Below, in pieces: positions 1 to 64,000 of a stretch of DNA of 64,000 nt (positions are counted from its first letter, which is position 1; each line of letters starts with the position of its first letter). The notes under the pieces were generated by a model. That model saw only the letters and a list, made by a program, of their open reading frames with translations. It had not been told where the DNA came from and did not search any database. This DNA is from Rotaria socialis (taxonomy: Eukaryota), in NCBI GenBank assembly GCA_905331295.1, contig CAJNYD010000117.1:62001-126000 (forward strand), written 5' to 3'. Position numbers and translations under genes: made by a program.

Positions 1-255
1 GTATGTGATTCTTTATCGCACAATAAGACATATCCAAACGGCTATGCAGTTCCAATGAAACGTGAAAATAAAGGTAAACTACCCTCCTTTTTTTGAGAAC
101 TACCATTCATAAAAAACTTGATTTTGTTATTATGAAACATTTTAAGAGATTGAATTCTATATAGTGAGTCATTTATTTTATATTTTAACAGTCGTCTTTC
201 TTCAATTGCATTCGCGTTTCTTTTATCTGGCAGAGAGGTTCGTCAGTGAATATCT

Positions 256-2114
256 ATGACAGATTCACACGATTGCCAAGATCAGACAACCATGGGCGCA
301 TGTTTATCTGCCAAGTCCAAACTGGCAATTAAAAATACGCAGATTTCAAATGCACTTTCTGTCTATGTACCATTGGAATCTTTAACTGAGAAGACTGTTC
401 ATTCGATTATTTCGACAGCAACGCGAGCCAGAACTTCCGATTTGAATCATAGTCGACGTACGTTACTCGCTTTTTTACTTGCCATCAACGATAAACTTCA
501 ACAAATTGAGAAAAATGAGAATGTAACTGAACAATGCGATGAACATACCATCCAACATGCTAAACAAGTTCGTCAATGGCTTAGCAGAAAGCATTATTCG
601 GGAAAAGCGATAGATATCGATTGGAATGACTTCAGAGCACATTTCGAGGGCATGTTCCAAGATAACGATGATGAAATTGCAAAGCGTTATCGGCTTAAGA
701 CTCCAGAACCATATTATGAATTGGCTATCCCTGGAGTAAGCTGTTTAACATTACATTACAAGACGAAAAATTTCATTGACACATCAAGGAAAACGTTTTT
801 TTGAAGTTCGACCGCTTTCAAAAATCTGAACAAGCCGAGAATCAAATCATTAGTTGATTGTTTTTGTTGCAAATAGACAGATATATTGTTAAACGAGAAC
901 TAACTTTTGAAACAAAAAATGATTGAGTTCCAATAATTTCAAATAGGCAAAGCAAAAAACCTTTTCAATTTCTATTTCTATTCAGTTACATCCCCATATA
1001 GAACAATCACGTCGATACATCAACCGATTTCGTAAAGATGGTTTCAAACCAGAAGAACTGAAAGTCTATTGGAATGAGGAACAATTGGAAAATCTCTGCC
1101 CGAAACACGGACAGTGCGACAATAGTGAACAGTTCCCACCCCATGATCCATCAGATATTGATGCTATACAATATCTACGTCAATGTCCCGTTTCACAACG
1201 AAATCATGCTGTCGAAATTCGTTATGTTAATAACGGTATTCAACTTGCTGTTTTCGATGTACCAAAGGATGCTCAAATCATTGTTCTCAATTTTGCTGTA
1301 AAGGAATTCATGTTTTTAAAGATTGTTGTCGATTATAATTCAACATTTTAGAATGAAAAATCACCCGGGGGTGGCTATTTGAGACATGCCTGTAAGTATT
1401 CTTCAGCTGCTTTTATCGTGTTGAAATCAACTACTGCAAGATAATTAGTTTATCATTGTCGTGTCGGCTACCATCATTAATTTCGATGGTCTCCTTGCTT
1501 TCGCTTGTATACATTTTTACTTTTTGAAATTAATTTTGCAGGGGCACAAGAAGAAATTATTCTGTATAATTCGGATGGTTACCGAGCTCTACTCGATCTG
1601 AAATACGGACGCATGGGCGGTGGTTATGCTTTACCTGAATTTGGACTTGCTTATGTACGTGACATATGTTTTGTTCATCCCGAAACTGAACATCATCGCC
1701 TAGCTGATATGATGGTATCTGCCTGTTACTGTCTTCACTCCGCTCAACTTTATGACAATCCGAGAAGTGAAGAAGAAGTAATTTGTTTGCAGAAAAAAAA
1801 CAGCATCGTATTTAGACGAAAAACTTTGTATTTCGTTTTAGTACATAGCTTATACTACAGCCAAATTTCGCGCATTTATGGCAGCAGCTATTGCCAATAC
1901 AAAAGGTGATGGATCGAATACTTATCTTCTACTTGGACCTATAGGTACAGGTGCTTTTGGAAATGATGTCCGAAAGATCAGAAACATCTTTTATCAAGTA
2001 CTGTTCTCGAGAATGATGGGGTCAACTGGTCCGATTCGTAATGCGTTCAAACATATTTGGTTTGTTTCTACAGATGCATGGAAGAATGATCTTTTTAAAA
2101 AAATTCTTTCCTGA
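256..2114 (+). CDS. Microbial-type poly(ADP-ribose) glycohydrolase (DUF2263/TIGR02452-like macrodomain), 5 exons: 256-735, 986-1297, 1352-1391, 1542-1777, 1842-2114
   Basis: GT-AG splicing joins the ORF pieces in frame. The product contains VLNFANEKSPGGGYLRHAWAQEE (PARG GGG-x7-QEE catalytic signature) and LLLGPIGTGAFGND (family motif LVLGAxGCGAFxN). Confidence 0.85.
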
Positions 2115-2388
2115 AAATGATCTTCATGCAAATGAATAAAAACTATATGTTGTTTCTCTCTCTCTCTTTTGAATTATTTTGTGTTGGTGTGAATGTTTGT
2201 GAAACGAAGACTCACATCATCATAAATATTTGAAAATCCCTTGTTTTACCTGATAGGGACTCGTGATATATTTTTTCTTTTTTATTGAAATATAATAAGC
2301 TTAACTCCGTCTATAAGAAAACAATTGCTCTTTCATTACGTCTTTTATTGAAATTATAGCAATGTATCTTGGAAATGATGTTCAACTT

Positions 2389-2790
2389 TTAAGGATTAAA
2401 TTTCCAAGTAGATTTGGTAAATAAACAAGAAGTTGACGAATGTCGCGATTTATTGTTACTGTTCTCTTTTCCCGTGAAGTTAGGCGCAACCAATTGCTGA
2501 CAAAAATGATCGCTTGTACATCCGATGAAAAATGAAAACATAAAATTTACAATATTTATAGATTTTAATAAAAGATATGTATCATAGAAGTGATCCATAC
2601 TGTCAGTTTGCTCCTTTATCAATTTAGTGGTCGTCATTTTTATCATACCTATTCACCAAAAACAAATCGTAAATTTAACAGAAATATTTTAAAAGCTACA
2701 TTGAAAGTGAGCCCAAGACGATCATCAAGATCTTCTTGACTTCTAGGTGAAACAACTATAAGGAATTCCGGGAAATTCTTGAGAGTATTG
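2389..2790 (-). pseudogene. Decayed partial tandem duplicate of the adjacent NCS-like gene (C-terminal half)
   Basis: Minus strand reads NFPEFLIVVSPRSQEDLDDRLGLTFN, then YDKNDDH*IDKG and CTSDHFCQQLVAP. These parallel exons of the 3038-4133 gene, with an intron at the same place, an in-frame stop and phase disruption. Confidence 0.7.
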
Positions 2791-3037
2791 ATGTGAATTT
2801 CCTTCTTCTACTCACTCACAACCACACACTGTAAGAAATCATTTGTACCAGCACTCCAACATTACACTGGCTGCCTTTTTTATTATTCAAAAGCAAAACA
2901 AATTTATATCATTCAGAAAACTCTTTTATTACATGAGAACAAAAACTCAGTTAATACGGTTTCTACAATTGTTATAAAACACCGAAACGCATCAAGTATA
3001 TGAAAACTAACTTGAACAATGTCATGCCATGTGGTTA

Positions 3038-4133
3038 TCATTTGCGCACGTCTTCTTCGTCGTAAGGAGCAAGCAAGTGGCGAATAAAATGGTGGCTGTG
3101 GCATCTAATAAACATACAATGAGAAAGTACAAAACCGATGCATATACAATGGAATTAAAAATACTTGTCAATTGCTTCTTCTTTACTCAATTTATTGTCA
3201 CCATCTTTATCACAATCTTTCATTATTTTTTTTGCTACTTTCTTTGGGTCACTGTTACGTTTATTCTCAGTTGCGCCAACAAGATCATACTGAAAAATCA
3301 AAGAACGAAGTTTGGTTTATTTTTCGATATTAATTAAAACTGTACCATAGCAGTGATCATTACTGTCAGTTCTCCTTCATCAATGCCCTCATCGCTATGT
3401 TTCTTATACCTGTATATCAAAAAGATCGTAAATCGAACAAAAGAATTTCATACATTTACATATCGAACAAGACGCTAACGCGGTCCTCAAGTTTTCCCTG
3501 ACTTCCAGGTGACACAGCTATAATAAAATCCGCGAAATTTAGTGAATCGTCGCCAATGCTATTTTGATCCACACACATAGCGCAATAGTTCTGCATTTTT
3601 GTTTCTCTCTGCATTGTTGTTTCTTTCCTGTTGTTTGTAACTTTCGAACCATTTCTATCATTATTACCATTGCTAGCGTATGTGTTAAAGATATAACTAA
3701 AAATTATTAAATATTTTTGAAATTGAATGGTACTCTTTGATCAGATTTTACTTGCAAAAAAAGTCTGCTTTCTCAGGCCGACAATATTGCCGCTGGCATT
3801 CCTTAAATTTGTCCTTGCTAAGTTTACCACTGGGACAATCATGGAGAAATTCCTGATATTACAAGAAATACATGAAGAAACAAAACAATCATCAACTCTC
3901 TACTAACCGCATGCCATTCTTGTATTTCTTTATATGAAAAAGAAAACAAATAGATGAGAAGAAAATGAAAGGAAGAAATTACCTTGTTCAGATAGCTTAG
4001 TGACACATTCAAGTATGTCAATGTCTGAAATTTATGAAATAAAACATTAAATTTTGGCATCAATCAATTTAAGCTACGCACGTTGCTTGCATACTTTTGT
4101 TGGCCCAGATATTTTAACTTGTTTATTACCCAT
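3038..4133 (-). CDS. Neuronal calcium sensor (NCS-1/recoverin/hippocalcin family) EF-hand protein, multi-exon
   Basis: Spliced translation: MGNKQ...EQEIQEWHAEFLHDCPSGKLSKDKF...NFADFIIAVSPGSQGKLEDRVSVLFDMY...YDLVG...MKDCDKDGDNKLSKEE...LLAPYDEEDVRK*. It has an N-terminal MG (myristoylation-type), the CPSG motif of NCS EF1, and a canonical last EF loop. Confidence 0.85.
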
Positions 4134-4301
4134 ATCAAATGATAGTTCCCAGTGAATAGTGAACGATTAAAATTTAGAAAATCTGAAGGAAAAGTTTAAT
4201 TTTAATATTCTTCGTTGTAAATTTGTGAATATTTATAGCATCGTCGGTGGCATTTGTAAAACAAAAACAGAAATGAAAAAAAGCACAATGGTCTCAGCAA
4301 G

Positions 4302-5033
4302 GGTAAACTCAACTTTGATCGACAGTAAAAATGTCGACAGCTAAAAATGTCGAAAGTAAAAATGTCGACAGTTAAAAATATCGAAAGTGCAATATGTCGA
4401 AAGAAATTTATAAAAATAAAATTAAAAAATCTAAAAGAAGGAGTGTTTTAAAAGATATTCGATGAATACATTATTATTGTAGGCAGTGGCGGATCTACCA
4501 GTTAGGCTACCCGGCCATCGCCGCCCGCTTAAGAAACTTTTTCGATTTTCTCCAGCAGATATGAAACAGAAAATAGTCGTTCTGTCTCAACTAGACTTGA
4601 AAAACCGTTTTTTGGTCAGGAGCGCTACCCCCTAACAGATTTTCGGGATCCGTCACTACATGTAGGATGGATGGCGACTTATGTTCGTTTAGATCTATCA
4701 TTGATCTATCAGACATTGGTCACTTAGTACAATGTAATAGAAAAGAATAAGACAATTATTCTTCAATTATTCATTATTCGAGTGATAAATATACATATGG
4801 AAGCCGCCACGGAATCGGCACGCAACATCAACAGTGATTAAAATTTCATTACTTCGAATAAGGGACAACCTCTTTTAATAATGAATCAATTCTGAACACG
4901 ACATTTTTCATGAATACCTACTCAGTTTTCGATATTTTTACTTTTTCGTTTTTTCGACATTTTACTGTCGACATTTTTACCGTCGATATTTTTACTGTCG
5001 ACATTTTTACTGTCGACCAAAGTTCAGAGATTC
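4302..5033. mobile_element. Non-autonomous DNA transposon with tandem-repeat TIRs (MULE/foldback-like)
   Basis: Left end carries repeats of gtcgacagtaaaaat (4311-4390); the inverted repeats atttttactgtcgac lie at about 4930-5024. The element is flanked by direct repeat ctcagcaag at 4293-4301 and 5034-5042. Confidence 0.85.
4484..4658. mobile_element. Nested hAT-like MITE
   Basis: Termini cagtggcggatc ... gatccgtcacta, with imperfect 8-bp flanks attgtagg / catgtagg. Confidence 0.65.
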
Positions 5034-5679
5034 CTCAGCAAGATGTAATTAGTAAGTTCGGAATAAATTTCATACCAATGTATTCGGAAGTAACTTTCGA
5101 GTTATGAATACTTTTATGAGTATATTTACAAGTGGTCTCCAACGAAAGGAACATTCCTAACTGTCGGACACCGTTTGACTTCATACATCGACTGTCAGTA
5201 GGTTTGCATAAAACTAAGAATGCCACAAAACGACTCATCTCTACCCTCTTCCTGAACCGGGATTTAAAAAAAGAGTGTGGGTTCTACCTCCGTTGACACC
5301 TATATTCACATAATTCCACGCATCTACATCAGCACATTAGGAATCCTTGAAAATAGCCGATTTTCTGTGTTGCGTTTTTCTCTCATTGCTAAGATGTCTG
5401 ACTAATCGATATCACGGTTGATTTCCGTAGTTTTTTTTGTCCTTTCAGCGATTAAAACGATGTTAGTGGTCAAATTTCAGAATGCATAACTATTCTGTGG
5501 GTGTACATTGCCGTGTGTTCAGCATGACTATCATCATGACTGTTTTTATGATTAAAAAAAAATGCTAAATAGAAATTCACGCCGACGAAAGTGCACTGAC
5601 ATGCTTATCACACACTGGCTCAATCGCACTCACAGTTTTTTGGTTCAAAATGGCATATCACTAAGGCAATATTTAATTT

Positions 5680-6969
5680 TTAGTTAGTTGCTTCTGTTGT
5701 CAGCGTTTTCTTCTTTTTAGCTACTATCAAATCTACGAGTTCAGTCCTGATTTTTTGTATATCTTTCCATCCGCCTGGTATATTCGCACTTAATTCGTCG
5801 TCCTCCATTGCCATCCATAACATAGCCAAAATACATAGGAATGCAAATGTGATCAGAACAGCAAAGGTCAACGATGTCACATTTAATTCATAGTAATATA
5901 GGAGGATAATGGCAGGGATAATTAGCCCCGGTACTGAAATATAAATGATTGTTAGTAATGCAGTAATACAAGGATTTTTGTACTGGCGCAAGTGGATGCA
6001 ACTGCAGTAATGACAGGGTAAATAAGAGCCACAGCACAGAGTTGGAGCAGTTGTTCCATTGATACCGACTGTTTTAGCCATCATGTGAAATATGCCTTTT
6101 CTAACACCTAGGCGCTTTTGAAGTACATGGAGGTATAGATGTATTAGAGCTTGAGTGATACTCCCGAAAGCAGTCAATAATCCTGCAGTAACGCCAATTT
6201 GTGTCGTAACATCCGATGTTGTTACATCACGCGCAATCCAACGAAAGCATGTTCCACTGAGGGTATCAAATGGAAAAGTGACATTTGCGCCAGTTTGGCA
6301 TTGAAAATATGTATGATTGTCACCACAGAAGCACTCCATCGGACCATAGTTAGGGCATGGGCCACCTCGATAAACAGCTGTACTGGTTAGAATAAGACTG
6401 TTGAGCACAGCCATAATAGCAGCTGAGATGACAGCTGTGGTTAGGATTGTTATGAAAAGTTTATTTGAAAATTTATTTAAAGGAATGTATTTTCCATATA
6501 TATTCAATATTTCACGTTCGTGTTCTGGGTGAGACGAAGGGTTTTGATATGATGCTACCCTATTGTGAACTTTTCTTTGTGTGGCGCTCAAGTTGTCATT
6601 TTTATCAGAATAAGGCCGTACTTCATTATTGTTCGGCGGCTGATCATCGTCAGATGTCGATTCTTCGGCATCATTATTCAATTCCCTTTCTCCATTACAA
6701 AGATTCTTGCAGAAAATTACAATTTTTGAAAGCCTTTCAGTGGCTTTGATTATACGAGCACTTGATATATTAATTTTGGAATTGCGTGAGATAATATTAT
6801 GATGCACATCAATAAAACAACGTTCGATATTGAAGAGTTTAGCAACAATACCATAGAATAGTTGATCGAAATATCGTAGTAAAAAAACCAAGATGACAAA
6901 TGTATTAAAAACAATAGCAGTACTAATGAAAATATTACACCAAACCCAATTCCAATAATTCCAAGCCAT
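5680..6969 (-). CDS. Multi-pass membrane protein of unknown function (429 aa, uninterrupted coding region)
   Basis: Long ORF with about 5 hydrophobic segments, a Cys-containing loop (CPNYGPMECFC...C...C) and a Cys-rich stretch (CCGSYLPCHYCSC). Confidence 0.8.
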   Translation of the reverse strand: MAWNYWNWVWCNIFISTAIVFNTFVILVFLLRYFDQLFYGIVAKLFNIERCFIDVHHNIISRNSKINISSARIIKATERLSKIVIFCKNLCNGERELNNDAEESTSDDDQPPNNNEVRPYSDKNDNLSATQRKVHNRVASYQNPSSHPEHEREILNIYGKYIPLNKFSNKLFITILTTAVISAAIMAVLNSLILTSTAVYRGGPCPNYGPMECFCGDNHTYFQCQTGANVTFPFDTLSGTCFRWIARDVTTSDVTTQIGVTAGLLTAFGSITQALIHLYLHVLQKRLGVRKGIFHMMAKTVGINGTTAPTLCCGSYLPCHYCSCIHLRQYKNPCITALLTIIYISVPGLIIPAIILLYYYELNVTSLTFAVLITFAFLCILAMLWMAMEDDELSANIPGGWKDIQKIRTELVDLIVAKKKKTLTTEATN

Positions 6970-7427
6970 TTCAAAAACGAAAATGATAAGCTAGAAAACA
7001 GATTGAAAAATTGCACTTTTGAACTGTATTGGATGAATTCATAAATAAGAAACATGTTTGAGTGCTTCAAACAGTCTGTTATTCAAAAACCTCATTGAAT
7101 AAAGTTTTAGATACGTGACTTGGAGTGGGCTTGATATTGAGAGCGTGTGAGCAGTGGTCTTCGCTGAATTATCAGCGTAAACCAGTCTCAAATCAACACC
7201 ATTGTGGCTTCATAGTCTCATATGATGCTATTACTTAGCCCACACCTCACAGTGGCACACTACTTAGTCCGTACACTCTATATCTATCAATGCAAGAAAT
7301 CTAGATAAACTGATCGAAAAGGTTGTAAATAGCGTTAAAAGCTGAACGTGATGAAGATAGAATGTTTTCAATTTTTTTACACTTGCAATCTTGTACTGGT
7401 CTCACTTAAAAACCACTGTTGCTCTCA

Positions 7428-7665
7428 AATGAAGAAACTTCTGAATGCATGATTGCTTTCTAAGACATTTAAAACGTCCCTTTTTCGTTCTGTGTCCAAC
7501 CTTGAGTAGAAGAAGCGATAGAAAAATGAGAGTTGTTGTTTGTATTGCCTACAGGAGTCTTATTTTTTACTTTCTCGTAAACCTATACAACAGAAAGAGA
7601 ATTTTGGTGAAAAATGAATTGGGATTTTTCTCAATGAGTAGTCGTAGTATGACACTTTGACATTT
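7428..7665. repeat. Diverged direct repeat, copy 1 (copy 2 at about 9142-9395)
   Basis: Shared blocks in the same order: aatgaagaaacttctgaatg, gttgtttgtatt, tgagtagt..g(t/c)atga.acttt. Confidence 0.55.
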
Positions 7666-10148
7666 ATTTTTGGTTTTGATTAGTATTCGAATAAAATATT
7701 CGGTGATTCTTCTCTTCGGCTAACCAAACATCAGTTGTTGCCATTGTATTTTTGTAAGCAAAAAATAATACTACGTCTCATTCAGAATTTTTTGTAATGT
7801 ACAAGGAAAATATAACAAAACAGAATTTTGAATCGCTCTCCGCTTTCATTTCTACTAGAGAGTAGGATGAAAACAGGCATCTTGTGTTGTCTTGTACTCT
7901 CTCGTAAGCAATAGCCTTCGTTGAATTATCAACATCAACAAGTCCCGTATAGACTAATGTGATACCATGTATACGATGGAGAAACTTTGAATTTAAAGAA
8001 TTATTGTATGCATTTATATATTTAATTAAATTATATAAGATTTTCATTTAGATTTATTGATTTATTTACTAAAAGAAAACGAGCTCCTGACAACTAGTAT
8101 CTTTTTCTTGAATTGAATACACTATGAAATAAAACGAAATTTCTTTATCTATTTCCATTTTCTTTTATTGCTTAGGCCTGAAATGAAAGATAAAAGAAGC
8201 AAATAAATTTAATCGTTGAGTATTACCGTCTTATCTTACAATCACACTATTAGAAAATAAAAGGGAATCGAAATACGTAGACAGATTTGTAAATAGAAAA
8301 CGATTAAAAGTTTTTCACTTCATTTTATAACATATGGAATTGAACAAGGAAACGGCTTAGTCCTTTGTTGCGTTTTCTTTCAAGGAATAAATCTATTAAT
8401 GAAAATTAAAATATTACTAAAGTTAAGTAGTTAAATAATAAAATAGGAAGAGAAACAATTATTAAACTACGAATTACATGGTGTTACATGAGACTATAAA
8501 GCTTATGACGAGAAATGGGCGCATGTGACATGTGAATATGAGTGTACGTCTCAGTCGATGCAAACCCATACCCTCAGCTCCTCAAAGGGGATTAGTGAGA
8601 CTCTGTCTACTTGTAAAATCGTTTGAAGTACAGGAAAGTATGCGCTTCTAGAATCTCGCTTTTTACCTCTTCGCCTTGCATTAACCTAAAATAGTTTATG
8701 AAAATGTGATTTCAAGTTTATGACGTTAATAAACCCTTTTCTATGGTTTATCATTCTTCGATTTTTTTACAATTATCGTGTATGCTTATGAGCATGCTCG
8801 ACATTGCGGATTGGTGTATAGAGTAAACAAAAAGTGTTAGTATTCATGATGAGAGATACTGATTCTGAAAGGGGATTAAGATGTTCCTTCTAGCTTAATT
8901 GGCTTAGGACCTCTATCGGGATAACAGGATATACATGGCTCAAATTACAGTGATGGATCATCTTATTGTCTATCCCGCCAGATAAGATCAGAGATGTTGC
9001 TTAGCCCATATACCTTCTATATCTATCAGTTGCGAAAAATATGGACGAAACGCTTGAAGGTGTGATGATCGAATATATTTTTACTTCTTTTTATACCCAC
9101 AATCTTGTGCTTGTCGGATACAAAATACACTGTTGTCCTTGAATGAAGAAACTTCTGAATGAATGAATGACTGCTTACCAGCATAAATCAAAAGTCTGAT
9201 TTTTCTCGGTCTATGCCCAATCTGGGATAGGAGAATCGCTAAAAGAAAACAAAAATATTTCATCGTTGTTTGTATTATCGGTAGCAATGACATAGCTTTT
9301 TGCCTTATCTTGAATTTATCATGTAGAGAGAAGAACACTGATGAAATTTAATTTGGAATTTTTCCCAGTGAGTAGTGGCATGATACTTTTCTGTGTTTAT
9401 TTGTTTCGAGTCATGATCAAAAAAAGTGTCATACGAAACCCAAAAAATTCCTATTTTTTAAACACAACCGAAACTGTTTCAGGTTTCGTAGAGATGATGT
9501 TTATTAAAACACAATACGTTTATTACTAATAAAAAAGCGTAGTATTGGAGAACGGTTTCGGCAAAAAGAATAATCCGTTACAAACGCAGTGGCGCACCTC
9601 TATCCGATGTACGACTCTTTTGTGTCCCTTTGCTTTGACAGCACTATCAACAAAAAAATGGATGTGTATCTGTATAGCGTACTTTTTCATGGGTCTACTA
9701 CGATATACAACGTGTCCACTATCTATCTTCATATTTAGAGTTTTCCAACGTTAGCAAAATTAATAGTACCTTTCGATTCTTCACAGGGAATGAAAATAAT
9801 GCACTACTACTCGTTTTTTTTATTATCGCTCCCTTCTCAATACAAAGTATAAAAAGAACCAAATCCGTCATGATTAACTGTTATATTGTGATCATCTTTT
9901 GTGTTAATCATGATATTGGAGTTACTGTTGGATGTTAAAACAAGAATTCCCTCTGGTGATGTCTAAGAAAAATTTGAGGGTGTGGATGTGGGTGTGGGTG
10001 CGGGTGCGAATGAAAAGAACACTCAGATCATCGCACCCTCAAGACTATTAATAAATAATAGCATATCGATGTTTGAGGTATAAAATGAAAATAAAATTTA
10101 TTTCTCGGTTTGCTAATAAAATATATAAATAGTTTCGCTTTTGAAATT

Positions 10149-13100
10149 TTAGAAAAACTCGAAACATGATTGTTCTTCGATTAATGATCGTGCCTTATTC
10201 ATTTGTTGTTCTTCGTTCCATGCTTGAATTTCTGCAACTGATCGAACACAATTGTCTCTTTTATCAGTTATTGGAAATGTTAAGTTTGCTAATTTTTGAA
10301 GTTGTAGAACTTCGACTTCCTCATTCACATTTTTGTTGCTTCCAATTTCATAATTCGATAACGAACGTAGATCATTTAAGATTTCGATCAACTGATGTCG
10401 TTGTTTTCTTTCTCTTGTTAAATTATGCCAAGAAAAATAACAGCAAGTTTTACTCTCGATATATCCTGACAACGATTGTATTAGTAAATATAAGATATTG
10501 GCCAAAGCCGTTTTACGAGTATCATTCTTAGCGATGTTTTCTCTTGTGATTGCTTTAAATATCTGCTGTAAAATTTGTTTTGATAATGGAAATTCCATAA
10601 CTCCTCTATCGTATTCACGCTCAATGGTGGACATTGCAAGACTAACCAGAATTTGATTGAAACTCAGCTGGTGAGAATCTTTTATAAACATGAGCTTGGT
10701 TAAATCGCTATTTTGACTAAGCATTGCGACAGATCTTTCAAATCCTTGACAACATAGTAAAGCGCACAATAATCTACCAAAATTTGAATTTAAATCAATT
10801 CCGTTTTCAGTAATCTTTGAAGATTGCGATTTATGATAGCTCTTTGGTTTGTACATTGTATTTACATAAGCCTGTTGATTTGCATTGAAGTGCGCTTCCA
10901 TTTTGAATGGCATACAAGAATTAACCAAGATTAATCGATTACAGAATCGAGCATTTAATTTGGATTGAATTACATAAGTTTTCTCATAGGCAGTAGCCAA
11001 GCGGCATTGCGAAACTGTACTTATTGTATTATCATAGACTACTTGATATAAAAATTCGTCACCACACTGCCGTTGAATTTTCATTCTTTTCTTATTCGCT
11101 TTTTTACTTAACCTGCCATCATCAGGCTGCCCAAATCCTATTCTCGACCTACGATGGTTTATCATTTCCGATTTATTTTCATGGTTAATATTACGAAATG
11201 ATAAATTCTTATAATCGAATATAGCGAAATCCAGCTCATCAATTTTGCAGTTACCGATACATATAAAACCGGCATAATCAGAGGAATTCATATGCTGTAA
11301 AAGCAGATGCGGTGGAATCATATTGAATTTTGATTTCGGATTCGAGTATATAAAAATAATAATGTTTGCTGTATGCAACCATATCAGTTCCGAATTATTC
11401 AATGAACCATATTTTTGAATATCACAATATCGACTTGAATAATTGAGTAATCGAAATAGATTCTGATATGCAAGAAATTCAGCACGGGTAAACAATGAAT
11501 CTGTAATCAAAAGTATATCAGTACGCTCACTTGGCACAAATTTTGGTACAATGCGAATGTTATTCTGATGCTTTTCAATCACCGTGTCACATAGCAAGAG
11601 ATCCAAATTCCAAACTAAGTTGTCATAGTATAGATTCTGAGTATCAGCACTTGAAATAATTGCAAAACGTATCTGTTTTGTTGAGTTTGGTAAAATTTTA
11701 TTGATTTCAAAGATTCCACAACCATCCATCGTCATATGATAAACGTATGCCTCATTTCTACTCGCAGGCACCACTTGAATGAAAGAATGTAATGAGAATC
11801 TACACTTTACAGAGCCCAGTGACCTGGGACAAGTCCCATATACTTCTGTAGATAGATTCGTAAAAGTGACCGTTGCAATGGCTAACTCATTGGGACATAG
11901 AACAAATGGAATTTTTATTTCTTTAATCTGGATCGGATATTGACAGATCAAATTAGTTGAAACTTCGCTGCCACTAAATATACGATTCAGGGGATGAATT
12001 TGGGATGCCAATTGTACACGTTGAATGTACGGTTGACTGAGTGAAGTGGCACGAATGCTATTCATATGGCATGTATATTGATCATAATTATGCAAATTAT
12101 TACCAACATTAGCACCTTGCAACAAAATGCCATCATTTGCATCAGCAGATATATAGTCTGTAGACCGAAACGATAAAATGGCTCCAGCGGGCAAAATCAT
12201 GGCACCATTATTTATCCATTCAACATCGGTAACAAAGCAATTTGAGTTTGGTTTGTAGATTCCATCTTCATTGCCATCTGTAATTGTATAACCAACGACA
12301 CTGGTATGATATTTATCAGGTCTTCGTTGGCAAATGTGATTGTTTGCATCAATTACAACGTATTCAACCGAGCCGTCGCTTGCAGCACACCCATCAGAAC
12401 CATCACTGCCTGGATGCCCATTGACACCACAAGAGCCATATTTACCATCTTTACCAGGTAGGCCCATGGGCGCGGCATTCCATCCCCAACCACCACAACC
12501 TCCTAGTCCGCCTGACCCGCCAGAGCCGAAGCAGCCGCCTTTTCCAGCTGCCCCACCATTACCTTTACGCCCTGCTCGACAATCTATTTCAATTAACATG
12601 AAGAGTTGCGGATCTGCACTTATAACTTGAATATGACCACCGTTGCCTGCATTACCACCTTTCCCACCATCGCCACCGTTTCCTCCGTTTCCTCCATCTC
12701 CTCCATCGCCACCATTCCTTCCATTTCCTTCATTCCCACGATCCTCTTCATCCCAACCAGGTGCACGAAAACTATAAGCATTGAATCCAGATGAACCGTC
12801 GTGGCCTATACCATCTGATCCCCCATCCCTACCAGGTGTACCCAAACTATAAGCATTGAATCCAGATAAACCGTCGTGGCCTATACCACCTGGTCCACCC
12901 GCACCTCCATTTCCTCCATCACCTCCTTGCCCGCCGTTGCCTCCATTGCCTCCAATAGCTTTAATAAGAACGATTCCCTGCGATTCATCTAATGGAAAAT
13001 TATAATTGGCCTTACGAACATATATGATGTTGTTCCAATCAACATGACTATCAGATGGGCAATTCAGTGTTCGAACTATTTTTACTTCTATGTTAAAATC

Positions 13101-13388
13101 TTCAAGCGTTCCATGTAATAGTATCGATGCATTTTTAGAATCTCTGCCGTGTTCACCGGGTCCACCATCTGACCCATCAGTACCAGCATGTCCGTTCGGA
13201 CAGTTATCACCAAAGCTGCCATCTCTTCCAGGAGTTCCATGTGTTCCATTGCCACCTGCCTTGCCATTCAAATCTGACAGGTCGTTAATTGGAATCACTT
13301 TTTGGATTGATTTTCTCACAGATCGAACACTAACACTATTCGCATCGAAGGCGCGGTTCGGTACTTGATTTACTGTCACTATACTCAT
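10149..13388 (-). CDS. Intronless 1079-aa protein with Gly-rich (GxxG, collagen/PGRS-like) N-terminal region and globular C-terminal region
   Basis: A single 3.2-kb ORF with GxxG repeats. It contains TDGNEDGIYKPN...WINNGAMILP, which resembles the DxNxDGIFEPGE...NxGGMPxP motif I recall from fungal/protist Gly-rich proteins (DUF7932-like, unverified). Confidence 0.85.
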   Translation of the reverse strand: MSIVTVNQVPNRAFDANSVSVRSVRKSIQKVIPINDLSDLNGKAGGNGTHGTPGRDGSFGDNCPNGHAGTDGSDGGPGEHGRDSKNASILLHGTLEDFNIEVKIVRTLNCPSDSHVDWNNIIYVRKANYNFPLDESQGIVLIKAIGGNGGNGGQGGDGGNGGAGGPGGIGHDGLSGFNAYSLGTPGRDGGSDGIGHDGSSGFNAYSFRAPGWDEEDRGNEGNGRNGGDGGDGGNGGNGGDGGKGGNAGNGGHIQVISADPQLFMLIEIDCRAGRKGNGGAAGKGGCFGSGGSGGLGGCGGWGWNAAPMGLPGKDGKYGSCGVNGHPGSDGSDGCAASDGSVEYVVIDANNHICQRRPDKYHTSVVGYTITDGNEDGIYKPNSNCFVTDVEWINNGAMILPAGAILSFRSTDYISADANDGILLQGANVGNNLHNYDQYTCHMNSIRATSLSQPYIQRVQLASQIHPLNRIFSGSEVSTNLICQYPIQIKEIKIPFVLCPNELAIATVTFTNLSTEVYGTCPRSLGSVKCRFSLHSFIQVVPASRNEAYVYHMTMDGCGIFEINKILPNSTKQIRFAIISSADTQNLYYDNLVWNLDLLLCDTVIEKHQNNIRIVPKFVPSERTDILLITDSLFTRAEFLAYQNLFRLLNYSSRYCDIQKYGSLNNSELIWLHTANIIIFIYSNPKSKFNMIPPHLLLQHMNSSDYAGFICIGNCKIDELDFAIFDYKNLSFRNINHENKSEMINHRRSRIGFGQPDDGRLSKKANKKRMKIQRQCGDEFLYQVVYDNTISTVSQCRLATAYEKTYVIQSKLNARFCNRLILVNSCMPFKMEAHFNANQQAYVNTMYKPKSYHKSQSSKITENGIDLNSNFGRLLCALLCCQGFERSVAMLSQNSDLTKLMFIKDSHQLSFNQILVSLAMSTIEREYDRGVMEFPLSKQILQQIFKAITRENIAKNDTRKTALANILYLLIQSLSGYIESKTCCYFSWHNLTRERKQRHQLIEILNDLRSLSNYEIGSNKNVNEEVEVLQLQKLANLTFPITDKRDNCVRSVAEIQAWNEEQQMNKARSLIEEQSCFEFF

Positions 13389-14389
13389 TACGTTATATTA
13401 ATGCAAATCTACAATAGTTCAAATCGAAAAAAATGATATCGTAAACGGCCATGAAAGACATGAAACGGTTAAAGTCAACTATATTGTGGCATCTTTTCCA
13501 CGGAGTTCAGAAGATTATGAAAATGAAAGCCTTTTTCCCGGGAAAGAAAGCAACTCCTATTACCTACTGATATAATAACAAATCGATGCTTTTATAAGCC
13601 GTTTTACTGCTACTCAAGCTTGTTTAAGACGTCGTTTTCGACAGCTGCAATAATTTTATTGTTATCACACGTTGTCCGTATAATATTGAGTGAAGGATGC
13701 ATGACTCATTGGTTACTTTCATAGGTATAGTTTTTCATATTTATTAGAGACGCAATTTTTGTCGTCCTTATCAAAGTTGAAAGATATGACTAACAATGTA
13801 AAGGGTTATGTTTAATTGAGAAGTCAAATAAAAAAAAGGTACTCTTAAATGGGAAAAAGCAATTCAAAGCTTGTGTGGGAAACATTTGAAAGTATATAGG
13901 GGAATTAATCATATCGTTATCCGTTTTCAACTATGTAACGCTACTATATGAAAAATGAAGGGTTAAATGGATGTATTTAATCGTGGTTTTTGTTTTTCGA
14001 TAATAAATTATATTGAGTGTATGTTAATATATAGTTATCAATAAAGATAATAACAATAAAAATTATGAATATTAATGGACTGATAAAAATGTCAAAACAA
14101 GAGGTTGAAGAAGATAAGAAAAAACAACAACAACAAGAACAATGCAATAGATCATCAATCAAATCAAGGGAGTCAGTCGCATCTGACGGGTTACGTAATA
14201 TATTAAATAGAATTAAAACAGATGATAAAAAATATAGAAGAGTTTAGCATCAATTAGCGACCTCTTTTGGCGTTAACACCATTCCACTGTATTTTCATGA
14301 TAATATTAGTAGCAATGTCAAATTAGGAGAACCACATTAAAAAAGGATACCGAGGAGATGGAAAATATATCTAACAAATGAAGAATATG

Positions 14390-14760
14390 TAGAAAACCAA
14401 TAACGATGGAGATCCTTATTGCGATGATCTAATCTACGGAAGATTTTTACATAACATGTTTTACACTAATTGTATGAAGGAGGAAATTATATTGAGTTCT
14501 ACATTCTAGTTCCAAAAGAGCTACGCCAACAAGTATTATTTTCTATAATACTACCAGATTAGTTTCCTTTTCTGTAAAAAGTAATTTCTTTATTCATATA
14601 GTTTACAATCTTTGTATCTAATTACATCTTAGAAGCATTATGAGAATGTACAAGCCAATATTTTGACTATATGGTGCAATTGTTCAAGGAAAGTGTAAAC
14701 GATATGTTCTATGTCCCTTTAGGACCGTCAAGTCATAGGATCTTTTATGCAATACAAGAA
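14390..14760 (+). mobile_element. Possible heavily decayed LTR-retrotransposon (Gypsy-like) integrase remnant
   Basis: Fragment ILVPKELRQQVLF (about 14503-14542) resembles the motif preceding the integrase HHCC domain. The surrounding frames are broken. Confidence 0.35.
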
Positions 14761-16524
14761 AAAAGAAACAACAGGGTGTGGGTGTGGGTTTATGCTTAAT
14801 ATTAAACTCGACTTGAACGCCCACATCCAGCACCTTCATCTTCAGTTCTTCATTAAATATTCATGAGTATTTGTCAGTTTTATACTGATTTCGTAAACCC
14901 TGCAAAGTTTTATCTTCTTCATGACAGTTAAAGGTATATGAAAGTTCAATGTATCAAAAGCTCTTGAACATTTTATTAAATTTGCATAAAAACATCAATG
15001 TTTTATGAAACTGGTATTTACCTAAAATAGCTTATATAATTATTGATTTCAATTTTTTTTCTACTAGTCTGTCTTATTGAAATAAAATAGAGTAAAAAGA
15101 ATGAATCTAATTAAATTTTTTCTTTTTTAAAATCATTCGTTAAAAAAAGAAAAAAATTCAAAACAAATAAAAGAAAATGGTGTAAACAGCTAGGAAAATG
15201 TTGGCCTCATAAGATGTTTCTTTCCGATAGTACAGAAATCGCCATATAAAAGGCCACTGTTTTCCGCCGGTTTCCAGTCGTGTACGGATCGTTGTATACG
15301 TCATAGGGTCATTACATCCTGTTGCTCATAGAAAAGGTTTTTCTGTTAGAGAAAAATTGAAAAAAATTTATATGCTTGTAAATCATTCAAGCATGAGCTA
15401 GAGAGATTATTATTATTTTTGTGTCAGATATTCTTGATAGTTATATACAAAAAGAAAGAAATTTATAACGATTTTTGATTCCTAAAAGAATTGTTTTACT
15501 TTCGATAAAATGTAAAGTCAGTTTTTACTTTTAGCGATCTATTTAAACATCACGGGTGAATTTCTTGATGAATACTTGATAATCAAGCTAAATCTAAAAT
15601 CAAAAATGTACTACTCATGCCTTTTGATTGTTCCTCAATTGTAAATACCAAGCATACAAAAAACCAGATGTGTCAACATTTTTTTGTTTAAATTATGATA
15701 CTGGAGTTACTGTTGGGTATTACAACAAGAGCTTCGTATTTGTTCAGCTGGAAATTATTATCAATGGTAGTTTATATTTTTTCTTACAAAAAGAAAAAAT
15801 TTAAATTCAAAAGAATTCATCCTCGAATCATGACGCCATTTTCATTTAATTATTTATATAGACTAGACAAATACAATCTGTAAGATTGAATGATCATCAT
15901 CTAAAAGCAGCTAACGATTTATTTATGTAGAGTGCATTAATGATTATTAAAAAAGTATTTAAAAAAGTTCATTTTGCCACAATCAAAATTCGCAGAGATA
16001 ATTTTACCGAATCAATGTGTCGTCTGTATAAAGCGATATATTTTCTTTTCACTAAAAATATTTCTTATTGCTATTTCGAAGGCATATCATCTGGATACAA
16101 TGTCTCGGAGATTGCCATGCTATACTGCAGTTCTATTTATCATGCTCGTTATAATTTGAAGAAACACGACGAAGTCGCTTAAATTGCTATTTAATTTCTG
16201 TTCTCCCGAAAAAATACGAAAGAAATGACAGTAGATTTGCCATTAGTCTAAGTAATACGTAGGTGAAATATCTTTTCAATGGTGTATATTCATTCCTTCG
16301 GGTGAAAATAATCTATAGATCATCGATTTATTTCTTCATTAGAACAAAAAGAATTATTTTTTCTTTCTGTACTTGGCAACACTTATATACCTTCACTCAT
16401 ATCAGTAGTTTTACATACAGTGAAAAATTTTCAGCCCTATCCCGTTAAAAAAAAGTAACGTAATTGCAGTTTGTCGTGCATTAGTATGTTCACTAAAGTT
16501 TAGGATTTTTCTCTTGATTTTAGA

Positions 16525-16845
16525 ATGAACACAGCAATCATATTGTTATTATTGATGTTCACCATCATGGTTAATTCAAATACTGCTTACACGGTTCAGC
16601 CTGAGAATGATGTTTATTATAAAAATCCTTGTCACAAGGGAGCATCATTTAGCTGTTGTGAAGGATATGTTCTGGAAGTACAAAATGAAACAACAGCAAA
16701 ATGTATTAATTGTATTCCTGCTGGACGTCCATGCTATCAAATCAATCGCCCATGCTGTCCAGGTTATCGATGTGGCTCAGGACCTGCTATTTATGTAAAA
16801 CCAAGACCTACTGACATTTGTATTCCAAATTTACTAAAGGGTTAA
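16525..16845 (+). CDS. Secreted cysteine-rich peptide with knottin (ICK)-like C-terminal module
   Basis: Signal peptide MNTAIILLLLMFTIMVNS, 10 Cys, and C-x6-C-x6-CC-x4-C-x15-C spacing in CIPAGRPCYQINRPCCPGYRC...DIC. AATAAA follows at about 16895. Confidence 0.8.
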   Translation: MNTAIILLLLMFTIMVNSNTAYTVQPENDVYYKNPCHKGASFSCCEGYVLEVQNETTAKCINCIPAGRPCYQINRPCCPGYRCGSGPAIYVKPRPTDICIPNLLKG

Positions 16846-18893
16846 AAATATAAACTTTTGAGATTATGTAACACAGTTGCTTAACTTTATAAGAAATAAA
16901 TAAACATTCTATCATGTATCCATGGAAAAACCAACACCTCAAAATCAAAAATTCTGTTTTTCATGTGTAAATAGCCACTGAAACCGGAATTGGAAGTATC
17001 ACGTCGTAATATTGCGACTATATATTATCGACCAGATTAACTTTATCTTTAATATTTCTACATTAACCTTAATTCAGATATATTCTACAGTTGGTTTCGC
17101 AATTCGAGTACAGCTGCAAAAGCCAAGAAAGACTGCTGTGTGCATTAAATTCTAGTGTTTATAAACAAGATCTGCGTTTTCTGGAAAAATTACCATTAAC
17201 TGAATGAGCTACCCACGAGCTTCTCGATTGAGAAACTGCTAACGAATCTGACGGTTAAATGTGTTCTCATGCTATGCTAATAATTTATCACGTCACTCAT
17301 TCTTTTGCTAAAATCTTATTAATACCGATCATTGCAACATATGAATTTATCTTTTCATTACTGCTTTATTAGCGCTTGTATTTGCCAAAATAAAGAATAG
17401 ACTGGGAATATATTTTATATGATGAATTGACGTATTTCAATGGTAACCATAGCCTAAAGTATTTAAAATGTGAGTTTTTTTGCGGCAAATATTTTGCAAC
17501 TGAGAACTCAAAAAAAACATCAAGTCAACGCCAATCTTGTGTACGTTGATAAAGTAACCTGATTCTTCTGCATCGTTCTGTTTTCAACCAGACGCTCATT
17601 TTTTCTATTTAAAAGCTTTTTTTTATTTCTTTTATTTGCTTGTGAATAGCATTATGCACGACGAACAGGGAAAATATTCAAACCAAACAAAAAATGGAAT
17701 TTACACAAAACTAGAATATTCTGTAAGTTTCTCATAGTAGTTATCAGTCAACATACATGCCGTCTATTACGATACCTGCTACTTAGATTTCTACAGACAC
17801 TAAATATGCTCGTATCAACTATTCTTATCGTTGTTCTTATCACGTTTGAGTATGTATATGAAAATAAAATAAATAAGTGATAACTTTTACAGGCTAGTCA
17901 TAGCATTATCTTTTGCTTCTATTCTGAAAATGTTCTGATGAATAATTTTTGTTGCACATATTAAAATAAGCGGTTCACTCAAGTAAGAACATAAGTTAAA
18001 ATCAAAGATAATATATGAATTTCGTTGCGAGTGTAGCATGATAAAATGTATTTGTTGAAAATACACAAGCAATTCGTATTTCAAATTTGCTTATCAGGTA
18101 AAAATGCAGCAAGCCTCGATTTTCTTTGTTTTCCTTCTTTCTGTCTTTTTTGCAATCACGTGTCTGTCTATATATGGCTTTTGTATTTTTTCATTCTCGT
18201 CTTTAAAAAAACTTCCAAAAAAATGATTACTTTGAGGTAAAACGAAATGGACGTAGTTGGTTTGAAGACGTGTCAAACATTGCCATATCAGAAAACTTGG
18301 ATGAGTACAAGTAAGAGTCTTAGAATATCTGATGAGAAGACGCGCATCTCTAGATACTTCTCTTAGCGAAATGTCCAGTCTCTGCAAGACACGCAATATG
18401 TTTCGTCCTGACATTCCTAGCTTTTCTCTTTGAAAAGGCTATCAGCCGATATAAACCTTATGGCTATACCTATACATGGGATTTTCAGGAACGATCTTGA
18501 ATATCACAACTTGGCATCATCCACTGTGTATCAATAAAAAAAAAGACTAGACTCATGGTTATCTCTCTTACAGATTAGAATATTGGTGTGGCTCACAGAA
18601 ATCCATGCGTTATTGAACTGGTACAATTTGCATATTCATGTACGACATTTCTAGGATGTGTAAATATTTTTGTTAACAAGTTTATCTGCCATTTTCCCCA
18701 CGCCCTCGTGTACTATCTTTGTCTCATTTTAGATCATTAAAATAGTTAGTTTGCAATAATAAAGCTTGATTAAGCATCTCCGACGAAAGAAAAAGTAAGG
18801 ATAAAGTCACTAATTGTATCGAATTTTTCTGAAATAATCAAGCATCTATGCTTTGCTTTCTATTATAGGGTTAACTCAAAGTGGATTATTTCC

Positions 18894-21800
18894 ATGACAG
18901 GAATAATCAAACGTATTTCGAAGTGGTTGAAGTCAGAGATAGAAATATCAGAAGCTGCAAATTATGTCGGAAGTGTTTTTCATGATGATAGTGATGAACA
19001 ATCATTTTTCGATGTAGTCTTTTCTAGGTTCGAAAATTATGATCAATCGAATCAAGCTCATGGAAACAGGACTTTCTCAGAGGATATTGATTTTATTATT
19101 CAATGTGCCATAGATAGTTTAACGTCGTCCGAACATTTATCTCGACACTCAAAGCAAATTCACGTGTTCTTTTATATTTATCGTCGAACTGCTGAATACA
19201 ATGAGTATAAAAGGCGATGCAATACTCAACTGAAGGAATTTCAAGAGAAACTGCTCGAGCGGTTAGGACATGTGTTCGAATCAACTAAGGGCTGTGACCC
19301 AAATCTGTCTACAACAAACAAGGATCTAATAGAACGGATAGACATTCGACAACATCTGGCCACCGTTACAGAAATTAAAGATATCGGAAAATTGAATATA
19401 TTCTTTGCTCTTTGTAAATTATCCTTTCAATCATCGTTAGTGATGAGCAGTAGTATTCGTCTGCAGTGGATGGATGTATTGAAAATGTGTCAGTGGAATA
19501 TTTCAGTCATTGACTTTGTTTCACAATACTTGGAATGTAAATCAGCATTCGAACAATGCCCACTAGATATATCTGCATTGATTTATCTCACACGAAAAGC
19601 ACAGTCATCGACGAGTGTTGACTTGCCAACATTTGATATTCTTCATAGCTTTCTAAATGATTTAAACTTAGATTATAAAGAATTCTATGGTCGATTTTTA
19701 AGTATATTCGGTGAGGGTATTAGGAAACCTTCTTGTAAACAATCAAAAATTTCCCAACTATTTCGAATTTTAAGCACAGAAGAAGATTTATTTCCGACAT
19801 ATTTATCGACGTATGCATCAGGCGTGTCACCTGATCACTTATGGGAACTATTTTTAAATTTAAGCGCGAATGGCGACATTAATGAAATCATGCAAAAACA
19901 TCTTAGTTCGATTTTAACCCAGAGAATGCAATATATTAGCATTGAAGTATTCAAGCATTATTATGTGTGTGCCGAATGCTGTTTACCAAAAATCAAAGAT
20001 GAAAATCGCCAAGTATTTGTTGGAATACTCGACACTGTGCTCCAAGGATTTCTCAGCAAACAGCGTAACGATCAATCATATTCCTGTCAGTTTACAGAAT
20101 ATCATTTAAAAGAATTCCTAAATATCGCTCTTAGACTATCACCGACACATAGTCTTCAACATCCATCTTGTTTACTCATTATACGGCATTTATTATTTAA
20201 ACGAGATAACTACGACATAGCTATATTTGAAAAAATCAAACGTCTGTTTGCAAGATCAAATAGTCTTGATAGAAATTTATTTCAAACAGTTGAACCTGCT
20301 AGTATAATAAAAGATGAGTGGTTCATTGATTATATGTTTCATATACCTAACGATTGGTTCATGCTAAGCAGATATGATTATGACGATCTCGCCGCCGCTC
20401 ATCAGAATAATAGTTGGTCACTTTACATTTGGTCACGACTTATTCAATTGAGTCTGTCAAAAGTAGATACTAATAAATGGAACGAAACAGTTGCGCAACT
20501 AAATCACTGGATGATCAATGTCGAGCGTAATAAGTACACTGCCAACGACACTTTGACAATTATTTTTGTCAACACTGTATTTGATATGGCTATTTCCAAG
20601 AATTCGAAATCTGTTTTGTTTGCTCCGAATATCGGATCAATACTGAAATATATTTTAGATGCCAAACAAAATAATGATAAGTTAATTGATATAAAGCAAG
20701 TAGATGATTTCATTCAAAAAGTAAATGAATCAATCAAGGATATTTTATCACTAAATAGTAAGTTCCATTTATTAGAATTTCTTGTATGCAAGACTTTTTG
20801 TAATCTTCAATAATTTAAAGGTAGATAAAGATAATTAAATATTAACAAATTTCTCCGCAGTCCAACTGTCTATTAATACGATAGAAAATTTCATGCTTAC
20901 CTACAATTGTTTCCTATAATGTCTAGTAGACGACTAGTAGAGTATTAAAGTTATATCGGATCTATGAAGTTTTTGTCACATTAGTTTTATATTGTGTCCG
21001 ACGTTTTTTGCAATGATATTCCTCACAGAAAAGTTGACCACGAACCCTTGCTGCGTTCAATGAACAAGTTCATATTGCTCGTAAAATGGCGAAATTTATT
21101 TTAAAAAAATGATTTCGAAATATCTAAAGCGTCAGTTATAAGACAATCATTTATTGTGAAGTTCTATTTTTGTAATTACAGGCACACGTAAAACATATAA
21201 TGATCTGTTATGTATATCGAACTTTAGCTGCTTTCTTCCGTTTTGCGATTTGAAAGCTATGCTCATTTCATCAGATCCACAGCGTTATAAATTTCCTGTT
21301 ACACCATTGCAAATCCTTACCATCGTTTCCGATGACAGACCGAATGATATTGACATATCTATTACTGATCAAAAAGAGACATTCTTCTGCTGTTTTATAC
21401 AACAAGTCGTTAAATGGTTAGAATGGTTTGACAAATTTATTGACATTTTTCAGCATGTCATTGAATGGCTTAGAGTACGCAAACTACAGAGAGCTGAGCA
21501 ATTGCTTAGTGATATACATACAATAAAAGATGATTCAATGACCAACGTCATTAAAGCGAAAACAGTCATTCAAGATATTATCGATTTACTAAAACCTTTC
21601 AAGAATCTTCACCGGCTTTGTTATCTGCTAAATTGTATGAATTCATTTGAAAATAGTTATCCTGGAACTTTAACCAGTCATGACCAATGGAAATCTCATA
21701 TTGAAGAACTAAAACGAGTCCATTCGAATAATACATTCACAGTCGCGGCTAATGCTAAATATGAACATCCACACTCGATCGGTGCTCGTCGAGTTGTTCA

Positions 21801-24800
21801 CTGGTCACTTGCTTGTGAAAGACTTGAATGCAACATTAGTATAGAATATCGAATTAATACACCTCGCACCAAGAGTTACAATTGTTTTTCTAGGCAAAAA
21901 GTTCCTCTTGATAAGAAAGTTTTAAAAGGTGAATTTAAAACACAACGAAGTGGCAATTTGGTAATCACTATTGATAATCAAACTGGAGGTGCTCCACGGA
22001 CGATTTGGTATCAAATAAAAACAATGCATTTTTCAACATGCCATCTGTTTGATGGTTTTTTCTCTATGCTTCGCCAACAGTATTTCCAACAATCAAATGA
22101 AAATATTCAAGTCACTGATTTAAGTGATCTAATTGATAGAGCGTTCGAGTTTATTGATAGTCTTTTAAATGGGGACATCACTTTAGAAGACATGGAATAT
22201 CTTAAGACAGTTTTTCATGATAAAAATATAGATGTTAAAGAAGAAGTCAAGATATTATTTTCTAATCGTTTAATCGCAAACAATAATTGTCAAACAACGC
22301 TAACGACAGCAACAAACATCATATCACAAGGTCAAAATGAACAAGATATTGAGCAAGTTTGCGAATGGTTACGAACTTATCAATACTATAGTCATCTTAG
22401 TATTATAGCCGATTGTGTACAAAAGTTTGATATTATTTTAAATATTGATCAAAACGATGAATCAATTGAAAAGTTACAAGAAATGATTAAAAACGACAGC
22501 TGTTCTCTTAAAAAGATCTCAGAAACATATAAAGATCTTTATGAACGTTTTGGAAAGTTAACGAATCATCATTTGCAATTGATTAAAACGATTACTGAAT
22601 GTTTTCATGTCGTTCAAATATTGAAAAAATTTGATTTATATTCAACTGAAGGATTACGGCGATTTCTAGAATTGCGCGATAATTTAACAACACAATTTCA
22701 ATTACAAGAACGCAACAATATGATTCTTAATTCATTGATTATTAGTTATGCTTTATGTGAACCCTTTGTTCATCAAGTAGAGAATTTAGAAGGATTCGTA
22801 GATAATGTTGCGAAGTTATCCAATATTGATGAGAGTTCATTGGAACATATTAAAGGTAAACAAAATTCTTTTATATTTTCAAAAATCGAGATACTTTCTA
22901 AGCAAAAATGATGGTTGCAAAAAAGGACTTGCAGCAAACAGTTCTCATGTATTTCCGCTATTTTCAACAGTATACAGTTCAGTATTTTATTCGTTCTACG
23001 TAAATTTAATTAATTAATTGCCCATCGAAGATCGTGACCGATACGGCTCGGAGCTGTCTGTAATGAGTCTGGAATCGGTCGGTCTATCGGTGACTCTTTG
23101 ATACTAGAAAAAAATTCAACTATAGACCATTTTTTACCATTAAGAACAAGAAATTTCGAATAAGCATATTTTATAAAAAAATAAGGAAAGAAACCAGTTT
23201 GAAATCTGCACCGGCATAGATCCCATCTCTGGATTGTGCGAACAACTTTTTGAATACGAACACGAAATAATTTAATCATTTTCTTGTAGTTGTCAATGAT
23301 AATATACAAACTGTAAACATGTGGTTATCAGCAGAAGCAACAACAATCTTGGATAATGCTCTCATTACTATGGAACATTTATACAAAACCGGTACAGTAC
23401 AAATTCACTTAAGAAATCTAATGAGCGAGAAATCGTATTTTGAAATCGCATATTCAATTGACACGTTAACAACAGAATTCAGCAGATCAAATGAATTCGA
23501 TTGCGACGAAAAAGATAAAAACATACAGAAGCAAGAGACAATAAAATTCGCATTGTCAATGGATGATATTGATGATCATAAACGTCAATTAACATTTTGT
23601 AATGTTGATCTAAAGCAATATATGATTGACAAAAAGATTCTATTAGAAGAACAATTAAAACTATTGGATACAATTGAAAAAATTTATTTCATTCTTTTAA
23701 AACTTGAAAAAGCTGGTCATCCAAATTTCCAATTGAAAGAATACAGCTATGATGTTTATGACCGACCAGGTGAGATTTTAGATCGGTAACAATTCGAATT
23801 TTTAGTTTACATGTTTCGCTTTTAGGTACAGTGAGCAAAATATTATCCGATCTGAAAAATAATGAAGAAGGTAGCGAACAAAAACTTAAACAAGAGATTA
23901 GAGACCGAACGAAATATTTTCAAGCGAAATTTACAAAATTCGAAGCTGATTACGACATATGGATAAGAGATCTAGAAAAATTACGATGTCGAAGTCCACT
24001 GTTACAATTATTTTCAAATCATCAAGTTATGATTATGTTCATTTTATTGACAACTTCAGCAACAGAAAATCAAGTTCAACAAAAATTCTTAAAGAAATTA
24101 TTTTCCTTGGACGATCTTAGCAAAAAACAAGAGGAAAACTTTAAGTTAACTGTTCTCTGTTTAATTCATTATTTGCAATCATTGAGAATCAAAGATTGTA
24201 ATTTATCTAATCCTAATGTAATCAATCTTTATAACAAATATAAAATAGAATACAATCATTCGAAAAATGAAGATCTACAATCAGAAAACTTACAAAAATT
24301 GTCTTCGTTTTTGGAAGATTTTTTCAATAAAGGAAAAGAATTACTAGCAGAAAGTCCAGCAAACACTGAAAATCAGCAATATCTCGTCACATTAAATTCT
24401 CCGGAACAAACATCAGATAAAGTTGACATTCAGAATGACTTTGACCTGGACACATATTATATTCTTTTAAATATTTTCAACGATCGATTGCCAGCTGATT
24501 ATCAATTACTACGGTGTTCTGTCGCAACAGATGACGATATTCGCTTATTTTTTTCACGTGTTCGAACTTTTCCACGTTTGACATTTGCCGTCATAGATAT
24601 TGACAAACTGCATCACCGACTTCGCGAGTTGGTGTTAAATGAACAAGATTCATTAGCAAAACAATCTGAGCGACACGGAACAATTTATTATTTTTCAAGA
24701 CAATTAATATCGTTCAGAAAAGGTGTTCGACCATTTTACATACGACCGCAACATCGAAATTCTTCTCATGCTTACTCACAATTTACGACGTTACTAAGAA

Positions 24801-27800
24801 ACAATAATTTGCCATCGCCCCAAATTCAAATCATATGTGGAAAAGCTGGAATTGGTATGAAATTCTATATTTCTTATTATTTTCTTTCCCCGAGCAAAAT
24901 TCTTTGTTTAATTTATAGGAAAAACTCATCGCATCAAAACAGCCTGCAACGATCATAATACGTCATGTGTAAGCATTAATGACAAATTAAATTTGTCATC
25001 GTTGATCAGTACACTGCTGTCATTAGAATCAAAAACGTCAAGTAATCAACTATCCATCTATTTTAATATTTCTATTCATGCAAATTTTAAACAATTGAAT
25101 CATGCATTTTTTTCTCTATTTGTATGCAATTCATTAAATGATCTTACTAGCGGTCTTACATTTTCACCGTCCAAAGAAAAATCATGGAAATTTATTGTTG
25201 AAGTTCCCTATGCCGATAAATACAGCACAACCATTAAGACGAATTTCGATAGAATATTACCAATACTCTCTATTATATCGTCAAATAATTTCGAAGAAGT
25301 TACAGATGAAAATTACCAACTGTTCATTGGCGATGAAGAAAAACTTATGGCAAAATTTCTCAAAGCTTATGAAGATCAAACGATTGATCAATTTTTAACA
25401 CAAGATCCGTTTGGCAATGAGAAACCTGTGCATTTCGATCCATTAACAGATCATAATGAATGTCGTTCTTACATTTACAACTGTATTAAAAAATACGCAC
25501 CGGAGTTGCCAAGAAATAAAATCTTCGAACTCTCATTTACTAAATTTTTATATCGCCGGATTCGATTCTTTACCGGATTTCACTTTTGTCTCAATATGAC
25601 TACTGAACATCTCGGCTCAACTGCTATGAAGCAAATGATATACGAGGCAAAACATCTAACTCAAATAAGTTTTCTTTCAAGCGATTACCCTCGTATTTAT
25701 CTTGTCTACGATCCAGCATTTTCACTACACATATTACACAATGGCTGGAATGCAGTTCCTTTAACATTACAAGCTCTTTTCAGACATGTCGATCCACAAA
25801 AAAGACCAGAATATGGAGATAAAAATTATTTTATAACATGTTTATCCTGGCTAATGGACATTCCCTATACTCTATTCGAACGCATAATGATTGACGCAAA
25901 TTTTATTTTGACAGAAAATTTTACGTATAAACTTTTTCATGTCCATGAAAGAAAATTAACAAAATTAGCTCTTATTATTGAAGGTGAAACAGGTGTTGGG
26001 AAAACATTTCTTCTCAAGTTCTATTCATTGCTACTCAATGCCAACGTCGCTAATAGTAAATTAGAAGATAATCCTGCACCGAAAATCCTTGAACGTACAA
26101 GTCGGTGGTTATTAACACATATTATTAGAGAAATACGACAAAGTGAACCAAATTTATTAAATCTATTCCTTCAAGAAATACAACCGGAGCTACTTGGTTT
26201 TGAAAACACCGGCGAAGATGATCCTACGAATCATCGATTATTATCGGGAATAGAAAAATCCTTACTAATCTCAGATTATAAGCATGGTATTTTACAATAT
26301 ATATGGGCAACATTCATTGGCATCGCGCATGAAAATGCAAATGATGTTGCAAAAAAACTCCTGGTGGAATTGCACGAATTCGTAATATCATTTTTAAGCG
26401 AGTATCCATTAATTCAGCCTAGTCCCCAATTACTTAATTTACTAGAAAAATCATTTCTACCAACAACTGAAACATCGATTGAAATTTTCAATGAATTTCT
26501 AACTCAGACGAGTATTAAACCATTATTTTATCGTCTTCTCTTACACCCTGGTATAACGGAAGAACAAATCAAAGATTTTATGCTTCCTATTTCTCAATTA
26601 GCTGAACAGATGCCTAAAATTGAATTGGTCGTTTTTTTCGATGAAGTTAATACGTCTTCTTGTCTTGGCCTATTTAAAGAAATGTTCATGGATGGAACAT
26701 TACATGGAATTAATTTACCGAAAAATATCTTCTTTACTGCAGCGATTAACCCATCAATAAATCCTAATGGTGTTGCTCAAAATCAGGCTAAAGATGGTTT
26801 TCAAGTTCATCGTCTTGATTATATCGTTCATGAACTACCACAATCACTAGATAGTCTCAAAGTTTCTTATGGAATATTGGATTCGAATACATTAAAAGAT
26901 TATGTCAAACAAAAAATAGCAAAATTCACTGTTGTCTCAACAGGCGACTCCACTAAGAAATTACCATTGATAAAATATGTACAAGAAAAGTTTACTCAAT
27001 GTATTCTCGAAGCACACAGATTTTGTGAACAACGTCTCGGTATTCCTTTTTGTGTTCGTTAAATCTATTGAGATTACAAATTATCTATAAGAATAGTCGT
27101 ATAGGAAATGATTTCGAGCAAAGCCACGCTAATGAGAGGAGTGAAAATATATTCTCGACTATACACGCATGACAAGGAAAAATTTGTTTTGCGTAAAATT
27201 TGGAAATGACAAGTGTTGACCCCAGATACTAAGGTTCCCATTTTTCTTTCAACAAACTTTTCTAATCAGAAAACATGAGTCCATACTAACTAAGCTGAAT
27301 TTCAAAATATCGTTTGTGACAATCAATGCTCAAAATCCTAAAAGCGGCGAAATATTTTTATCTCATTTAGGACGAAATTCTGTATCACAAAGAGAAATCC
27401 AAAGATGTTTCAATCTAATTGACTTCTTTTGGAGCAAGAAGAATGAAAACAATAATGATGACCCGGATCCCATACCATGTATTGTTTTAGCATTAGCGTT
27501 ACTTTATTATTTTCGACTTCCAACAACCGAAGACAATGAACAACGAAACGATCGTAGTACACCATCACGTGAAGAATTCGGTGACGTTCTTTCTAAATAC
27601 ATACCGGGCTTTGTTGAAATTATTCAAAACGAACTTGAACAGTTCGTGAATACTGATCATTTTGTTATTCCACATGGAGTAGCTGTTAATCAAGCCGTGA
27701 GTCTCTCATAATTTGTTCTATAAAAAAAAACAGTTTTATTGCTTTATTTTCTCCATAGATTCGCGAACATATTTTTTCAATTGTCATTAGTATCGTTACT

Positions 27801-30800
27801 CAAATACCATTATGCATAATCGGTGCACCAGGCAAGTGTTTTCCAAAGAATATTTCTAGATTCGATGAACAAAAACATTCACTTCTAGGTCAATCGAAAA
27901 CACTTTCATTTCAAATCGTTTTACAAAACCTACAAGGTTCACAATTATCAGCAAAAGAATTTTGTAAACATTTACCAGCCATCGATCCATTCTTTTGCCT
28001 TGGGTCGAAATATAGCCGATCTGAAGACATTGCAGCTATATTTGAACGAGCTATCAAACGTGAACAACAATACAAGCAAAATCGGATTGACACAAGATGT
28101 GTAAGTTTCTTTTTAACTCTTTTTTTCAAGTGGCTGCCGAATATCAATCTAAAAGCGCCGGCACTTGCGAGACTAGCAACTGTTTAGTTTCTTCACCCGG
28201 ATACAGGTTCGATAGTAAACCTTTCAATAATAGAAAGAAATGAATGATAGATATTAATTTAGTTTTTCTTATTGAGAATTTCCAGGAGTCTATTCATTAG
28301 CGGAAACTAGAATCAAAGCTTCGGCACTCACACATACGCAATTTTATGTAATCACACCCTGCAGTGTATATAAAACTACTATGAAATTTGTTTAGGTTGT
28401 TTTCTTGGACGAAGCCTCGCTGCCCGACGAGAAAAAAATGGTATTAAAAGTGTTACATCCTTATTTGGATGAATGTAAAGTAGCTTTTGTAGCCATAGCT
28501 AATAAATCATTTGATGCTGCTAATGCCAATCGAATGCTTTGTATATATCGATCTTTACCATCGCAAGATGATCAAAAAACATTGGCATACGGTTGCCTTG
28601 GTTTGCCAACCGGACATGAACAACAAAATGTTAACAGAAATCTCGATAAGATAATATATGGCCTGTGCAAAGGTTATCGCCGAGTACTTTCTAGTGAAGG
28701 AATTCCGAAAATTTTTCATGATCGAGATTTTATCTACATGTTAAGAGAACTACGCTTTGAATTACCAACAACAATAACAAACGATGAAGAGACGAGTATT
28801 GGCATTATAAAACCGATTAGTTTACTGCGTGCTCTTGAAGAAAATTTTAATGGAATAAAACGAAACGAATTTAAAGAATTAGTGGAGATCTTTTTTAAAG
28901 CTGTTCAAGAAGAATCTGCTAATTTTTCTTTGCCAATTGAAGCACGACAACGAAACATTTATCGTGATATTCCTACTACTTTGCGAGATTCGATGAAACT
29001 CGATTCGAAACGCCGTCGTTTGTATGGTCGTTATAAATTAGTTATTGATGAATCGGAAGACGAAAGTGCTATAAATCTTTTACTACAAACAGGCATTCTA
29101 GATTCCGATCCTACACGAACATCGATCTTTCGAATGTCCGATTTTCCGGATGATATTAATAATGAATTACGAAATGTGGAAGTATTGTCCACGATCAAAC
29201 TATGCATGGAAACAGGAAGAACAATTGTTATGATAAATACAAGTCGAATTCATGGTTCGCTCTATGATGTTTTCAATCAAAATTTTTCAATAATGGCCAC
29301 AGGTGATACGAGAAAGATCTTTTCAAAGGTTGCAATTGGACCGAAAACAATTGATGTTGCTGTCCATGAAGATTTTCAATGTATTATTCATGTTAAACGA
29401 AGTGAATTCGAAAGTATTCCAGCCCCTTTTCTGAGTCGTTTTCAAAAATATTCGTTGAGTATCAATGATTTCTATCGTATTCGTTTACATAAACTGCCTG
29501 GCAACGAACAGGTTATTATGAAAAACGTCGAAGAGAAAGTTTCATCATTTATTGAACATTTCGGGCGAAATTATTTTTATGGTCTCAATGAAAGTACTCT
29601 TTATTCATGTCTTCTATCATTAATTAAGATCCATGAGAATGAAGAGCATTCTTTATTGAATATACACCAACATTATACACAATTGACCGTTAGACTGAAA
29701 TCGTTTATTGAACAAAATCCTACTAATACTGAACAGTGTCTTGTGAGATTCGTATTATCGAAATTAGTTCAGCTTGTTTCGCCTGAATCAATCATACTGA
29801 AATTGCCAACATTTGAAGAGAAAGTGAAACAATGGTTATGTAATTTATATTTTCAACACCAAGAGCACTTTAATTTTGGAAATTTCATTGAACAATTAGT
29901 TTCAAAACAATTTCTCAATATTGACAACGACTTACAGCCATCATCGGAACATCAAATGATACAAAATTCCCTTCATACAACAACAACAACAACAACAAAA
30001 GTGATCATATTCACACGAACATCATCCTACGTAATTGGTCTGAACGAAAAATCAAAAAATGAATTATTTACTACTAATAATAATGACGATGAAACTTCTA
30101 ATTATAGTAGACAAATCGACATTATAAATTTGGTAAGTACTCAACAGTGTCCACGTTGATGAAAAAATCTATCCGTATTTTTGCCGTAACGTTGCGGAAT
30201 ACAGCCATATCAGTGGCGTAGCCAGGGCTACGGCCATTGAGCACTTGCCCAATGTCGAAAGATCTTGATACACAAATATATTTGAAGATGTATGGTATTA
30301 TTGTGATATAATCAGGTGATGTAGAACGATGAGCCAACAATCGTTTTCTTTAAATCGAAGATTATAACACTAGCTGCTCAATGATATATCTTTTTGTCGA
30401 AACACTCGGTACCTCACCTAAATTCGCTTATGAAAAACATTTGATGATGTAGGTGATGAGATGATTCTTATATCTTTAGGATATTTTTTTAATACAAAAT
30501 ACTGAAATATTTAAAAGGTAACGAATCTACTTGTAAAACAGTGCAAAGAAAAGAGAGTAATTTCGCCTCTTATTTCATAGTGCCGAGCTTTGCTTCAATA
30601 TATATATCGGCTCCGCAATGACAATACGTCTTTAAAAAAAAAGTTGTAGCTCAATCGATTTTTGGATAGCCCATTGGTGCCCACTTCGCAAAATAATTTA
30701 GCTGAGAAACAGTCCATAACTCGAAAATTTCTGACTCCGCCACTCAACTTAGGAATTTATTTATCTACAGTTTGTCAACTATTCAGTTTCGAGTACAAGC

Positions 30801-33800
30801 AGAATCTATCCAAATAAATCAATAATTAGAAGTAATATTTCGAAAATAAAATCTGGTGAGAGAATTGGAAGTTCCAATCATAGTTCATGACTATTCAATG
30901 AAGGCAGCGTTTTAAATTATATTCTCGCTTCCAAGAACCTGTAGCCTTTTAAATTCATTTGCGATTAGGTTAATTCATATAATATTCACGTGCTTTTTAT
31001 TGGCTAATTTGAATATTTGTATACATGAACAAAATAATCCGCGCCAAGCGACTATGCACACCGGTCGTTGTTTGATTACGAACCAAATGCAAGACTTTCA
31101 CCATTTGCTAAAATCCCATGAATTTTAAAGATTTTAATAAATTATAATCACTCGAAATATTTTATTTAGAACACAATTGAAAATTCAGTTGAATTATATC
31201 ATAGATTCAACACCTATGCCGACGATACTGATAAAAATGTTTTAATGGTCATTATCGATGGTCGAAACGGACAACAACGTTCACATATTCCTTTTGTTCG
31301 ACAACTCATTGATAAAACAGAATCTTCTTACAATACGAATCATTGTTCAGAACCGAAATATTTTCTTGTGCTGGTCCATTCATCAACTCAAGATTTATAT
31401 CATCAATCATGTTTTCCATCGATATTTTTGCACAATTGGGAATTTTATTTCTTCGATACTTGTACACCAGGTAGTGCATTTCATCTTCAAAAAATGTTAC
31501 GAATTATTTTATCATCATCTCTTGATGATCAACAATCGCCGAATGTTGACAATGTTCTTTGCGATTTGAATATTCTCTTTGAAGATTCTCTATGGGATTT
31601 TTGTTCTCGAATTCAGCTTCTTCTCCCTGAACTATCAGAAAACATGTTTAAAAATGCGAAAGCCCATGAATTTTATAAACGTCAAACGAATACGCTGCGT
31701 CGCGTCAAATGTCTTAAACATATTCTTCAACAATCGAGACAATTGCAAAAACATATTCTTGATATTTATCATAAATATTTGTTAAGAAAAGAAAATTCTT
31801 CGAAAAAGATCTATAATTTAATTCAGAAAATCTCAAAAGATATTTTATGTGGTCAACGTTTCGATGGTCTCATTGATTCAATTCAATCTCAAACACGAAA
31901 TTCATTTACAAATTTTGTTTCAAACATTTTCAAATTTATTGTCAACGATTACGGATTAGAAACAATACCTAAATTATCAGCTAATAATAAAATCTACGAT
32001 TCATTATTAAATTTAATTGATTATCAATCATTTTCTGCCGACAATGAGAACGATATATTTTCTTCGTCAACAACGCGGGGAATATTTCAACTTAGTAGTC
32101 ATTATTCGTGTATACCGCAAACACCATTGTATCATCTACTTCATCAACGCGTTAAAAAACATGTAGACAATATCAAAGAAACAATAGCTCATGAATTAGT
32201 AAAACATCAAGGTTAGAATTTTGCGATATAAGAACTATCCGAAAAAAGATACTTCCGGAAGATCGTGAGAACGAAATTCGGAATGTCTAGAATTTTACCT
32301 ACGTATATAAATCAGACCTCAAGTCTTGTACTTCTAATCGTAACACAACACTATTTATGTAGTGAAGCATTTCACTAACTACATAGACACATCACTTCTA
32401 TGTCACACAAAAACATTTGTCATTGTAGAAAAATCGATAAGAATAAAATATTCTGTAAAAACGATTCATATTTCGTCCCTGTTATTTTACGAGATCCCAT
32501 AAACACATTGAACATATTAAGAGAGCCCCGGCACAAACAAATAAATTTTGTCATTTTCTTGTATAGATAATGAAGATGATCTACGTCGTGATTATTATGA
32601 TGCTCCACCACAGGTAACGACTGCGAATTATAACAATGCAAATGAGACTGAAATTGCTCAGTATACATTTGAACAATATCGAATTAAATTAATTGTTTCT
32701 ATCTTGAATGATAACGTGTTAACTGGCGCAATCTGTCAACATATTGTTCATTCCTATTCCACTGATCTTATTCGAACATTTTGTAGCATAGCCGAAAATA
32801 ACTTAGATTATGATCTTGCTCAGTGCCAACAAGCAGTTGACTTTGTTTCGCGTTGGCTGTTACTAATCGATGATAACGATCGTCAATCATTAGAAAGTTA
32901 TCTTAATAAAGACGTTTGGCATCTTGCCAACGTTTGCACATCCTTTGAATACGAACAGCACGATCTTATTTCGATGTATTCAGCATTTCGAATTATCAAT
33001 CTTATCAGTCCTGCAGATTCTTCGTATGATCATTTATTTGACGAAGAAAATATTACACGATCTAAGTTACGCGAAAAATTTTTCTATTCAATTTTCAATT
33101 ATTTATGGGAAAATCTTAATCGATTAAATACAAATGATGAAACATGGATTTATGCTTATACATTTATTTCCAAATATTATCCATCGGAGAAAGTTCTACG
33201 CGGTTTACAATTATCTGAAATAAAAAATCGAATTGAATTTATGAATTTGGCTTATTTAATATTTTTAAACGATACACTAGTTAAACCACATGAATTAATA
33301 TCGATTTTACTCAAGGAAATAAACTTTAATTGGTCATCGGTTTGTTTAAAATTACTACCGACTATTACAGATATCATTGGTCGATATTTGGAAACCAAAA
33401 ATATCGCTAATTCAACATTATTCATTGATCTTCAACAATGGACATTAACAATCTTAAAATCAACAAAACAACCTTCTCAACAGGATGTTTATTTCCTATT
33501 CAAATATATAGATCAATCAACTTGTCGATTGTCTTTACAAATGAAGCAATATCTATTCGACGAATTAATTAACATATGTCTTCAGCTTGAAGATCGAAGG
33601 AAGAAATGTTTCGATCTATGGGATCGATTTAAAATCATTCCGCATCTACTTGAATGTGTATCAAATGTTGATCATGCTGAAAATTATAAAATACCTTTTC
33701 ATCCGTCAATAATTTCTGATGACGATGCTGAGATGCAAGCAAGGCCGATTTTATTTGATTTATATTTCTTTAATCTAAAACGTCAAATGACGAATGAAAA

Positions 33801-36800
33801 CATCACAGCAAGTCTTGCCAATAAGGGAATGCTATTGAAATTGCCAACAATTAAAAACACACGTTCAATGCCTATAGGAGAAAATCTTTTCAAGCAATCA
33901 AGAGATTATCTTCGAGTTAGAATGATTGCTTTGCTATTATGTGAGAATAAATTGAACTATGGCGAGATGAATGATGTCAATAGTATCATGTCAGCAATCA
34001 TAGATGAATTTTTATTCATTGACGAACAGCCGACACAGTTTAATGATCATCTTCAACTGTTTCTATCGACAATCATAGAGAAACGATCATGGAATTTTCT
34101 TTTAAATTTATTAAGATCTGAAAGTATTCAACATTTGAATAGCCGATGGGCGACAACTTTATATGATTTACTTGAGCTGAAACAAACACAGAAACAAAAT
34201 AAATATTTACAATATTGCCATCAGATACAATTTACGTTATCTTCAAAAAATGATTCATCCATATTTCCAAGACTTCATGTGCCCTATGAAGAGCTGAGAA
34301 AAATTATTGATATTTGTCTTGAAAGTGAGACTGAAGACAATCAATGGGACATTTTATCAGAGTGGATTCAATCAAAACTTGATTCGGATTCAGTTCCTTT
34401 AGAATTAAAAGAAATCAAGGTGATGTTATTATTAGTGATTTACTACGAATATTATTGTTATAATCAATTATCGATCATAGATTCTTTGTTAGATTTAATT
34501 GAAAACACTTTAAAATTATCATCTGTCGAATTACGATTATTTCGTGTTTTTATAAGACCCGAGCAATTTATGATTGGATACGCAAGCGATAATGATGATA
34601 AAAATTTCCTCAATGATTTATTCAAACTTGATTCTAATGACGAATTCGAATTAAGTTTACGCCACATGCTTGTGAATCTTGTGGCCATGGTTTTACTAGG
34701 TGGCAAAGAATCGTTTCTTTGGACATTTATGTTTCAACCGTTGACATTACAAAATACATTTGGTTAGTAGATTTTATTCATTTTCTCACTAACAAGGTGT
34801 GAGTATTAACTAAACTTTGATTCTAATTAGGATTTGGGTCAACTACACGGCACACAATTCAAGAAAACAGTGTTCACTATGATTGTGGTTGTATTATTTC
34901 ACAAAATGGTGACTTATTACAATTCTCACAGAGAGGAGACACCAGCGGATTGAATGTACCAGCCGTTTATGTTGCCTTTTTTTCGACATTTGGTGCATTG
35001 GTAAGTTTTGCTTTCAAATTTTTTTGTTATAAATTCTTTCACTGTAAGGCGTGGCATCTTTTATTATTTGATGAATCTGTTCAAAATTTGCACGGACCAA
35101 TTCTTGCACCAGGAGCTATTGCTACTGACGAACCAGCCCATCGGCTTGCCGGTCGAAGTATTCGAGCGAAAGTTTGCCATTTTGTCTGCAGTAGATTATT
35201 ATCAACATTTCACTTTTTGTCCATTCAATTGAATCAAAATGATGCTTGTATTCTTCTAACTCGTTGTTTTGAACGTATGGCACATCTTTCGACGCATAAA
35301 AATTCATGGATTAAGTCTGTATACAGAACTAATGATGCTGAAATTAAAGCTGAACAAGAATATAAAGATCAAGTATTTTATTTTGTTTATAATAATCTAG
35401 TTGAATATAAAGGGCAGGTCAATGAATTAAATCTACAATCACAAATTCAAAGGAATCTACAAAATTTTACTGATCATATGCCTATTGTTCTTCAGTTTAC
35501 ACATTTTAAAACAGAATTAAATCGTCTAACAGATTCAAAAGTATCACTTAAAATTTTACAAAATACTCTCAGTTCTTTACCGTTTTTAAAAATAACAACA
35601 TTAATATACGATCTTAGTCAATTCTATCGTCTGTTGCATCAAACATATGCAAAATTAATTGAACGAAATGAATTTTTAACAATAACGTTACAACAATTGT
35701 ATGATCGAGGTCAAATATATTACAATAGTTCTTATCAGCAGCAAGATCAAAATGAGGATAAAACACATCGGTCTATTATTGAAAATGGAATTAAAGCTGT
35801 TAACGAGTATCATCAGTTTTCTGATGGTTTTATTCGACCGGGTGCTTGTGATGAAACACAACGTTTTTCAATCATCGGATGGCAAACGCCGGTGAATTAT
35901 TTAATTACCAATGAAAATCATGACGAAGGAGATATTGTTATGCGTATACTCAGGTTAGTTTGGAGACGTGACTGAATTCCGTGAGTTCTGAGTCATTTTC
36001 CATTCTTTTTTAGTGTCCTAGTTGATTATCACAACAATTTATTAGAATTGATAGAGAACGAATTGGATAAAAATCAGAATGCTATTGTGGGCCCTTTGAA
36101 AACTTTGATCAAGAAATTAACATCAAAAAGTGTTTCGATTTTGCAAGTTGCAAATGATCGTACTGGTGTTATTAATTTGAACGATGAAGATTGTCTATGG
36201 ATCGAACAGTTGTCCCAAGCAAGTGTTATTAGTAATGAAAAACAATACTTTATTACAGCAGAGTCTCGATTATCGTTCGATTTTGTCTATGTTCAATCGC
36301 AGATTATTCGAACATATCTTCTGTATTGTCGCATTAACTACAGTCATATTATTCAAAAATATCAATTTCTGACAAACAGAATAAAAACAACAACAACAGA
36401 TAATGAAAGTTTAGATCTCGAAGAAAAATATTTAGTTCGATTAAGTGATGAACAACTCGAAAATGAATGGAGCTATTTGAAAGATATTCTATTACATAAA
36501 CTTTATCACGCCCATAAACTTCTAAGACAGATAGCATTGACATTGAAAACTCATCAGAACGATTTCTCATTGAGTTATCTTGTTGAATTTGTTCGAACGA
36601 CTGATAAAGATAATGATCTTCTTCAACAATTAGAACAACTTGAAATCAGAGATTTTCAATTACGTTATATTGATCATGTTATCGAAATTTATGGAGGATC
36701 TATTAGTGGATTTCAGCATTTGTTCACCGATATACCACCTTTACTTCGAGTTCGAATTGATCCTCAATTAAATGACGAACTTATTCAACAATTAAATAGC

Positions 36801-39333
36801 AACATTCTTGGCATCGATTATAACAATGATCTAGAAAAAATTCAGATGCAAATTCAAACAATCACAGAATTTCTCAGTGAATTGAAAACAATTGAAGATA
36901 ATCTTCAACAACAATCTACTCAATCATTGGTTCAAACGTGTGGATATTTAGCAATAGCTAATCCAATACTCTCATGGATACCGGATAAAATAAAATGTGA
37001 AAATTATGTTGAACTTTACATTCATTTGATACGCGCGAGATCAAAACTGCAAGAACAAAAGTTAAATATCGAAGAACAAAAAATGAAATTATGGGAAGAA
37101 AATTCTAATTTCGAAGATCAACAAGGAATTCGCTTGCATCAACAATATATAAATCCACAATATGATAGACAAATATCCAACGATCTTGAAAATGAAGATA
37201 TTCAATCTACACCTTTGATGACAATACATTTAACAGCAGTACCATGTTTGTCATCAATATTTTCTCAGCAAATACATAAATATCGAGAAGAATCAGTGGC
37301 GCTGGAACCAGCCATTGTAGCTAAACCACAAAAATATTTTATTACGCATCCAAATGGCGAGTCAAAACCTGTTCTATGGAAAAGAGAAGCTATTTGCGAA
37401 CAATTTAGAAAATTATTTGATGGGAAGCAATACGATTATGATTCATTGGTTGTAGTCGATAAAAATGAAATGTTTTTTGATTTTACCAAGGATAATTATC
37501 GTTTATCAGATCCATCAATTTTAGAATATCATATCATTGAAAAACAGCTATTGATTCAAACTCAAATACATTTTCGAACACAAGTCTACGAATATCTGGC
37601 TACATCTAAATGTACTATGTCGACAATTATTCGTCATTTTATTGATAGTCAACAATTGAGATCGTTATCATCAGATATTATTCTATGTTTCTTTGATGAA
37701 TATGGCAAATGTATTGACGATAAAATCATCAATCATTTTTGCATGGAAGAGTCTAAGACAATTTCAATTTTTGTGACCGAAGAAACATTGGATGGTAACG
37801 CACTCTATGAACTTGCTTGCCAATACAAAAAAGGTAATTGACATATTCTCGGAGTAGTGTCGAAACTAGCAAGGGTCCTATCTTCCTCTCCTTATCATAG
37901 TGAGCGCATTCGGCTGTGTCACTTTCTTAAAGCTTTTGAATTCTTCATTTAGCGTTGAAAACTGGGTGGTTGATATTCTAATTAAAGTTTTCTTTTTGCT
38001 TATAGATGAAACCCCGATGATAGATTTGTTTTCTTCAACAACAAAATGGCAACAAATAAAACTTTGGTTAAAAACTACAATAGATCCTTCTGTCGATGAC
38101 TATGTGTTTTTTATGAGAGAGAAGGAAATAGTTATTGATGATGATCGAATTCTTTCAACGACAACAACAGAATCAATGATAATCGATGTAATAAATCGAA
38201 ATAGCCTGAGAAAAGTTATTTTAACATTTGAAACAAATAATCAAACTGTTGACGTGTTAAAATCAATGAAGATTTCGTCGTTATTAAATTTATTGGGTAT
38301 ATCTTCTGGTGATTGTGTTCTTGTATTGACAGGTGAAAATGAACTTAAATTAATAAAAGATGATTTAGAAAAATCTGTTAGTAATTATTCAAGCAATGAA
38401 AATGACTTACTTCATTTGCAAGTATTAATCTCAATTCAAATAACAAAATATGATGATAAGGAAAACATCAATATACCTTTGTCAAATAGAAATATAACTA
38501 TTGAACAATTATTAAACTTAACTGAAAAATCAATCGATGTTTACAAATATTTAGCAACAAATGATACGAAAAAAATTATTAATTCTAATGAAAAACTTTC
38601 AAATTTAAATCAAACTAAATTTATTCTTGTGCAAGAAAATGAAACTTGTGTGGTATCTATTAAGAAATCGAGTAATAATCTACAACAACGATTTATCGTT
38701 TTCGCTACACTAGCTGATGTTTATAAAGAAAATATTTTGGATCAATATCTTATGTATTCAAATGATTTTGTACCATCAAAAGATATTCAGTTACTATCAT
38801 TTAAGTCAGAATCATCAATTCAATTTATTGCTATCGATGAAAATTTACCCATTACTGTTACTGTACAAAATGATGAAGCGCATATGTCGATTCAATTTAA
38901 TTGTGATCATTCAATTACAGTTGAACGTCTCTATGCAATTGCATGTCAACTATTTTGTTTGAACAATGAGTATTATCGTTTAACTATGGAAGACGTTGAG
39001 TCAATCGACGGCGATGTTTCTCTAAAAGATATTGATGAAAATATGAGTGAAATTAGTTTTAAAATAGTATCAATAGCCTCTCAATATTGTTCGATCAAGT
39101 ACTTGAATCAGATCATTCGATTGCCCTGTTGCCGAGATACATTGGTAATGGCCATAGTTAAAGAAGTACTACAGAAATTAGATAAATCAGTAGATAATGT
39201 CAAGATATATGATTTGATAGCATTGGATGATGATCAAACAGAAATCGATTTCGATTATGTAATAGATGATGTCATTGGATTGTTTCCAAATGGTACAACA
39301 ACAATATCACTGGAATTGAAGAAGAAAAAATGA
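18894..39333 (+). CDS. RNF213: Giant RNF213/mysterin-like AAA+ ATPase, about 5,658 aa. 15 exons: 18894-20757, 21182-22855, 23290-23769, 23826-24854, 24919-27039, 27371-27696, 27759-27831, 27889-28100, 28396-30132, 31170-32211, 32567-34762, 34831-35000, 35049-35953, 36014-37833, 38006-39333
   Basis: All exon phases are compatible (16,977 nt total). RNF213-type motifs occur in order: GKAGIGKT, IIEGETGVGKT, VVFFDEVNT, FTAAINP, YIVHELP, SVSQREIQRC, IIGAPGQSKTLS, VVFLDEASL, LKVLHPYLD, FVAIANKSFDAANANR, RDFIYMLR, KLCMETGRTIVMIN..IHGSLYDVFNQ, APFLSRFQK, LVDYHN. Confidence 0.9.
30211..30745. mobile_element. hAT-like MITE remnant in intron 9 of the RNF213-like gene
   Basis: Termini cagtggcgtagccag ... 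ctgactccgccactc. It accounts for about half of the unusually long (1 kb) intron. No TSD is visible. Confidence 0.5.
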
Positions 39334-39823
39334 TTGAAATAAACAATTTATATTGCAATTTTGACTTGACACTTATTTAGTCACGAGAATTTTTCCGCAT
39401 AATTATGCTCGTAATTTCAGATGTTTTTTTTGATTAATATATAAATTTTTAAGTGGCATAATACATGTCAATGATTTTAAAGAGGGCCTGCAGAATGCCT
39501 AACCAGCAGAATTTAGAATTTTGCTGGGTAGACATTATTGAACTGCTGCATTTTTGTAGAAATCATTTAAATTAACAACAGCATATGATTTTTCTTTCGA
39601 TAGTAGAAAGAAAAAATATTCAATTGTTCCAAAGTAATAATGACGTTGATCAAATGAATATTGTATAAAAAAAAAGTAACTTACAGATTTACCACGTTTA
39701 TTATACATCAATGAATGAAACATTCGGTCTTTAATAATAAAATGTCGATACATGTTAAAACACTTATGTAGTTGTTCACAATCACATAACTGAGCATTAG
39801 AGTCCTGCAGGTTAAGACTTTTT

Positions 39824-39972
39824 TGTACCCTAGTCCTGCCCTATCGTAAAAATTCCTACCCTTGTCCTACCCTGCCCTATGACGTTCTTACCCTAGCCCC
39901 AGCCTGCCCTATAGACTTCGTAACCTTGCCCTACCCTGCCCTAGGGGCTTTGTACCCTTACCCTACCCTATC
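39824..39972. repeat. Imperfect tandem repeat (about 36-nt unit) rich in ccctac/cctgcccta, probably a MITE subterminal array
   Basis: About 4 units of tacccttgccctaccctgcccta. A cctgcag motif occurs at 39487 and 39803. Confidence 0.7.
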
Positions 39973-42476
39973 ACAGAGATTTTTCATTTTACACCCTATC
40001 AGATCCTTAGAGTTTCAGGTCCAAGTAAAAGTCAGCATGAAGTTTTTCTTCATTTTGTTTCAATATATTTTATTGATTTTCAACGAGAATCAAATACAAA
40101 ATTAACTAGATGGTACTCGAGCTTTACTCGACTACGAAATGCGGTGCGAAGCACAGGTTCCAGTATTGAGAACAGAGGCTTCCGCAAATAAAGGGTGTGG
40201 CTGTGGGTGTTATTCTGTCCAAACGCTCATCCACATGCNATATCCATATTATTGGAAGTGTTTTTGCTGTTAGCGTTGTTACTGTTAATGATATTTTAAA
40301 TATTTTAATTTCTTTTCGTGAGCATACTTTTGAAAATATTCAACAAATTAATTTAGTTAAAGATAGAATGAAACAGACTTTAAACGATGCTATTTATTTA
40401 TAAAACATTTTTATTTTAATAAAATCTTCATAAAAAAATTCGCTTTCGAAAAATCTTTAGTGTTTGTGGATTTATTCATTCAATTGAGTATTGTATGGGA
40501 AAAAAAATATTTTAATCGAAAACTTTCTTTCGATATCATCGAGTACTGTACCTAACAATAAATTCTTCATCTATGACATGAATTAATTATCATTCGGAGA
40601 ACCAATCTAATAGTCTTATCAAATGCAACAGGCAATTATTTTATTTTCTAATTGATTAAGTAGCATCCATCTTTGAAAATAAAGCGTTCCGAACAAATGC
40701 TCATAAGTTTTGAAGGAAACAGTATAGAGACGTGTAACTTTCATCGATCGTTAGAGCATAGCAGGACACCAGACCTACACATGAAATTTAGCATAAAATT
40801 TTCATCATATTCTTTTTTTCATAATACTACAATGAGTTTGGATGTTCAAATAGTGAAAGCGATAGCATAGCTCTAGATCTACAAATCTCCATCTAATACA
40901 GTTCAAAAGTTATAGGAATTCACTCAAACCGCCTTATTTCCAAAAATGGATACTAGTAGTCAAATTAATTCATTTTGATGGCAAATCTAAGATGGAATTT
41001 CAATGAAAAATATCTTTATAACACAAGATTGTAGAATAACATAGAAAAAAACATAATTGTTTATTATATTAAAAAGAAAACTAAATGATAAAAAATGTCT
41101 ACTTTTTCCGTTGTTAAACATACTCAACTAAACGAAGACTTGCAACAAGAGGAAACATTTGAATTCAACATAACAGCACTTCGTTTTGAAATTCTTGATT
41201 TCGATTAATACATTAACTTGCATATATAGACGCACTGATACATCATTTTAATGCAAACCTAATATATCGTCTTATTTTTCTAGTATGGACAAGATCTTAA
41301 CCAATGTTTTTAATGAGAATCTGTAATAGAATGTACAGGCAAAACTGGTGACTAGACACAGATTAAAAAAAACTACTTTTAATGGGTTATTTTCTTCCTT
41401 TTTCATTTTAATGAAAGTTCGGTTATAAAAAAAAATCCAGATAAAAAATCATGTTCTTTCCAACTTATTCTTGTTACGTTCACCTTGTGTTTGAGTGCAA
41501 TTTAAGTAAAGAGGGGCATCTCCTATAAATAATATAGATTATAGACCCAACACTTGGATCCGATGTGATGGCAATAGATTGGCGAGCTGGGATATATGTA
41601 TATAGTAGTTCATCCGTTACTGTTGTACCTTGTGTGAAGAGAGGGGCTGTATATATGACAGCAGGAACTCACACCACCGATATAGGACTTCGGGCTGAGC
41701 GAGGTGTCGGAGTCCATGGCCCTGAGATTTCAGTGGAAACATTCGAGCTTGACGAAGAATCACAAACCAATCTACTACTTCTCACATGATTCAATGGATG
41801 ATATCAGTTTTTAACGTTGGAGACATATTTCCAAAAAAAAAGAACTTTATCCACAATAAAATAAATTTGTCTGTATGACAGCGTTGTTGTATATGGGCTA
41901 TTTTCAATATCTTTGTAAGATAGGATCAATCATAACATTTGTTTTCATATTATGTTATGAAATCGAGTTACTGAATACGTCATTTTATCTAAACAAATCA
42001 GTGACTCTGTGTCGACCGACCCGATTAACATCAATGTAATTCTTCTTGCTCAGTATCAACTACGTTCATACTCTTGAATTGATTACATTTTTTTGAAAGC
42101 CTCGAATATTGCTGAATACATAATGTTAAAACAACCAACCGACATAATTCTTACAAGAGCAATCGTATCAGGATCATAAGGTCATTTTCCTTACTCTTCC
42201 TATTATTATTTTTGCATGCATCTGTTCGTTTTCTCATGATATGCAAGTTGGTTGGGGTCTTATATTGCAGTATTTTCCTTCGCTTTTTTACTATGACAAT
42301 ACAAAAATGATGTAGTGACGATACTTTTACGGGAAAATTGTAACAGACCATATGTCAGTTGTTTCATTTTCCCACGATTGGTTTTGTTTTTAAATATAAA
42401 AGTGACTTGATGTATTATATTCTTCATACAAATATTTGAAATGAATTCTCTTCTAATTTTATTGGTTTTAATCAGC

Positions 42477-42823
42477 TCTACTATTGTCTGCAATGCAAAA
42501 TGGACCGATGCAACACAACCTGCTGCTAGTTTATTGACGTCTACCAAACATTAACTCGTTGGGCAAGAACAGGCCGATCAGACACAATCGAAATGACTAT
42601 TGATACGGGTAGTTGCCAATTTGAAAATACTCCCATGTACTTTACAAGTATTTCGGGTGATGCTGATCATTATCTTCTCGTTGGTGTCAATGCTATTTAT
42701 AAAGCAACTAGAAACGGCTTCCTTATTAGCGTTTTCTCATCAAGCGGCGAATCAGCCGATACACTTATGGCGCGGTCAGCTCAATACAATTGGAACGTCA
42801 ATTGGTTCGGAGTTTTACCTTAA
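42477..42823 (+). pseudogene. Terminal exon or fragment encoding an uncharacterised beta-rich (lectin-like?) domain; appears frameshifted
   Basis: IDTGSCQFENTPMYFTSISG..HY...GVNAIY.AT.NGF...WNVNWFG matches a pattern (DTS..F..TP.YFTS..G...HW...G...IY..T..GF...W...W.G) I recall from microbial and rotifer proteins. The upstream part of the exon is not in frame. Confidence 0.45.
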
Positions 42824-43164
42824 AGAAATTTCTAGGCTTTACAGAATGTTCAGTGACTTATTTTTGAATGATTGTCTCTTAATGAAACAGATATTGTTTT
42901 AAAATATATCATTACTTACAAAACTGGCAATCCGAAAATAGTTGTGCATCTTTATGAGTAGCTGAGCTACATCTAAACTGTTGATATTTTTTTCCCGTTC
43001 TTCAATGCTTCTTTGACTGCTGCACATATATATTGCGTGCGTCACTTTTACTGACAAAATACAATTGGCAAGACAAGAAACAAATTGAATCACATGTTAT
43101 TTTTATTCTCTTGACTATTTCACAACCAACAGGAAACGTTTTGTATACTTTTTTTTCTAAAACA

Positions 43165-44219
43165 ATGGCATGTGTGTCTTTTGTTAGCTTGCCTATTGGA
43201 TTACTGCATCGTATTTTCGATTTTTTCTATACTCAAACGATTCTTCTAGCCATTGGTCGCGTCTGCCATCAACTTCATGCTGGTTCAAATAGCTACAATC
43301 GATTGAAACTTACATATGATTCATCATCACAATATAACTTGAAAATAATATCTCGTTATGTTTGTCTAGAAAATATTATTTTATTAACAATCAAAAATGA
43401 AAACATCAATAACAATCGAATCGATAGATTTGTTAACATCGTTGGTACTTGTGAATTTCATCGGCTTTGTTCATTCGCCTTAATTAAGTGCATTTACGAA
43501 CAGTTGGAGAAATTGTTACAGCACATCGATATCGAGTCTCCTATTACACTTTCGATTGACTTACATTCGATATATCATGGTACAACATGAAAGAATCTTT
43601 TACCGTCAGAAATTGATAAATTTCAAATACGAAAACTGCTATTTTATGGTACTTTACATTATACATCTAGAGATATTTTATGGCCAACACATTGCAAATT
43701 CGAACATTTGACTCTGGAAACATGTAGTTTAAGACAATTTATTACGATTGTTCGCCATTGCTCTCATTTACAAACATTTACAATTACAAATTTCCCTGTG
43801 GATTATGATAATAAAGCTCTAATGGTTGCATTGTCGACCGAAACATTTACCACATGTTTGGAGACTTCGATAATTGAGCTGTGTTCATTATCGCTACTAC
43901 AATTGGAATGGTTATTTTTTCACTAACGCCTCTGTTACGACATTTGAAGATCGGCCACGACGGCCGAAAGTTCGATGCTGTGAAAAATGATCATTTTTGG
44001 AAAGAACTGAGCAAAACTAAGTTCTGTGTCCTATATAAATTTGAGTTTTTCTTTGCTTACACAATTCCATATATGAAAATGAAAATTATTTTCCCAGTCT
44101 CTAATCAATAATTACTCCATTTCAAATATTATTTTGGCTCGAAGAGAAACCTTGGTATGTTTCTTGTGATTACGTATTTAAATCGATTTAAGTCGCGTAC
44201 ACTACGACTTTTTACGACA
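43165..44219 (+). pseudogene. F-box/LRR-type pseudogene
   Basis: SLPIGLLHRIFDFFYTQTILLAIGRVCHQL is an F-box pattern, followed by LRR-like segments (CSHLQTFTI, PLLRHLKI). There are stops at 43588 and 43924 plus frameshifts, and the gene is truncated at a MITE. Confidence 0.75.
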
Positions 44220-44536
44220 CCCAGGTCGAGCAATCCGACAGTAGGCACCTATCGGAATCCATCCGATCCGACTGGAATCAAATAGGATTTTATCGGATCC
44301 TGCCGGATCTTACAGAATTATCGTTGGATTCCGGGTCGAGCAATCGATGTCGGATCCTCAGTGTCGGATTCCTATGAATTCCAAGGAAAAATCGTTGTAT
44401 GTCATCGGAAGTTCAAAGGATTCCGACACTGAGGATACGACATCGATTCCTCGACCCGGAATCCAATAGAATTGTATCGGATTGGAGGATATTTCCAGAT
44501 TTCTATCGGATCCGATGTCGGATCAGTCGACCTGGG
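44220..44536. mobile_element. MITE with 10-bp TIR and internal atcgga/tccgat repeats
   Basis: Termini cccaggtcga ... tcgacctggg. There is an internal inverted segment gtgtcggattcc / ggattccgacac. Confidence 0.8.
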
Positions 44537-47031
44537 AAGGGAAAGCAGCGATTGATAAAGAATCAATGTCGGATCCACTGGACGAAAATCCAAATAAAAT
44601 CATTCCATTCGATATGGATGATTTAAGACAATGGCAAGAAAAAAATAAGATAGTACAACAGCAGCTATATCAAAGGAAATGTTATTTGGTCTCTTACTAT
44701 TAGTTTTTGTCGAACCTATTTTTGAAGAGCGTTTTGAACGTGACGTAGAAGCTTCAGGAGATAATGGGCGACCACGTGTATCTAGTCCACTATCAGTGTA
44801 AGTATCGAAATCATCTTGATCATCATCACCATCAACAATATAACTTTGCAAATGATGATGATTCTGAGATGTTGTGGCTAATGAGGCTGAATAACACCAG
44901 TCATTTGTGGTGCAGAAGATTGAGATGAATCATCACTTGAACCACCTGCAAAGCGACCACTTATCACAGCTGAATTTTCAATCGTTAAAATAATTTAATT
45001 ATCAGTATCTGACATGCCTATACTAAGAAATAATTAGTTTGAATTTCGTATACCAAGGCCACCACCTGGTACAATAATTCAAGTTCGTTGTCGATGGTGG
45101 ATGTGGTCTTCTTTTAAACCACGTTTCAGGTACATAGGTCGATACTTGATCATGTCGAAATGGGCATTGGATAATGCATTTGCACATAAGTAAGTTTAGA
45201 TCCGAGTGCACGTAAAACACGGCATGATAGTAATGAGCTCGAACTTCGAACTGTCAATGTTCATAAACCAATCATAACTTCGATTTGAAATCCCTGATAA
45301 ATATCGCTGTTTTCTTCTCTATGTATAACTTGAAAATCAAATAAATAAACGAACAGAATCGAAGGGAGGTTTTCGACAATCTTTTGTTCCACTTTTTTTT
45401 TCAAATCCTTCGATCAGTTTACATTGATCTTATCTCAAACGTAGAAGAATGGTTATTTACAGTATCAAAGACTTGATGGGTCTCTGTACGGATTATGCAC
45501 TTGATGCACAAATCCAAAAGATCCTTTTTTCATTCGATTTATGGATTCCAAAAGCAGCTCGGGTATGATGATTGACTCTTTTTGTTCTTCTATTTAAATT
45601 AAAAACAAATCGTTTTTAGGAAGTACATATTGATAATGTGGCACAGCAGCGACATGCCACAGCTGCTTTCACTGGGTTTTGTCGAGCTCGGTTAGTTATT
45701 TTGATTCGGCAAATTACTGACACACTTCACTTCTTTTTTTTCGTTCTATAGATCCCCAACAGGAAATGACAGCACAAATAATAGTAATAATATCACTAAT
45801 CGATTACGTCGTCCATTTGCATTACGATCCATGTCGGCAGAAGTTTTTCGTAGCTCCATTGACACGGCTATTCGCGTATAACAAGTACGAATGAGTTACG
45901 AGACTCAAATAGAACTAGTACAGCATCAATAAATATATTGCTAATAAAAAAGTCAAGTAATGATCAAAATGTTGATGATGGCTGATCGACAGGACAATCG
46001 CAAGTTAAACTAATGCCAATTTTGGAAAGTGCTGAAAGTGAAGATAAAATAATGATGACTACAACCACTCTTGATTGGACACCAGCAGAGTAAAAAATAC
46101 ATTCTTTTTTACATAAATCTATGAACTTCATTCATCTCTTAAAACAGCTCTCTGTGAAAATGATGCAATGGCAACAAATGTTAGTAAAACGAATAGTAAC
46201 AGTGATCGTATTACATTACGTAAGAGTGTGAGTGTTATGAATAAAAAACAAAGGACTGGCAGTGGTCGTTCATTAATACGTGCTAAATCAGATATGACTG
46301 GTACTGATGGAAAGTAAATAAACTACATTCGAATTTTTAATGATGAATCTGAAATTACATATGATTTCATTGTAGTCGAAAACGTACTTTAACACAAATC
46401 GTTCGAAATTCGGAGCGTTACTTTAGTGATGACCCAAAAACAATTGCTGACATTGAAGAACTCGAGCTCGAATATCTATTCAAGTAAATATCTCGATAAA
46501 TAAAATGTTGTGACTTCTCATTTTTTCCCAACGACATATTTGCTGCGAATCCTACTCGACTTATCTACATTACGTCAACGTACCAAGGAAATTTTCAAAG
46601 GCAAAATGTCGGATTCATACGCGAATTATCTTACAAAATATCCGTTAAAGTAAAATAAGTTTTGTTTTTTTTTGGTGAAAACTAAGTTCTTTGCCTATAC
46701 ATAAATAGAAAACAACACCAAATAAATATCGAAAATGTTCTCGACGTTGTTTTGATGGGCAATTACGGACATGGCGTCGTCGTTTACATCAATTCGATGA
46801 AGAAAGTAAACAAGATACAACAGATCCCAGTGAAATCGATGATCTAATTATATAAACAAGGGGCATTCCTAATCAATTGATCTATTTTTTTTCATATGTG
46901 ATCTTTTCTTATTCAACAAGTCAGAGATTAACATTTGTTGATATGCAGTGATGCCTTCTGTTTTCTTTCGTCATCACTCTATATATGATGGATTTTTTTC
47001 TTATCTAAGACAAATACAAACGATTCGTAGG

Positions 47032-47556
47032 TTTTTTGTGTACTCAAAAAGTGAGTACACTCTAGAATCGGTCAGCGTGTCCGTCCGGCCGTAGGCACGA
47101 TAACTTGCGAAAGGAGAGTCAGAACGTGATGAAATTTTCCACACAGTTCAATCTCATGAATATCTCGGTCGAGTTCAAAGATGAGAAGAATCCCTCAAGA
47201 AATGGTTGAGTTATCGAAAAAATTGTCACTTTTGATCAGACCATCCCTGAGGGGGAGTACAGGAATTTTTTTTCAAAAACCAAATTTTTCTCAGAATTAT
47301 TCACAACATATATAAATCGACTCAGTTTTTAACGCTGATTCCGAATCTGATATTAGTTTTGAACTAAACCGTAGCTTTCTGATGAAACATCGCCTGAAAA
47401 ACGTCTCAAAATGCACAAAAACTGCATCCAGAAATCAAATTGCCTAGTTTCTCATGATAATTTTGGTGTTCAGACATTCTAGAATGACTCATATATCCCA
47501 TGCACTTTTTGCAGTACACATAACTTTCGGATGAAATCCGAAGTTTCCACATTTAT
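47032..47556 (+). mobile_element. DINE-1/HINE-like non-autonomous Helentron element, copy 1
   Basis: 5' hairpin gtactcaaaaagtgagtac, a gtcc microsatellite, 3' sub-TIR ctttttgcagtacaca and stem-loop tcggatgaaatccga. The flanks are T-rich, and the sequence is highly similar to 63004-63525. Confidence 0.8.
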
Positions 47557-48450
47557 TTTAATCTAATAGTGATGACACTGATGTGTTTATTTTTTCAAAT
47601 TTGAAAATCATAATGAAAGTATTTGAATCAAATCAGCATAGTAACAATAAAAGTTCACTTCTATACTAATGTAATGTTAACCGATACTCAACTATTAAGA
47701 TAGATGATATTGATTTGTAAGGCGTATTCACATGTGATGTACGACGTCTGTGAGAGAACAAAGGTGTGAATGAAAGTGACACTAACATCGGCACTCCGCC
47801 CATCACTTAAGATGCTTGAAATGATGAATAATTGCAAGAGAATTTTAAAAATCTATAGATCACCATAATGCGAGACTTTCATATTTGTTTTATCTGTTGT
47901 CTAATGACATATAAATTCTTGTGTCATCATTAGCGATAATGTAAGTGCGTCTAGTCTACAATTGATTGCGTCATTGATCACGAAATATGGTGAAAAAAAG
48001 AATTTTCTATTCATCAAAAAACAAAACATAGAATACAATTGAATTCACTTTTTTTTATTATCTTATAGTTTTTCAGTTTTTTTTGTCTCTCGCGCATTCT
48101 TAGTCTATTACTAATTACTAGTGCAGACTGATAGAACAGGGATCATCTGTTACTTTTATACCTCATTACACGATCTCTAAATAAACTAATCCGAGTTGGC
48201 TGTCGCATGAGTTTGTTCGTTACGTTCTTGTCCCGACGTATGTAAGTATACTTGTATTGTTCATACACATATTGTAAACAGAAATATTCATCCACTAAAA
48301 CATTAGTGAGTCTTATAGAAGTGCATGTCATTTGATCTGAACGTGTGTAATGTTGTTCTGTCTCCCTCCTGTCGAACAATAACTCGATGATGGTAATAAA
48401 TGTCTGCTATCGATGACGATGATTGATCATATCATCTTGAAAGTCATATT

Positions 48451-49921
48451 ATGAATGCAGTATCAATTTGGTGGCTACTTATTGTAGTCAATAAAATTAT
48501 CTCTCCTGCCAATGCTAATTGGATTACAGGAAATCTTTGCTGGTCAATGCCATGTCTGAATGGCGGTTCATGTTTTGGATCAGCATATACATATCTTTGC
48601 ATATGTCCTATTCATTATAGTGGAGCGTTATGTGAAAAACGTCTAGGTATAGATTTTTTTGTTTATTGCTATTTTTGTTTTTGAAATTCTATTCGTATAT
48701 GTTAGGTATTTGCCAAGAAAATCCATGTGGAAATCGTGGTTCATGTATTGAAACAAGTCTAACATCGTTTGAGTGTCGATGTTATTATGATTATATGGGT
48801 TCAACATGTGAACAGCATGTACCGAAACATACTCGTAATATATGGTCATGTAAGTAAAAAAAGTAGCGAATGAATTCTTTTAATTTTATTAATACTCTAT
48901 TTATTAAATCATTATAGCACTTATACCTTCGCATACAAGAGTTTTATTTAATATGTTAAAAGATGCGTATTTTTCCAAAATAAAACAAAAATCAACAATT
49001 AGTTCAGAAACTGATCAGATAGATTTTATTGGTTTATTAGCGAAAAATGATTCCGTTGATTCTACATCTATACCAACAACAGAAGAGATTGATTTTACAA
49101 CTGAACAAAATCAATTAATCGAATCAGAACATGTTATTCCAGCAAATGAAATTCAACTTGAAAAAATCTTCCCTAATCTAAATACTCGATCCAAATCAAA
49201 CATGAATACCAATGAAAATTTTCCATTTCATAACCCAACTAAATTCGTAATAGATATGACTTCTACTCCTATAATCGAAAATCATTTGGTAACAACAGAA
49301 ATCGAACAAATTCAAACTACAAATGAAAACTTTCTTCAAGAAACAACAACATCTCCAATAATAAGTTCAACATCGATTCTATCGCTAAATGATAGTATTA
49401 CCGCCGATGATTTAACCACAGAAAATGTATTTGAACAAACAAATAATACCACTGAACCTATTTATATGACTACAACGGCAACAATAGATTCAACTGTGAA
49501 TATCTATAACACAATGGATGATAATGATTCATCTATTATCAATACATCTGAACCACCATCAACGACCCGTACAACTACGATCTCTCAAAATGCACATAGT
49601 CAATTGCTTTATAATCTTTGTCGAAAAATTCTATCCCAACTTTCACCTAATGCATCATCATCTGCTGTCGCTGCTGAAATTAATAAAACTTTATTATCGT
49701 ATTCATCACCTATAAATAATGATACGGCTGACAAATTGGCCCACTTGTTGAATCAATATCTTACTTCATCGACAACTACTACTACAAGTATACCATCGAC
49801 TGTAGCACCAATAATAATCAATGGCATGCGACCATCGCCAATGATATTACGACGAATCGAAATGGATGATGCACTAGATAATATGAATAATAACGACATT
49901 AATAGTGAAGATTCATTATAA
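48451..49921 (+). CDS. Secreted protein with two EGF-like domains and a Thr/Ser-rich mucin-like tail. Exons: 48451-48646, 48706-48849, 48918-49921
   Basis: Signal peptide, then CWSMPCLNGGSC...CICPIHYSGALCE and CQENPCGNRGSC...CRCYYDYMGSTCE. The splices are in phase. Confidence 0.88.
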
Positions 49922-50297
49922 TCGTATACATTTTATTAAAAATTATCATTCGTAGAGAACAGTTTATTTAATTAAAGTTTATCTCTCTTTTCTTTTCATA
50001 TACACTTTTGTTCAATTAATAAATTTTATTCACTTGTCTATTAAAAAATAGAAAAAGAAGCAGGCTTTTTCGACATGCATGAATCAATATGTTCCCGTTC
50101 GGGCAAACAAACATGACATCCTTGACATACTGACAAATAATGCTAAGAGAACATGTCGTCTTTCGCATGTCATACAAAAGATAAAATACGTATAGAAATG
50201 AAAGAATGATCGTGTCGAGGATTAAAGGCTGACGCGAACATTATGTCATGATTAAATGTTCTATAGCAGAGCTCCGTGTGGGACGGGATGGGACGAA

Positions 50298-50622
50298 CAT
50301 TTTTAGAAAATTTTAAGCAGACAAGAAAGAATCAAAATCTCTTCCGATATGATTCTATGATATGCTTACTATCTCTATCCAATAAAATTAAGATCGTTGT
50401 CTTAGATGACTTTTAAAAGCTGATATTTTCATTTTTTTAAAATATTTTTGGTAAATTGAACAACATATACTGAATATGTCTTAAAATATGAGAATAAAAT
50501 TTGAAAGCGGTCACTTCCGTCAATAAATATAATTTTAATGGATAAAGATAGTAAGCATATAATAGAATCACATCGAAAGAGACTTCGATTTTTTCTTGTC
50601 TGCTTAAAATTTTCTAAAAATG
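50298..50622. repeat. Imperfect inverted repeat (about 93-bp arms), MITE-like
   Basis: catttttagaaaattttaagcagacaagaaa...aaaatta is mirrored by taatttta...tttcttgtctgcttaaaattttctaaaaatg. Confidence 0.8.
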
Positions 50623-52360
50623 TGTGCAGCGCGACCATAGTTTTTTGCTCACGGCCACGATCACGATGACGTAGATTTTGTTAAAACTAGTCATAGGCGA
50701 GTGGTAACAGCATTTTATTTTCATATTTTACTGATATTATGCATGTTCTTTCAGCGAACTCTACCTGTAAGTTCAAATGGCAAAGCTCTCACGCAGCTGA
50801 TGATGGCAGTGCTTTAATTCAGGTTTAGGGACAAAGAAGCCTAATACGTAACCTCACATCTACTAACCGAGAGCTGTTTTCTCGTTTTTCTATTGTCTTA
50901 TCGAAAATATCGGATCATTCCATCATTTTTTAGTTCGTTGCTTTTTTTCACGCTCAATTTGTCAATAAAATTCTTATAAAACTGCCATATCAATAAATCA
51001 GCAAATATTCCTTTTTTTTTCCATAAAGATGTTCTATAGAAGCCTAGGCATTTCTCACGAAAAATTATGCCTTAAGAGAAACTACTGTACTTTTCAAATA
51101 ATTATTTAATCATTCATCTTTTGATAGAGAAACGTCGTATTAAATGGCTTTTTGGTAGAGTAGGCGCATGTAGGTAGAATACAAATAAGTCGTAGTAAAT
51201 ACCTGACTGTACATCCGTTGCATTTAATAATGCAAAGAAACAGAAAGAATTACATAAAAAATGATTTAAACAACAATCACTACAATATAAAAAGACTGCG
51301 ACGAACTAAATTATGAATGTAAAGATGAATGTCAATTATACATTTATTTTCAAAAGTAACTATGGCCTAACCAGGTTATCCGATCAATCAATACCGAGAA
51401 AAAAATCCCAGCTGGTGAATGACTGAACCTTTTTTTTTCAATATAGATTATCCTAATTGGCAACAAAATTTTCTATCAAAAAATGGTCAGCAGTCTCCAT
51501 TTAAGCGCCTAGTTTTTATTTCGTAAAACTAAATGGTAAATGAACATTTTCTCTCGGATGAAATAATCAAAAACAAAATTCTATAAACCATTTTTCTCAA
51601 CCGAAAACGAAATCGATAATATGAAATTTTTACTTCATTGAACTATTCGATATATGATAATAAAACTCTTAGAAGAATAATACTGCTGATATATTTTGAA
51701 AGACTTGATTCACTTATTTATATTTTAGAACGAGCATGACGTGGTTGGGGAGCGGATGACAATAATCACTGTTTGAAATTCTCATTTTTTAATTTCTGCA
51801 ACGCATAGCAGTTCCATCTCTTTCTTCCTTATTCATAACTGGAATAGCTATTGCAAAAACAATTGGGAAAAAGTAAAATAAATCGAATTTTAATAACAAA
51901 TCATACATTCGAGAAGGATCTTTTGGAATAAAAATGTATGAACGATTTCGAAACACTTCATCTTTGAAGAATGCACACTTTTGAAAATTCGAAAAGATGT
52001 TCACGTTTATTTTAGACGTATAAATGCACATCCGTTTTTATTTTTGGGATACACTGAAAATTCCTAGTGAACGTAACACTATAGAAGCAATGAGTTCGAT
52101 TGCTTTCATATGTTTTGTGTTATTCAAAACATAAAACGAAACATGTCTTTTATGAAGAAACAATCCATTAGAAAAAAAAAGTAAAACATCAAAATACATC
52201 ATATTAAGGTCATATGTGTTATATATATATATACATCTAGAGTCAAATCGTTGTTTAATAGTACCTTGAATCTATTTAAAATGAGCGTGGGTGAGACTTT
52301 CTCGGCATCACTCGATTCTTTTTTTTTCAAGCTTTCAAGAATAATTATTTCTTTTTGCTT

Positions 52361-53551
52361 ATGAGTCGATACTATTCAAATTCGGATGATGTACATTATG
52401 CTTCTCGCCAACGATCGGATGGTTTGCAAGCATCTGGTTGGCAATCACCATTACCAACGAATCATGTCATACCGATATCATCAGTAATACGTCTTGTTAT
52501 TGACTGTCCGTTTGGGTCAAAAAAATGTGATTACTCAATTGATAAATCGCAACAAGGTCGATTAATTGTTACTGCACGTCGTCGACATACATGTAAATCT
52601 GATGACTTTTCTGCAAGTAATAAGGATAATAATATGGCTGTTCAAACATTTACAATTCCACCTGACGCTGATGTTGATCATTTAGAGTCTCATGTAGAAC
52701 GTTACACAAACTGTTTAATAATACAAATTCCTCGTTTGTCTTCATCATATATGAACACAAGTCCAATTTCGACTCCATTAATTCGTCCGCCTGATTATTT
52801 GTTACCAACAACTGCGAGTACTACTTCTCAAGTAATACTTGGCGACAGTCAATTGCATAGAAATTATTATGACAATAATCGAAAACTTGAATATTTAATT
52901 GATTGTAATGGTTATACAGCAGATGAACTTGACGTATTTATTCAAGATTATGATTTAATGGTGCAAGGTAGAACTAGACGAGCAACATCACCGGTTCCAA
53001 TACAAAGAATTCTATCAAAAGAATTTTCGCGCAAAATTTCATTACCAACTACAGTTGATTTGACAAAAGTTATATCGTATTTTGAAAACGGTCAATTACG
53101 AGTTGAAGCACCAATTAAACGTGAAATTTATTATCGTGATAATGCTATACTTTCGCCTGAATCATTATCAACTGTAAAATACAGTCCGGTTCAATCACCA
53201 ATACCAGGTACTCATCAACGTCATTATCGACGGCAGGAACGTGTTAGTCGTCATCGAGAATATGATCGTGGTAATAATGTTCGATCACTGAGTCCTGTGC
53301 AACGAACATATTCAACTGAAGGTTTTGACTATCCTGTGTATAGATCGACGAGAGATCTTGATATGGGCGATGATCTAAGACGAAGTCGTCATCAAGGAAT
53401 GTACAAGTACGAACGGTATGCTAGCAATGGCGATGGTGCAAAACTACAGCCCATATTAACATCTGTTTATTCACCAAGACAAGAGGTTGCTCGCGCTAGA
53501 ACAACACATCATTACTATCCGATGGATGAAGATATGCATTTTATGTACTAA
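52361..53551 (+). CDS. Small heat-shock protein with two alpha-crystallin (HSP20) domains
   Basis: Domain 1 contains QTFTIPPDADVDHLES...LIIQIP. Domain 2 contains IDCNGYTADELDVFI...KEFSRKISLPTTVDLTKVISYFENGQLRVEAP. The exact start is uncertain. Confidence 0.85.
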   Translation: MSRYYSNSDDVHYASRQRSDGLQASGWQSPLPTNHVIPISSVIRLVIDCPFGSKKCDYSIDKSQQGRLIVTARRRHTCKSDDFSASNKDNNMAVQTFTIPPDADVDHLESHVERYTNCLIIQIPRLSSSYMNTSPISTPLIRPPDYLLPTTASTTSQVILGDSQLHRNYYDNNRKLEYLIDCNGYTADELDVFIQDYDLMVQGRTRRATSPVPIQRILSKEFSRKISLPTTVDLTKVISYFENGQLRVEAPIKREIYYRDNAILSPESLSTVKYSPVQSPIPGTHQRHYRRQERVSRHREYDRGNNVRSLSPVQRTYSTEGFDYPVYRSTRDLDMGDDLRRSRHQGMYKYERYASNGDGAKLQPILTSVYSPRQEVARARTTHHYYPMDEDMHFMY

Positions 53552-54114
53552 TTATTAAAATAACCTGCTTTTTATTATATAGAATAGTGCAATTCATTAC
53601 TCATCCTATATTAACGCGAATATTATAGATTTCTATTTTCAATAAAAACAAAAATGATTTCGTTTTGTTTTGTTTTTCAAATAGTAGAAACATCGGCGAT
53701 TTGCCCGCGAACATTTTCTATGTTTAGAGTTGAATTTATTAGAAAAAAAAAGATATTTTTCCATGGTATTTTTATATTTTTTAAATATTAGAATAAAGTA
53801 TGTGCATAAAAACAACTTGTTGCTGCATAAAATTAATTCGGCAAAAACAAAACAAGACGAAGAAAAGGAAAAATAAAACAAGTAAAAAGATATTAGGCAC
53901 AAGCCTAAGATCAAAAATTAACCAAAACCAGTCAGCCACGTATTGGTCACGTCTTTTCATTTACTAAAATTCTCTTTCTCTTATCGCCTATTGAAAAACA
54001 AAGTTTACTTTATACAACTATTACCAACCAAAATAGTTCAGATGCTAAAACTGTCAATTAGAATAGAGTTCAATAAAAAACTGAAAGAAATCAATCGTTT
54101 TTTATTCTCTTCTA

Positions 54115-55576
54115 TCATTCATTATCTTTGGGTCTTGAACTAAGTTTTGCTTTAGCTGCAAGCGGTGATTTTTGACTCCACAGATTTCCCCATTTGGTTT
54201 CATAAGAATCTGTAGTGAAGAATGGATGTTCTTTTAATTTCGTCATTCCACCTGTTTCTTCACTACCAAGTCGTTCTTCGGGTTTAAAACGCTAGAAAAA
54301 CACACGAAATGCATTTTATTTGAATGAGAAAAAACTGCCGATATCAGCAGTAGCACGGTTCAAAAATACGTACGACAAGTTTTTGTATAAGATCACCAAT
54401 AGTATCTGGAAAATCATCAGGTAATTTATAAGCAACACGAACTACAGCATTGAAAATATCATATTCATGACTAAACTAATTCAAATGAATCCTCCTGTTT
54501 CTGTCTATCAAATGAAAGATCACTTACTGGCCATGAAATAAATGTTTACCTGTAGCCATTTGATAGATAACACAACCAAGTGACCAAATATCAGATCTAA
54601 AAGCGAAGGCATTCTTTTCAAACTATGAATGACAATTGCATTTCTAACAAACCCGATATGCACCGGACCACGTTGTAGAATTTCAGGTGCTACAAATTGA
54701 GCTGTGCCAACAAATGAATTTTTTCGTTCGACTGATTTTTTCTCGCCATTTGAATTATCAGTTCCGTCTGTTGCAGATACTTCATTATTATCAATAATAA
54801 CTGCAGAACCAAAATCAGTTAACTGAATATGCATATCATCAGTTAAAAGAATATTCTCCGGCTGGAAAAACAAAACAATTATATAAGCCAATTGCACGAA
54901 AAAACAATGATTTACTTTCAGATCTCGATGGATTATATTTCTAACATGAAGTTTTTCGAGTGCTTCAACAAGTTCAGCAGAATAAAAACGTACAATGTCT
55001 TCTTGAAAATGACCGGCATCATTGATGTATTGCAGAAGATCACCGTTCGAACAGTATGTTAAACCAAAATCTAAATAAAACACAGATACAAATCATCACA
55101 ACATTTAATAAACTCATAAATAAGAATTTTTCTTCTGAACACCCCTTTGTGTTTTTTCTCTACGAAACAATTTTAAAAAAATGTGTACTTACAAAGTGTG
55201 CTTTCATTTTGAAATGTACAATAAAGTTTAACCGCAAAAGCGCAATCGTTTAATCGAGTAAGAATTTCTTTCTCTCGAAAAACTTCTGGAGTTTTCTTCA
55301 ATCGTTTGATTAATTCTTTGTCGACCGCTTTGACTAAAACAAACCGTTAAAAGTTCCCTTTTAGAAAATGAAAAAAAAATATTCATACTAGCTAATTCAC
55401 GATCTGTTGCTTTTTCAATGGCAAAAAATACCTAAGTAATAAAGCAAAACAATCGATTGAAAATAGAATGTTTTTCTTCCTACTGTTGAATAAGAACCAG
55501 TGCCAATTTCTTTTACAAATTTAAAATCTTTTACGGACTTTTTTGGAATATTTGTTGAAACAGAACTTGTTGCCAT
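54115..55576 (-). CDS. PDPK1: PDK1 (3-phosphoinositide-dependent kinase 1)-like Ser/Thr kinase, multi-exon, kinase domain only
   Basis: KKSVKDFKFVKEIGTGSYSTV, FGLTYCSNGDLL, IIHRDLKPENILL, TDFGSA, RKNSFVGTAQFVAPEIL, ERLGSEETGGMTKLKEHPFF, then a stop after ...RPKDNE at 54115. Confidence 0.85.
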
Positions 55577-55730
55577 TGAAATAATGTTAATTGAAGTATT
55601 CAAAACATCAAACTCATTATATCATATACCAGTAGAAAACAAACAATACTTTCTATTGGTCTTTTTCAGAGCCAATAAAAATATTTCGTACGAAAAATAT
55701 GGTATGATGTTCATATTTCATGGTCGTAAC

Positions 55731-56152
55731 CAGTGTTTCCAATGGCAAGTGTACACAGCAAAAGCAAAATGTACAGAACATCTGCTAGTTTTGATTTACA
55801 CTCTGGTATACACTTGCGCAGAAAAACAAAGTGTACACTGTACACTTTACTAAAATAGTTTACACTCTAATTTCTTTGATCTCTGAACCTTAAAAGCCGC
55901 TATAGTTTTAAATTAATTAAGTGTGATATTTTTTGTTCGCTGGTGATTAAAATGTTTGTTTCATGTGATCAAAATGTTTGTTCCATGAGATAAAAAATGG
56001 CGAAAATTATATTTTGTTGTCCAAATTGTGAAAATTGGACTTTTGTACACTTTGATACACTCTGCTGAAAAAAGCAAAGTGTAATGTACACTTTACTCAC
56101 AAAAAGTAGAGTGTACTGTACATTTTGTTTTAGATTTCCATTGGAAACACTG
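55731..56152. mobile_element. hAT-type MITE with perfect 15-bp TIR and 8-bp TSD
   Basis: Termini cagtgtttccaatgg ... ccattggaaacactg. TSD gtcgtaac at 55723-55730 and 56153-56160. Internal gtgtacac repeats. Confidence 0.92.
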
Positions 56153-56233
56153 GTCGTAACAAACAGACCGTAGATATTGTTATTGCTTCTGTTTTATTAT
56201 TATATCAATCAACCAATCAAGGCATCTGCAGAT

Positions 56234-57697
56234 ATGACAACGTTTGCTCAACTTAAAGCGAATCTTCTTGATTCCTATCGAAACGAATTTCCTGATGATG
56301 AACCAACTCTGTGTTCATTTGCACCTGGTCGTGTTAATTTAATTGGTGAACATGTTGATTATAATGATGGTTTTGTTTTTCCTATGGCTATACCACTTGG
56401 TACTGTAATCATAGGCAAAGCACTAGATGATTCGGCTAATAACAAATGTTATATTCGAACATTATCAAGTAAATATCAATGAGATTCACCGGTGAATTCG
56501 GAAGCGCAATGCAGCTGTCGTAATTCAATTTGAAAAAGAAGTTTTTACTGAACCATTTTCATTTTCCGAAACCTTAGATCTATTGTTGTTGTTGTTTTTT
56601 TGTTCCAAGATGATGTCGATGAACCAAAATCGGTTGAAGTTGATTTATCAAAAGAAATCTCACGATTAGACTCACCCAAATGGGCTAATTATGTTGTTGG
56701 TGTACTTGCTCTCTTTTTGGAGCGTACGAAACCAACTAAAAAACAAGCATTCCGAATATTGATTGCAACTTCGGTGCCCATTGGTGGTGGTCTCAGTTCA
56801 TCAGCATCCGTTGAAGTAGCCATGTGTACATTCCTTGAATTACTTTATCAAAGCTCTTCAGCGAACATTCCAGCACTATCGAAAGTTGAAAAGGCATTAT
56901 TATGTTGTAAAGCAGAACAAATATATGCGAATGTACCATGCGGAATTATGGATCAATATACAGCATGTATGGCCGAAGCTAATCATGCGTTATTAATTGA
57001 TTGTCGAGATAATACATCGAAATGTGTTCCAATGAAAGATAAAGAAGTATGTGTGCTAGTAACAAATTCAAATGTAAAACATGAACTAGTTGCTGGTACA
57101 TATGCTGAACGTGTTAAACATTGTCAAGAAGCAGCAAAACGTTTAGGTAAGATTAAAATGAGTTAATTAGTAATCTTCACCGCTCTCATTAAACTATAAA
57201 CGCGATATAATTGTAGGTCATAACAAATTACGTGAAGTTTCATCGATGGAAGAACTTGAAAAAGCTCACGATAAGATGACACCTGTAATATTTAAACGTG
57301 CACGTCATTCTGTGACTGAAATACAACGTACAGAAGCAGGAGCCATAGCGTTAAGTAACAATGATTATCAGGAATTTGGTCGATTGATGTATGAAAGTCA
57401 TGCATCACTTCGCGATGATTTTGAAGTATCATGTGAAGAATTAGATCAGCTTGTTGAACTAGCACGTTCTGTTGATGGCGTTTATGGCTCACGTATGACC
57501 GGTGGTGGATTTGGTAAATCAATTTTTCTGCAATTATCTGATTACGCATTGTTTCGTATTTAGGTGGATGTACGGTGACATTAGTTAAAAAATCATCGGT
57601 TACTAAATGTATTGATGCCATTAAAAAGGGCTACAAGGGTACAGCAAGTTTCTATGAATTTGAACCAAGTGGTGGTGCCTATTCAATTAGTTTATAA
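56234..57697 (+). CDS. GALK1: Galactokinase. Exons: 56234-56468, 56610-57146, 57217-57513, 57564-57697
   Basis: [80 protein letters not shown]. Confidence 0.95.
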
Positions 57698-58304
57698 AGA
57701 AAAATACTCACGGACACATTGTTGTTATCTTTGTTTTACACGTACTTACTGTATTTATACTAATTTTTATTATGCAGGGGAATCTCAAACATAGACTTTT
57801 ACATTAGATCGATTAGCCAATAAATAGTATATTAGATATAGTTAAAAGAAAGCGAACGCATCATTACATATAAATGTTTATTAGTAGAATGTGTATTATT
57901 TCAGAATTGAATAAGTATCAATTTGACACTTGATAAGATATTCGTATTGTAAAAAAATCCGTCATGATGAGGTTTCAATATTGTAAATAATACAGTATTT
58001 GCTTGTTAGATAATCGACCGTTTTTACAGTTTGGCAACAGTATGTATTGACATATATCGAACAAAAGCGAATGAAAACGGAACTTTTTTTTTGTGATGTA
58101 TGGCTGCTTTTATCTTTGCATAGAAAATGAAATGAAAAGTTTTGAATTACATATACTTCAATAACGTATCACGTTCATCCGTTGCTGTCTGCATACTTAG
58201 ACTTTTCGTCTGTTCTGAACAAAAACGTGCGCTTCGCTTTTTTCAGTGGTCATTTATGAGTGGCCCAGTAAAAATTGCAGACGAATACAATATTCAGTAA
58301 AATC

Positions 58305-59080
58305 ATGAATTGGTTATTATTATTTCATTTCATTCTGATAAACATCTCAATAACGCTACTTATGGTGGGCTTTAGTACATCGCGATGGCTTGTTCATGTC
58401 GATGAAAATGCTACGGGAACTATCAGTGAATATTCCAAAGGAATTCTTATGGTCTGTCAACATCTCTACCAACAACATAATATTGATCAGTATTTAACAA
58501 TGAACGAAATCATAAGTAGTAATAATTATATAAATACTAATTTCTATAAATGTTATAATCGTTTACACAAATGGCACAATCCGTCAATAAATGGACCTGA
58601 AATATTGGGTAGATTAAAATATACATTTATAATTATCAAAGTTTCTGTATACTTGTTTCTTTCTTTTTTTCCAATAGACTATCATAAACTATTAATTGTC
58701 ACGTCGTTTAGTTGCATACTGATCGCCATTACTTCGCTACTTATCACTCAATTTGTTAATACAGAAAGATCCTATGATAAAATACAGTTTTCTAAATGTA
58801 TAGTTAATTGTTTACTAGCTGCTAATATTATTACTTGTATGTAAATTATTATATGTTTACTAAACAAATTGACATCTTGTTTATTTTTTTCCTTATTCTA
58901 CAAGGTATATTAGCATTGACTACGCTGACATTATTTTTTGGCTTCGAACGTCTTCAAAATATTATCGATTATGGTTATTCATTTTGGTCATTTGTTGCAG
59001 GAACATGTTGCATATTTCTTTGTTGTATTCTCATAGGTGTTTTTCGTATTGATGTTGAATTTGAATTTCGTCGTTATTGA
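58305..59080 (+). CDS. Claudin/PMP22-like four-pass membrane protein. Exons: 58305-58608, 58678-58836, 58905-59080
   Basis: TM1 is followed by STSRW...GILMVC...C (claudin W-GLW-C-C-like). There are four hydrophobic helices, with YGYSFW before TM4. Confidence 0.75.
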
Positions 59081-59450
59081 TGCAAAAGGGTTGCGACACT
59101 CCTAAATGGATGATTATTCTAGATGTTCCTATTTCTTAGCAGAAGAAAAAAGGCAAAATAAAAAGGGCAAAGAGCACGCTCATTTATTTTTCTTCGTTCT
59201 CTATCATACACGTCATTTTATTCAAGGGCTTCATTCGACGCAAGATGTCGAGCAATGTAAATGCAGACTAGAATATTTATGGTTGGAAAAAACGGAGAAA
59301 AAAATTTTTTTACATTCAGGTATTGCGTCACCTACTATTTCACCACACAACGAATTTTTAATTGCCGTCAAAAACAACGAAACGTCATTTCACCACTTTT
59401 TTGAAAAACAACGTTTTTTTTTTTTTTTTTGAGGCAACTTGTTAGCCATT

Positions 59451-60986
59451 ATGTCTGGCATGTAAGTCGTATTTCTGCAAAGTTCTAATCTCATTTGATT
59501 TAATTTATATAGTACTATCGAGAAAGTCAATGAAACAACTACTATTTTTAAAATTACTAATGGTTCGTTAAATGTAACTGTTAAACAAGGCAGCTTGGAA
59601 GCAGAACTATGCGACGCTATTGTGAATCCAACAAATGAAAAGATGGATCCAGATGGAGGATTAGATAGCTTAATACATGATGTTATGGGTAAATTTTTCG
59701 CTGATCAAGTAGCAGCAGTCAGCGAGGAGATGGAGGGGAACGCATGCCCTGTTGGACAATCGCGTATATTTGTTGCAAGAACACGTACTAATCCGAAAGT
59801 AGCTCGTTTTGTCATAAACACTGTTGGTCCAGCTTATACACCAGAAAATGCAGAACAAGCCGCTTTTTATTTACAATCATGTTATTCGACATCGTTCGCA
59901 TTAGCTAATGCGTATGCATTAACATCAATTGCCTATCCGGCGATATCATGTGGTGCGTTTCATTATCCTCCAGCCGAAGCAGCGCAAGTTGGTATTGAAT
60001 CAATCAGACAGTATGCATTTAATGTTAAGGATGTTCGCTTCATTTTATATGAACCTAAAAATTATCAGATATTCGTTAAAGAATGGACTAAATATGCACA
60101 AAAAGTTAATGAAACATCTGCTGTTTCAGCAAATGCAAGAGGTCGACTCCGAATGATACCAAAACCATCTTCAGAATCACTCAATTCAGTCCGTTGCTCT
60201 CTATGTAATGAAAAAAAAGCACTAGCTACTGGAAAAATACTATGCGTTGATTGTTCACAATTAGCACGTTCAACTTTATTTGATAACTTCTTACAACGAC
60301 TACGTACTGCTTCAGAAGTTTCATTTCAAGAAATTCAGAAAGTATGTAGAGTACTACAGCCAATATTCAACTACTATCCGATTGCATATACGCCCGCAAG
60401 AAAATATGATCATAGTATTCATAAACGTGATGCTGTTGCTGAACACTATGTACAGAGCTATTGCGATCATCAATTTCGTATAACAATGCCGATGGCAGTT
60501 GTTGGTGATGGAAATTGCTTTTATAATACATTTGTTAAATTAGGTGGAGCTGGCACAACAATCGAAACGTCGGCGATGACACCTGTTGAACTTCGTGCTC
60601 GCAATGTAGTTGAACTTGCCCTTCGTATGAATGAATACAAAAGTAATTATCAATCATTGGCATCGATTTTTGATGATTGTGAAAAGTATGTTCAATATGA
60701 AATGGTTCTCGATACAAATTATGCAGCTATTTGGGATCTCTTAAGTATACCGACTGTACTTAATATTAATGTTATAAGTGTTTATCCGAGAGTCAATGGA
60801 CCTGATGATACATATTACCAACTGCTAAATAATAAAAAATTTAAACCATTAATAAGTTCTGGAACGATAGGCGAAGACAGAGAAGTCAAACTTCTATTTT
60901 CACATTGTAACAAACCGATTAATTTTGGAGTAAAAAAAGAAAATTGGACACCGAATCATTTTGTACCATTACTCAGTTTACGATGA
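59451..60986 (+). CDS. Macro domain + C4 zinc finger + OTU-like (vertnin-type) protein, about 494 aa. Exons: 59451-59461, 59513-60986
   Basis: Macro: DAIVNPTN..M...GGLDSLIH, VINTVGP, LQSCY, SIAYPAISCGAFHYP. Zinc finger: CSLC-x12-CVDC. OTU: VVGDGNCFYN, SVYP, WTPNHFVPL. Confidence 0.88.
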
Positions 60987-62243
60987 GCATCAAAGATATT
61001 CTGTTTCAGTTAATTTATTTTGCACATTTGGTGAATAATGGATGTGCGTAATATTAACGTCAGTAATTTCATACATAAACGAGAAAAAATATATTTAAGA
61101 ATTGTTGGTTTTTTGTAGATAGCTTTTGTTTTTATTTCGCGTACGATTTTCATAGAGGCGATTGAGCCAAATTTTATATCATAGGAGTCCTATTAAGAGG
61201 AGAGTACCAAAAACATATGGTAGAATGATCTGACTCTATAACTAAAACGAATATTTTTCTATTGTACTTCAAGTCTTGTTAAATAATCATTTGAGAATGC
61301 GATTGTTGACGCTTATTTGATCGATTTGAATAATTGAACTATAGGCCTGTAAGAAAAACAAGGACACCACGTGAAATGAACGATTAGTTGAAGAAGATTG
61401 GACACACTAATTGTCGAATATGAAAACAGTGAATCATGCATGTCTGCAAGGGAAACTATCAAATATCGCCTGTGTTACCTTCGTTTAACACAATCTCATT
61501 TGGAAATCGACATGAGATAGAGATATAATCTAAACACGCAATTTACTATCGTGAATAACTATTTATCATAACGAATAGACTGGTTGATTTTTGGATTTCA
61601 GTTCTAATGAATTCGTCTTCTACGAGTTAGGAGAATGTAAACATCTACTTTTAATAAATAAAGCTGGTTGATTTTGCAAAACAAAACACTGTGAGCGCAT
61701 CAAAACAAATGAAATCTCTGTATTCACATTATGCTTGTCTTTCAAACTAAACTATCGTTTTATTTTCATCAATTTGAAAATTTTCGCCATAAACAATAAA
61801 CTGATGTACAATGTCTACTGGTGTAAAAAACTTTTTCTTTTAAATAATTCACAAATGTATCGCTCTGTGCGAAAGCTTTGTTTCGACCCATACCATTATA
61901 AAGACACGTCATTAGCATAGAATCAAACGTCTAATTGTTTGTTGCTTCCAACACATTCGGTAATCGACATAAATGAAATCTGTTTTTTGATCTACGCAGA
62001 TCTTGAAGTTGTTTCAATTTTTTCTTCGTGCTGATCTTCTCCTATTAATACTTTATAGTAAAATTCAAAACAATTATTTTTATCCCAGAATAAACGGAAT
62101 TCCATATCAGTTTGTGTGGTACACTCTTGTCTGATGCTAATGATGCGATCGCAATACTTTTGATAAGAAAGTTATTAAAATGTGTTCACGTGTTTCTTGT
62201 TCAACTTGTTTAAAAATCGAAGGATATTCACCATCATAATGTG

Positions 62244-62474
62244 TAGGGGTGTCACATTTAAATTTAAAAAAATTTATTAAATCGGGAAATAAATTTTCAA
62301 AAATTTAAATTTAAAATAAATTAAATTTTTTTTAAATGAAAAGTTAAATTTANTTAAATTTATTTTAAATTTAACTTTTCATTTAAAAAAAATTTAATTT
62401 ATTTTAAATTTAAATTTTTGAAAATTTATTTCCCGATTTAATAAATTTTTTTAAATTTAAATGTGACACCCCTA
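62244..62474. mobile_element. Almost fully palindromic hAT-type MITE with 8-bp TSD
   Basis: taggggtgtcacatttaaa ... tttaaatgtgacaccccta with about 110-bp arms. TSD ataatgtg at 62236-62243 and 62475-62482. Confidence 0.92.
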
Positions 62475-62629
62475 ATAATGTGCTAGTGCTATTAATCGAG
62501 ATAATGTATTATTCGGTGCATTATTATTCGAGGGAATACACATAATTTTGTATACTCGAAATCAGAGAAAACAACATTTTTCCAAAATTAAAAATAATCA
62601 AATATTTTCTTTCTTTTTTATATTACTGC

Positions 62630-63796
62630 TTCATATTTGGACTATTTGTTTGGCCACCAGATATATTCTTCATCTCGAAGAATATTGGCGTTGCACGTTT
62701 GAAGTCATATATTGATCGGCTTTGCATTAATTGTTCAGCAAAGGCTAAGCATCGAAGGCCATGAAATAAATTTTTCAATATGTAATATTGACGTGTTTCA
62801 GTTCGTCGTCTTTAACTACGCTTTGAAAAAATGGCTTAAAACTAAATTTATACAAATACAAATCAGAATATCTTCCATCAAGAGCCGCTTGTTCTATTCT
62901 TAATGGATCATAATATTTTTCGAAATAAATTTTTGTAAAATTTATTTCTTCTTTGATTTTAAATTCATCGGGTAAAAACAAACATTTTACGCAATCTAGG
63001 CAGTTTTTTGAGTACTCAAAAAGTGAGTACACTACTAAAACCGGTCAGTGTGTCTGTCCGTTTATTCGATAACTCTTCACAATTACATTCGATTGAGCTG
63101 AAATTTTGTGCACAGAATTGTCTTATCAATATCTCGATCGAGTTCGAAGATGAGAAGGGTCCGCCAAGAAATGGCTGAGTTGTCGAAAAAATTGTCATCT
63201 TTTATCAGACCATCCCTGAGGGAGAGTACAGGGATTTGTCAAAAAAAAACTTTTTTTTCTCAGAATTATCCACAACATATATAAATCGACTCAGTTTTTA
63301 ACGCTGATTCTGAATCTGATATTAGTTTTGAACTAAATGGTAGCTTTCTAACGAAACATCGCCTGAAAAACGTCTCAAAATGCACAAAAACTGCATCCAG
63401 AAATCAAATTGCCTAGTTTCTCATGATACTTTTGGTTTTCAAACATTCTAGAATGATTCATATGTCCCATGCACTTTTTGCAGTACACATAACTCTCGGA
63501 TGAATTCCGAAGTTTCCACATTTATTTTCTAGTAGTTTTTCGAAATTCTCAGATGAATGCACATAAATATCGTAGAGATCCCGTAAATTATGTAGAACAA
63601 ATTCATGAGAATAATCAGAATCAGATGTAAACTTCAACGGATCTTGATGAATGAGACGTGCAACAACTATAAGGTCTCGATCCGACGTTGGCGTATTCGT
63701 ACCATATGCTCATGAACCACGATTGTAAATATTGGCAACACGATCTTGACCTATACTAATTGCAGTCAAGATCAACGAAATGCCGGCACGATTCAT
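62630..63796 (-). pseudogene. Pol-beta-superfamily nucleotidyltransferase pseudogene interrupted by a HINE-like element
   Basis: Reads MNRAG...VANIYNRGS*AYGTNTPTSDRDLIVV...YDIYVHSSENFEKLLE up to the insertion, then NCLDCVKCLFLPDEFKIKE and, after a frameshift, KNLFHGLRCLAFAEQL..SRSIYDF. It has the GS...SDxD signature and a TGA at 63710-63712. Confidence 0.8.
63004..63525 (+). mobile_element. DINE-1/HINE-like non-autonomous Helentron element, copy 2
   Basis: Same termini and body as 47032-47556. It is inserted in a T run within the nucleotidyltransferase coding sequence. Confidence 0.82.
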
Positions 63797-64000
63797 CTCA
63801 TGACTACGAAAAATATTGAATAGCTAGATTGGTGAAACAATATCGTCCTTTTAACATACACCAAAAAGTATTGCATTCGATTATGCCAATGTTTATGGCA
63901 TACAGCGCTCTACTCAATTGTATGAATCATTCGAATAAAGATGAGGCAACAGTTCATCATCTGAAAGTGAGCCACGTCAAATTTTTCCTAAAATTTGGAG

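What the first reader, a model, noticed from the sequence alone, without database searches (positions are those of the whole stretch)
18894..39333. Giant RNF213-like AAA+ machine with a remodelled architecture (GOLD insert, no RING/RZ, poly-UBL tail)
Seen: 15 exons splice in phase into an intact ~5,658-aa ORF with the RNF213 AAA motif order. Known: mammalian RNF213 is a dynein-like AAA+/E3 ligase that ubiquitylates pathogen surfaces (e.g. LPS) through its RZ finger. Inference: this copy keeps the motor but has a different sensing and output set, so it may be an uncharacterised invertebrate cell-autonomous immunity effector or scaffold.
Basis: partly seen in the sequence, partly recalled or inferred. 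Interest (0 to 1): 0.85.

Follow-up and report, generated by a model that had tools for sequence, protein, structure and literature searches.

The report
Finger-less RNF213 cousin in rotifers
An intact 15-exon gene, closest to bdelloid rotifer genes, encodes a 5,658-residue distant cousin of the human immune ligase RNF213 that lacks both zinc fingers but keeps a deeply conserved Asp-Cys pair where the catalytic finger sits, so it is possibly a ubiquitin ligase that works without zinc fingers.

Summary
Fifteen exons (18894-39333) splice to 5,658 aa without a stop, and independent bdelloid gene models are collinear. The AAA ring, E3 scaffold and CTD are homologous to RNF213. RING and RZ fingers are absent, a GOLD fold is inserted, and about eight beta-grasp repeats follow the CTD.

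The interpretation needs correcting. This is not a remodelled RNF213 orthologue: grouping with animal RNF213 is rejected (p-AU 4e-51). It belongs to an old finger-less clade shared with sponges, Picozoa and a malawimonad, expanded in bdelloids; only GOLD is bdelloid-specific. The RZ site is not empty: a short loop carries HYDCGC, whose Cys is kept in 76 of 85 finger-less relatives. A second Cys (C4575) is kept in 87 of 90.

Best reading (0.45): an ATP-gated ligase using this cysteine. Main rival (0.35): a ligase-dead scaffold with structural cysteines; computed alignments place the Cys on a zinc ligand, and two E2-contact residues are changed. Expression, immune role and horizontal origin are untested or unresolved.

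The scan has reported other RNF213-like variants on other DNA. My look-ups returned none on this rotifer family or this motif.

The parts
18894..39333 (+). Whole gene, 15 coding exons: 18894-20757, 21182-22855, 23290-23769, 23826-24854, 24919-27039, 27371-27696, 27759-27831, 27889-28100, 28396-30132, 31170-32211, 32567-34762, 34831-35000, 35049-35953, 36014-37833, 38006-39333; 5,658 aa
   Evidence: open frame; junctions match independent bdelloid models
18894..21645 (+). N-arm (aa 1-776); homologous to the N-arm of non-rotifer clade members, not detectably to that of RNF213; no CBM20 hit
   Evidence: hhalign 97% against clade, 0.4% against RZ-type; 0 Pfam families in exon 1
21646..22029 (+). 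GOLD domain (aa about 777-904), ACBD3/SEC14L-like, found only in bdelloid members
   Evidence: model and Foldseek; GOLD_PATL1_C E 0.0046, below cut-off; 20 hits among 218 long proteins, all bdelloid
22030..30126 (+). Stalk/linker and AAA ring (aa about 905-3170), collinear with RNF213 from aa about 932
   Evidence: hhalign 99.9%
24839..24926 (+). AAA2 Walker A (GKAGIGKT, aa 1678-1685, split by intron 4); RNF213 has the equivalent binding-only site
   Evidence: PMC7311170 passages
25983..26645 (+). AAA3 Walker A (aa 2038) and Walker B (FFDE, aa 2255), 217 aa apart against 65 in gecko RNF213
27822..28413 (+). AAA4 Walker A (aa 2520, split by the GC-AG intron 27832-27888) and Walker B (FLDE, aa 2596)
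32567..37055 (+). E3-back/shell/core scaffold and CTD (aa about 3520-4957), RNF213 fold, no RING
   Evidence: 8 of 8 Foldseek hits at E<=0.001 are RNF213, model of 70%-identical homologue P0062; Z 24, 498 aligned, rmsd 11.2
34875..34892 (+). HYDCGC motif (aa 4267-4272; D4269, C4270) in a short loop at the RZ-finger position
35847..35849 (+). C4575, a second near-invariant cysteine (GAC), in a low-confidence loop of the model
37326..39330 (+). Tail of about eight 70-85-aa beta-grasp-like repeats (aa 5048-5658) after the point where RNF213 ends; no C-terminal di-Gly
   Evidence: P0069 TUG-UBL1 above cut-off

Best explanation
This intact rotifer-type gene encodes a finger-less member of the RNF213 superfamily that possibly works as an ATP-gated ubiquitin ligase, using a conserved loop cysteine (C4270) in place of the RZ zinc finger. 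Shown: RNF213-type ring with intact AAA3/AAA4 motifs, RNF213-type E3 scaffold and CTD, no RING or RZ, Asp-Cys at the RZ site, GOLD insert, beta-grasp tail. Inferred: ATP binding at AAA3/AAA4 opens the E3 module as in RNF213. An E2 docked near the CTD would pass ubiquitin to C4270, possibly with C4575 as a second station. The bdelloid-specific GOLD domain would target a membrane. The non-conjugatable UBL repeats would recruit partners. A role in defence against intracellular microbes is inferred only from RNF213 and from the expansion of the family.
For: Position: the loop lies between the same two anchors as RZ (hhalign 99.4%, E 1e-21). Conservation: Asp 83 of 85 and Cys 76 of 85 finger-less rows that cover the site (by my count from the listing, 33 of 33 bdelloid and 43 of 52 non-bdelloid, including Naegleria, Willaertia, amoebozoans, sponges, Gefionella). 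Other Cys columns in the region are 22-59% conserved, apart from C4575 at 87 of 90. The scaffold and CTD, the E2-docking domain of RNF213 (PMC12075652), are kept. Walker A/B and the motifs I read as sensors and arginine fingers of AAA3/4 align with RNF213. Relatives with the same Asp-Cys carry ubiquitin-pathway modules: USP domains in P0184 and P0189. Picozoan-subclade members carry an Rcat-like finger, and 2 of those 4 have Ser in place of the Cys. The RZ nucleophile sits in a similar acidic-Cys-Gly context, by spacing from the numbering in PMC11549300.
Against: The computed alignments (MAFFT, hhalign) put D-C-G on the last zinc-ligand pair of RZ, not on its nucleophile; the catalytic register is by eye only. 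In RNF213 zinc binding is required for activity. The loop is confidently ordered in the model (block pLDDT 92 and 80), whereas RZ is a flexible appendix. Mouse W5097 and E5108, needed for E2 docking, align to Gln and roughly Ala here, though several non-vertebrate RZ-bearers also lack the Trp. The His before the motif is not conserved family-wide (62 of 97 non-gap rows, duplicates included). The C4575-equivalent is also present in vertebrate RNF213, where the passages read give it no catalytic role. Nine rows lack the Cys. Rows are related and were picked by an HMM seeded mostly with motif-bearers, so the counts overstate independence.
Confidence: 0.45

Rival explanations
1. Ligase-dead ATP-switched scaffold. 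D4269/C4270 (with H4267, C4272 or C4575) form a structural or metal site, a remnant or forerunner of the RZ zinc knuckle. Output goes through the beta-grasp tail, which recruits a separate ligase, p97/proteasome or small GTPases to a GOLD-bound membrane.
For: Computed register matches a zinc ligand; the loop is ordered; E2-contact Trp and Glu are changed; tail repeats resemble RA/TUG-UBL binding modules; the post-CTD slot is swappable (SAM, USP+SAM, UBL).
Against: No four-ligand set is conserved family-wide. The whole E3 scaffold and CTD are kept across very distant eukaryotes, including members without this tail.
Confidence: 0.35
2. Non-ubiquitin function: a midasin/dynein-like remodelling ATPase, or other cysteine chemistry such as acyl transfer or redox sensing, with no immune role.
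For: No ubiquitin-pathway catalytic domain is recognised in the window protein. The auto-inhibitory IR3 loop is short (25 against 40-42 residues in animal RZ-type rows) and the IR5 Tyr position is Asn, so the ring may be regulated differently.
Against: The only structural and sequence relatives in the PDB are RNF213. USP and Rcat-like modules recur in relatives.
Confidence: 0.15
3. The model is wrong: two or more transcripts, or an unexpressed copy.
For: Many database models of the family are partial; splicing of this locus has not been seen in RNA.
Against: The frame is open over 16,977 nt. Six full-length single models from Adineta and Rotaria cover all segments. A full-length transcriptome-derived relative exists in Gefionella (5,592 aa).
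Confidence: 0.05

Closest known systems
RNF213 / mysterin (PDB 6TAX, 7OIK, 8S24, 9JWG)
   Same: Stalk, AAA ring with a binding-type AAA2 and catalytic-type AAA3/AAA4 motifs, E3-back/shell/core and CTD, collinear over about 4,000 aa.
   Different: Only about 25% identity in the ring; no RING, RZ or CBM20 hit; unrelated N-arm; GOLD insert; about 150-aa insert in AAA3; short IR3; E2-contact Trp changed; about 700 aa added after the CTD; separate clade.
Uncharacterised finger-less RNF213-like giants of Gefionella okellyi, Picozoa, Oscarella and Sycon (P0093/P0124, P0123, P0121, P0122)
   Same: Same clade (SH-aLRT 100), Asp-Cys or a variant at the RZ site, C4575 equivalent, homologous N-arm, long C-terminal tail.
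   Different: No GOLD. Their tails are only weakly linked to the rotifer tail (hhalign E 0.007 against 0.54 or more for shuffles; weak beta-grasp Pfam hits in 3 of 7, none for Gefionella, Oscarella, Sycon or Picozoa). Picozoan members add an Rcat-like finger.
ACBD3 / SEC14L / p24 GOLD domains
   Same: Fold of the inserted domain.
   Different: 10-16% identity; ligand unknown; embedded in the N-arm of an AAA giant.
ZNFX1 RZ finger and MYCBP2 RING-Cys-relay ligases
   Same: Cysteine transthiolation; the two-cysteine idea resembles MYCBP2 (relay detail recalled from memory; MYCBP2 is mentioned).
   Different: Those use zinc-binding domains; none is present here and no homology was tested.

Membership tests
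RNF213 superfamily (scaffold) | Dynein-like AAA ring with AAA3 and AAA4 catalytic motifs | tested here: met
RNF213 superfamily (scaffold) | E3-shell/core and CTD fold | tested here: met
   (model of homologue P0062)
RNF213 proper (animal orthologues) | RZ finger with CHCC zinc site and Cys/His dyad | tested here: not met
RNF213 proper (animal orthologues) | RING finger in E3-back (vertebrate type) | tested here: not met
RNF213 proper (animal orthologues) | Groups with animal RNF213 in an AAA-core tree | tested here: not met
   p-AU 4e-51 (24 rows, LG+G4)
RNF213 proper (animal orthologues) | CTD E2-contact residues (mouse W5097, E5108) | tested here: not met
   profile alignment at about 16% identity, so the register is approximate
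RNF213 proper (animal orthologues) | N-terminal CBM20 | tested here: inconclusive
   no Pfam hit, N-arm not alignable; exon 1 was not folded
Transthiolating E3 ligases | Ubiquitin thioester on a catalytic cysteine | not testable with these tools
   candidate C4270 by position and conservation only
GOLD domain | GOLD beta-sandwich fold | tested here: met
Ubiquitin-like (beta-grasp) domain | Profile match for repeats 7-8 | tested here: met
   PDB profile hits to ISG15, PCGF1 and a myosin are all E>0.05
Ubiquitin-like (beta-grasp) domain | Profile or fold match for repeats 1-6 | tested here: inconclusive
   no relevant Pfam hit; R2-R4 hhalign 82%, R3-R5 31%, shuffled maximum 2%
Bdelloid horizontally acquired genes | Nests with non-animal sequences, vertical descent rejected | tested here: inconclusive
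   sister to unnamed environmental proteins (SH-aLRT 95-98); bdelloid+sponge not rejected, p-AU 0.055

The most novel reading that the evidence does not exclude
The RNF213 scaffold carries an ancient zinc-finger-free catalytic cysteine (Asp-Cys loop, perhaps relaying with a second invariant cysteine), from which or onto which the RZ finger was built. This would define an unrecognised class of transthiolating E3 spread across eukaryotes. Bdelloid rotifers took it from a protist, added a GOLD targeting domain and expanded it into a family of defence ligases.
Probability: 0.2. Interest if true: 0.9.

Novelty: new variant of a known kind. Interest (0 to 1): 0.7.

Why it matters
RNF213 is a central cell-autonomous immune ligase whose chemistry is tied to its RZ finger. 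A widespread sister family that keeps the ring, scaffold and CTD but replaces the finger with a conserved Asp-Cys makes two questions testable with point mutants: what the ancestral RNF213 machine did before RZ, and whether the scaffold alone supports ubiquitin transfer. In bdelloids it is a candidate multi-gene defence family. No RZ-bearing bdelloid protein appeared in these searches, which were seeded from this clade and are not exhaustive.

Tried and rejected
RNA: no RNA holder listed; the one run offered held next to none of the words and laid only five contigs with matches under 40 bases, which is no evidence either way. No genome is held for the window, so paralogues in this assembly were not counted. 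An E3-region profile against PDB sequences found nothing relevant. The ESM Atlas gave no usable hit for the Asp-Cys region; it did not answer for the GOLD or tail queries. Viral contigs: 113 pattern matches, none confirmed. Prokaryote genomes: 7 loci, all in one MAG, broken into exon-like ORFs and closest to sponge-type SAM-tailed members, so read as eukaryotic contamination. The careful tree did not finish; all trees are quick searches without bootstrap. One AU run with the mixture model returned no answer and was repeated with LG+G4 on a different 22-row set. Weak Pfam hits (SpoIISA, Pil1, Fis1, CHDCT2, DOMON) are below cut-off and were rejected as chance. RNF213 terms were absent from 15 of 16 supplementary files of the rotifer infection study PMC11258130 (one scanned PDF unreadable); this shows only that the name is not used. 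VIA-align on the GOLD model could not be run. No complex prediction was sent, because no rotifer E2 or ubiquitin was in hand.
Full report
OBSERVATION. Splicing at the best GT/GC-AG sites gives 15 exons from 18894 to 39333, 16,977 nt, 5,658 aa and no internal stop; intron 7 is GC-AG. The closest relatives are bdelloid rotifer proteins (Rotaria, Adineta, Didymodactylos): 31 of 37 hits are 58-82% identical, 26 of them named as bdelloid and 5 unnamed. Named animal RNF213 is about 26% identical. Eight independent NCBI models align across the 14 junctions; each junction is spanned by at least five, and one pair of models uses a different donor at intron 12. Six models of 5,450-5,789 aa cover every segment. 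The gene is therefore one unit by homology. RNA evidence could not be obtained.

ANATOMY. Exons 5 and 9 hit only RNF213 in the PDB. Profile comparison with RZ-bearing RNF213s is collinear from aa about 932 to the AAA3 Walker A (99.9%) and from AAA6 to the E3 core (97.9%), through the E3 core and shell (99.4%) and through the CTD to the point where RNF213 ends, aa about 4957 (98.7%). An AlphaFold model of the 70%-identical homologue P0062 (aa 3972-4612 of the model; pLDDT 84.5) matches only RNF213 at E<=0.001 (8 of 8) and gives Z 24 to the human E3 module. Walker A motifs lie at 1678, 2038 and 2520, and Walker B at 2255 and 2596. This fits the RNF213 pattern of a binding-only AAA2 and catalytic AAA3/AAA4 (PMC7311170, passages). 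Two auto-inhibitory elements differ: the IR3 stretch is 17-25 residues in 10 bdelloid rows against 37-45 in 10 RZ-type rows, and the IR5 Tyr position is Asn. The RING aligns to a gap. Exon 2 folds into helices around a beta-sandwich that matches ACBD3 GOLD. A GOLD HMM from bdelloids hits 20 of 218 long proteins, all bdelloid, and none of the long non-rotifer clade members. The N-arm before it is shared with non-rotifer clade members (97%) and not with RNF213. After the CTD come a conserved WEE motif, a linker and about eight repeats delimited by eye. The last two match beta-grasp families; the first six are only suggestive. There is no terminal di-Gly, so the repeats are not conjugatable modifiers.

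WHAT FAMILY. An exhaustive search with the E3-core region gave 63 hits. The distant ones that carry names are from Gefionella okellyi, Picozoa, Oscarella and Sycon. Two full-length searches added more sponges, amoebozoans, heteroloboseans, Diplonema, a choanoflagellate and canonical RNF213s. In AAA-core trees (124 rows FastTree; 65 rows; 40 rows with the mixture model; rows thinned by hand, which dropped 2 gappy rows) bdelloids form a clade of at least seven cross-genus paralogue groups by my reading. That clade sits inside a larger one with Gefionella, Picozoa and sponge proteins (SH-aLRT 100). Forcing bdelloids with animal RNF213 is rejected (p-AU 4e-51). Their nearest neighbours are unnamed environmental proteins (P0033, P0034; 95-98), not the sponge members, which hints at horizontal gain. 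Bdelloid+sponge is not rejected (p-AU 0.055), so I put transfer at about even odds. No other named bilaterian fell in this clade; those searches are word-limited and many hits are unnamed. All trees are short searches without bootstrap.

THE RZ SITE. Between the two anchors that flank RZ, finger-less members have a loop of about 45 residues carrying Asp-Cys (HYDCGC here). From 123 E3-core HMM hits at E<1e-10 without RZ, I dropped 23 cluster duplicates and one misaligned row. Of the remainder, 85 cover the site: Asp 83, Cys 76. Ninety cover C4575: Cys 87. Eight other Cys columns score 22-59%. HYDCGC is exact in 28 of 33 named bdelloid models; four of the five misses stop before or skip this region and the fifth is too short to reach it by my estimate. 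Some long relatives gave no E3-core hit and are not counted. Three registers against RZ are possible. The computed ones place D-C-G on the last zinc-ligand pair. By eye it also resembles the nucleophile context (acidic-Cys-Gly; human C4516 by spacing, PMC11549300 passages, applied) or the first ligand. Against catalysis: the loop is ordered in the model, RZ activity needs zinc (10.1101/2021.05.10.443411 passages), and the CTD Trp and Glu needed for E2 docking in mouse (PMC12075652 passages) are changed. For catalysis: depth of conservation, the retained scaffold, USP domains on relatives with the same motif, and an Rcat-like finger in the Picozoan subclade, where 2 of 4 have lost the Cys. An earlier scan note on Rcat plug-ins prompted that last count. 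C4575 lies in a low-confidence loop and has a counterpart in vertebrate RNF213 but not in all RZ-bearers.

MECHANISM. I commit, at 0.45, to an ATP-gated transthiolating ligase that uses C4270, is targeted by GOLD and the N-arm, and recruits partners through the tail. A ligase-dead scaffold gets 0.35, a non-ubiquitin function 0.15 and a wrong model 0.05. Every step beyond domain content is inferred. An immune role rests on analogy with RNF213 and on family expansion.

LITERATURE. Of ten full-text searches, seven were aimed at rotifer, invertebrate or protist RNF213-like proteins and listed no paper describing this clade or motif; I saw listings and abstract starts only, and subscription journals are not covered. 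I read passages, not whole texts, of PMC11549300, 10.1101/2025.10.14.682297, PMC12075652, 10.1101/2021.05.10.443411 and PMC7311170. I searched the supplements of PMC11258130 (no RNF213 term in 15 of 16 files) and PMC12220480. The latter has one Adineta vaga row, FUN_001796-T1, whose best hit is Naegleria, then Exaiptasia RNF213, with base mean 5.4 and no significant change; the file was cut when stored, and the row's identity to this clade was not tested. bioRxiv supplements, including RZ alignments that may list divergent homologues, were not seen. The MYCBP2 relay detail is recalled; tree labels for P0175 and P0183 were guessed from id prefixes and carry no weight.

VERDICT. A real, intact gene; a new variant of the RNF213 kind rather than an orthologue. 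The most testable new element is the conserved Asp-Cys at the RZ site. Interest 0.7.

Noticed in passing
window:10152-13397 (-): Uninterrupted 1,082-aa stop-to-stop frame with collagen-like GXY repeats at the start and DUF7932 (E 6e-25); higher GC than its surroundings; possible horizontally acquired gene.
   Followed up: partly
window:5683-6990 (-): 436-aa open frame with no Pfam hit at E 0.001.
   Followed up: partly
window:48427-60983: Ordinary neighbours: EGF-repeat gene (48427), HSP20 (52295), protein kinase (54523-55092, minus), galactokinase (56174-57560), Macro-domain protein (59499-60983).
   Followed up: partly
window:39830-39990: Short low-complexity array of ccct-a/g-ccct-like units about 500 bases after the stop codon.
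   Followed up: no
P0184, P0189, P0191; P0168, P0172, P0174, P0176, P0182: Finger-less relatives end in other modules after the CTD: USP deubiquitinase with or without SAM in amoebozoans, SAM in sponge-type members. The post-CTD slot looks swappable.
   Followed up: partly
P0103, P0111, P0123, P0155, P0167: An RBR Rcat-like finger is inserted about 160 aa after the Asp-Cys loop in the Picozoan subclade; a similar motif occurs in P0167.
   Followed up: partly
L001-L007: Seven intron-broken RNF213-like loci on megabase contigs of one MAG labelled Nitrospirales, closest to sponge-type SAM-tailed members: likely host DNA in a bacterial bin.
   Followed up: partly
P0151: Adineta steineri model with Ig and FN3 domains at the N-terminus of a family member; real fusion or merged gene model not tested.
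   Followed up: no
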